Below the pieces are notes generated by a model. The model was given only the letters and a program-made list of their open reading frames with translations. It was not told the origin of the DNA and did no database searches. Of a DNA stretch of 41,280 nt, positions 1-41,280 are shown piece after piece. Location of the stretch: NCBI GenBank assembly GCA_045603865.1, contig JAZUMX010000906.1, forward strand, positions 1 through 41,280. Reading direction: 5' to 3'. The position numbers were made by a program, and so were the translations under genes. Source of the stretch: Thermoguttaceae bacterium. GTDB taxonomy: Bacteria > Planctomycetota > Planctomycetia > Pirellulales > Thermoguttaceae. Each line of letters starts with the position of its first letter. Positions within the stretch are counted from its first letter, which is position 1.

Positions 1-1
1 G

Positions 2-343
2 GACGAGTTGTCGCACGTCAACGCCAACGGCTGGGGAACGATAACCGAAGACGCGCTCGAAGCGCAGGCGATTGCAGAAGTTTTGCCGGGCGTCCCGGTT
101 GTCGCTCTCAAAGGCGGCATCGGCTACGCGGGCAGCGGATCCTCCGCCGTTGAGATGGTCGCGACCGTTCTCGCTCTGAAAAATGGCGTCCTTCCGCCCG
201 CCAGAAACTATTCTCAGCCAGACCCGAAATGCCCGATCCCGGTCGTTCACGGCGTTCCGACGGCGTCTGACAAACCGTTTGCCTTAACGCTGACGTTCGA
301 CCGGAACGGCGGCGCCGCGGCGATGGTCTTTGAAAAAGTTTGA
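2..343 (+). CDS. beta-ketoacyl-ACP synthase (thiolase-fold KAS I/II) family protein, C-terminal fragment; the 5' end lies outside the window
   Basis: The ORF is open to the window edge. It aligns by eye to the FabF C-terminus (VNAxGxxT...AEAQAI...LKxxxGxxxGxxxAVE...LPP..N...PDP.C). Both catalytic His positions appear substituted (NANG and GYAG). Confidence 0.8.
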   Translation, partial: DELSHVNANGWGTITEDALEAQAIAEVLPGVPVVALKGGIGYAGSGSSAVEMVATVLALKNGVLPPARNYSQPDPKCPIPVVHGVPTASDKPFALTLTFDRNGGAAAMVFEKV

Positions 344-380
344 GAGATTTACTCAAACGAGATACGGCGCTGGACAAATA

Positions 381-419
381 AAAAAAGCGTTTTGCAAGGG
401 TTTGCAAAACGCTTTTTTA
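381..419. terminator. Bidirectional rho-independent terminator between the KAS-like gene and tRNA-Phe
   Basis: Perfect stem aaaaagcgttttgcaa / ttgcaaaacgcttttt with a ggg loop. An A-run lies on one side and a T-run on the other. Confidence 0.85.
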
Positions 420-492
<73 letters not shown>

Positions 493-535
493 AACTGACA
501 ATTAAACAACAGTCGTTGTTCAAATCAATGCGTCT

Positions 536-563
536 ATTTTATTTATTTTCAAATAATTGTCAA
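536..563 (-). promoter_or_regulatory. Candidate sigma70-type promoter for tRNA-Phe
   Basis: On the minus strand: TTGACA, a 16-nt spacer, then TAAAAT. It lies about 45 nt upstream of the tRNA 5' end. Confidence 0.45.
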
Positions 564-755
564 GAGGGGGGGCGGAATTAATTCGGAATTCGGGAAAGCG
601 GGGATATAATTCCCCCCCGTCCTTGAAAGATTCTGGCTTTATGAGATAATACAGTTCAATCAGACGTCGATTTTTCGTTGACTGCTATTGAGAGAACCGG
701 GGAGTTCTCCTGGCTAAACGTCGGCGGCTGGAAACTCGAAACCACTCAATTCGCC

Positions 756-1790
756 ATGGCAAAATTAACCTACAAAGACGCTGGACTCGATTTGGACGTT
801 TACAATCAGGCTATGAAACGCCTGCCGGGACTGATGGAAAAAACCAACTCGCCCCGGGTTATGAAACTCCCGCAAGGGTTTGCAGGGCTGTTTTCTCTGG
901 ATTACAGTTCTCCGCTGATGCGTCGGAACTACGAAGACCCGGTTTTGATTTCCTGTACAGACGGCGTAGGAACGAAGCTCAAGGTCGCGACGCTTATGAA
1001 CAAGCACGACACGGTTGGAATCGACCTGGTCGCCATGAGCGTCAACGATGCAATTTGCTGCGGCGCGGAACCGTTGTTCTTCCTTGATTACGTTGCCATG
1101 GATAAAGACAACCCGCCGCTGCTGGAACAAATCGTTTCCGGCATAGCCGACGGCTGCGTCCAAGCCAACAGCGCGCTGCTGGGCGGGGAAACCGCTATCA
1201 TGCCCGATCTTTACGCGCCCGGCGAGTACGACCTGGCGGGGTTCTGCGTCGGCGTCGCGTCTAAAAAGAACGTCATCGACGGCAAAAAAATCGTCAAGGG
1301 CGACGTTGCTATCGGAATTGCGTCGTCCGGACTGCATTCCAACGGCTTCTCGCTGGTGAGAAAAATCGTCTTTGAGGCCGCCGGGCTGAAAGTTACCGAC
1401 TACGTCGAAGAACTCGGAAAGACGGTTGGCGAAGCCCTTCTGACGCCGACGAAGATTTACGTCAAGCCGATTCGCAAACTTCTGGACAACGATGCGATCG
1501 CGCCATCCATTCACGGTTTAGCGCATATTACCGGCGGCGGATTGCAGGAAAACGTTGACCGCATCATTCCCGAAGGGCTTAAGGCGGTCTTTGAAGAAGG
1601 TTCCTGGCCCGTTCCGGTTCTGTTCAACTGGCTGCAGAAGCTGGGCGAAGTCGAAGACGCCGAAATGGCGCGCGTGTTCAATCGCGGTTTGGGAATGGTC
1701 GTTATTGCCGACCCCGCTTCCGTTGACGCCATCCGCGCTTCTTTGACGGAATCCGGCTGCGAAAACTGGATCGTTGGAAAAATTGAGTAA
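756..1790 (+). CDS. purM: Phosphoribosylformylglycinamidine cyclo-ligase (AIR synthetase)
   Basis: N-terminus MAKLTYKDAGLDLD, then DGVGTKL, the VNDAICCGAEPLFFLDY block and GGETA. The ATG at 756 is preferred over the upstream TTG at 678. Confidence 0.93.
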   Translation: MAKLTYKDAGLDLDVYNQAMKRLPGLMEKTNSPRVMKLPQGFAGLFSLDYSSPLMRRNYEDPVLISCTDGVGTKLKVATLMNKHDTVGIDLVAMSVNDAICCGAEPLFFLDYVAMDKDNPPLLEQIVSGIADGCVQANSALLGGETAIMPDLYAPGEYDLAGFCVGVASKKNVIDGKKIVKGDVAIGIASSGLHSNGFSLVRKIVFEAAGLKVTDYVEELGKTVGEALLTPTKIYVKPIRKLLDNDAIAPSIHGLAHITGGGLQENVDRIIPEGLKAVFEEGSWPVPVLFNWLQKLGEVEDAEMARVFNRGLGMVVIADPASVDAIRASLTESGCENWIVGKIE

Positions 1791-1795
1791 TTTTA

Positions 1796-1914
1796 TTAGC
1801 TGCTAGCTATTAGCCATTAGTTATTAGCTTGTGCATTTGTAGTTCTTAGCGTTAAATTTAAAGCCTGAAATCAAAACAACCAAGCTGGAAGCTAGCAGCT
1901 AGTAGCTAAAAGCT
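1796..1914. repeat. Imperfect inverted pair of heptamer arrays (TAGCTNN x5 / NNAGCTA x5) around a spacer of about 49 nt
   Basis: Left arm tagctgc tagctat tagccat tagttat tagcttg (1797-1831). Right arm caagctg gaagcta gcagcta gtagcta aaagctt (1881-1915). Confidence 0.85.
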
Positions 1915-1956
1915 TTAATTAACAGCTTCCCACAATAATACTTATTGCCTGACACC

Positions 1957-2964
1957 ATGCCTGACCAGCAAGACGTTTGGACTGTTGGACGTTTATTAAA
2001 ATGGACTGCTGACTATTTCGCCCAGCATGGGGTTGACACGCCGCGTCTGGACGCTGAAATATTGCTGGCGACGGCTATGGGATGCGAACGAATTGGGCTC
2101 TATACCAGATTCATGGAAGAAGCGTCCGACGAAGTCCGGGCGAAATATCGAGACTTCGTCAAACGCCGCGCTGCGGGCGAGCCGACGGCTTATCTGACTG
2201 GCGAAAAGGAATTCTACTCGTTGACTTTCAAGGTTACGCCGGATACGCTCATTCCCCGTCCGGAGACGGAGCATCTGATTATCGAAACTCTGGATATTAT
2301 TAAAAAACAGGAACTGGGAGAACCGCAAGAGTCGAAAAATGAAACGGAGTCGGCAGAGCAGACGTCAGAGGATACCGTAACGGACTCCGAAACCGGAGAG
2401 ACGTACATAAAATTCGTCCCCCGCGCCAATCCTCTGCAAGACGTCAAGCTGGATATTCTCGACGTCGGAACGGGTTCCGGAATCATCCCGATAACGTTGG
2501 CGAAACAGCTGCCGTCTTGTCGGTTTGTTGCGGTGGATATTTCTCAGCCCGCTTTGAACGTTGCGAAACAACACGCTCAGCTTCATTCGGTCAGCGACCA
2601 AATCGAATTTCGATATTCAGATTTGTTTTCTGCAATCAAACCAGAGGAAAAGTTCGATTTTATTCTCAGCAACCCCCCGTATATCGGCGAGGAAGAACGC
2701 GAGTCGCTGGACGCCTCCGTTCGCGATTTCGAGCCGGCGACTGCGCTCTTTAGCGGTCCAAAGGGGACGGATTTAATCGAAAAACTGCTGGACCAGGTTT
2801 CCGACCGGCTTAAACCCGGCGGCTGGCTTCTTTTTGAACTCAGCCCAATAATTCATGACCAGATTTTAAATATTCTATCTGAAAACCCTGCTTTAACATA
2901 TATCAAGACGGTTAAGGACTTTGCCGGCTTAAATCGCATCGTCGTCTGTCGAAATAATCGTTAG
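1957..2964 (+). CDS. prmC: Release-factor glutamine N5-methyltransferase (HemK/PrmC family)
   Basis: TPRLDAEILL N-domain, SAM motif ILDVGTGSG and catalytic NPPY. The ATG at 1957 is preferred to the TTG at 1945. Confidence 0.88.
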   Translation: MPDQQDVWTVGRLLKWTADYFAQHGVDTPRLDAEILLATAMGCERIGLYTRFMEEASDEVRAKYRDFVKRRAAGEPTAYLTGEKEFYSLTFKVTPDTLIPRPETEHLIIETLDIIKKQELGEPQESKNETESAEQTSEDTVTDSETGETYIKFVPRANPLQDVKLDILDVGTGSGIIPITLAKQLPSCRFVAVDISQPALNVAKQHAQLHSVSDQIEFRYSDLFSAIKPEEKFDFILSNPPYIGEEERESLDASVRDFEPATALFSGPKGTDLIEKLLDQVSDRLKPGGWLLFELSPIIHDQILNILSENPALTYIKTVKDFAGLNRIVVCRNNR

Positions 2965-3051
2965 AATCGCTATAGTTTATCGTCTGAAATTCCGATATTT
3001 ACAATAGTCGAAAGATATTTGGGCATTATAGCAAGAAGGCTAAGGTGTATA

Positions 3052-3816
3052 ATGAGCGCTGATAGCATATATTCTGGCGATTGGAATTCCTGTCTGACAG
3101 GGTCTCAGATAAACGCATGGAATTTAGAAGACGATATATCTCGTATCGATTCCAGGGCGGAGGACTGTCTTTCAGGGGTTTGGAGCGCTCAAAGCCGCGC
3201 TTCATCAGGATCCAGGTGGAAGACGCCGTCCGACGAGAACGCTTCAGATCCGTTTCGCCGGTTTCAAACGTCTCCTCCCAATCGCATTTCTCCCACGCCT
3301 TTGGCGGATTTATACTCTCTAAGCATTAATCAGGCGGAGGTGAATTCCGAATCGTGGGACGCGACGGAACGCTCGGATTATACAGAGTCGCCTTTTGGAG
3401 AAGAAGACGATTTGCAAAGCATGAAAGAAGTCGAATTCATGCCGCAGGATATGTTTTCGTTTTCCGGGTCCCAATCGTCAGCGTCGTCCCTTGAAACGCT
3501 TAATCGTTCGAGAACGTCGTCTCAAAACGATTTGTTTGATGACGCAGAGTATTCCTCCTCAGATAAATCTGAAGATGAACTAACGCCGAAGCTGCTGGCG
3601 GAAACGCCGAAAAAGAGTCAGATCAAAAGCCCGTTGCTGAGTCTGAGCGTTGGAATGAGCATTTGCGGAGTCGGGCTGGTATTCGGGTCGCAAATCATGC
3701 ACAACGCCACGTTGATCAATCCCGGAAAATCGCTGATAATCGCAGGATTGATTGGTCTGTTGGTATCTGGCGCTTTTCAGGTATTCAAGCGATTTGGCAA
3801 ACGCAAGGCGGCATGA
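3052..3816 (+). CDS. Hypothetical Ser/Asp-rich protein with two C-terminal hydrophobic helices
   Basis: Long ORF with a low-complexity S/D/E-rich body. C-terminal segments LSLSVGMSICGVGLVFG and LIIAGLIGLLVSGAF. Its stop overlaps the next start (ATGA at 3813). Confidence 0.6.
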   Translation: MSADSIYSGDWNSCLTGSQINAWNLEDDISRIDSRAEDCLSGVWSAQSRASSGSRWKTPSDENASDPFRRFQTSPPNRISPTPLADLYSLSINQAEVNSESWDATERSDYTESPFGEEDDLQSMKEVEFMPQDMFSFSGSQSSASSLETLNRSRTSSQNDLFDDAEYSSSDKSEDELTPKLLAETPKKSQIKSPLLSLSVGMSICGVGLVFGSQIMHNATLINPGKSLIIAGLIGLLVSGAFQVFKRFGKRKAA

Positions 3817-6119
3817 AAAAACAGAGCGCAGTCGTTTATGCAATTTTAACGGCGCTCGTTCTTTTGACGACGGCGCAGGTCTTCTCCTGTTTGATATTTA
3901 GTCCGGGAACCGTTCTCGGATATCGAGACGCGTCACATTTTTATTATCCGCTTTTTTTATATCTTCACAGCTGTTTCCAGACGGGCGAAATCCCGTTCTG
4001 GACGCCGTATTTGAATATGGGGTTTCCGCTGGCGGCGAACCCGACAACAGCGTTATTCTATCCGCCGACCTGGATTTTGGCTCTGCCGATTCCCGCGTGG
4101 CTGGCGTTTGATGCGTATATAATTGGTCATGTAATTCTGGCGGCGGGAACGACGTTCTTTCTCGTTCGACGCTGGGGACGCACTGTCGGCGCAGGAATTA
4201 TCGCCGCGATTTCATACGCCTTTGGAGGAATCGTCTTATTCCAGTACTCGAATCTTCCGTATCTGGTTTCCGCCGCCTGGCTCCCGTTGGGCGCATACGG
4301 AATCGAACGCGCTTTGCGAACCCGGCGATTGCGGTACGTCTGTTTATCAGGAATGGTTTTGGCGTTAATGACGCTCGGCGGAGACGTTCAAACCGCGTAC
4401 AATCTGGGAATTCTGGCGTTGTTGTTAGCGTTGATACTTGTATTAAACTCCCGGAAAAAAGCAAAGGATGGTCGTTCTATACTCAAAACCATTTTGGTTT
4501 TAGCGGGAATTGCGATTTGCGGCTTTATCCTGTCTGCAATACAAATTCTGCCAACGGCGGAATTGACGCTTAACAGCGACCGGGTTGATCCCAATGATTC
4601 TATAAAAGCGGCGGAAACGCGATACGCCTTCAGCGTTCCCCCATGGCGAATTTTAGAGTTCGCCGTTCCAGAAGTCTACGGACGTCAATTCCCGGTATAT
4701 CAGCGCTGGATTGACGCGCTGCCTGGCTCGGACGCCGCCTTTTGGGTTCCGTCGCTTTATATGGGAACGGTTCCGTTTTTCCTGGCGTGCTTAAGTGTAA
4801 CGTTCTGTCGCTCCAACAGCCGCCGCATTTGGATTAGCTGGATAGTCGTTCTGGCGTTGTTGGCGTCTATGGGAAGATTTTCTGTTGGATATTTAATCCA
4901 AACGATTGGATACTGGACAGGCGCCGACTATACGCAAAGCGTTTCCTCCGGCTGGGGCGGGCTGTACTGGCTTTTGACGTCGATTTTCCCCGGTTACGGA
5001 ATGTTTCGCTATCCGGCAAAATGGCTGACCGTTGCAGCAATGGGCGTGAGCGTTCTGTCAGCGTACGGCTGGGATCGGCTGTGGAACGATTCTCAGTTCC
5101 GATACCGAATAGTCGTCTGTCTGGGCGCAACGGCGATTGCCGTCATCGCATGGAATTTTATTGCTCCGACCGTTCTTCCCTCTATTACAAACGGATTGAC
5201 AAACGTTCAATACGGACCGTATCAGGGGGAATCAAAGGACATATCGACTTTTTCTCTGCAATTTGTGTCAGCGTTTTTGCTGATTGCCGTTTGCTGTTTG
5301 CTAAAGAATCAAAGCAGCAGACAGTTAAACGCGACAATTGTTGTAATCATTTTTCTACTGGATTTAAGTATATATTCAAATCGTTTGTTGACGCCTGTTC
5401 CAGCGTCGATTTTTGATTCAAAAGCCGTCCAATGTAACGAACCATGCTGGCGTATTTGTCAGCAGGGAACCAACTGGCTGCCGACGGCGTTTCGAGAAAC
5501 CAGTTCCGTAAATCGGGATTCGGAACTGGCGCAGTGGAACAGCGACTCCTTCTACGCCTATAACGGTTTATATCAGCATGCTGCGACGATGCGGTACGGC
5601 GGGACGTTTATGCTGAAAAATTATTCTCAATTTCTTCGAGACGGGCGTCAACGAGGGATCGCGTCGGAAAAGCCGTTTTGTGAACAAATAATGACGTTCG
5701 ACGGCGAGAAAATAAATTTCAAAAAGAACGATTCTTGTCAAACGAATTCCGATTATGAAAACGCCGTCGTCTGGCAGGGAACGAACCGATTTTCCGTTGT
5801 CTGCCGACCGTCTTCCCAAATTCGGATTCCGGAAGCGTACTATCCCGGCTGGAAGGCAACGCTTTCCAGAACAACGGCAGAAGGGCGTCAGGAGACGCGT
5901 CCCGCCCGGGTTTATGAATCCGATGGTCTGTTTTTGACGCTTGACGCGCCGGATTCCGACGTCTGGACGGCAACTTTTCAGTTCTCTCCCCAAAGCGTGT
6001 ACATAGGCGCTGTAATCAGTTTAGGGGGCTGGCTGTCCCTGATTTGCGCTTTTCTGCCTGGAAAATTCGGACGTTTATCCGGTTATTTTCGAAAAAATCG
6101 TAAAAAATCTGGAAAATAG
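3813..6119 (+). CDS. Polytopic membrane protein, YfhO-like (putative glycosyl-transfer/envelope protein)
   Basis: Many hydrophobic helices. The N-terminal region YRDASHFYYPLF...GEIPFWTPYLNMGFPL...LFYPP resembles the YfhO family as I remember it. The ATG at 3813 gives a signal-anchor start, MKKQSAVVYAILTALVLL. Confidence 0.7.
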   Translation: MKKQSAVVYAILTALVLLTTAQVFSCLIFSPGTVLGYRDASHFYYPLFLYLHSCFQTGEIPFWTPYLNMGFPLAANPTTALFYPPTWILALPIPAWLAFDAYIIGHVILAAGTTFFLVRRWGRTVGAGIIAAISYAFGGIVLFQYSNLPYLVSAAWLPLGAYGIERALRTRRLRYVCLSGMVLALMTLGGDVQTAYNLGILALLLALILVLNSRKKAKDGRSILKTILVLAGIAICGFILSAIQILPTAELTLNSDRVDPNDSIKAAETRYAFSVPPWRILEFAVPEVYGRQFPVYQRWIDALPGSDAAFWVPSLYMGTVPFFLACLSVTFCRSNSRRIWISWIVVLALLASMGRFSVGYLIQTIGYWTGADYTQSVSSGWGGLYWLLTSIFPGYGMFRYPAKWLTVAAMGVSVLSAYGWDRLWNDSQFRYRIVVCLGATAIAVIAWNFIAPTVLPSITNGLTNVQYGPYQGESKDISTFSLQFVSAFLLIAVCCLLKNQSSRQLNATIVVIIFLLDLSIYSNRLLTPVPASIFDSKAVQCNEPCWRICQQGTNWLPTAFRETSSVNRDSELAQWNSDSFYAYNGLYQHAATMRYGGTFMLKNYSQFLRDGRQRGIASEKPFCEQIMTFDGEKINFKKNDSCQTNSDYENAVVWQGTNRFSVVCRPSSQIRIPEAYYPGWKATLSRTTAEGRQETRPARVYESDGLFLTLDAPDSDVWTATFQFSPQSVYIGAVISLGGWLSLICAFLPGKFGRLSGYFRKNRKKSGK

Positions 6120-6265
6120 GAAGACTCCCCCCTTCAAATTAACTCTAAAATAGTGGATAATATGATAGGTAAAATATTAAAGATAAAAACAGGTTGATTT
6201 AAGTAGTTAGGGCAAAACTACATGTCATTTGAACTGACAGTTAAAACTTTTAAGGAGACAAATAC

Positions 6266-7402
6266 ATGTTTTCTCACAAATCACTTCAACCAACAATGCG
6301 CCATCGAGGTTTTACGCTCATTGAACTGCTTGTTGTTATTACAATTATTGGCGTTTTGATGTCGCTTATGCTCCCGGCGATTAACGCTGCTCGAGAGGCT
6401 GCGCGTCGTTCTCAGTGCGGCAACAATATCAAGCAGCTGGCTTTGGCTTGCGTTACCTACGACAACACTTACAGGGTGTTTCCCCCCGCAGTGGAAGTGC
6501 TGCCAAACATCAATGTCGCTAACGGTATAACAACCACGGATATTCGCGAGAACTGGGTAATGCTCATTCTTCCTCATATAGACCAGAAGGGTCTGTACGA
6601 CGATATTGAGACGCTTTTCAACGATAGAGATAAAGTAAACGCCAACAAGGACATTGCCAACACAACGTTAAAAGCAACGTTGGCAGGCGATCGAGAAATT
6701 ACCATTATGGATTGCACGGCAACGGTGCTGGAAACGCTTTTGTGCCCAAGCGATCTTGCAGCGCGAAACAAGTTTTCTCCGTCTGGCGCCAATGGCCGCG
6801 AATACGCGCGAGGCAACTATGGAATCAACATGGGTGCGCGATTTGCCAGAGTTTATCCTTTTAATAACGATGGAGCCCGAGCCTGGGGGTATACTCACAA
6901 CCGCGGCGTTTCCGGGATCCATCGCAGTATTGGTCAGGCGGATGTTCGAGACGGCGCTTCCAATACAATTTTGCTCAGCGAGCTGCGAGCTGGCATGAAC
7001 AGCGTCGACTCCCGCGGAGTTTGGGCGATCGGAATTCCAGGCTCCAGCATTACTGCGTGCAACGCCTGGTATGGCGACGACTACGGTCCCAACTGTCTGA
7101 TTACCGCTTCTGACGACATTTGGGGGTGCAACAGCGACAACTGCAAACCCCGTTTGAAAATGCCTTGTTACACCAGCTCGTCTGGAGGCGACCAGGCGAC
7201 AGCTCGTTCTTCTCATGCCGGCGGTGTTCAGACAGCGTTTTGCGACGGTTCCGTTCACTGGATTTCTGATTCCGTTCAGTGCGCTGGAAACCAGGATGAA
7301 GCTAACATCCAAAACATCAACACTCGTTCACAATATATGACAGTTTGGGACAGATTGATTCTTTCCAACGATCAGCAAACTATCAAAGGCGATATGTTTT
7401 AA
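6266..7402 (+). CDS. DUF1559 (H-X9-DG) protein with a prepilin-type N-terminal cleavage/methylation leader
   Basis: GFTLIELLVVITIIGVL...AAREAARR near the N-terminus and C-terminal SSHAGGVQTAFCDGSVHWISDS. RBS aaggag lies 7 nt upstream of the ATG. Confidence 0.9.
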   Translation: MFSHKSLQPTMRHRGFTLIELLVVITIIGVLMSLMLPAINAAREAARRSQCGNNIKQLALACVTYDNTYRVFPPAVEVLPNINVANGITTTDIRENWVMLILPHIDQKGLYDDIETLFNDRDKVNANKDIANTTLKATLAGDREITIMDCTATVLETLLCPSDLAARNKFSPSGANGREYARGNYGINMGARFARVYPFNNDGARAWGYTHNRGVSGIHRSIGQADVRDGASNTILLSELRAGMNSVDSRGVWAIGIPGSSITACNAWYGDDYGPNCLITASDDIWGCNSDNCKPRLKMPCYTSSSGGDQATARSSHAGGVQTAFCDGSVHWISDSVQCAGNQDEANIQNINTRSQYMTVWDRLILSNDQQTIKGDMF

Positions 7403-7489
7403 TTGGGACGAACGGTATATATTCATTCAGATTTTCATTTTATAAAGCCTGATATTCGGGCGTATTCATCAAATACTCAGAGAGACAGA

Positions 7490-8581
7490 ATGAACAATAA
7501 AATTGTGAATATCGAAATGGAGCGCAAATCATTTCGCAAGGCGTTTACGTTAGTCGAATTGTTGGTCGTTATCGCGATTATGGGCGTGTTGATTGCCTTG
7601 TTGTTTCCGGCAATCAACGCGGCGCGCGAGGCGGCAAGACGGTCTTCCTGTGCCAACAGCATCAAGCAGATGGCGTTAGCCTGCCTGAGCTATGAAGGCA
7701 AGTTTCAAGCTCTTCCGCCGGCGGCAAACTTTAAGGATAACACAAAGCTCAAAGAAGAGAACGTTCGCGCCAACTGGATTATACTCGCTCTGCCATTCCT
7801 GGATCAGCAGGCGCTGTTTGACGATATGAATGGCATGCTCAAACAGGTCAATGTTAATGTTGAGACAGACAACGCTACGCCTAAAATTGGTAATACCCAA
7901 TTGGATGCAACCATTACAATGAAAACCTGCCGAGATACTGTAATTCCAGCGTTCCTGTGTCCGTCAGACGGAAACAACAGAAACAAATATGAATCCGTTA
8001 AGACGTCTTTTACGGGCGCTCGCTGCAATTACGGAGCCAACATGGGGCCGTGGGGCGCTCATGAATTATATGCGAAATGGTCTGATAACCTGAAGCATGG
8101 CGTGATGGGGCCAGGAAAATCCATGAAATCGGAACAGATTTTGGACGGCGCCAGCAATACGATTTTGATAGCGGAATTGCGGGCGGGCGTAGTCAGCGTT
8201 GACAGCCGCGGAACCTGGGCTTTAGGCGGCGCAGGTCCAAGCGCTATCGCCTGCTGCGGATATAACGGCGACTCAAAAGGTCCAAATGCAAAAGGAAATA
8301 ACGCAGACGACATTTACGGTTGCTCTAAAGTTCAGGATCAGGTTGACTCCGATCAGCTTCTTCTTATGGGGATGCAGTGCTATGATGGAGAGACTAACGG
8401 AAACACTCAGGCAACCTCGCGCTCCGCTCACCCCGGCGGAGTCCAAACGGCGTTCTGCGACGGTTCCGTTCACTGGATTACAGACGGAATCTCCGTTGGA
8501 ACTAGCGATACCGCATTGGGCGACTGGGATAAACTGCTGCTGCCTTGTGACGGTTATTCGGTTAACACTGCAGATTTCTAA
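7490..8581 (+). CDS. DUF1559 (H-X9-DG) protein with a prepilin-type leader, paralog 2
   Basis: AFTLVELLVVIAIMGVL...AAREAARR and SAHPGGVQTAFCDGSVHWITDG. The start is uncertain (7490 or 7517). Confidence 0.85.
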   Translation: MNNKIVNIEMERKSFRKAFTLVELLVVIAIMGVLIALLFPAINAAREAARRSSCANSIKQMALACLSYEGKFQALPPAANFKDNTKLKEENVRANWIILALPFLDQQALFDDMNGMLKQVNVNVETDNATPKIGNTQLDATITMKTCRDTVIPAFLCPSDGNNRNKYESVKTSFTGARCNYGANMGPWGAHELYAKWSDNLKHGVMGPGKSMKSEQILDGASNTILIAELRAGVVSVDSRGTWALGGAGPSAIACCGYNGDSKGPNAKGNNADDIYGCSKVQDQVDSDQLLLMGMQCYDGETNGNTQATSRSAHPGGVQTAFCDGSVHWITDGISVGTSDTALGDWDKLLLPCDGYSVNTADF

Positions 8582-8608
8582 TATAAACGGATTTTTTAGA
8601 CGCCTTTC

Positions 8609-9751
8609 ATGACTTGCAATAAAAGAATGAACATTATGAGAAATAAAAACGCTTTTACGTTGGTTGAACTGTTGGTTGTAATTGCTATTATGAGCGTGTT
8701 GATTGGATTGCTCCTTCCCGCCGTCAACGCCGCTCGCGAAGCCGCTCGAAAGTCAACATGCAGCAATAATATCAGGCAGTTGGCGGCGGCGCTTTTTAAT
8801 TATGAACAAAAAAACCAGGGCTTGCCTCCGGCTATGAACTTTAAAACGGTAACAGGCTCCAGTCCTTATGATTCCCCTGGCGAGTCCAACGTTCTGGAAA
8901 ACTGGATCGTTCGAATTTTGCCAAACATGGAGCAGACGGCTTTGTATGACGACATCTATAATCTTATGCGGCCCAAACGTTTCCAAAAAGAAAGTTACAG
9001 CGCCAAAATCGAAAACACCATTGATAAAACTGTTACCAGTTCTCAAGACAGTTCTATCACAATGAAATCGTGCAGGGAAACTGTTATTCCTTCAATTCTT
9101 TGTCCGTCAGACGCTGGGGCAAACAGTGTGATCTATGAATCGGGATCGTTTACCGGAGCTCGCTGCAATTACGGCGCGAATATGGGCCTGAAACAGCCTA
9201 AATTCCTGGCTGGAAGCAACTGGTCTGTTCCCAGCAACCGCGGCGTAATGGGGCCAGGAGAATCTTTAAGAATAACAGATATTTCCGACGGCGCCAGCAA
9301 CACGATTTTGCTGGCGGAACTGCGCGCGGGCGTTACGTCTAAAGATCCTCGCGGAACCTGGGCGTTAGGCGGTCCGGGCGCCAGCGCAATTGCCGCCTGC
9401 GGCTGGGACGAAGGAACTGTTCTGGCTAGTCGAACAGAAGGGCACGACAAAGGTCCTAACGCCAGAGACAGAAATAACAAGTCCGGCGTTGGCGACCAGA
9501 TTTTAACCGGATTGGATCTTTCCGCCGACGAATTGTACGATTTGAAAATGCCTGTCAGAACAAAGACTGCCAATACGCAGGCGACAACGCGTTCGTCTCA
9601 TGCGGGCGGCGTAACTGCATGTTTTGCCGACGGTTCAGTGCACTGGTTGTCGGATTCAATCGATACCAGCGGCACAGCTTCTGTATATAGCGTTTTTGAT
9701 CGTCTTCTGTCCTCTGGAGACGGAAACGAAATTCAGGACAACTCCTTCTGA
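8609..9751 (+). CDS. DUF1559 (H-X9-DG) protein with a prepilin-type leader, paralog 3
   Basis: AFTLVELLVVIAIMSVL...AAREAARK and SSHAGGVTACFADGSVHWLSDS. The start is uncertain (8609, 8627 or 8636). Confidence 0.85.
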   Translation: MTCNKRMNIMRNKNAFTLVELLVVIAIMSVLIGLLLPAVNAAREAARKSTCSNNIRQLAAALFNYEQKNQGLPPAMNFKTVTGSSPYDSPGESNVLENWIVRILPNMEQTALYDDIYNLMRPKRFQKESYSAKIENTIDKTVTSSQDSSITMKSCRETVIPSILCPSDAGANSVIYESGSFTGARCNYGANMGLKQPKFLAGSNWSVPSNRGVMGPGESLRITDISDGASNTILLAELRAGVTSKDPRGTWALGGPGASAIAACGWDEGTVLASRTEGHDKGPNARDRNNKSGVGDQILTGLDLSADELYDLKMPVRTKTANTQATTRSSHAGGVTACFADGSVHWLSDSIDTSGTASVYSVFDRLLSSGDGNEIQDNSF

Positions 9752-9773
9752 TTTAACTTAATCGTAACAAAGA

Positions 9774-10487
9774 ATGAGCAAAAAATCGACGCGTAAGACG
9801 GACAAAAACGGCAAGAAACGCTCTCCGAAGTCCTCGGAACATAACAATTGTCACCCGGAGGGCTGTTCTTGCGGACATTGTCGTCATGAGCGTCGCGACC
9901 ATGACTGCGATTGTTGCTCTGCGGACGTCTATTCAACGCCGATGAATGGCGATTCGCCGGACATAGAAAAAATTACAGAGTTGGCAAATCATGGCGTTGC
10001 AATGGCTCAGTACGATCTTGGCGTTTGTTACAACAGCGGTTTGGTCGTAGAAGAAAATCCTCAAACGGCGGCGCAATGGTTCTTCAAAGCGGCTCAGCAG
10101 GCGGACGGAGACGCTCAGTTTGCTTTGGGGCGTCTGTATCTGGAAGGGCGCGGCGTTCCGCAGCTTGACGATGCTGCCAGGAAGTGGTTTGAAGTTGCCG
10201 CTCAGCACGGGCACGCCGCATCTCAAAATCAGATGGGATATTTGTATTTGCACGGCATTGGCGTCGAAAAGAATCCGATGATTGCAATGCACTGGTGGCT
10301 GGAATCCGCTGAAAACGGTTTTCCGGAAGCGATGTTCAATCTGGCTCTGTGGTACGCCAAAGGCGAATGTCTCGAACCGGACGAGAAGGCGGCTATGGAC
10401 TGGCTTCGCAAAGCCGCAGACGCAGGATTTCCTCCTGCGGTTGAATTTCTTGAACAAATGGAGTCTGTTACGGAAAACGAAGAATGA
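9774..10487 (+). CDS. Sel1-repeat protein with an N-terminal Cys/His-rich cluster
   Basis: About four Sel1-like repeats (AQYDLGVCYNSG..., AQFALGRLYLEGRGV..., SQNQMGYLYLHGIGV..., AMFNLALWYAKG...). The N-terminus carries CHPEGCSCGHCRHERRDHDCDCC. Confidence 0.85.
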   Translation: MSKKSTRKTDKNGKKRSPKSSEHNNCHPEGCSCGHCRHERRDHDCDCCSADVYSTPMNGDSPDIEKITELANHGVAMAQYDLGVCYNSGLVVEENPQTAAQWFFKAAQQADGDAQFALGRLYLEGRGVPQLDDAARKWFEVAAQHGHAASQNQMGYLYLHGIGVEKNPMIAMHWWLESAENGFPEAMFNLALWYAKGECLEPDEKAAMDWLRKAADAGFPPAVEFLEQMESVTENEE

Positions 10488-11698
10488 AAGAAAGTCAAAA
10501 TCCCCCCGTTCTTTCTGTAACGCAGCTCAACGAAATAATTAAAAACGTCCTGGGGCGCGAGCTGTCAAACGTTTGGGTTTGCGGCGAAGTCTCCGGTCTG
10601 TCCCGTTCTTCTGCCGGACACGTCTATTTATCGCTCAAAGACGGCGACGGTACAAGCGTCGTCGGCGCTGTAATTTGGCGGTCGACGGCGTCCAAAATCA
10701 ACTTTGACCTTCAAGACGGCATGGAACTGCTCTGCCGCGGGCGAATTGACGTCTACCCGCCTACCGGGCGGTATCAGCTTATTATCGATCATGCGGAACC
10801 GCGGGGAGAAGGACGGCTTCAGAGAGAGTTTCGATTGCTGTTTAAAAAGCTGTCGGAAGAAGGACTGTTCGACGACCAGCGCAAACGTCCGGTTCCTCGC
10901 GACATCCGTCGAATCGGCGTTGTTACAGGAATTGGAACGGCGGCGCTGCACGATTTCCTGGAAACGCTGCGTCTGCGATGGAAAGGGCTTAACGTCCTTA
11001 TCGCCCCGGCGAAAATGCAGGGCGAGGGAGCCAGCAGAGAAGTCGTCGCTCAAATTCAGGCGCTTAACCGAATGACCGACCCCGTCGACGTCATCGTTGT
11101 TACGCGCGGCGGCGGGTCGCCGGAAGACCTCTGGACGTTCAACGAGGAAATCGTCGTTCGAGCGATCGTCGCGTCAAAGATTCCCGTTGTCTCCGCCATC
11201 GGACACGAAGTCGACGTAACGCTGTCGGACTTTGCCGCAGACGTTCGCGCTTTAACGCCGACCGATGCCGCCCAGCGGGTTTCCCCCGACACGACGGCAA
11301 TGCAGCAGCGCTTGCGTCAGTACGCCGCTCAGCTCAAATCCGCGCTCAACAGTCGCTTTCAGCTTGCTGTTCGATGGTTGGAGAGTATCGAGTCCCGCCG
11401 GGCGTTTACCAATCCGCTGGACGGCGTTCTGTTTAGAGCGCAGCAGCTGGACGAACTGGAAAAGCGGCTTTGCCGTTCGGCAGACGCCTGCGTCAAAGAC
11501 AAAACGGCGCAACTGGAAAAGACCGCGGCGAAAGTCGAATCGCTCTCGCCCCTGAAAACCCTCGCAAGAGGCTATTCTGTTACACTCAATAACCGCAGCG
11601 ACGTTGTCCGTTCTGCCGACGAATTGTCCGTGGGCGATACAATTACAACGGTTTTGGAAAAGGGCAGGGTGGTTAGCGTTGTTGAAAGCTGCGAATAG
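10484..11698 (+). CDS. xseA: Exodeoxyribonuclease VII large subunit
   Basis: OB-fold N-terminus LSVTQLN...VWVCGEVSGLS...GHVYLSLKD, RIGVVTG, and RGGGSPEDLWTFNEE followed by SAIGHEVD. ATGA overlap with the upstream gene. Confidence 0.92.
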   Translation: MKESQNPPVLSVTQLNEIIKNVLGRELSNVWVCGEVSGLSRSSAGHVYLSLKDGDGTSVVGAVIWRSTASKINFDLQDGMELLCRGRIDVYPPTGRYQLIIDHAEPRGEGRLQREFRLLFKKLSEEGLFDDQRKRPVPRDIRRIGVVTGIGTAALHDFLETLRLRWKGLNVLIAPAKMQGEGASREVVAQIQALNRMTDPVDVIVVTRGGGSPEDLWTFNEEIVVRAIVASKIPVVSAIGHEVDVTLSDFAADVRALTPTDAAQRVSPDTTAMQQRLRQYAAQLKSALNSRFQLAVRWLESIESRRAFTNPLDGVLFRAQQLDELEKRLCRSADACVKDKTAQLEKTAAKVESLSPLKTLARGYSVTLNNRSDVVRSADELSVGDTITTVLEKGRVVSVVESCE

Positions 11699-11807
11699 GC
11701 GAGCCGGGGTGCGTAAGCCCCCGGAAGAACTCACGCGGAGATGCGGAGGAGCGGAGGATATTCGCGAAGTTTAAAAAACTATGCGTTCTTTGCGGCTAAT
11801 AATTATA

Positions 11808-11862
11808 AGGAAAGAAGAAAGCGACCAACGGGAGCGATTATAATGCGTTTCGCGCGGTAGCG
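11808..11862. repeat. Degenerate partial copy of the 62-nt REP-like unit
   Basis: Shares the exact 16-mer gcgaccaacgggagcg and flanking similarity with 13454-13515. Confidence 0.5.
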
Positions 11863-11886
11863 CGGATCGGGAGCGGCGCCTCGCCG

Positions 11887-11914
11887 CCTCGCAACTCGCT
11901 ACTCGCAACTTTAA
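11887..11914. repeat. Heptamer array (ACTCGCA family)
   Basis: cctcgca actcgct actcgca actttaa, upstream of the DUF1844 gene. Confidence 0.7.
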
Positions 11915-11952
11915 TAATCACGTCATCATTTTAACGAAAGGAACCCAACAAT

Positions 11953-12222
11953 ATGTCAAACGAACAATTACCCGAAGCGAGCTTGCAGACTCTTGTTTCC
12001 ATGCTTGCCACTCAAGCGATGGTTGCCATGGGAATTCTGAACATTCCCGGACAGGAAAAGATCGAAGTCAATCTGCCTTTGGCTCAGCATTTTATTACCC
12101 TCGTCGAAATCCTTGACAAAAAGACCAAGGGAAACAAAACGGACGAAGAAGAAAAAATGTTTGACCAGATTCTTTACGAACTTCACATGGGGTTCGTTCG
12201 CGTTAAGGAGGCTCAAAAATGA
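11953..12222 (+). CDS. DUF1844 domain protein
   Basis: LVSMLATQAMVAMG...LPLAQHFITLVEILDKKTKGN matches the DUF1844 pattern as I remember it. ATGA overlap with pepT. Confidence 0.8.
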   Translation: MSNEQLPEASLQTLVSMLATQAMVAMGILNIPGQEKIEVNLPLAQHFITLVEILDKKTKGNKTDEEEKMFDQILYELHMGFVRVKEAQK

Positions 12223-13454
12223 GCTTTTCCGCCGAAACGCGATCCAGCCTGCTGGAAAGATTTTTGCAGTACGTTAAAATCGACACCGGATCTTGTGACG
12301 ACTCGACGTCCGCGCCCAGCACGGAACGTCAGCTTGACCTTTCCCGCTTACTGTACAGCCAGCTTAAGGAACTGGGACTTAAAGACGTTTTCCTGTCAGA
12401 GTTTGGCGTCGTCTACGCGACCATTGACGCCAACGTCGACAAGCCCTGTCCGACAATTGGTTTCTGCGCTCACGTCGACACTGCGCCCGACGTCCCGACA
12501 GGACCCGTTCATCCGCGCATAATCGAGAATTACGACGGCTCCGACATCGTCCTGGGCGACTCCGGGAAAACGATTGCGTTCAGCGAGAACAGCGAACTCG
12601 CCAATGCCGTTGGCAAAACGATTATTGTAACAGACGGAACGACCCTTCTGGGCGGCCATGACAAAACCGGCGTTGCCGTCATGATGGAAATGGCGAAGTT
12701 CCTGCTCGACAACCCGGACTTTCCACACGGTACGATTCGTCTGTGCTTTTCCGTTGACGAAGAAATCGGCAGAGGCGCAGACCACATCGAGCTGGACAGG
12801 TTCAAGTGCGATTTCGCCTATACGCTCGACTCGGAAGGGACAAACGGCATCGACGTCGAAACCTTCTCCGCCGACATGGCGATTGTTACATTCCACGGCG
12901 TCAACATTCACCCGTCAATCGGAAAGGGAAAACTGGTCAACGCGATTAAAGGCGCGTCTGCTTTTATTGACCTGCTGCCCAAAGACGGCGTCAGCCCGGA
13001 AACGACGGAAAATCGGGAACCGTTCGTACACCCGATTGACATCTCCGGCAACTGCGAAAAGACGGTTGTCCGGCTGATTCTCCGCGCCTTCGACACGCCC
13101 CAGCTTGCCGTTTTCGCCGACTGGCTCAAAGAGCTTGCCGCCAAGGCGATCGAACCTTTCCCCGGCATGAAAGCAGACGTCGAAACGGTATTCCAGTACC
13201 GCAACATGGGCGACGGACTCAGAGATCGTCCGGAAGCGGTCGACCGCGCCTATAACGCTTTAGCGAGACTGGGCAGAACGGCGATTCGTCAAATCGTCCG
13301 CGGCGGAACAGACGGTTCTCGCCTGACGGAGATGGGGCTTCCCACTCCCAATCTGACCGCCGGCTCTCACAACCCCCACGCCGTTGTCGAATGGGCAAAT
13401 CTTGATGAAATGCTCGAAACGCTGGAATGGTCGCTGGAGATAGTCAGGGAATAA
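12219..13454 (+). CDS. pepT: Peptidase T-like tripeptide aminopeptidase (M20B)
   Basis: N-terminal LLERFLQYVKIDT, HVDTAPD, LLGGHDKTGVA, FSVDEEIG, and a C-terminal GGTDGS...NPHAVVEW block. Confidence 0.88.
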   Translation: MSFSAETRSSLLERFLQYVKIDTGSCDDSTSAPSTERQLDLSRLLYSQLKELGLKDVFLSEFGVVYATIDANVDKPCPTIGFCAHVDTAPDVPTGPVHPRIIENYDGSDIVLGDSGKTIAFSENSELANAVGKTIIVTDGTTLLGGHDKTGVAVMMEMAKFLLDNPDFPHGTIRLCFSVDEEIGRGADHIELDRFKCDFAYTLDSEGTNGIDVETFSADMAIVTFHGVNIHPSIGKGKLVNAIKGASAFIDLLPKDGVSPETTENREPFVHPIDISGNCEKTVVRLILRAFDTPQLAVFADWLKELAAKAIEPFPGMKADVETVFQYRNMGDGLRDRPEAVDRAYNALARLGRTAIRQIVRGGTDGSRLTEMGLPTPNLTAGSHNPHAVVEWANLDEMLETLEWSLEIVRE

Positions 13455-13601
13455 ATGAAAGGCGGTAACGAAGCGACCAACGGGAGCGGAGTTACGCAGT
13501 TCGCCGAAGGCGAACCAAAAAGCTTGTACCCGATGTTACGTTCGCCTGACGGCGAATGCGTAATTCCGTTCGCTTTGCGAACTCCATTACCGCCTTCCAT
13601 T
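13454..13601. repeat. Palindromic pair of 62-nt REP-like units filling the convergent pepT / glycosidase gap
   Basis: 13454-13515 and the reverse complement of 13540-13601 match at both ends and diverge in the centre. Each unit ends in the small hairpin ttcgcc-N3/4-ggcgaa. Confidence 0.85.
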
Positions 13602-13607
13602 AATTCC

Positions 13608-14684
13608 CTATAACTTCTTAGACGTTGCCAACGCGATGGCGCGTCCGCGGTTTCCGACGGCGCAGTAGAAATGGTATACGCCGCCGTCGACTTTGACGCA
13701 CCACGGTTTGTGGGCGTAGGTCGCGTCCCACGGTTCGGAGGGAGCGATTAAATCCGTTCCCGTCCATTTCGTCCAATGAACCAGATCTTTTGAAACGGCG
13801 AACGTGTCGAACGCTTTGGGCTTCCAGAAGGCGCCGAAGTAGAACATAACCCAGTAGTCGCCGATTTTCACAATTTGCGGGTCGCCGGAGATGCCGCGAT
13901 GGTTGTCGATAACCGGGTCGGCGCCGTATCGCGTCCAGTTCCGCATATCTTTTGAAATCGCCATGCCGATCCGTTCCGCCCCGCTGTGCTTGGCGTTATA
14001 GTACATCACAAACGGCGCGCCGAGGGTCTGCGCTTTGTCCCAAATCACCGTACTCTTATACAGCGTCGTCTTTTCAAACCAGCGAGCGTCTTCGTCCTGC
14101 GGAGAGAAAATTGGATTCTGCTCGTATCGCGTCCACTCTTTGGCGGCGGTCGGGTCGTCTGTATAAGCAACGCCCATCGACAGCGGATCGGTTTCGTACC
14201 CCTTGCGACTCCCGCCCAAATACGTCAGCCAGTATTTGCCATCGTACTGCTGAATCTCGGCGGATCCGCCCCAGGTCGCGTCAATCAACGAGGCGTATCC
14301 CGCCACCTGCCAAGCGTCCCAGCCCGTTTGCGGGAACGTGAGAATCGGACCGAGATATTCCCATTTAATCAAATCGTCGCTTTTGGCGAGGAACGTTTCG
14401 TAACCGACGCCGCCTGTCATGGAAATGAAGATCATATACCAGACGCCGTCTTTCCGGAAAATCGACGGGCAGTCAACCAGCTGACCGTTGAGCTTGTCCA
14501 GAATTATCCCGTACTTGTACGGCGTTTTGACTTCCTCGTAGATCGATTCCATTTCCGACGGAGAAACGGCAGCGGACTCGTCCGAATCGTCTCCGAAAAC
14601 GTACGGCGCTGAGAAAAACGTCCCGGCGGCGACTCCCGCCCCGGTCAAATGAAGCAATCGACTTCCAAATTCACGTCTGTTCAT
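13608..14684 (-). CDS. Secreted beta-propeller glycoside-hydrolase-like protein (GH43/GH32/GH130-type fold) with a Tat-like signal
   Basis: MNRREFGSRLLHLTGAGVAAG twin-Arg leader. Repeated W/Y-rich blade motifs (DGVWYMIF, DGKYWLTYLG, FVMYYNA, DYWVMFYFG, GVYHFYCA). The family assignment is by eye only. Confidence 0.75.
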   Translation of the reverse strand: MNRREFGSRLLHLTGAGVAAGTFFSAPYVFGDDSDESAAVSPSEMESIYEEVKTPYKYGIILDKLNGQLVDCPSIFRKDGVWYMIFISMTGGVGYETFLAKSDDLIKWEYLGPILTFPQTGWDAWQVAGYASLIDATWGGSAEIQQYDGKYWLTYLGGSRKGYETDPLSMGVAYTDDPTAAKEWTRYEQNPIFSPQDEDARWFEKTTLYKSTVIWDKAQTLGAPFVMYYNAKHSGAERIGMAISKDMRNWTRYGADPVIDNHRGISGDPQIVKIGDYWVMFYFGAFWKPKAFDTFAVSKDLVHWTKWTGTDLIAPSEPWDATYAHKPWCVKVDGGVYHFYCAVGNRGRAIALATSKKL

Positions 14685-14872
14685 GATCGTTCTTATAACA
14701 AATTGCAAGGTCTCGAATGGGTAAATATACTAAAACCGTCATCAACGGCGCTGTTGAGCGTCAAATATATTATACCCACTTTTCTGGACGATGTCAACAA
14801 ATTAGACGATCGAATTTTTCTTGCGAGGATATATAACCAGAAATGGTTATCTGTTTGGATAACCCCGCCTTT

Positions 14873-15328
14873 TTAAAATGATTGGTATCGGTCGTCCCAG
14901 TCATCTTGAAACGATTTTTGAGATGCCCGATTCGCATTGTCAGCAATCGTTTTTTCAGCAACAGCCATGACTTTATCGTCAAGGTGCGACTGCTGAACAA
15001 GCCCCCATATTTGTGTAACAATTACAGGCCAAAATACAAACCACATAATAGCCGTAGGGATAGCCTGAAGTTCAAACAGACCAACGCTTGCCTTAATATG
15101 AACCGAGTTATCGTTTTCTGGAGTAATTAAAACGTTAAGAGCTGTTTTCAGACCTAAAGCCGCTTTAAAAAGTCCGCCCTTTCGAATGGATACCTGAGTT
15201 CCAAAAGCACAAGAAACCTTTGAGCACTCATATCCGTCTTTCATGAAATCGTTGATAATATTCTCCGCAATGACGTCTATTAAAGCCGGATTGCAAGAAA
15301 ACGTTTTTTCACTTTGAAACACTCCCAT
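14873..15328 (-). CDS. Hypothetical small membrane protein (151 aa), last gene of the island operon
   Basis: RBS aaggagg lies 6 nt upstream of the ATG and overlaps the stop of the upstream gene. There is one strongly hydrophobic segment, AIPTAIMWFVFWPVIVTQIWGLV. I recognise no family. Confidence 0.75.
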   Translation of the reverse strand: MGVFQSEKTFSCNPALIDVIAENIINDFMKDGYECSKVSCAFGTQVSIRKGGLFKAALGLKTALNVLITPENDNSVHIKASVGLFELQAIPTAIMWFVFWPVIVTQIWGLVQQSHLDDKVMAVAEKTIADNANRASQKSFQDDWDDRYQSF

Positions 15329-15339
15329 GTTATCCTCCT

Positions 15340-15594
15340 TTACTTATTTTCAGACTGTTTAGTCCAAGCTTGCGAAATGGCAGACAAAACGCATGTTTCA
15401 ACCAACAATTTTTCAATGAACGCTTGCTGCTCTTCTGGAAGCGTTGAAGTTTTTTTGAGAAGGGAAATAACCTTTTTGGATTGTTCCATAATCTCTTCAT
15501 CTGTAACGACGCCATCCTCCATGATTTTTTTGAATGACGGGCTATTCATAACAGCTTCATCGATATTGACTATTCCTGATTCATTTAACAACAT
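15340..15594 (-). CDS. Hypothetical small helical acidic protein (84 aa)
   Basis: RBS aaggag lies 9 nt upstream of the internal ATG at 15594, which is preferred over 15642. It sits 11 nt upstream of the next gene. I recognise no family. Confidence 0.65.
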   Translation of the reverse strand: MLLNESGIVNIDEAVMNSPSFKKIMEDGVVTDEEIMEQSKKVISLLKKTSTLPEEQQAFIEKLLVETCVLSAISQAWTKQSENK

Positions 15595-15656
15595 TGTTTT
15601 GGCTCCTTTCGACCAAAGGAAAATCGTTGGGTATATTGACAATCTGAAACGGAATC

Positions 15657-16577
15657 TTATTCTATCCGCAGTTTATCCCATTGTTGAATATAAAAACTGC
15701 TGGAATGCTCAAGACTCGGGGAGCCTTGATTTATTCCAACGTGATACTCGCGAAGCCGGTCATTTTTGCCGGAATATCCTGTACTGCCTAAAGCAGAATG
15801 TCCCATGTTATACAAAGAGTACAGCATTAATGCGTGGTCGTATGGATTAAATATTGAACTAATTGGTTTCAAAACAGCTCCGCACGCCTGTTCAATATTG
15901 GGATCGTCATAGTCAATTGCCGCTCCCAAAAGAGCAGCTTGATTAATCTTGATATGTTTAGTTTTCAATTGAGCCAAGGTCTTTACAACGATATTGGCGC
16001 CAAGCGAATGGCCAATCAGGAAAAGCCCTTTTTGTTCGACGTTTGATGCTTTGGCAATCTTGTTCGCAAGCGCGTCTGCTACTTTATCGGTGTCGCGTTT
16101 TGCGTTTTCCCACCGAGTGAATAACGAGAGCGGCAACATCTTTGGCAGCTTGTCAATCCATGATTGAAGCATTGGGGATAACAAAACTGACGATTTAAAA
16201 AACTCAATGAACAAGGGCGATTTCAAAATCTTCTGCACCGAATCTGAAGACGCTGTGCGAGTTAACAAATCAGCGCTGTCAACAAATTGTTTCCATGCTT
16301 CCGATAATGAATCGTCTTGATCGTTTGAGGAGAGAATAGTCTCATCTAAAGATCGAACTCCGGAATCCCCGCTGATAATTTTACGATTGCTGGCTGGACC
16401 TTCCCATGCCAAACTGTTAATTGAACAATCAGGAAAAATCCGTTTTAACAAATTGAGTTCATTTTTTTGAGATTCGTTACCTGAACGAAATCCTGGTATA
16501 TACAGGATCTTTAAGGACTGAACTCCTGGGGGAAGGACGGGTTTCCATTCTCTGCCTGTTGAATTATTATCACTCAC
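15657..16577 (-). CDS. Alpha/beta-hydrolase, lipase/esterase-like (GxSxG nucleophile elbow)
   Basis: LYIPGF strand, then LFLIGHSLGANIV (GHSLG encoded at 15999-16013). Candidate acid and base residues follow (NPYDHAL, later His). GTG start. Low GC. Confidence 0.8.
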   Translation of the reverse strand: MSDNNSTGREWKPVLPPGVQSLKILYIPGFRSGNESQKNELNLLKRIFPDCSINSLAWEGPASNRKIISGDSGVRSLDETILSSNDQDDSLSEAWKQFVDSADLLTRTASSDSVQKILKSPLFIEFFKSSVLLSPMLQSWIDKLPKMLPLSLFTRWENAKRDTDKVADALANKIAKASNVEQKGLFLIGHSLGANIVVKTLAQLKTKHIKINQAALLGAAIDYDDPNIEQACGAVLKPISSIFNPYDHALMLYSLYNMGHSALGSTGYSGKNDRLREYHVGINQGSPSLEHSSSFYIQQWDKLRIE

Positions 16578-16619
16578 AATTGGCGCTCACGTATTAAAAC
16601 CGACAAATAATGTGTGTAC

Positions 16620-17798
16620 TTATTCTGAAACTTTTAATTTTTCGTTAATTTCTTTAAGTTTAGTGGAAGAATCTTTAACGCCTTCTTTTGCCGCTATAGC
16701 AAAACAATCTTTGGCGGCCTCCAGGTTATTACTTGAATAATAATAACAACCTGCGGCGTATGAGGCGGTTGGGTCTGTTTGAGCCAATTTCAAAACTCTT
16801 GACAAAGCTTTGCTGTCTGGCGTTATTTTGTCCTGCACGGCTTTTTCGACTAAAGCAATGAAGTATGCGTCCAATGCGCTTTTAGCGCGAACGTCTTTAT
16901 CTTCAATCGCTTCAACTCGCTTTAAAACATCCGGCGTTACAATCGCGCCTTCTTTAGCCGACTGCTCAACTTGATCGAGCGCAGTCTGGTTACAATGATG
17001 ATTGTATATTGGCGTTCCAATACCCCAACCCAAAAGGGCCAAGACAACTGCTGCAACTGAAACATACCGGATTAATCCGTTTTTTGGTTTCGGCTCGTTA
17101 GGTGGTTCCGGTTTCGGGATCGAGGATTTTGGAACGTCTGCGGTAAGCAATACTGCTAACTTATCCCAGCTGGAACTCAAAGAGAAATCGCTTTGAATTC
17201 TTTGAATGCCAAGTTTTGTTAACGAAATTGCCGCGCCTGCTGAGACTTTAGTCGTCAGCAGGTAACGACAAGATTGCAGAAAAGCGCTGCGGCTTTCTTC
17301 GTTATCGCCGCCAAACCATTTCTCGTCAGGCTCTGGCCATGCAGCTTCGTCCGCAGAAGACGGTTCAAGAAGAGCTCTTCCCAATTTGTTTGCTATGCGC
17401 TGTTGTTCAGTTTGGGATTCATGACTCCACTTTTCAGGATCGCCTTCATGAATTTGCGATGACAGCAAATCAATATAGGCGTTTTGCAGCATGACGTCAT
17501 TTTGTCCCAAAGACGGAACAATACGCTGCAAAAGTCCAAACAGCTGCGAACCCTCGTCAACGTTCCCGGTAATCATCCAGGAAAGCCGAATAACGCGGCC
17601 AACATAATCCTTTCTGCCGCTGTCCAAAGCGTTGACGTACAGCGTCCAGTTCCCGTTGCGTTGGAACAGAATCAGTTCTGGATATTCCCCCATGTGGAAA
17701 TCTTCCCATTGTTTCCATGGCTCGCTTTCCACCGGAGGAATCCAACCGATTTGCGGGTAATCCAGTTTATAGTCTTTGGTATAAAAATGGAAATCCAA
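16620..17798 (-). CDS. Hypothetical single-pass membrane protein with an unrecognised N-terminal domain of about 240 aa, a Pro/Lys linker and a helical C-terminal domain carrying a Sel1/TPR-like repeat
   Basis: TM segment LIRYVSVAAVVLALLGWGIGTPIY (about aa 242-264) preceded by PKPEPPNEPKPK. C-terminal ASYAAGCYYYSSNNLEAAKDCFAIAAKEG. TTG start with aaaggga upstream. Confidence 0.75.
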   Translation of the reverse strand: MDFHFYTKDYKLDYPQIGWIPPVESEPWKQWEDFHMGEYPELILFQRNGNWTLYVNALDSGRKDYVGRVIRLSWMITGNVDEGSQLFGLLQRIVPSLGQNDVMLQNAYIDLLSSQIHEGDPEKWSHESQTEQQRIANKLGRALLEPSSADEAAWPEPDEKWFGGDNEESRSAFLQSCRYLLTTKVSAGAAISLTKLGIQRIQSDFSLSSSWDKLAVLLTADVPKSSIPKPEPPNEPKPKNGLIRYVSVAAVVLALLGWGIGTPIYNHHCNQTALDQVEQSAKEGAIVTPDVLKRVEAIEDKDVRAKSALDAYFIALVEKAVQDKITPDSKALSRVLKLAQTDPTASYAAGCYYYSSNNLEAAKDCFAIAAKEGVKDSSTKLKEINEKLKVSE

Positions 17799-17879
17799 TT
17801 ATTATCCCTTTCATCAAAACGTTAGGATTGCGTGATGCAGCACGTTTTATGGATGTTATTTCTTGTCAACATTAGCTGA

Positions 17880-19187
17880 TTATTCTTGATCGTAGTCGGA
17901 ACTATCAACGAATTCAACAATGCAGCTCTTTTTTAACTGACGATTTCTCATCATCTCAAATCCATTTTTAAGATTGTTCACCGCGTTTGATAAAGGCTCG
18001 ACAATTGTTTTTTTCATCTCTTCCAGAGCTTTCTGTCGCTGTACCTGGGGTGACCATTCCGGTTTAGGTTTTTTAAACAGCACGTCTTTAATAAAATCAG
18101 GCCATGTTCGTCCTTCACCGCTCAGATACGCTGCAAGATCCATCTCTTTTTCGTTCGCAATCTGAGCCTGGTAATTCTTGTATTCATTGACCTGAAATCC
18201 AACGATGTCAATGAGCAATTCGTATGCGTTTTTAATCTTGAGGGCGTTGCCCATTTGAGGCCTTTTATTAAATAACGATTCCAACTCGTATGGTTTTTGC
18301 TCTTGATCGTATTTTAATACGACAGAATTCAATTCGACAATGCCATACGTGTCAACGGAAAAGACTTTACAGTTAATCAGCTCATTGATTTTTTCAATGG
18401 CTTTTTTATCAACGGTTTTTTCGTTTTCTTTCTTTTGAATTGAATAAATTTCCTTAAGCTGAGTTTCAAGCTCTTCAAGATACAGTTCGATTACCGCATT
18501 TCGCAGCTCTTTTGATTTGTCCAGAAATCCACCGTTATCATTAAAATACTTTTCGCACTTGATAGGAACAAACACCAATTGAGCGCGCATATTGTTCTCG
18601 ACTTTGTATCTAATCCACTGAACAATATTGCTGACAACGTTATCAATCTGCAGCTTCATATGAGCAAGTGAATTTTTCTCCATTTCGTTTCTTTTCCCAC
18701 GAGTCTCCTGCCAAGTCATTGCAATGTCTGCGGAAATGGGAACCAGCAGCGTAACGCTTTGATTTAAGAACGGAGTAATTTTTTCCTCAAAATCTGTTGT
18801 TCCCAACAAACCTCCGGGATAATCTTTAATGGAGAACTGCACGCTTTTACCATCGGATTCGCCATCGTCATCCCCATCCTTTTTGGTCGGAATAATCAGC
18901 GTGAAGTCATAGTCGGTTGTTGTTTCAGTAGTAGCAAGATCTGGAACGACAAACATGCCGTCTTTTGAATTGTTGGCAACATCAATGCTTGAACGGAACG
19001 TACTCTTGCATCTGTTCATTGCCTGGTTAGTTCCTTCGTCTGTTGGGAGAAACTTAAAACCGTTATTCTGAACGCGCTTGCTGACTTCGTCAAAAATGGC
19101 AAGCAAAAGGGATGTTTTACCTGATCCATTCGGACCAATCATGCCAATCTTGAATTCAATTGGTTTATTTTTTTCTTCAATACTCAT
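17880..19187 (-). CDS. P-loop NTPase, GTPase-like (Walker A GPNGSGKT, DxxG-type DYPGG)
   Basis: GPNGSGKT is encoded at 19113-19136. SVQFSIKDYPGG is encoded at 18810-18824. The C-terminal half is long and helical. The gene starts 45 nt downstream of the 788-aa gene. Confidence 0.85.
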   Translation of the reverse strand: MSIEEKNKPIEFKIGMIGPNGSGKTSLLLAIFDEVSKRVQNNGFKFLPTDEGTNQAMNRCKSTFRSSIDVANNSKDGMFVVPDLATTETTTDYDFTLIIPTKKDGDDDGESDGKSVQFSIKDYPGGLLGTTDFEEKITPFLNQSVTLLVPISADIAMTWQETRGKRNEMEKNSLAHMKLQIDNVVSNIVQWIRYKVENNMRAQLVFVPIKCEKYFNDNGGFLDKSKELRNAVIELYLEELETQLKEIYSIQKKENEKTVDKKAIEKINELINCKVFSVDTYGIVELNSVVLKYDQEQKPYELESLFNKRPQMGNALKIKNAYELLIDIVGFQVNEYKNYQAQIANEKEMDLAAYLSGEGRTWPDFIKDVLFKKPKPEWSPQVQRQKALEEMKKTIVEPLSNAVNNLKNGFEMMRNRQLKKSCIVEFVDSSDYDQE

Positions 19188-19232
19188 TTTTTTACCTTTC
19201 TAAAAACCCTTGTTTCAAGTTTGTCCAATCTG

Positions 19233-21599
19233 TTATTTGAGTTCCTCGGAGATCTTGTCTAGCAACTCGCCGATAGTGCGTTTCCAGCTGTCTTGATTGT
19301 TTTCAATCTCAGCCTTGAATTTATCATAAAATGACAGCAACTCATCGTCGGCGGCTTTATTTCGGGTGGTATTGTCAACAAAACGCTCAACAGCCGCCTG
19401 GACAATGCCTGAAATGGCAAAATGTCTTTTAAGCAATTCCTGTGATTTTGCAATCCACTCGTTAACAATGGTTCTTAAAAAACTCATACAAATGCCAGTG
19501 CGTGCAGTAATACGCTCGTTCTCGCTGTCAAAGTCTTTATAAGAACCTAAATAATGCTGCAATTGTTTTGTCAACTCCTGAACGGCGTCTTCGCCAGTTT
19601 GAAAAATTTCCTTGCGAAGTTCAGGATAAAGAATCGTATAGAATGGCGCAGAGAGTTCTTTAAGATTGGTGAACGTCTGAATCATCAAATTGCCGCGGCC
19701 TTTATCATCATACAATTCTTTAAACTTGTCAATAATGTCGTCAAGATTGCCGTCAGGAGAAAGCAATGCGCCAGTTGATTCTTGAATGCATTGATAAATA
19801 CTTTTTTGCATATCTTGAATAATGGCTTCATGATTGCTGTTCAAAGTCGAATAGTATTCACTAATTACTATTCTCATTAACTGGAGTTCCTCTGCAACCA
19901 AACTGAAAACCTGTTCATTGTTTTTGACTTTCTGACGGAACTCTTTAAATTGTTCTTCATTCTCTTGTGAGTAGCGATCGTTAAAGAACGAATGAAGTTC
20001 ATCGGTCTTTTCGTCTATGGAATTAAAGATGGTTTTCTTGTTTTCCGGATCGTTTGAAAAATCTGTGGATAAATAATGATCTGTCGAATCAGGAATCCTT
20101 TTCTTAAGGTTATCTTTCCAATGAACGGATTTTGAGGAATCTTCTGAAACGCTATATTTATTCTTGTCGGGTTTAATCGACTCACACAACTCGCTGCACT
20201 TTTGTTTAAACTCTTCTTCAAGAGTTTCCAAATCATTTTGTAACGAGCTGAACAGGTTTGCATCAAAACGAGGAAGTTTTTCTGTCATATACGAAAGTAC
20301 TGACGGCAAAAGTTCTGTTTGCATGAAATTCGGATCATATGCATCGCCGCTGAGGACAGTAAGATCATGTCCCTCCTTGGCTTTCCAGGTGTCAATAGAA
20401 TTCTTTGCGATGCCTACGGTTGCGTCATCGATTTCACCGGTATTAAGAAACATGAATGCACAATTGTCCCAGGAATTTGGACCAAAAGTATCGCTGAGAA
20501 TAATATTGACGGCTCTGTCTGAATCGGAAGGATAATTCATATTATTATCTCGAGGCCGACGAATAATCAAAGCAAGGTCAACTGAATAATTGAAACCTTC
20601 AAGAAAACATTTGCGTTCATGCTCATTACAGGTTCCAAGCCCAGGAAGATCGATGAGTCTAAGAGATTCGATTTCGTTATTGGGAAACCGATAGTAAATG
20701 GTTACTTCTTGTACTGCATAGCATAACTGTAATCCACAATAGTTTCCTTTTTCATCACGTTGATAACTAACATATTTGCAGGTTTCAGACGATGGTATTG
20801 TTATTTCTGAACCGTTAAGATAATTAATCAACTCAGGTGTGTTTTTCTGGATTTCCGACAAACAGTTCAGATGAGATTTACGGGTCTCTATGTGAACAAT
20901 ATTTCGTGGATCAATGCCCAAGTTCATCTCTGGGCTAAAATGACTTAATTCGTCATGCATACTCTGCAAATCCAGTTCAAGAAACTCATCTATGGAATAA
21001 CACTTTTTAGTTCCCTGATAAATTGAATCCATAAACGGGTTAATAAGCTTTTCCAGAAATGAATCCCGGGTATGGAATTTGACGACAGTCTTTTGTTCTT
21101 CTTCAGTTTTAACGCAGGCGATTGTACTCTTTCCTGCTGTAACGGCGGGCGATTTGCTTGTCGGAATAATAGAATTGTCGCCCTGATTTAAACCAAGAAT
21201 AGATTTTAGCGCAGTGCTTTTCCCTGAACGCGATTCTCCAGCAACGGCAATGTTGATGGTTTTACGGTTGCAACGTTCTTCCAGCTTTGTCAATTTTTCT
21301 CTGGCTCGCTCACATTTATCCTGAAGTTGGGAAACGGCGCCTGAAAACTGCGGCGAATCAACTTTTTCCAAAAGCGAGTTCAAATTGTCAATAACGCCAT
21401 CTTCTTTTTGAGCGTCCTTATCATCATCGATCGTTTTTTTTGCGCCAATAAGTAAACGCCGGAGTTCGCCAACGTCAGCTTTCAGCTTATTAGCGAGTAC
21501 GGAATAACCGTCCCACTTTTTCTGTTCCGGACCAATCTTTTCCATAATAGCAGAACGCTTCTTAATGATTTCCTGAATCTGGTCGTTAACGTTGGTCAT
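19233..21599 (-). CDS. Dynamin-like large GTPase (putative), with an N-terminal coiled coil and a long helical C-terminal region
   Basis: G1 GESRSGKST (21213-21239). Dynamin-style G3 context LRLIDLPGLG (DLPG at 20640-20651). About 470 aa of helical, charged sequence follow. RBS aaggag upstream. Confidence 0.85.
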   Translation of the reverse strand: MTNVNDQIQEIIKKRSAIMEKIGPEQKKWDGYSVLANKLKADVGELRRLLIGAKKTIDDDKDAQKEDGVIDNLNSLLEKVDSPQFSGAVSQLQDKCERAREKLTKLEERCNRKTINIAVAGESRSGKSTALKSILGLNQGDNSIIPTSKSPAVTAGKSTIACVKTEEEQKTVVKFHTRDSFLEKLINPFMDSIYQGTKKCYSIDEFLELDLQSMHDELSHFSPEMNLGIDPRNIVHIETRKSHLNCLSEIQKNTPELINYLNGSEITIPSSETCKYVSYQRDEKGNYCGLQLCYAVQEVTIYYRFPNNEIESLRLIDLPGLGTCNEHERKCFLEGFNYSVDLALIIRRPRDNNMNYPSDSDRAVNIILSDTFGPNSWDNCAFMFLNTGEIDDATVGIAKNSIDTWKAKEGHDLTVLSGDAYDPNFMQTELLPSVLSYMTEKLPRFDANLFSSLQNDLETLEEEFKQKCSELCESIKPDKNKYSVSEDSSKSVHWKDNLKKRIPDSTDHYLSTDFSNDPENKKTIFNSIDEKTDELHSFFNDRYSQENEEQFKEFRQKVKNNEQVFSLVAEELQLMRIVISEYYSTLNSNHEAIIQDMQKSIYQCIQESTGALLSPDGNLDDIIDKFKELYDDKGRGNLMIQTFTNLKELSAPFYTILYPELRKEIFQTGEDAVQELTKQLQHYLGSYKDFDSENERITARTGICMSFLRTIVNEWIAKSQELLKRHFAISGIVQAAVERFVDNTTRNKAADDELLSFYDKFKAEIENNQDSWKRTIGELLDKISEELK

Positions 21600-22248
21600 G
21601 GGAATACTCCTTAATAGTTAAAGTTGTGATTGTGGTTGGTTCCGGTTGAATACAAGTAAGAAATCCACGTTCTTCATGGATTCCGTTTCTATTAGTAATA
21701 ATAGTAATAGTGTGATAAAAATTAAACTCCAGGTTAAATCAACAAAACCGATTTTGTTTCAATGTCAAAAGTTTTAAATACCTTTGCAAAATATAATCCC
21801 CAATATCATATATGTTGCGAAGGAAAATGACAAATGAGTAAAAGCTGTTTGACGCCTGAATGTAATTTTTATAGCGTCTGTAAATATAAATACGTCGATC
21901 GTTATTAGTGTTTATATTCACAATGAAGCGTTGTTATAAACGTCAAACGATTTACCGTATTTCATTACAGCGTATGTCTTATTTATAGTGATTATACATC
22001 GCCGTTACTAAAAGTCAAGTATTTTTTATATATTTTCTAAAATTTTTCCCAAACAGATATTTATCCCCTCTGAACCTCAAAAGACTATATAATATATAAG
22101 ACTTGGGAGATCTGCTTGCTGACGTTTCGAAGACAACGCAGTCCGCACCGTATCTTCAATCTTTGCCTGTCTGTAAACTTCACGGTTTTGCCATTCTGCC
22201 CGAGTCTCATAGAAATATTATTTGAAAGCCTAAAATTCTTTTGCCCTC

Positions 22249-22276
22249 TTGTTTATTGTTTGATCTGTAGTATAAT
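22249..22276 (+). promoter_or_regulatory. Candidate sigma70-type promoter for the TSCPD operon
   Basis: TTGTTT (22249-22254), a 16-nt spacer, then TATAAT (22271-22276). It lies about 100 nt upstream of the ATG at 22375. Confidence 0.45.
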
Positions 22277-22374
22277 TCAAGATAAGTAAAAATGTTTTTC
22301 GTCCAGACGTTCCGGGAGCGGAAGCTGTGGAAGGAGTTATCGATGGACGCACTCTTTTTAAGGAGACAATAGCA

Positions 22375-22614
22375 ATGAAGTATTATCAAACAAGCGGAAC
22401 CTGTTCAACCGGCATCGAATACGAGGTTGAAAACGGCGTTGTAACGGCTTGCCGATTCATCGGCGGATGCACTGGCAACACGCAGGGCGTTGCAAAGCTT
22501 GTCATCGGTCGCAAGGTCGAAGAAGTTATCGGACTGCTCAAAGGAATTCAATGCAATAACGGAACGTCGTGCCCAGACCAGCTGGCAAGAGCGCTGGAAA
22601 AGGAATTGCAATAA
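22375..22614 (+). CDS. TSCPD-domain small protein (TIGR03905-like)
   Basis: CSTGIEYEVENGVV...RFIGGCTGNTQGV...GTSCPDQLARAL. RBS aaggag upstream of the ATG at 22375. Confidence 0.85.
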   Translation: MKYYQTSGTCSTGIEYEVENGVVTACRFIGGCTGNTQGVAKLVIGRKVEEVIGLLKGIQCNNGTSCPDQLARALEKELQ

Positions 22615-22645
22615 TTAAATGGAACTTTAACAAAGGAGAATAACA

Positions 22646-22924
22646 ATGATCAGAATAAACTGTTTCTATCAAGCCCAGGAAGGACGTCTCGAGGAAGCCC
22701 TCGCCGCCGCCAAAGAACTCGTTGCTGAATCGAACAAACAGGACGGCTGCGTCGCTTACGACGTGTTCAAAAGCGGAACCCGTCCCGACATCCTGTTTTT
22801 CTGTGAAACGTGGCGCGACGAAGCCGCTTTGAAAGCGCACATGGAATCCGAACCGTTTGTCAAGTTCGGCGGAATCATGAACGCCGTCGGCAAGTTCACA
22901 ATTGAACAATTCGAAATGAAATAA
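22646..22924 (+). CDS. Antibiotic-biosynthesis-monooxygenase (ABM/Dabb) domain protein
   Basis: About 92 aa with the pattern ...NKQDGCVAYDVF......FFCETWRDEAALKAHMESEPF. Confidence 0.8.
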   Translation: MIRINCFYQAQEGRLEEALAAAKELVAESNKQDGCVAYDVFKSGTRPDILFFCETWRDEAALKAHMESEPFVKFGGIMNAVGKFTIEQFEMK

Positions 22925-22945
22925 TGCCCAACAAGGAAAATAACC

Positions 22946-23689
22946 ATGAAAGCGCTACCCCTTTTTGCTGCAATTGCTATGACAATATCATTTACAACAG
23001 GATGTTTCGCGTCCGGCGCTTATCAGACGGACGAGTTTACAACAAAGAGCGGTAAGACCGTTACAATTACCGCTATCAAGCATGCCAGCCTGCGAATTCA
23101 GTACGACGGGCTTGAGATTCAGGTTGATCCCGTCGTGAAGCTGGAACCGCAGACGAACTACTCGGCGTTTCCGAAGGCGGACGTCATTCTCATCACGCAT
23201 GAGCATTTCGATCACTTTGATCCCGCCGCGATCGCTGCGCTCAAGAAGAGCGGAACTCAGATTATCGTCAATCCCGCCGTTGAGAAGAAACTCGGTTCCG
23301 GCACGGCGCTCAAGAACGGTGAAAGTCTTACGATTGCCAAAGGCATTACGATTGAAGCCGTTCCCGCCTACAACACATCGCCCGGCCGGACGCAGTTTCA
23401 TCCCAAAGGACGCGACAACGGCTACGTGCTGACCATTGACGGGCTTCGCATCTACATTGCCGGCGACACGGAGGACATCCCTGAAATGGCGAAGCTGAAG
23501 GACATCGACGTCGCTTTCCTGCCCTGCAATCAGCCGTATACGATGACCCCGGAACAGGTCGCGAAAGCGGCAAAGACGATAAAGCCGAAGACGCTCTTCC
23601 CGTACCATTACTCGGAAACGCCCGTCAAGCGAGTCGCCGAACTGCTCAAGGGCGAATCCATCGACGTCCGAATCCGGAATTACAAGTAA
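22946..23689 (+). CDS. MBL-fold metallo-hydrolase lipoprotein (UPF0173-like)
   Basis: Lipobox FTTGC, the HEHFDHFD metal motif and a GDTE block. Confidence 0.85.
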   Translation: MKALPLFAAIAMTISFTTGCFASGAYQTDEFTTKSGKTVTITAIKHASLRIQYDGLEIQVDPVVKLEPQTNYSAFPKADVILITHEHFDHFDPAAIAALKKSGTQIIVNPAVEKKLGSGTALKNGESLTIAKGITIEAVPAYNTSPGRTQFHPKGRDNGYVLTIDGLRIYIAGDTEDIPEMAKLKDIDVAFLPCNQPYTMTPEQVAKAAKTIKPKTLFPYHYSETPVKRVAELLKGESIDVRIRNYK

Positions 23690-23744
23690 CGGAAGAGCAA
23701 GGAGCGTATTTGAGTCTCGATTTAATTATTTTGGAGTCAAACTC

Positions 23745-24434
23745 ATGCGAATAATGGCGATATCGGATCTTCATGGGAATCTTGACAGGCTTGACCCAAA
23801 AGGCGCGGACGTTGTCGTCATAGCGGGCGACATTTCGCCATTGAGTAAACGCGGTCCCTGGCACATCAACGACCAGAAGAAATGGATCAACAAGAAGTTC
23901 AATGCGTGGACTGCGACCTATCCAGACGTTCGGTTTGTCGTTGTTCCGGGCAACCACGATTATTTCGCGATTGCTCAAACGCTGTTTCCAGACGTCGAAA
24001 ACGACTGGAGTTACGAATTCTCCCCAAACGTGAATTTCCTCATTGATTCTGGCGTGGAGATTGACGGCGTGAAGTTTTACGGCTCGCCCTGGGTTCCGAT
24101 TATTTCCCACACGTGGGCGTTTGAAGCCGAGCATGACGAACTGAAAGAATGGTTTTCAAAGATTCCCGCCGGCCTTGACGTACTTGTTACACACGCTCCG
24201 CCCCGCATTCCGGATTGCGACGTCGACTGCTCGCTTCAGACCGATTCGACCCATTTCGGTTCGCACGAGCTTGCAGAAGCGATTTTTCAGAAGCAGCCCC
24301 GTTTCGTTTTCTGCGGACACATCCATTCCGGTCAGCACGGCGGCGTAGATTTTGCGTCCAGTAAAATCTACAACGTCGCCCGGGTTGACGAGAAATACGA
24401 AATTGCATACGAGCCGACTTGGATTGATATTTAA
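23745..24434 (+). CDS. Calcineurin-like metallophosphoesterase
   Basis: ISDLHGN, IAGDI, VPGNHD, VTHAPP, CGHIH. Confidence 0.88.
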   Translation: MRIMAISDLHGNLDRLDPKGADVVVIAGDISPLSKRGPWHINDQKKWINKKFNAWTATYPDVRFVVVPGNHDYFAIAQTLFPDVENDWSYEFSPNVNFLIDSGVEIDGVKFYGSPWVPIISHTWAFEAEHDELKEWFSKIPAGLDVLVTHAPPRIPDCDVDCSLQTDSTHFGSHELAEAIFQKQPRFVFCGHIHSGQHGGVDFASSKIYNVARVDEKYEIAYEPTWIDI

Positions 24435-24507
24435 ACGGCGGACAGCGTAACGGTCGATCGTCCCATTTAGAATATACTGATACAACTTGAGTTTTCCGAA
24501 ATTAAGC

Positions 24508-24614
24508 CTCTAGCTGCTAGCTTCTAGCTATTAGCTTGATAAACCTGATTCATGCGTTATAGCAAGAAGCAGGAATAACCAAGCTAGCAGCTAGGAGCTA
24601 GGAGCTAATAGCTC
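24508..24614. repeat. Imperfect inverted pair of heptamer arrays (TAGCTNN x4 / NNAGCTA x5)
   Basis: tagctgc tagcttc tagctat tagcttg (24511-24538), a 41-nt spacer, then caagcta gcagcta ggagcta ggagcta atagctc (24580-24614). Confidence 0.85.
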
Positions 24615-24699
24615 ATTTTTCGAGAAATTTCAAGTGGAAAATGTATATAAAAGAAACCTGTTTACTTAACCCATTATTTATTGTAACGGAGAACAAACC

Positions 24700-25866
24700 A
24701 TGAACGGAAACTTTACATTCCATAACCCGACAAGACTGCATTTCGGCGAGAACGCCATGGACGCTCTTGCTGACGAACTCAAAGCCTTTGGCCCCGTTGT
24801 TCAGCTGTGCTATGGCGGCGGGTCTATCAAAAAGAACGGCATTTACGACCAAGTCGTCAGCATTCTCAAGTCCGCGGACAAAACGATTGTCGAAGATGGA
24901 GGCGTCATGCCGAACCCGACGCTGGAAAAAATGCTTCACGGCGCGGCTCTTGCCAGAGAGAACAACGTCGATCTCATCCTCGCCGTCGGAGGCGGGTCTA
25001 CGATAGACTACGCCAAAGCCGTCAGCGTCTCTGCGTGGTGTGAAGAAGACCCGTGGGAGAAGTATTTTATTCGATTCGAGGAGCCAAGCTGCCGCATTAT
25101 TCCCGTCGGAGACGTTCTGACAATGGTCGGCACAGGCAGTGAAATGAACGGCGGCTCGGTTATCACCAACCACGCTGCGAATCTGAAAATCGGGAAAGTG
25201 TTCGGCCCTGACGTCTTCCCGAAGTTCGCGATTCTCAATCCCCGGTTTACGTTCAGCGTTCCGCGCCGTCAGATGGTTGCCGGGTTCTTTGACATCATGT
25301 GTCACATTCTGGAACAGTATCTCAGCGGCGAAGACGACTCCACCAGCGACTATATCGCAGAAGGGCTGATGCTTTCCCTGATTCATTCCTCGCGCATTGC
25401 CATTGAAAATCCGGAGGATTACGAAGCCCGCTCCAACATCATGTGGACGGCGACCTGGGCGCTCAATACGCTCATTGCGAAAGGCAAATCGACCGACTGG
25501 GAGGTTCACATGCTCGGGCAGGCGGTCAGCGCTCTGACGGACGCGACGCACGGAATGACGCTTTCGGCGGTTTCGCTCCCGTACTATCGTTTTATCATGC
25601 CTTACGGACTGAAGCGGTTTGTCCGCTTTGCTCAAAACGTCTGGGGCGTCAATCCGGACGGCAAGAGCGAGACGGAAATCGCCGAGGAAGGCTTGAAAGC
25701 TTTTGAAGCGTGGATGCGCGAGATCGGCGTTGCAATGAACATCACAGAACTGGGCGCGTCCGAGGCGATGCTGGATAAACTCGCCGACGCTACGCTCATT
25801 CTCAAAGGCGGATACAAAATCCTTACTCGAGATGAAATTCTTGCTATCTTCCGGGAAAGCCTGTAA
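24700..25866 (+). CDS. Iron-containing (group III) alcohol dehydrogenase, YqhD/BdhA-like
   Basis: FHNPTRLHFGENA, YGGGSIKKNG, AVGGGSTIDYAKA, a GTGSE block and His-rich metal motifs. Confidence 0.9.
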   Translation: MNGNFTFHNPTRLHFGENAMDALADELKAFGPVVQLCYGGGSIKKNGIYDQVVSILKSADKTIVEDGGVMPNPTLEKMLHGAALARENNVDLILAVGGGSTIDYAKAVSVSAWCEEDPWEKYFIRFEEPSCRIIPVGDVLTMVGTGSEMNGGSVITNHAANLKIGKVFGPDVFPKFAILNPRFTFSVPRRQMVAGFFDIMCHILEQYLSGEDDSTSDYIAEGLMLSLIHSSRIAIENPEDYEARSNIMWTATWALNTLIAKGKSTDWEVHMLGQAVSALTDATHGMTLSAVSLPYYRFIMPYGLKRFVRFAQNVWGVNPDGKSETEIAEEGLKAFEAWMREIGVAMNITELGASEAMLDKLADATLILKGGYKILTRDEILAIFRESL

Positions 25867-25880
25867 GATTTAATAAGAAG

Positions 25881-27431
25881 ATGACAACGCGACTGACAAC
25901 GAAATGGCTCTTGCTGGCGTTTACGTTCCTGACGTTGGCGCTGCCGGTATTCGCACTGGCGGACAGCGTCAGCGATCCAGCGAACGACCGCCAGGTGGGG
26001 CTGTTCTACTTTCTCTGGCTGGGCGAACATGGACGCCGAGGACCGTTTGACGTGTCGAAGATTCTGGAAGCCCATCCGGACGCCGGAGAGAATCCGGACA
26101 ATCCGGCATGGGGACCGATTGGCGCGTTTCATCACTGGGGCGAGCCGCTTTACGGATACTATTTCTCCGATGACGAATGGGTTGTTCGTCGTCACGTGAA
26201 GCTGCTTATGCAGTGCGATATCGACTTCCTTTTCTTCGACGTAACGAATTCCGCCATCTACGAGAAGAACGCCAAGCTCGTCATGAGCGTTTTGAAGGAA
26301 TACCACGATGCGGGCTGGAATCCGCCGAAAGTGATGTTCTATACAAACGCTGGTTCTGGCAGAACTGTTGAACGGTTGTATGAGGCAATCTACAAGCCCG
26401 GCTTCGCGAAAGAGGTTTGGTTCAAGCTGGACGGGAAGCCTGTCATTGTCGCGAAGAAAGAGCAATGCTCCGATGAAATGAAGGAGTTTTTCACCATCGT
26501 AAAACCGCAGTGGCCCAACGAGGGATCCAAAAAAGGGGGCTGGCCGTGGATGGATTTCAGACGTCCGCAGCGTCTTTTTGAAGGAGAGGACGTTGCGAAA
26601 AACGTGATGAACGTTTCCGTCGCGCAGCATCCGCAGCTTCGATTTGGCGACAGCGTCCTATACGGCGAAACCGGGAACCGCGGGCGGGCGTTCCATAACG
26701 GCGCGAACGACCCGGCGCCGGACGCGTGGAAGAAGGGATACAATTTCCAGGAACAGTGGGACGCAGCGTTCGAGGCGAAGCCCGACATTGTTCTTGTAAC
26801 AGGCTGGAACGAATGGATCGCCGGTCGCTATCACGGGCAGCCCAACCGTCCTGTCATGTTCGTCGACTGCGCGAATTATGAGTATTCCCGCGACATCGAG
26901 ATGATGCGCGGCGGCTACGGCGACAATTACTTCCTCCAGCTTCGCGAAAACGTCCGGAAGTTCAAGGGAATCTCGGACAACCCTGAGCCGAATCCGCCCA
27001 ACGTCCGTAAACGATACCGTTGTTTTGCGGATTCCGCCATGCCGCGCGACCATGACGGCTACGGGACTCGTTACGTCAACCGGACTCAGCGCAACGCCCC
27101 GGAATGGATTGACGTCATGCACGATCAGCAAATCGTTACATTTATCGTCAAGACTCAAAAGCCCATTGTCGGCAAAGACGGCGAGGGAGACTTCATGCAG
27201 ATTCTCGTCAACGGCAACGCCGTCAACGGGCAGGGCGAGATGAAAATCGACGGAGACGTCATGACGCTTACCGTTCCGCGCAACGCGCTGGGGCTTGCGT
27301 CTGACTCGTTCCGCTTCGAGTTTAAGTTTGTAGATTCAACCGAGCCGTGCCGCGATCCGCTCGACTGGTACGATCACGGCGTTGTAGAGCCGCTGGGACG
27401 GGTTGCGTTTGTATATAAGGGAAGGCAATAG
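25881..27431 (+). CDS. Secreted hypothetical protein, possibly glycoside-hydrolase-like
   Basis: Signal peptide LLLAFTFLTLALPVFALA. FYFLWLGEHG...HHWGEPLYGYYFSDDEWVVRRH...IDFLFFDVTN resembles TIM-barrel glycosidase-like families. The family is not identified. Confidence 0.7.
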   Translation: MTTRLTTKWLLLAFTFLTLALPVFALADSVSDPANDRQVGLFYFLWLGEHGRRGPFDVSKILEAHPDAGENPDNPAWGPIGAFHHWGEPLYGYYFSDDEWVVRRHVKLLMQCDIDFLFFDVTNSAIYEKNAKLVMSVLKEYHDAGWNPPKVMFYTNAGSGRTVERLYEAIYKPGFAKEVWFKLDGKPVIVAKKEQCSDEMKEFFTIVKPQWPNEGSKKGGWPWMDFRRPQRLFEGEDVAKNVMNVSVAQHPQLRFGDSVLYGETGNRGRAFHNGANDPAPDAWKKGYNFQEQWDAAFEAKPDIVLVTGWNEWIAGRYHGQPNRPVMFVDCANYEYSRDIEMMRGGYGDNYFLQLRENVRKFKGISDNPEPNPPNVRKRYRCFADSAMPRDHDGYGTRYVNRTQRNAPEWIDVMHDQQIVTFIVKTQKPIVGKDGEGDFMQILVNGNAVNGQGEMKIDGDVMTLTVPRNALGLASDSFRFEFKFVDSTEPCRDPLDWYDHGVVEPLGRVAFVYKGRQ

Positions 27432-27436
27432 AAATA

Positions 27437-27498
27437 GTTCGCCTAACGGCGAATGCGTAATTCCGCTCCCGCTGGTCGCTTCATTACCGCCTTCCATT
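27437..27498. repeat. Single 62-nt REP-like unit filling a convergent gene gap
   Basis: Its reverse complement matches 13454-13515 at roughly 85-90% by eye. It overlaps the acpS stop codon by 2 nt. Confidence 0.85.
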
Positions 27499-27907
27499 AT
27501 TCAATTATCTCACTGTAGACTTCGTCGCCCTGTATGATTATTGCTGTTGCGGTCGCGTATTCTTTGCAGTGTGACATAGTAATGAGAAAATCGCAGAGGT
27601 TTTGTTCTCGGGCGATTTCCAGAACGCGTCCGCCGATAAAAACAACAGGTCTTCCGGACAGCAGATTGCGAATTTCCAGATCGCGCCATTTGATTCCGTC
27701 AGCATAGCCGGTTCCCAGCGCTTTGAGAATTGCCTCTTTAGCGCTCCATCGGGCGGCAAAGTTTTCGTTTGAATTTTTATGTCCTTCGCAGTAACGGATT
27801 TCCAGCTCTGTAAACGTCAGATTTTTAAAAGAATCGCCATGGCGGGCAAGCATATCCGCAACGCGAGAGATTTCCGTTATATCAGTACCGATTCCGTAAA
27901 CGTTCAT
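27497..27907 (-). CDS. acpS: Holo-[acyl-carrier-protein] synthase
   Basis: GIGTDITEISRV, ARWSAKEAILKALGTG. Size 136 aa. Confidence 0.9.
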   Translation of the reverse strand: MNVYGIGTDITEISRVADMLARHGDSFKNLTFTELEIRYCEGHKNSNENFAARWSAKEAILKALGTGYADGIKWRDLEIRNLLSGRPVVFIGGRVLEIAREQNLCDFLITMSHCKEYATATAIIIQGDEVYSEIIE

Positions 27908-27931
27908 GGTTTGTATTTAATGAGAAAAAAC

Positions 27932-27991
27932 AAGTTGCGAGAAACGAAAGCGGTGAACAAACTCGCAACTCGTTACTCGCAACTCGCAACT
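27932..27991. repeat. Hairpin plus heptamer array (ACTCGCA x4) between the Cys-rich gene and acpS
   Basis: agttgcgag (27933-27941) pairs with ctcgcaact (27963-27971). Array actcgca actcgtt actcgca actcgca (27961-27988). Confidence 0.75.
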
Positions 27992-28023
27992 ATAATCCGT
28001 TTTCCCAAATTTTCTTTTTTTAA

Positions 28024-29025
28024 TTAACGCGCAGTTCGTTTGACAGCAGCCGACTTCCACTGATTTGAAGAGTTCGGCAGAACCGGGGCGTAGGAATCGC
28101 CGCCGGCTTTAATTGTCGCCTGAGCGGATACAACTTCGTCAGAGACGATGACGGCTCCCGGAGGAAGTTGATTCATGATGTCATTAGGAACGTTGACGTT
28201 ATTGGGCTGAGCAGGAGCGTAGGTTCTCTGAACCGGCTGCTGATACTGAATCTGCTGGATCGGACCGTTGGGGGACTTCGCAGCGCGGTACGTTGTTGGA
28301 TTCTGAACCGCCGCCTGACGATTCTGGCTGCAATTTCGGCAGTTAGAAGTTGACGTTCCGGGAGCGGGAGCCGGGGTCGGCTGAATTACCTGCGGACGTC
28401 CGGGAGCGGGGCGAGTCGCCGGAGTTGGAGCGGCGGAATCCATAATAACTTCGCCGTCCATGCCGCCTTCGTAAATCATGCCGTCACCGTATCCATAACC
28501 AAATCCGCCATCACAGCTGGAGCAGCCAGAATTGCATCCGATAGTTCCTCGGCAGGCAGTAGCGCCGCAAGCGCGAGAAGAACACGGTCCTGCATAGTTG
28601 TTAAAGCAGCACTGGTCGGGGCAGGGCGGGTCGCTCCATTCACCCCAGTAGATTTGACTGCAGCCTGTGTTGGGCCAATAACCAACAGCGCACATCCAAA
28701 GCTCTTCCACAACGCGGAACGGAAGGGAAACGATCGTCAGCAGCGGGCAGCACGGATAACCATAGTAGCCCGTAAAGCACGGTTCGCAAGAGTTCGGACC
28801 ACAAACCGGACCGCAAACCGGACCGCATGCTCCGCCATAGCAGCCGCCAACTCCGCAAGGAGTAAACAGGTCGCTCGACGTTGCCGCCGTTGCCGGGCAG
28901 GAGTCGCACGCGCCGCCGTAAGGACCGCAGGGAGCGCAATTATAACCGTACGGGCCAAAGCAGCAGCAACCCGTCAGGAAGGACGCGATACTAATAATCG
29001 CTGTCAATGTGATGATTCGTTTCAT
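28024..29025 (-). CDS. Cys/Gly/Pro-rich lipoprotein with a Pro/Gln/Ala-rich C-terminal tail (hypothetical)
   Basis: Lipobox LTGC. About 29 Cys by my count. Repeated CGP motifs (GACGPVCGPVCGPNSCEPC). RBS aagagg. Confidence 0.75.
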   Translation of the reverse strand: MKRIITLTAIISIASFLTGCCCFGPYGYNCAPCGPYGGACDSCPATAATSSDLFTPCGVGGCYGGACGPVCGPVCGPNSCEPCFTGYYGYPCCPLLTIVSLPFRVVEELWMCAVGYWPNTGCSQIYWGEWSDPPCPDQCCFNNYAGPCSSRACGATACRGTIGCNSGCSSCDGGFGYGYGDGMIYEGGMDGEVIMDSAAPTPATRPAPGRPQVIQPTPAPAPGTSTSNCRNCSQNRQAAVQNPTTYRAAKSPNGPIQQIQYQQPVQRTYAPAQPNNVNVPNDIMNQLPPGAVIVSDEVVSAQATIKAGGDSYAPVLPNSSNQWKSAAVKRTAR

Positions 29026-29239
29026 AGTGGAAAACCTCTTTCTTTTGGGTTGAACGACAAATTCCTTTTGACGTTCAAAAACGGATTGTAAATTCTATTT
29101 GGTTTACTGGTTTCCTCACAGCAAGAGGAACCAATTACTGTTATCGTCCGCATAATCGACAAAATTGAGAAAATCATCAAAAAAATAATTGTTTCGTTAG
29201 ATTACCCAAATTAACGGAAGTTTAGAGGTAATTAATTAA

Positions 29240-29315
29240 GTGCATAGTGCATAGTAAATAGCTCTAAGAATAAATAATTACTCCCTACTCCCTATTCCCT
29301 ATTCCCTACTGCCTA
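29240..29315. repeat. Two abutting heptamer arrays (GNNNATA x5, then YTCCCTA x5)
   Basis: gtgcata gtgcata gtaaata gctctaa gaataaa, then ctcccta ctcccta ttcccta ttcccta ctgccta (29281-29315). Confidence 0.8.
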
Positions 29316-29428
29316 AACCCAACCCGATAATTTCTTAAAATTTTGATATTTTTCCCTTTCTCCCCTCGACTTTTATTAAAGATTGCTATATAATGAGGGC
29401 AAAATAAGCGTCTACAGCGCCATTTGCA

Positions 29429-29521
29429 GTGGTTCGCGGTTAGTTTTTAGTAGTTAGGACGCAAGCGCATCATCAAAACTAACCACTTGCCACTAATTTC
29501 TTACCACTTACCCCTTTATTA
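29429..29521. repeat. Inverted heptamer arrays (GNNGTTA / TAACCAC-like) ending 2 nt before the start codon at 29524
   Basis: gtggttc gcggtta gttttta gtagtta against taaccac ttgccac taatttc ttaccac ttacccc. ggttagtttt pairs with aaaactaacc, and agtgg with ccact. Confidence 0.8.
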
Positions 29522-29523
29522 TC

Positions 29524-31353
29524 ATGAAACGCATTGTTTTGTTGTTGACCCTTGCTGCAGCAGTCGTTTCGTCCTTTTCGGTACAGGGCGAAGAAACGCC
29601 GCGGTATTTAGGTCCATGCTCGATTTGTCAGAGTTCAGACGGAGCTTTTCTGTTTGTTGTTAATATGGACGGCAAGTCCGTAAGCAAAGTAGATTTGGCA
29701 GGAAAGAGCGTTGCCGCTGAATTTCCCACTCCAGCGACGCCTACAGGAATTGCCATATCTAAAGACGACAAAACGCTTTACGTTACCGTAACCCGTCCGG
29801 AAGGCGAATTGCTGGTCATGTCGGCAGAAAACGGCGCTGTCGAAAAGACGATCGCCGTCGGGCACACACCGTGCTCTCCGTGCTTAACTCCTGACGGCAA
29901 ACGCGTTTACGTCTGCAACCAGTTCAACAACAACGTTTCCGTCGTCGACCTGGAACAGGGTAAAGAAATCGCTAAAGTCGGAGTCGTTCGCGAACCGGTT
30001 TCCTGCGACATAACTCCTGATGGCAAAACGGTTTTTGTTGCCAATTTTATTCCAAACGATCGCGCTGACGGCTACGACGTGGCGTCGGAAATCGGCGTTA
30101 TCGACACGGCAACCAATACCGCGACGTCAATTCGTCTGATTAACGGCTGTTCGTCCGTTCATGAAATTCGCGTCTCGCCAGACGGCAAATACGCTTACGC
30201 AACCAATATTCTGGCTCGATACCAGATGCCAACCACTCAGGTGGAACGCGGCTGGATGAACACCAACGCCCTGGCAATTATAGACGTCGAAGCCAAAAAG
30301 CTGGTCAACGTCGTTCTTCTGGACGACATCGACCTTGGCGCCGCCAACCCGTACGGAATCGCGTTTACGCCGGACTCCAAAACGCTGCTGGTAACTCATT
30401 CCGGAACTTCTGAAATGAGCATTATCGACAACGAAAAAATGATTGAAAAACTCTTGGCGATGCCGGAAAAGACCACCGAAAACGCCGGAATTTATACGGC
30501 GGCGACTGCGGCTGACGTTCCCAACGACCTCTCGTTTTTGGTTGGAATGAGAAACCGCGTCCGACTCAAGGGCGTTGCGCCTCGATCAATTGTTGTAACA
30601 GACAACAAAGCCTATACGCCGCTGTATTTCTCGGATGAAATCGACATTGTCAATTTGCGTTCCAAACGCTGCACCGGTAAAATCGAATTGGGACCGCAGC
30701 AGGAAATGAGTAAAGTTCGCAAAGGTCAGATGTTCTTCGGCGACGCCTCGCTGTGTTTCCAGCAATGGCAGTCTTGCGCGACTTGCCATCCCAACGCCCG
30801 CGTTGACGCCCTCAACTGGGACTTGATGAACGACGGCATGGGCAACCCGAAAAACGCCAAATCTCTGTTCCGCTCAGACAAAACCCCGCCGACCATGATT
30901 TCCGGAATTCGTCCTGACCATCATGCCTGCGTCCGCAAGGGAATTCAGTTTATTCAGTTCGCCGTTCGACCGGAAGAAGACGCTCAGTGCATCGACGAAT
31001 TCATCGAAGCCATGGAAGCCGTTCCCAGCCCGTATCTGGTTAACGGCAAGCTGTCCGAAAAAGCCCAGAAAGGCAAAGAAGTATTCAAAAAAGCCAAGTG
31101 CGACGTCTGCCACGGCGGAGAATACTACACCGACATGCAAATGCACAACGTCAAAACCCGCGCAGAATTCGACCAGCGAGACGATTGGGATACGCCCACG
31201 CTGCTGGAAGTTTGGAGAACGGCTCCGTATCTTCACGACGGTCGCTACGTTACCATGAAAGAACTTTTCGTAGAAGGAAAGCACGAACTTCAGGACGTCC
31301 AGCTTACAGAAGAAGAAATTGAAGCTCTTTGCGAATACGTTCTGTCTCTGTAA
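29524..31353 (+). CDS. YVTN-type beta-propeller fused to a di-haem cytochrome c peroxidase (CCP/MauG)-like domain
   Basis: Signal peptide. Repeated DGK..YV.N blades. Haem motifs CATCH and CDVCH. CCP-family signature WRTAPYLHDG. Confidence 0.88.
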   Translation: MKRIVLLLTLAAAVVSSFSVQGEETPRYLGPCSICQSSDGAFLFVVNMDGKSVSKVDLAGKSVAAEFPTPATPTGIAISKDDKTLYVTVTRPEGELLVMSAENGAVEKTIAVGHTPCSPCLTPDGKRVYVCNQFNNNVSVVDLEQGKEIAKVGVVREPVSCDITPDGKTVFVANFIPNDRADGYDVASEIGVIDTATNTATSIRLINGCSSVHEIRVSPDGKYAYATNILARYQMPTTQVERGWMNTNALAIIDVEAKKLVNVVLLDDIDLGAANPYGIAFTPDSKTLLVTHSGTSEMSIIDNEKMIEKLLAMPEKTTENAGIYTAATAADVPNDLSFLVGMRNRVRLKGVAPRSIVVTDNKAYTPLYFSDEIDIVNLRSKRCTGKIELGPQQEMSKVRKGQMFFGDASLCFQQWQSCATCHPNARVDALNWDLMNDGMGNPKNAKSLFRSDKTPPTMISGIRPDHHACVRKGIQFIQFAVRPEEDAQCIDEFIEAMEAVPSPYLVNGKLSEKAQKGKEVFKKAKCDVCHGGEYYTDMQMHNVKTRAEFDQRDDWDTPTLLEVWRTAPYLHDGRYVTMKELFVEGKHELQDVQLTEEEIEALCEYVLSL

Positions 31354-31372
31354 ATGACGTATTTATAACAAA

Positions 31373-31418
31373 CAAAAAAACGGCGAGAGGATTTAATCTT
31401 CTCGCCGTTATTGTTTTT
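31373..31418. terminator. Bidirectional rho-independent terminator
   Basis: aaaaaaacggcgaga...tctcgccgttattgttttt: a 10-bp stem flanked by an A-run and a T-run, between convergent genes. Confidence 0.85.
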
Positions 31419-31435
31419 CGTTATCTTGAACGCTG

Positions 31436-32890
31436 TTACCAGGCGTATTCCATTGACAAGGTCAAGCCTTGCATGAATTCAGTGGTGTCGTTATCGATTG
31501 CATATCGATCATTGACGCCCTGAGCGATCTGGCTTGTTGCCTGAGCAACGCCTGTAATCCACATAACGTTGTACTGGAAACGCCCTGTCCAACGCTTGCT
31601 GAATCGATAGTTCACCCAAAGGCCAACGTCTGCCAAACCTGCCAGCTGTCCCTCAGCGGCTTTTACGGAGCCTTCTGTCCATGAAGCGTTATACGTACGA
31701 TCTGACCAGTTATACAACGGAGCGATTTTTCCGTTTATACCCCAGTTCCACATACAGTGTTGATCAATCAGCTCCACGCCAACCTGGAAACCAAGCATAT
31801 TGTTGTCAGTTTCGCAATCTAAAGAGTATCCCTCTGTAAGATTGCTCAAAAGACCATAATCGTTTTGATCGAAGTATCGAATACCGACAAGCATGTTTCC
31901 GCTCCAACCCTGACGGCATTGTCTTTGAACGCGTCCGTTGGGAAGGTAAACCATACGATCGTGGAGCGTTCCACGCGGCTGAACTCGAAGATTAAGCTCA
32001 AAGGAATTGACTCTGGAACGAACTTTGTATTCCATTTCGTCAACAACTTGCTCGTCATCTTCGTTCAGACCATAAAACAGATACCGGTTGGTCATGTTCC
32101 ATTCGTTAAGTCCCCAATATTCAAATTCGAGGAAGAAATTGACGTTCTTGGCATTGCGGCCTAAATAACGTTTTGCTCGAATATCCAAACCGGCGGAAAT
32201 ATCAAATGACGTGTCCTTTTCAACTGTATATCCTTGTATTGTTGAAACGCTGCTGACATATCCTAAAATTTCAGGAATTGCTCGAATATATTCTGGAGCT
32301 TCTCGATGAAGGATTTTGGTTCCAATTTCAAAAGACCAAAGTTTCGGATTGCCATATCCGCCGCCGCAAAGCTGACATCCCGGGCTGTTAAGAATCGTAT
32401 CTCCCGCCGCGCCTTTCGGTCCGGAAGGCTGCAAAGTGCGAGGATCTATTTTTTCCGGTCCGCTGTTAGGCATCCCTCCCATTGGTTGAGGAAGAATTCC
32501 AGGGGAATATTCATCAAAATCGTATTTGGGATTGCCATAACGGTCTGTCGTACGAACGTAATAGTCGCCGCGTTTTTCAAAAGGACCGGTGGGATTGATG
32601 GCTACAGCAGGATCTGTTGTAATATTATTTGTATGAGTAAAATCCTCAGGCTCGGTTACGACGGTATCATAGCTTGCTGCCACAGTTCCCGACGGAACAG
32701 CCGTTTGAGCTGCTGGGGTTGGAGGAGCGTTGTAGTCATAATAGACGCCGCCTTCAACCGGAATAGCCGGTACGCCTTGCCCATAAATGGCAGCTCCGCT
32801 ACTGGTAAATGCGACTATAATTGCCAAGATGGTCGGCATTTTTCGTACGCGGGCAGCTATGCGCTTATACCATTGGTTCACAGATTTCAC
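31436..32890 (-). CDS. Putative outer-membrane beta-barrel protein (BBP7-like)
   Basis: GTG start with a ggagga RBS. Signal-like N-terminus. Alternating aromatic/hydrophilic strands. C-terminal ...LTLSMEYAW. Confidence 0.75.
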   Translation of the reverse strand: MKSVNQWYKRIAARVRKMPTILAIIVAFTSSGAAIYGQGVPAIPVEGGVYYDYNAPPTPAAQTAVPSGTVAASYDTVVTEPEDFTHTNNITTDPAVAINPTGPFEKRGDYYVRTTDRYGNPKYDFDEYSPGILPQPMGGMPNSGPEKIDPRTLQPSGPKGAAGDTILNSPGCQLCGGGYGNPKLWSFEIGTKILHREAPEYIRAIPEILGYVSSVSTIQGYTVEKDTSFDISAGLDIRAKRYLGRNAKNVNFFLEFEYWGLNEWNMTNRYLFYGLNEDDEQVVDEMEYKVRSRVNSFELNLRVQPRGTLHDRMVYLPNGRVQRQCRQGWSGNMLVGIRYFDQNDYGLLSNLTEGYSLDCETDNNMLGFQVGVELIDQHCMWNWGINGKIAPLYNWSDRTYNASWTEGSVKAAEGQLAGLADVGLWVNYRFSKRWTGRFQYNVMWITGVAQATSQIAQGVNDRYAIDNDTTEFMQGLTLSMEYAW

Positions 32891-33120
32891 GGTTTATCCT
32901 CCATAATAAATTGTCTGCTGGCAATTTGATTGCTTTCCAGGTGCAGACAACCGTCAAATGAAATACTTCTGGATATAAAAATCCAGTTCTATATTTGTTT
33001 CATCGACATTTTAACTTCCAGAAAATAGAAATATCCAAAAAATAATTCCAAAAATCATCTAAAATTCGATTTTACATGCTTGTTGCATTTTACCTATCCT
33101 CTACTGCTTTTCTATTATTA

Positions 33121-33150
33121 ACTCCTCACTCCTAACGCCTCACTCCTAAC
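33121..33150. repeat. Heptamer array (ACTCCTM x4)
   Basis: actcctc actccta acgcctc actccta ac. Confidence 0.7.
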
Positions 33151-33382
33151 TTTTCAGGCGCCCCCCCTCGAAAGAAATCGTTATTTCTGCTAAAATACTC
33201 AATAATATATATGGAGTTGAAAACGGCTTTTGATTCAAGCAGAATATTAATAACGAAGAATGTTCTTCCTAATCAAACGCTGTCAGTCGTTGACGAATCG
33301 TAAGTAATACATTGCCCATATTCCCATTAACCGCTGCGAGAACGCAGTTCGGCGCACGCCATTTTAATTATCCACAAAAACC

Positions 33383-35560
33383 ATGAGTACAGATTCCAAT
33401 TCCTCGACGTCCAGTTCTGCTGGGAAAAAAAGCCGAGTCCCCGGGTGCGACAATCCCGCCGATATTCAGACAATCCGCAAAATGCTCCAGGGTCAGCAGT
33501 ACGCGGCGGCAATGAATTTCATCAATTCCGTTTTGGAAAAGAACCCGAATCAGCCAGACATTCTGGACGTGAAGTGTCACCTGCTTTATCTTAAATGCAT
33601 CAAAGATATTAGCGGCGGCAATTTGGAATCGGTTTCTGCCTGGAACGAAGCGGTTGAACAGTTTCTTGCTCAGTTCCCGGACCACCCGTTGGCGCTGGCG
33701 TGGAAGAGCCTCTCCTGCTCCAACAGCGGAGACGTCGACGCGGGCTACGACTATCTGGAAAAGTGCTTTGTCAACCATTACCCGGAAATGAACCCCACCG
33801 GGATGCTGGCGGCGTTAAGCTCTCTGAGTCAGAACGAACTCAACGAAGGGTTTATTCCCGCCGCGTTGTTTTTGATGAGCCTCCGCGCCACATTCTTTGA
33901 TCAGCTCAAGGCGACTCAAGAGTACGAAATGACGCACCGGATGCAGCTGCGAATTCTCAGCGATTCCAGCCTCGCCCTGCCGCTGCGCCAGACGTATTCG
34001 TTCTATCAGACCAACAGCCGCGGCGCGCTGACGGCAGATTTCACTGCGGCGCAGCAGCTGATTTCCACCTTCCATTGGCTCGAAGCGGCGCAGGCGTTTG
34101 AGAAGATCGCGACAGACGACCCGACGGAACTGAATTCCGCGTACAACGCTGCGATTCTGTATCTCAACCGCAGCAAAATTGCAGACGCCTCCCGCATGTT
34201 CAAGCTGTACTCTGAGCGCGAGCCGGAACTCAACCGCAAAATCGACGCCCTGGCAACGGCTCTGCTGCTGTCGAAATCGCCGCTGGAAGACAACATGCCG
34301 CTGTACGATTTCCAGTACAAGGTGAAAGATCAGGACAGGCTGCGAGAACTGCTGCTGAGTTCCAACCGCCTGATTTCGCAGAACGTTCCGGCAGAAAACT
34401 TCGACGGCCCGCCGCCGCTGTTTATCGGCTCTCTGCTCGATCAGCCCAAACAGACGTCGTGGTCAGAAAGCCTCACGTTTGAAGACATCCCGCTGGTTCT
34501 CGGTTCTGTCGCCCTTTGGGGTAAGAGAACCGACCGCGACGCGATTCTGGAATTCTCGTCGATTCTGGACTGCGACCGGGAAGACGTTTACGCCCTGGTC
34601 AAGGAAACCTTTGGCGATTGTCTTGAGGGCGAGCCGCAAGCTGTTACAATGGAAGCGCCGTCTGTTACAATCGATTCCTTTACCCGTCCGCAGGCGTTCC
34701 CGGACAACACGCCGCAAAACGTTATCAATCAGCTTCAGCGCGAACATTACAACGACTTGCTGCTCAACTGCTGGCCGGACCTCTGCCTGGGCGTTTTAGG
34801 CGCGTCTTTGCGTCAGGCGGCGGCAAACGAACAGAAACAGCCCCTGGTTCGAGCGGTTATCAAGGTTGTCGAATACCTGCTCGGCGCCGGCAATCCGCTG
34901 CTGGATTTCGACGCGCTTTATGCTGCGTTGAATCTCAAGCCTCTCCCGCCGTTGACGGTGGAGTCCAGCGACTTGGCGTCTCTCCCGCCGACGCTGTACG
35001 GGGCAGTCGACCTCAAATCGCTTTCCGACAGCGACTTGGCAATGCTCTACGCCCGTTACAATCCGTACGGAACGGACAGCGTCATGCACAAACTGGCGCA
35101 GGAAATCGTCAGCCGTAACACGCTCTCCGTCGACATTCGACAGACGGCGTACGTCAAGCTGTGTCTGTCGCCCAACGGCCTTGTCCCGGAAAACATTCAG
35201 CAAGGCAAAGACTTCTGCAAAGCCAACAACATTTCCGATTCCTATTTCGACATGATGGAACTGCAAACGATGTTCCTGTCAGGAAACATGGCGGAAATGG
35301 AAAAGAAGATGCACCAGATTTATCAGGATCACAAAGACGAACCGCAGACCATGCAGGCGCTGATGAACTTCGTCCAGCAGATCCAGCAGATGTCGGAAAT
35401 GGCGGCTCGCGGACAGACGCCGAATCCGGCGGACTTGTCAGCAGCAACTCCGGAACCGCAGCAGCAGTCGACGTCCGGACTGTGGACGCCCGATTCGCCC
35501 AACCCGCCTGCCAGCCCCGCGCCGGAAGAAAAGAAAAGCTCTATCTGGCTGCCAGACTGA
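33383..35560 (+). CDS. Large helical (TPR-like) hypothetical protein with a Gln/Pro-rich C-terminus
   Basis: 725-aa ORF with consistent coding character. N-terminal TPR-like helices (AAAMNFINSVLEKNPNQPDIL). No specific family recognised. Confidence 0.75.
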   Translation: MSTDSNSSTSSSAGKKSRVPGCDNPADIQTIRKMLQGQQYAAAMNFINSVLEKNPNQPDILDVKCHLLYLKCIKDISGGNLESVSAWNEAVEQFLAQFPDHPLALAWKSLSCSNSGDVDAGYDYLEKCFVNHYPEMNPTGMLAALSSLSQNELNEGFIPAALFLMSLRATFFDQLKATQEYEMTHRMQLRILSDSSLALPLRQTYSFYQTNSRGALTADFTAAQQLISTFHWLEAAQAFEKIATDDPTELNSAYNAAILYLNRSKIADASRMFKLYSEREPELNRKIDALATALLLSKSPLEDNMPLYDFQYKVKDQDRLRELLLSSNRLISQNVPAENFDGPPPLFIGSLLDQPKQTSWSESLTFEDIPLVLGSVALWGKRTDRDAILEFSSILDCDREDVYALVKETFGDCLEGEPQAVTMEAPSVTIDSFTRPQAFPDNTPQNVINQLQREHYNDLLLNCWPDLCLGVLGASLRQAAANEQKQPLVRAVIKVVEYLLGAGNPLLDFDALYAALNLKPLPPLTVESSDLASLPPTLYGAVDLKSLSDSDLAMLYARYNPYGTDSVMHKLAQEIVSRNTLSVDIRQTAYVKLCLSPNGLVPENIQQGKDFCKANNISDSYFDMMELQTMFLSGNMAEMEKKMHQIYQDHKDEPQTMQALMNFVQQIQQMSEMAARGQTPNPADLSAATPEPQQQSTSGLWTPDSPNPPASPAPEEKKSSIWLPD

Positions 35561-35590
35561 TAGTGCGAATTGCGGATCTCTTTTCAACGT

Positions 35591-35631
35591 CAGTCCTGTC
35601 GTAACTCCATCGGATAATGCGTACAGGACTG
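35591..35631 (+). terminator. Candidate stem-loop terminator after the 725-aa gene
   Basis: cagtcctgt ... acaggactg: a 9-bp stem and a 23-nt loop. The U-tract is weak (attaaaatcaatttt). Confidence 0.3.
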
Positions 35632-35877
35632 ATTAAAATCAATTTTAGGTTTATCCCAGAGGTTGGCGCCTGTAAATTAAAAAGCGAACGATTAACCTGT
35701 CAAATCCGTAAACGGTTTGACCCGCGCAAGGGCTAATCGCCAACATGTCGGAAGCGCCAGGCGGGAGCGCTGTTTTAGGAGCAAGGTTAAAGCGCAGGCA
35801 AAAAGTCCCCGCGTTAAGCGGTAGCGCTTATCGGTCAGAACGCCTTGCGTCTAACCTTGCCCCTTTTGACAGCTTAA

Positions 35878-36384
35878 CTATAAGCTGTCATAATTACTGG
35901 TTGGTTCTTCCTCCGGCGTGACCTGTTCAATCGTGCCTAACACGCTTCTCAAGCAACGCTCCACGGGACTCCAATCAATTTTGTTCCACAATTCGTAAGC
36001 CTTTTCCTTTAAATAAAGATTGGTATTCGTCCAGTTCTGGTTTAAATCTCTGCAACTCTTGTTGACGTCATCCAGGTTGACGTGATACGTGTCCAACCAG
36101 AACAACTTACGAGCGTTCCACTCTTCAAACTGGACGTTCAATTCGTTGTCCAATTCCGATGAAGAACCGTCGCCGGAAGGCATGCAAGGCGCTTCCGTCC
36201 ATTCAATTAACATCGATAATGCGATGCCGCCAACAATATTGACTACGACCGTGATAATTGTCAGATTACACACGAATCGAAGCAGTTTTCCGAACCAGCC
36301 GTTTCCAAACCAGCTGAAATTCCAGAAATCAAATAGTCTGAATGGAGCCAACAAATCGGTCCAATCATTCTTGCGATCACCCAT
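35878..36384 (-). CDS. Hypothetical membrane protein (168 aa)
   Basis: RBS aaggagg lies 5 nt upstream of the ATG at 36384, which is preferred over 36507. Trp-rich N-terminus and one TM segment, LTIITVVVNIVGGIALSMLI. Confidence 0.65.
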   Translation of the reverse strand: MGDRKNDWTDLLAPFRLFDFWNFSWFGNGWFGKLLRFVCNLTIITVVVNIVGGIALSMLIEWTEAPCMPSGDGSSSELDNELNVQFEEWNARKLFWLDTYHVNLDDVNKSCRDLNQNWTNTNLYLKEKAYELWNKIDWSPVERCLRSVLGTIEQVTPEEEPTSNYDSL

Positions 36385-37101
36385 GTCAACCTCCTTACAC
36401 CATAAAAGGTTAAAAATGATTCCATTGAAACGCACACGTGATAATCCAATTTCATCACAGTCGGTTTCAAAAAAATGCGCTAAACGCGTTTCTCGATCGC
36501 AGGTCATCGAATGCCTGCGAATTCAAAACGCATGCCAAATCCAAAATCGTGAAGTCCGCAAAGCTTACCCGGGCGATGCCATGCGTCTTTCGATAGGCGT
36601 CTTTCGATGAACGCTTCTTGATTCCTCTTTCAACAACGAACCGTTAACTGGTCAGCTAACGCTTGCCGTCAGAATCAAATTTGGGAAAGGCGATTATTGC
36701 TAATAATTAATAAACGTTAACAAAAATTATTGGTAACAGACCAATGAAACATTTTTTGTCGATTTCTGGAAAAAGTTTTTTTTCCTTTTTCAACACGTAT
36801 ATACGAAATCAAACATAAAACTGTCATTGAAAAACAGTCGTTTTTAGAAATTTCCATAAATATTTATATTGCATAGCTTTATAGCATATAAAATTTACAA
36901 TAAGCCTATGAAATTTTAACACGTGTTTCAAATAATAACCTTTCTATCCCGCGGCAAGGAAATCTTTTCAATTAGCGATTAGTAAATAGAGTCGTTAAAA
37001 TAATGAAGAACGAATCTCTCTTCGCAAGTCTGTTTCAGGTCAAATCAGCCGTTGAGCTGTAATTAATATTGGATTTTTTGAATATTTCGTGAAACTCTTA
37101 C

Positions 37102-37129
37102 TTGCAAATGCAAACGATAGCGCTATAAT
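37102..37129 (+). promoter_or_regulatory. Candidate sigma70-type promoter upstream of the ychF-like gene
   Basis: TTGCAA (37102-37107), a 16-nt spacer, then TATAAT (37124-37129). Confidence 0.4.
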
Positions 37130-37169
37130 TTATATCGTTAAAATAAATCATTTAATAACCGCATTAAAA

Positions 37170-37295
37170 GTGGTAAGTTTTAAGCGCTAAGTTGTAAGGA
37201 GGAAAGTCGCTCTTCCTAGTTTTATCGCTTAAAATGACGACTGCTCTCCAGAGCGTATGTTCTTCCTTACCACTAACCACTAACCACTCGCAACT
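37170..37295. repeat. Inverted heptamer arrays (GNNNTAA x5 / TAACCAC x3 + TCGCAAC) ending 1 nt before the start codon at 37296
   Basis: gtggtaa gttttaa gcgctaa gttgtaa ggaggaa (37170-37204), a 55-nt spacer, then ttcttcc ttaccac taaccac taaccac tcgcaac (37260-37294). Confidence 0.8.
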
Positions 37296-38327
37296 ATGAA
37301 AATAGGATTAGCAGGGTATTCCGGCTCTGGAAAGAGTACGTTGTTTCATTGGTTGACCGGCTTCGCGCCGGACTTGGCTCTGTCGCATAAAGAGCAGAGC
37401 GCCATGGTTCCCATTCCCGACGAGCGATTCGCTCCGCTGTGCGAACTGTACAAGCCGAAAAAGGTAACGCACGCCAATCTGGAACTGGTCGACACGCCCG
37501 GCTTGAACCGAAACCACGAAGGCGCGCCCGCGATTTTGGCGCACATTCGCGAGGCGGACTGCCTCGTACTGGTCGTCGGCGCGTTTGACAAGTCCGACCC
37601 GGTTCAGGACTACAATTCCTTTACAGAAGACCTGCTCGTGGCGGACATGGAAGTCGTTTCCAACCGTTTGGAGCGTTTGGAAGCCCAGCTCAAACGACCG
37701 CTGCAAAAGCCGGAAAAGGAAAAGCTCCAGTTCGAACAGACGGTTTTGCAGAAGGTTCTCGCCGGCTTGGAAAACGAAAAGGCGGTTACGCTTGACGACA
37801 TGACCGAAGACGAGCAGAAATGCACTCGCGCCTTCCGTCTGTTCAGCGAAAAGCCGAGAATGGTCGTCGTCAACTGCGGCGACGACGAGTCCGATCTTCA
37901 CCGGTTCGACAACTGCATTGAAGGCGTCAAGGTTTTTGCTGCGCCGGTTTCCCTTCAGCTGGAACTGGACTCTATGGAGCCGGAAGAAAGCCAGGCGCTC
38001 ATCGAGGAGATGGGGCTTCAGACGGCGAACAAAGACGAGCTGGTTCGGCTCATGTTAGACGAGTCCGGACAGATGACGTTCTTCACTGCCGGGGAGCCGG
38101 AAGTGCGAACCTGGATTCTCAAAAAGGGCGGAACAGCCCTCGACGCCGCTGCCAGCATTCACACCGACCTGGCGCGCGGGTTTATTCGAGCGGAAGTCAT
38201 GACCGTAACCGACCTCCTGGCGGCGGGCAGCGAACGCGAAGTCAAAGCCAGAAACCAGCTCCGTCAGGAACCCAAAGGATACGTCGTCAAAGACGGCGAC
38301 ATCCTGCTGATTCGGTTTAGCGTGTAA
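37296..38327 (+). CDS. ychF: YchF/OLA1-like P-loop GTPase/ATPase (divergent)
   Basis: G1 GYSGSGKST and G3 LVDTPGL. The C-terminal block FFTAGEPEVRTWILKKGGTALDAAASIHTDLARGFIRAEV...VKDGDILLIRFSV is typical of the YchF TGS-like domain. Confidence 0.8.
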   Translation: MKIGLAGYSGSGKSTLFHWLTGFAPDLALSHKEQSAMVPIPDERFAPLCELYKPKKVTHANLELVDTPGLNRNHEGAPAILAHIREADCLVLVVGAFDKSDPVQDYNSFTEDLLVADMEVVSNRLERLEAQLKRPLQKPEKEKLQFEQTVLQKVLAGLENEKAVTLDDMTEDEQKCTRAFRLFSEKPRMVVVNCGDDESDLHRFDNCIEGVKVFAAPVSLQLELDSMEPEESQALIEEMGLQTANKDELVRLMLDESGQMTFFTAGEPEVRTWILKKGGTALDAAASIHTDLARGFIRAEVMTVTDLLAAGSEREVKARNQLRQEPKGYVVKDGDILLIRFSV

Positions 38328-38448
38328 GCCCCGTCTAACTTGACAAAAGTAAAAATAACGATAGAATAAGAAATCGGAATGCGGGACTTTTCAGCCCCGT
38401 ATTTCGAATTTTTCATTTCGAATTTACCACCTATCCCCCATTCAAATC

Positions 38449-39210
38449 ATGGACAAAGAATTATCGATCATGCCTTGCCTGGACATGCGAAACGGTCGCG
38501 TTGTCAAGGGCGTGCATTTTGTTGACATCATCGACGCCGGCGACCCGGTCGAATGCGCCAAGGCGTACTGCGCCGCCGGAGCGGATCAGCTGGCTTTGCT
38601 GGATATTACCGCCACGGTAGAAAATCGCTCTACCATGCTGGACGTTGTTAAAAAAGTTGCTGCGGCAACGACGGTTCCGTTTACCGTCGGCGGCGGAATT
38701 GGCGACGTCAAAACAGCCGCCGCCGTTCTCAACGCTGGCGCCAACCGCGTTTCGATTTCCTCTGCCGCGTTCCGAAAGCCCGATCTGATTCCGGAACTGA
38801 TTAAAGAATTCGGGGTCGACGCTGTTACAGCCGCCATCGACGTAGACGTCAACGCGGAACTCCCGTCCGGATACGAAGTCTATATTGACGGCGGACGCAC
38901 AGCCACCGGCGCGGACGCTGTGGAATTCGCCAAAAAGCTCGACGGATTCGGCGTCAACGTCATTCTCCCGACCAGCAAGTCCGGCGACGGCGCGCGAACC
39001 GGATACGATCTGCCGGTAATTCGAGCCATGGCGAAGGCGTGCAGCGCTCAAATCGTCGCCTCCGGCGGAGCGGGTAACATGCAGCATTTCGCCGACGCCG
39101 TCGAAGCGGGAGCCACAATCCTCCTGGCGGCAAGCGTATTCCATTTCCAGATGATTAAAATCCCGGAACTCAAAGAGTTCCTCAAAGAAAAAGGATACAA
39201 AGTAGCCTAG
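38449..39210 (+). CDS. hisF: Imidazole glycerol phosphate synthase, cyclase subunit
   Basis: IMPCLDMRNGRVVKGVHF...DAGDPVE...GADQLALLDITAT...TVGGGI...ASGGAG. Confidence 0.93.
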   Translation: MDKELSIMPCLDMRNGRVVKGVHFVDIIDAGDPVECAKAYCAAGADQLALLDITATVENRSTMLDVVKKVAAATTVPFTVGGGIGDVKTAAAVLNAGANRVSISSAAFRKPDLIPELIKEFGVDAVTAAIDVDVNAELPSGYEVYIDGGRTATGADAVEFAKKLDGFGVNVILPTSKSGDGARTGYDLPVIRAMAKACSAQIVASGGAGNMQHFADAVEAGATILLAASVFHFQMIKIPELKEFLKEKGYKVA

Positions 39211-39294
39211 AGCTGCTAGCTTCTAGCTCCTAGCTAGCGGCTAATAGCTAGAAGCTCTCCCATTCCCTATTCCCTATTCCCTACTCCCTACGCC
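39208..39294. repeat. TAGCTNN-family palindrome followed by a YTCCCTA x4 heptamer array that runs up to the purC ATG
   Basis: agagctgc tagcttc tagctcc tagctag cggctaa tagctag aagctct, then ttcccta ttcccta ttcccta ctcccta cgcc-ATG. Confidence 0.85.
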
Positions 39295-40182
39295 ATGTCC
39301 ACACCCGTATTAAAGACCAATTTACCGTTTCCCGTTCGCAGCGGGAAAGTTCGCGACGTTTATGATTTCGGAGACGAAGTTCTGCTCGTCTCAACAGACC
39401 GCATCAGCGCTTTTGACTGGATTCTGCCGGCGGGCATTCCCGACAAAGGGCGCGTCCTGACGCAGATTTCCGCGTTCTGGTTTGACCTCTTCGGCGGCGA
39501 CAACCACAAGATTACTTGTGACGTCAACGAAATGCCGCAGCTCAAAGGACTCGACACGACCGACCTGGCGGGTCGTTCGATGCTGTGCAGAAAGACGAAA
39601 ATCGTCCCGATGGAATGTATTGTCCGCGGCTATCTGACCGGTTCCGGCTGGAAAGAATATCAGAAGAGCGGTTCCGTTTGCGGAATTGAACTTCCCAAAG
39701 ATCTCAAAGAAAGCGCGAAGCTGGAAAACCCGATTTTCACGCCGTCCACCAAGGCGGAAGAAGGGCACGATATCAACATTTCCTTCGAGCAGATGGCTAA
39801 CGAGATCGGCGTCGCGCTGGCGGAAGAGCTTCGCGAACGCAGTATTGAAATCTTCCTCCGCGGCAGCGAGTATGCGGAATCCAAGGGCATTCTCATTGCC
39901 GACACGAAGTTTGAATGGGGCGTCCTGGACGGCAAACTGATTCTGGCGGACGAAGTCCTCACGCCGGACAGCAGCCGATTCTGGCCTGCTGACCAGTACG
40001 AAGAAGGGCGCAGCCAGCCCTCGTTCGACAAACAGTTTGTTCGCGACTGGCTGACCAACGAGTCCGGCTGGGATAAGAACAGCGAACCGCCGACCCTCCC
40101 GCAGGACATTATCGACAAAACCCGCGCGAAGTACGTCGAAGCCTACGAACGCCTGACGGGTAAAGAATTCCCGTGGAAATAG
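39295..40182 (+). CDS. purC: Phosphoribosylaminoimidazole-succinocarboxamide synthase
   Basis: GKVRDVYDFGDEVLLVSTDRISAFDWILP, TPSTKA, LIADTKFEWG, DSSRFW. Confidence 0.93.
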   Translation: MSTPVLKTNLPFPVRSGKVRDVYDFGDEVLLVSTDRISAFDWILPAGIPDKGRVLTQISAFWFDLFGGDNHKITCDVNEMPQLKGLDTTDLAGRSMLCRKTKIVPMECIVRGYLTGSGWKEYQKSGSVCGIELPKDLKESAKLENPIFTPSTKAEEGHDINISFEQMANEIGVALAEELRERSIEIFLRGSEYAESKGILIADTKFEWGVLDGKLILADEVLTPDSSRFWPADQYEEGRSQPSFDKQFVRDWLTNESGWDKNSEPPTLPQDIIDKTRAKYVEAYERLTGKEFPWK

Positions 40183-40197
40183 CGTAACGTTTCTACG

Positions 40198-40391
40198 CTG
40201 CGAAGTGTGCATTCCAAACTGACGCAGCCGGAAACCTCCTCCGGATGTAGCCCGGCTTCGGGCTACTCTGCCGCGACCTACTAAAAATCTGTTTCGCAGT
40301 CGAAAACGTCGTGAACTCTCCCTCGCCGGAACTTCGTTTTTTCCTTGACGGCTTTCGCCGTCAAGTTGTAGCCCGAAGCCGGGCTACATCC
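40198..40391. repeat. REP-type repeat block (copy A) with perfect hairpins, including an inverted REP doublet
   Basis: ccgga-aacctcc-tccgg. gtagcccg-gctt-cgggctac at 40247-40266. cttgacggc-tttc-gccgtcaag at 40344-40365. The inverse hairpin gtagcccgaagccgggctac at 40368-40387. Confidence 0.85.
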
Positions 40392-40423
40392 AAGGGTGGG
40401 CGTCTCCTTCGCAATACTACATT

Positions 40424-41083
40424 TCACCCTTCTGGCGGAAAATTTACCAGCTCTTTCCATTGCTCAGTCGCGCTGGAAAGAGGCCAGTCCTGCGGCGTTT
40501 GAACGGTTGTTTGACCCCATCTCAAACCGACAGGATTGTTTAAAATGTACTGTCGAGTATTGGCTTTATGATTTGACCCGCGAATCATTCGATCAAAGTA
40601 GTTGGGATACCAAACGGAATCGACAAAATCAGGATTATTGGCAACCGCTTGTTTATACGACGCTGTTTCCATGATACGACGGCTGGTAAAGCTTTTCCAT
40701 GACTCGACAACGTCTTTTAATGCGTACCCGTAATATTGGTTAATTAATAAATGAACGTGATTAGGCATTATTACCCATTCTAAGATGTCGTATGCCTTTT
40801 TATGATGATAAAACCAATTTTCCAATATAATCGGGAAAACGTCGTCTGCGGTTAAAATCCCACAGCCGCTTCCGTTATGAACCCATTCTTCAACTAAATG
40901 CCCCATATAGGAGCGTCGGCGTTCTTTTGGAACGATTGCAGCCTTTTCTAATAATTCTTTTAACTGATATTTAGGTAAACTGTCCCAAAGACGGTATGTT
41001 ATATATTGCAGTCTTTCAGGATAGTCCCAGTGTGGTAAATTGTGGTGTTTATACGTGCGTTTATGTTGATTCTCTTTTCGCAT
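40424..41083 (-). CDS. IS200/IS605-type Y1 (HUH) transposase, REP-associated tyrosine transposase (RAYT)-like
   Basis: NLPHWDY...YITYRLWDSLP, HUH motif MPNHVHLL, and C-terminal VWYPNYFDRMIR with a candidate catalytic Tyr. The ATG at 41083 is preferred because the codons upstream of it lie inside the flanking repeat. Confidence 0.85.
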   Translation of the reverse strand: MRKENQHKRTYKHHNLPHWDYPERLQYITYRLWDSLPKYQLKELLEKAAIVPKERRRSYMGHLVEEWVHNGSGCGILTADDVFPIILENWFYHHKKAYDILEWVIMPNHVHLLINQYYGYALKDVVESWKSFTSRRIMETASYKQAVANNPDFVDSVWYPNYFDRMIRGSNHKANTRQYILNNPVGLRWGQTTVQTPQDWPLSSATEQWKELVNFPPEG

Positions 41084-41097
41084 AATAATTATTTCAC

Positions 41098-41280
41098 GCC
41101 GCGAAGTGTGCATACAAAACTGACGTAAGCCGGAAACCTCCTCCGGATGTAGCCCGGCTTCGGGCTACACTGCTAATACTACGAAAAACCAATTTCGTAG
41201 CCGAAAATATTCGTCATTTTCTCTCTACGTTGTCTCCCCCTTTCGGCGTTTTTTTCCCTTGACGGCTTTCGCCGTCAAGT
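41098..41280. repeat. REP-type repeat block (copy B), a direct repeat of 40198-40365; it runs off the window
   Basis: It has the same order of elements as copy A (gcgaagtgtgcat, ccggaaacctcctccgg, gtagcccggcttcgggctac, cttgacggctttcgccgtcaag), with a divergent middle. Confidence 0.85.

Follow-up and report, generated by a model that had tools for sequence, protein, structure and literature searches.

A mobile operon joining a predicted dynamin-like protein to a YcjX-like GTPase, with a probable role at the cell membrane in protecting the envelope or in defence

Six genes in a low-GC stretch

The window, a 41,280-nt stretch of a Thermoguttaceae contig, holds six co-directional genes, here called A to F, on the minus strand between positions 14873 and 21599. 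Every open reading frame described in an initial annotation of the letters was recovered, with the sizes it had given and with gaps of 45, 81, 42, 62 and 11 nt from A to F. The motifs and residue numbers it had listed are also correct: K127 in the GESRSGKST of A, K24 and the DYPGG at residue 122 of B, and S191 in the GHSLG of D. The genes and the features around them are:

19233-21599, minus strand: gene A, 788 aa
17880-19187, minus strand: gene B, 435 aa
16620-17798, minus strand: gene C, 392 aa, TTG start
15657-16577, minus strand: gene D, 306 aa, GTG start
15340-15594, minus strand: gene E, 84 aa
14873-15328, minus strand: gene F, 151 aa
21991-22018, minus strand: promoter-like site TTGACT-16-TATAAT (consensus scan, 11 of 12 matches)
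14845-14864, minus strand: terminator-like hairpin directly 3' of the F stop codon (pattern scan)
14709-22326, no strand: low-GC accessory stretch holding the operon, between a GH130 gene and a TSCPD gene (Pfam)

Shine-Dalgarno-like sequences lie 5' of A, B, C, E and F, with a weak one before D, in keeping with the earlier description of clear ribosome-binding sites at most of the genes. The promoter-like site, ~390 nt upstream of A within a ~700-bp AT-rich non-coding stretch (21600-22326), is a candidate promoter by its consensus match, and the leader upstream of A matches no Rfam family. A pattern scan of the coding strand found no terminator-like hairpin between the six genes; a terminator role for the hairpin after F is only suggestive, because its T-run is weak. 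The GC content of the cluster is 0.407 as against 0.53 in both flanks, which agrees with the low-GC accessory setting first proposed, and along the low-GC stretch it runs from 0.38 to 0.45, compared with 0.50 to 0.57 in the flanks. Those flanks consist of housekeeping genes rather than a defence island, and a search of the operon borders revealed no direct repeats, integrase or tRNA. The arrangement is not due to chance: two related loci (L001 and L017) show the full six-gene order, and others share the A-B-C core.

The GTPases and their partners

In protein A, helices at the N-terminus are followed by a G domain with P-loop K127, T154 and DLPGLG (317-322), and a long helical bundle makes up the C-terminal part. 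When its AF2 model (pLDDT 84) was compared with the PDB by Foldseek, BDLP 2j69 was the best match (3.5e-10), followed by IniA, SynDLP, Cj-DLP1/2 and Fzo1/MFN. The top matches are all members of the dynamin superfamily, which bears out the GTPase fold that had been proposed for A; its DLPG motif lies at residue 317. Against Pfam Dynamin_N, A scores 21.7 bits, under the gathering score of 27, but distant relatives exceed that score (P0022 with 32 bits, a Nostoc plasmid protein with 40.4 bits), so that membership in the dynamins rests on transitive homology and on fold; single-sequence and profile searches found no PDB relative of A. The GKS (K127), T154 and DLPG are invariant throughout the A family. 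The canonical G4 motif (N/T)KxD is absent from A, the family having FQND and the window copy FLNT, and a Kyte-Doolittle scan found no hydrophobic segment, whether TM or paddle, in A or its homologues. The model and its matches strongly support A as a BDLP/mitofusin-class dynamin-like protein that would not be anchored to the membrane by itself. A candidate contact site is the aromatic loop PFYxxxYP (residues 652-659), which is invariant.

Protein B has the conserved features P-loop K24, an invariant T53, DYPGG at 122-126, FVPIKCEKYFNDNGG, VDTYG and a C-terminal helical hairpin. Foldseek matched its AF2 model (pLDDT 86, pTM 0.87) best and over the full length to YcjX (6nz4/5/6), with TM-scores of only ~0.36-0.38, and then to Ras, Rag and EF-Tu GTPases; there were no dynamins among the 50 matches listed. 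In hhalign, B aligned with E. coli YcjX at 83.6% probability (E 8e-6), over the N-terminal 104 columns only. Pfam DO-GTPase2 scored 20.9 bits on B (below 27), the match being confined to residues 14-65, which form the P-loop stretch. The same model gave weak matches in 10 of 22 B homologues (E <= 0.01; best 1.1e-6), and DUF463, the Pfam YcjX family, matched one of the 22 (E 7e-4). The position of the Walker-B Glu (DYPGE) is occupied by Gly in window B and by G, N, R, Q, H or E among its homologues. Related loci carry one to five tandem B paralogues with 29-66% mutual identity. From model and sequence together, B is strongly supported as a putative TRAFAC switch GTPase of YcjX/DO-GTPase-like type. 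The suggestion of a GTPase pair therefore stands as far as the predicted fold of B is concerned, but B is not a second dynamin as in LeoABC and Eleos; that assignment was rejected on its structural matches, which are YcjX and small or translational GTPases.

The anchoring of such a machine would fall to C and F. Protein C has one hydrophobic segment (residues 241-265), as expected from its earlier description as a single-pass membrane protein. This TM segment is preceded by a conserved N-terminal domain of ~200 aa (motifs DYPxIGW, YPE.IL, SGRxD and GDPxxW) and a Pro/Lys-rich linker, and is followed by a helical tail of ~125 aa. C has no match in Pfam, PADLOC or NCBIfam, and it matches only 43 cluster representatives among 1.84e9 proteins. 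By its sequence, C is predicted to be a tail-anchored membrane protein whose N-terminal domain is cytoplasmic and represents a new family. The K/R residues before the TM segment point to an N-in, C-out topology, and the tail may be Sel1/TPR-like, which is a reading of the sequence and not a Pfam match. A C homologue follows B in L001, L003-L008, L010-L012, L017, L020, L021 and L024. Protein F combines a globular N-terminal part with one hydrophobic helix (residues 87-111), in line with the single TM segment claimed for it. It is homologous to proteins of ~137 aa encoded upstream of A in a sister subtype (hhalign, 98% probability, E 1.9e-13). Members of this F/Z family were found by hmmsearch in the window, L001, L004, L008, L010, L011, L013 and L015, and by BLAST in L017. 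Because F is homologous to the one-TM Z protein of the sister subtype, it belongs to the conserved core, and the idea that it is a subtype-specific regulator or immunity factor fails on this homology across subtypes. Wherever A and B occur, the small membrane proteins C and F are always, or at least usually, present too.

Protein D passed, marginally, the gathering scores of DUF726 (25.5 bits against 22.6) and DUF900 (22.9 bits against 20.5). Like those hydrolases it carries a GxSxG nucleophile elbow (GHSLG), and both results uphold its description as a hydrolase. A candidate triad of Ser191 (GHSLG), Asp247 (NPYD) and His291 (LEHSS) is kept in five aligned homologues, and an insertion of ~100 aa lies ahead of the nucleophile. 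These features strongly support D as a putative cytoplasmic alpha/beta serine hydrolase with conserved catalytic residues. For DUF726 and DUF900 no substrate is defined, and the name lipase for D is accordingly an assumption. D-type hydrolases lie next to the core in six other loci, at either of two positions, and E and F may be present or missing there; homologues adjoin it in L001, L017, L020, L024 (two copies) and L003. In five loci (L004, L006, L008, L010 and L011) an M48 peptidase with HECGH replaces D, so that the enzyme module comes in at least two alternative forms, of which the D-type hydrolase is one. Protein E is acidic, as had been noted (pI 4.6), and helical. It has no family match in Pfam, PADLOC or NCBIfam, and among related loci it is restricted to L001 and L017 (74-75% identity); E is a subtype-specific acidic helical protein. 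A TerB-like identity for E was rejected (hhalign probability <1%).

Rarity, mobility and neighbourhood

The system is very rare: ~20 A homologues were found in 5.8e9 proteins, and only 2 of 185,579 species genomes, from two phyla, contain it. The window and most of its relatives come from PVC bacteria (Thermoguttaceae, Kiritimatiellae), and a linear plasmid of Streptomyces carries one copy, with A, B and C adjacent. All loci examined that are long enough show A-B-C side by side, and A to D were found together in other genomes, the co-localisation that the first proposal had wanted checked. In five loci the GC content of the system is 7-12 points under that of the flanks. Genomes that are 87-91% nucleotide-identical in housekeeping genes carry it at different sites and as different variants (A-B-C-D-E-F, A-B5-C-D, ..B-B'-C-D-D'); between such close genomes A is only 47% identical, compared with 77-98% for flanking proteins. 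Divergence is also uneven within the operon, identities between the window and L001 being 47% for A, 55% for B and 57% for D, and 73%, 75% and 79% for C, E and F. The operon is horizontally mobile and of foreign origin, as its GC content, its variable sites and variants and the Streptomyces plasmid copy support. No copies were found in phage or viral collections.

The expectation that no described system covers the locus was borne out, since no PADLOC, Pfam or NCBIfam model identifies it, and our literature search found no paper describing it. On the six proteins PADLOC returned nothing beyond P-loop noise: LeoBC matched A with 17.1 bits (E 6e-4) at residues 64-146 only, and LeoA with 11.2 bits (E 0.035). 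The proposed link with defence islands fared less evenly. In L003 a neighbour is the HmaC/DUF499 defence gene, and in L006 the closely spaced string of genes extends into patatin, RyR and two TIR genes, but no recognisable defence neighbours were seen at the window or in most related loci. PDC-M13 matches among 62 neighbours possibly mark a third locus, not assigned, so that known defence genes adjoin two or three loci only, in a sample of few loci. The accessory genes of the sister subtype encode an HtpX-type M48 peptidase, DUF445, TerB, DUF697-like and YbjN proteins, with weak DUF697 matches (E ~2e-3) in L004 and L008. None of these genes matched PADLOC, and they look like envelope-stress proteins rather than toxins.

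Known relatives and possible roles

The fold of A is that of Nostoc BDLP, M. smegmatis IniA/IniC, Campylobacter DLP1/DLP2, Synechocystis SynDLP and B. subtilis DynA, and many bacterial dynamin-like proteins are, like A, encoded beside a second GTPase and membrane-associated partners. A nevertheless differs from them in that its sequence resembles theirs only at noise level, neither a paddle nor a TM segment was detected in it and its G4 is unrecognisable, while the partner GTPase B is not a dynamin and the anchor would be a separate new protein, C. The Eleos ('Dynamins') anti-phage system (LeoA and LeoBC; LeoABC of ETEC) is likewise an operon with a dynamin-like GTPase and a second GTPase, but there they are two consecutive dynamin-like proteins (LeoA and LeoBC) where B is YcjX-like, and Eleos has no equivalents of C, D, E and F. 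The two-dynamin operon Eleos defends against jumbo phages and requires both P-loops (bioRxiv 10.1101/2022.05.11.491447), and DynA is reported to protect the membrane during phage infection (PMC8844932).

A second group of relatives is formed by the conflict systems with DO-GTPases (double-GTPases) and GAP1 proposed by Kaur et al. 2020 (PMC7159879). DO-GTPase2 and YcjX are distant relatives of B, and the operon shares with these systems multiple B paralogues, membrane-associated components and a constant core with variable enzymes; by analogy, its architecture resembles the constant-core-plus-variable-enzyme GTPase systems proposed from comparative genomics. A distant A relative on a Nostoc plasmid adjoins a true DO-GTPase1/2 pair. 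DO-GTPase systems, however, have GAP1 (GAP1-N, GAP1-M, GAP1-C), of which Pfam at E <= 1 gave none here, and the Walker-B Glu that defines DO-GTPases (DYPGE; PMC7159879) is absent from window B (DYPGG). The main text of PMC7159879 does not mention dynamin. With YcjX of E. coli and Shewanella, B has in common the P-loop and DYPG(E/G)(W/L)L, and YcjX is likewise encoded beside a membrane protein (ycjF, a DUF697 inner-membrane protein), but the window has no YcjF homologue. A survey of the PSP response predicts that YcjX acts in membrane-related stress (PMC11237479). Our search found no papers containing both 'dynamin' and 'DUF463'. No pairing of YcjX with a dynamin-like protein is known to us.

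The operon is a real, undescribed variant of GTPase-centred membrane systems, and its probable place of action is the cell membrane, in defence or in protecting the envelope. That the six genes form one mobile operon encoding an undescribed membrane-acting conflict or defence system, with a GTPase machine at the inner membrane face, we consider an even prospect; a conflict or defence role as such is plausible but unproven, and envelope maintenance is its main rival. In this reading the machine would be anchored on the cytoplasmic side of the inner membrane, where C would together with F recruit A and B; the N-terminal domain of C would face the cytoplasm, and its Sel1/TPR-like tail would lie outside. 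The trigger could be a disturbed envelope, with a phage or other invader as the likeliest cause, sensed via B, the outer tail of C, or both. GTP-dependent assembly of A might then remodel or seal the membrane, and the enzyme module (D, or the M48 peptidase in sister loci) might be switched on and cut membrane lipid or protein, with membrane protection or death of the infected cell as the outcome. Set side by side, the points for a defence reading are the A and B folds, the swappable enzyme, the B arrays, mobility, uneven divergence and rarity, together with defence neighbours at two or three loci and the precedents of Eleos, DynA and DO-GTPases. The points against it are the lack of a PADLOC match, housekeeping flanks, few defence neighbours and stress-like sister accessory genes, and also an A protein with no detectable paddle and an altered G4 (FLNT), and no phage or viral copies.

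The main rival is an accessory module for envelope stress or membrane maintenance with no immune role, which we regard as unlikely, though well worth weighing. A would repair or remodel damaged membrane, as has been proposed for IniA and DynA, B would behave like the stress protein YcjX, C and F would be anchors, and D or the M48 peptidase would clear damaged lipid or protein. Such a role would fit YcjX as the closest structure to B, a stress protein whose gene lies beside ycjF (DUF697), the DUF697-like, DUF445, TerB, YbjN and HtpX-type M48 genes of the sister loci, whose accessory genes have no PADLOC match, and the mostly housekeeping flanks. For a maintenance module, however, extreme rarity, low GC and differing sites and variants in near-identical genomes are unusual, as are fast divergence of A and B and arrays of B paralogues, and the string of L006 runs on into patatin and TIR genes. 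It is far less probable that the operon aids vesicle release or secretion, as first proposed for LeoABC, for competition or host interaction. A does belong to the fold class of LeoA and other BDLPs, C appears from its sequence to have an extracytoplasmic Sel1/TPR-like tail, a hydrolase could loosen membrane lipid, and an autotransporter is the upstream neighbour in L001 and L017. But that autotransporter belongs to the local chromosome rather than to the system, and the other loci lack it; no conserved secreted cargo gene lies beside the core, and the LeoA and LeoBC models match the P-loop region only. Two further explanations are already disfavoured and, in our view, highly improbable. Planctomycete dynamin-superfamily proteins have been speculated to shape internal membranes (preprint, 10.1101/2023.06.28.546890), and the window and most relatives are from PVC bacteria, but a lineage-specific housekeeping role in planctomycete/PVC inner-membrane organisation is at odds with presence in two species genomes, with position and content that differ between close relatives, with the copy on a Streptomyces plasmid and with a GC content foreign to the surroundings. 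Equally improbable is that an A-B-C GTPase unit merely neighbours an unrelated D-E-F hydrolase cassette of toxin/antitoxin type, for although D-E-F are missing from the M48 subtype and E is small, acidic and directly beside D, the Z protein found with A-B-C in the other subtype is a homologue of F, six other loci have D homologues beside the core, at two positions and with or without E and F, and gaps of 11-81 nt separate the genes with no coding-strand terminator-like hairpin between them.

Returning to a membrane-acting conflict or defence system, a bolder version, which we put forward tentatively and hold below even, is a new class of membrane-acting immune system in which A and one to five diversifying YcjX-like GTPases make up a mixed machine on a dedicated, tail-anchored adaptor, C with F, and have a swappable enzyme. 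Such a machine would detect perturbation of the envelope by a phage or plasmid and couple GTP-powered remodelling to a hydrolytic enzyme, be it a serine hydrolase, an M48 peptidase or patatin/TIR. If this immune reading were true, bacterial dynamins and the YcjX/DO-GTPase family would for the first time be linked in function, and YcjX-type GTPases would gain a concrete role.

Organization of the six-gene operon

The genes A to F form one conserved, mobile and tightly spaced string on the reverse strand at 14873-21599. Among their products are two GTPases, one of dynamin-like and one of YcjX-like fold, together with two proteins of the membrane and a hydrolase that has a candidate triad. What the dynamin-like proteins of bacteria and GTPases of the YcjX type do is poorly understood, although both are found widely. 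The operon couples one to the other physically and adds a new family of membrane adaptor, C. We conclude that this gene system is real, well delimited and previously undescribed, a variant of the membrane or conflict systems that are centred on GTPases; it is also very rare, and its function we can only infer.

The initial annotation described the locus accurately. The six ORFs have the sizes it gave (A 788, B 435, C 392, D 306, E 84 and F 151 aa) and are separated by gaps of 45, 81, 42, 62 and 11 nt, and the motifs check out: A contains DLPG at 317 and has K127 inside GESRSGKST, B contains DYPGG at 122 and has K24 inside GKT, and S191 of D sits inside GHSLG. The cluster does lie in low-GC DNA (0.407 versus 0.53 on either side). 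The functional reading attached to this description, a conflict or defence system built on a GTPase pair, is plausible and in part supported, with its accounts of B and F needing correction.

Shine-Dalgarno-like sequences lie 5' of A, B, C, E and F, and pattern matching picks out two further features:

22018-21991, reverse strand: promoter-like site, near-consensus (pattern match only)
14864-14845, reverse strand: hairpin after F (pattern match only)

If the promoter-like site is real, the transcript would carry a leader of about 390 nt. The region upstream of A is an AT-rich non-coding stretch of about 700 bp (21600-22326) whose sole ORF is a doubtful one of 60 aa (21739-21921), and neither this stretch nor the long leader matched an Rfam family.

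The two GTPases and their partners

Protein A scores 21.7 bits against Pfam Dynamin_N, for which the gathering score is 27. The top matches of its predicted structure (pLDDT 84) all belong to the dynamin superfamily, bacterial members first (BDLP 2j69 at 3.5e-10, then IniA, SynDLP and Campylobacter DLP1/2) and Fzo1/mitofusin after them. On this model A is a dynamin-like fold; membership in the NCBIfam 'slr1306 family' was rejected, since A reaches 21.7 bits there and the cut-off is 490. A scan for hydrophobic segments found A to be without a membrane anchor of its own. At residues 384-388 (20435-20449) the window copy reads FLNTG where 17 of 17 aligned homologues have FQND(G/A/K), and as the protein has no other candidate for a G4-like motif, the window copy may have a different base specificity or activity.

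Against Pfam DO-GTPase2, protein B scores 20.9 bits, over the P-loop only. Its predicted structure (pLDDT 86, pTM 0.87) matches GTPases, with the stress protein YcjX (6nz4-6) as the best full-length match, at a low TM-score of about 0.37, ahead of Rag, Ras and EF-Tu, and in a profile comparison the B homologues align with YcjX of E. coli at 83.6% probability from the P-loop through 'DYPGEWL' ('DYPGGLL' in B). B is thus modelled as a YcjX-like GTPase fold. A PSP survey (PMC11237479), with reference to the paper on the YcjX structure, assigned such a GTPase to the DO-GTPase family. The proposed GTPase pair stands insofar as both A and B have GTPase folds by structure prediction, yet it is not a dynamin pair, because B is no dynamin. 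When A, B and D singly, or profiles of A and B, were compared with PDB sequences, P-loop or coiled-coil noise was all that came back.

Neither C nor E nor F has a credible family match in Pfam, PADLOC, NCBIfam or PHROG, and the idea that C is GAP1 or another known domain was rejected on the same searches. C is a new family, with a conserved N-terminal domain of about 200 aa, a linker and a single TM helix near the C-terminus; Lys/Arg residues before this helix suggest that the N-domain is cytoplasmic. In one subtype of the system (the hydrolase subtype) C carries an extra helical tail of about 125 aa after the TM helix, which we read, from its sequence, as Sel1/TPR-like. A profile search among 1.84 billion proteins found 43 cluster representatives of the N-domain, none from outside this family, and revealed no fusion that was informative. 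As called publicly, C (P0045, 357 aa) begins at internal Met36 of the TTG-initiated 392-aa ORF (16620-17798); since homologues align from residue 1 of the latter, the longer form is probably correct. Two close relatives carry a solitary C paralogue between ACPS and GH99 genes (L018:9001-10263 and L019:7974-9167), 63-65% identical to the window's C, tail included; in the window the ACPS and GH99 genes are only 70 bp apart (27431-27501). In L017, from the same sample as L018, the operon's C is broken into ORFs of 280 and 137 aa.

D lies narrowly above the Pfam DUF726 and DUF900 thresholds, and its candidate Ser, Asp and His are kept in five aligned homologues. E is small, acidic and confined to the closest relatives. 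A TerB-like identity, suspected because E contains 'DGVVTDEE' and sister loci have TerB genes, was rejected (hhalign probability below 1%). F had been proposed as a regulator or immunity factor; it is instead homologous (hhalign 98%, E 1.9e-13) to a one-TM protein of about 137 aa whose gene precedes A in other loci.

Related loci and genomic setting

Across the related loci in other genomes (numbered with L), the order A, B, C holds in each contig that is long enough to show it, with B present in one, two or five tandem copies. Two subtypes are seen. In the hydrolase subtype (the window, L001, L017, L020, L024 and L003) a D-type hydrolase follows C, or in L003 precedes A. In the M48 subtype, A-B-C is preceded by the family of F and its 137-aa homologues and has an M48 peptidase after it that retains HECGH intact (L004, L006, L008, L010 and L011), often with DUF445, TerB, DUF697-like or YbjN proteins and, in L006, with patatin, RyR and two TIR genes. 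In L005, C is followed by DUF445 alone; L007 showed no enzyme gene up to the contig end. The Kiritimatiellae locus L010 has two tandem M48 paralogues (L010:6379-8032), the second of which is without HExxH and may be an inactive or regulatory copy.

The A-B-C triad also occurs on a 360-kb linear plasmid of Streptomyces aurantiacus (NZ_CP114282.1, L021:7064-11784), as proteins of 734, 381 and 290 aa with profile E-values of 1.9e-64, 5.5e-49 and 3.8e-14. An unrelated 139-aa protein follows, all four genes are annotated as hypothetical, and an IS5 transposase and a large AAA ATPase lie near.

Housekeeping genes of the window share 87-91% nucleotide identity with those of L001, L017, L018, L019 and L020; the last is a Thermoguttaceae MAG, to which the window's genome must therefore be closely related. 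The system's place in L001, L017, L020 and L024 is immediately upstream of an AIRS-domain gene, and it takes at least three forms there: A-B-C-D-E-F (L001:8271-14809), A-B5-C-D (L020:5867-17913) and ..B-B'-C-D-D' (L024:65-6303). The AIRS protein is 96-99% identical among near-identical genomes that carry different variants, and the site has the look of a variable hot spot, where nature offers an experiment on how such systems turn over. In the window the AIRS-domain gene is at 678-1790 and the system is 13 kb away, between GH130 and TSCPD genes. One feature lies on the other side of the AIRS-domain gene:

419-493, reverse strand: tRNA-Phe, just upstream of the AIRS-domain gene

The window is homologous to L001 only from 614 onwards, so window positions 1-677 correspond to where relatives carry the system, and it is here that the window starts.

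Between the window and L001 the system's proteins are 47% (A), 55% (B), 57% (D), 73% (C), 75% (E) and 79% (F) identical, and the flanking proteins 77-98%. In five loci the system's GC lies 7-12 points under that of its flanks. No integrase or tRNA is near the system's borders, where repeats are short and imperfect (for example a 24-nt inverted pair with 75% complementarity). A phage or prophage origin was rejected: PHROG was uninformative, tblastn gave 0 matches in 50,697 phage records, and IMG/VR held no relatives. Elsewhere in the window are an IS200-like Y1 transposase gene near the end (40424-41113, reverse strand) and a second low-GC patch at 35600-37300 (0.389 over 36001-37000), which holds a 209-aa ORF (35878-36507, reverse strand) with no Pfam match. 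Three tandem DUF1559 and N-terminal-methylation genes, an arrangement typical of planctomycetes, are followed by a four-repeat Sel1 protein at 6266-10487.

Possible roles and relation to known systems

We infer that C and F would keep A, which has no anchor of its own, and B on the inside of the membrane; that B, which is diversifying and multiplying, and the outer tail of C would sense a disturbance; that GTP-driven assembly of A would remodel the membrane; and that the enzyme module would act on lipid or protein. We put the chances that this machinery serves in conflict or defence at about even. The constant core with a swappable enzyme, a layout typical of immune systems, favours that role, as do the B arrays, the turnover at the hot spot, a GC content foreign to the surroundings, and the defence genes that lie beside some loci (HmaC/DUF499 in L003; patatin and TIR in L006). 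If the system is defensive, it would extend the dynamin branch of bacterial immunity past Eleos and offer a tractable model for the recruitment and control of an anchorless dynamin.

The main rival, an accessory envelope-maintenance module, seems to us possible though rather unlikely. It draws on the link of B to YcjX and on the stress-type accessory genes of the sister loci, whose M48, DUF445, TerB and DUF697-like proteins had no PADLOC match. Were membrane repair the answer instead, YcjX-like GTPases would still gain a partner and a testable role. Among the less likely readings are a vesicle or secretion role; planctomycete housekeeping, for a system whose A has about 20 homologues among 5.8 billion proteins and is present in 2 of 185,579 species genomes (one Thermoguttaceae MAG and one Kiritimatiellae MAG); and two unrelated cassettes side by side.

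In its likely mode of working the system is most like the bacterial dynamin operons (Eleos/LeoABC, IniA/C and DynA) and the DO-GTPase-GAP1 ternary systems. It differs from the nearest named systems in their defining parts: Eleos requires two dynamin-like proteins together with LeoA and LeoBC model matches, and the window operon has neither; DO-GTPase systems require GAP1 and a Walker-B glutamate, and it is without both; YcjX-YcjF requires a DUF697 partner, absent from the window. PADLOC, which the initial annotation had suggested running, matched P-loop stretches only (LeoBC E 6e-4; AriA, PtuA 2e-5) and no named system, and literature searches on dynamin with DUF463, and on dynamin-like proteins with anti-phage defence or with planctomycetes, did not yield a description of the combination. 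Clearly new and open to testing, the system ties together two poorly understood GTPase families. Dynamins are absent from the main text of the DO-GTPase paper (PMC7159879). A distant relative of A (profile E 1.4e-40), an 881-aa dynamin family protein above the Dynamin_N threshold, is encoded on plasmid pNsp_h of Nostoc sp. ATCC 53789 (L023:4131-9643); its gene is divergent from a genuine DO-GTPase1/DO-GTPase2 pair, so that the association of dynamin with DO-GTPase is recurrent, and a vWA gene lies nearby.
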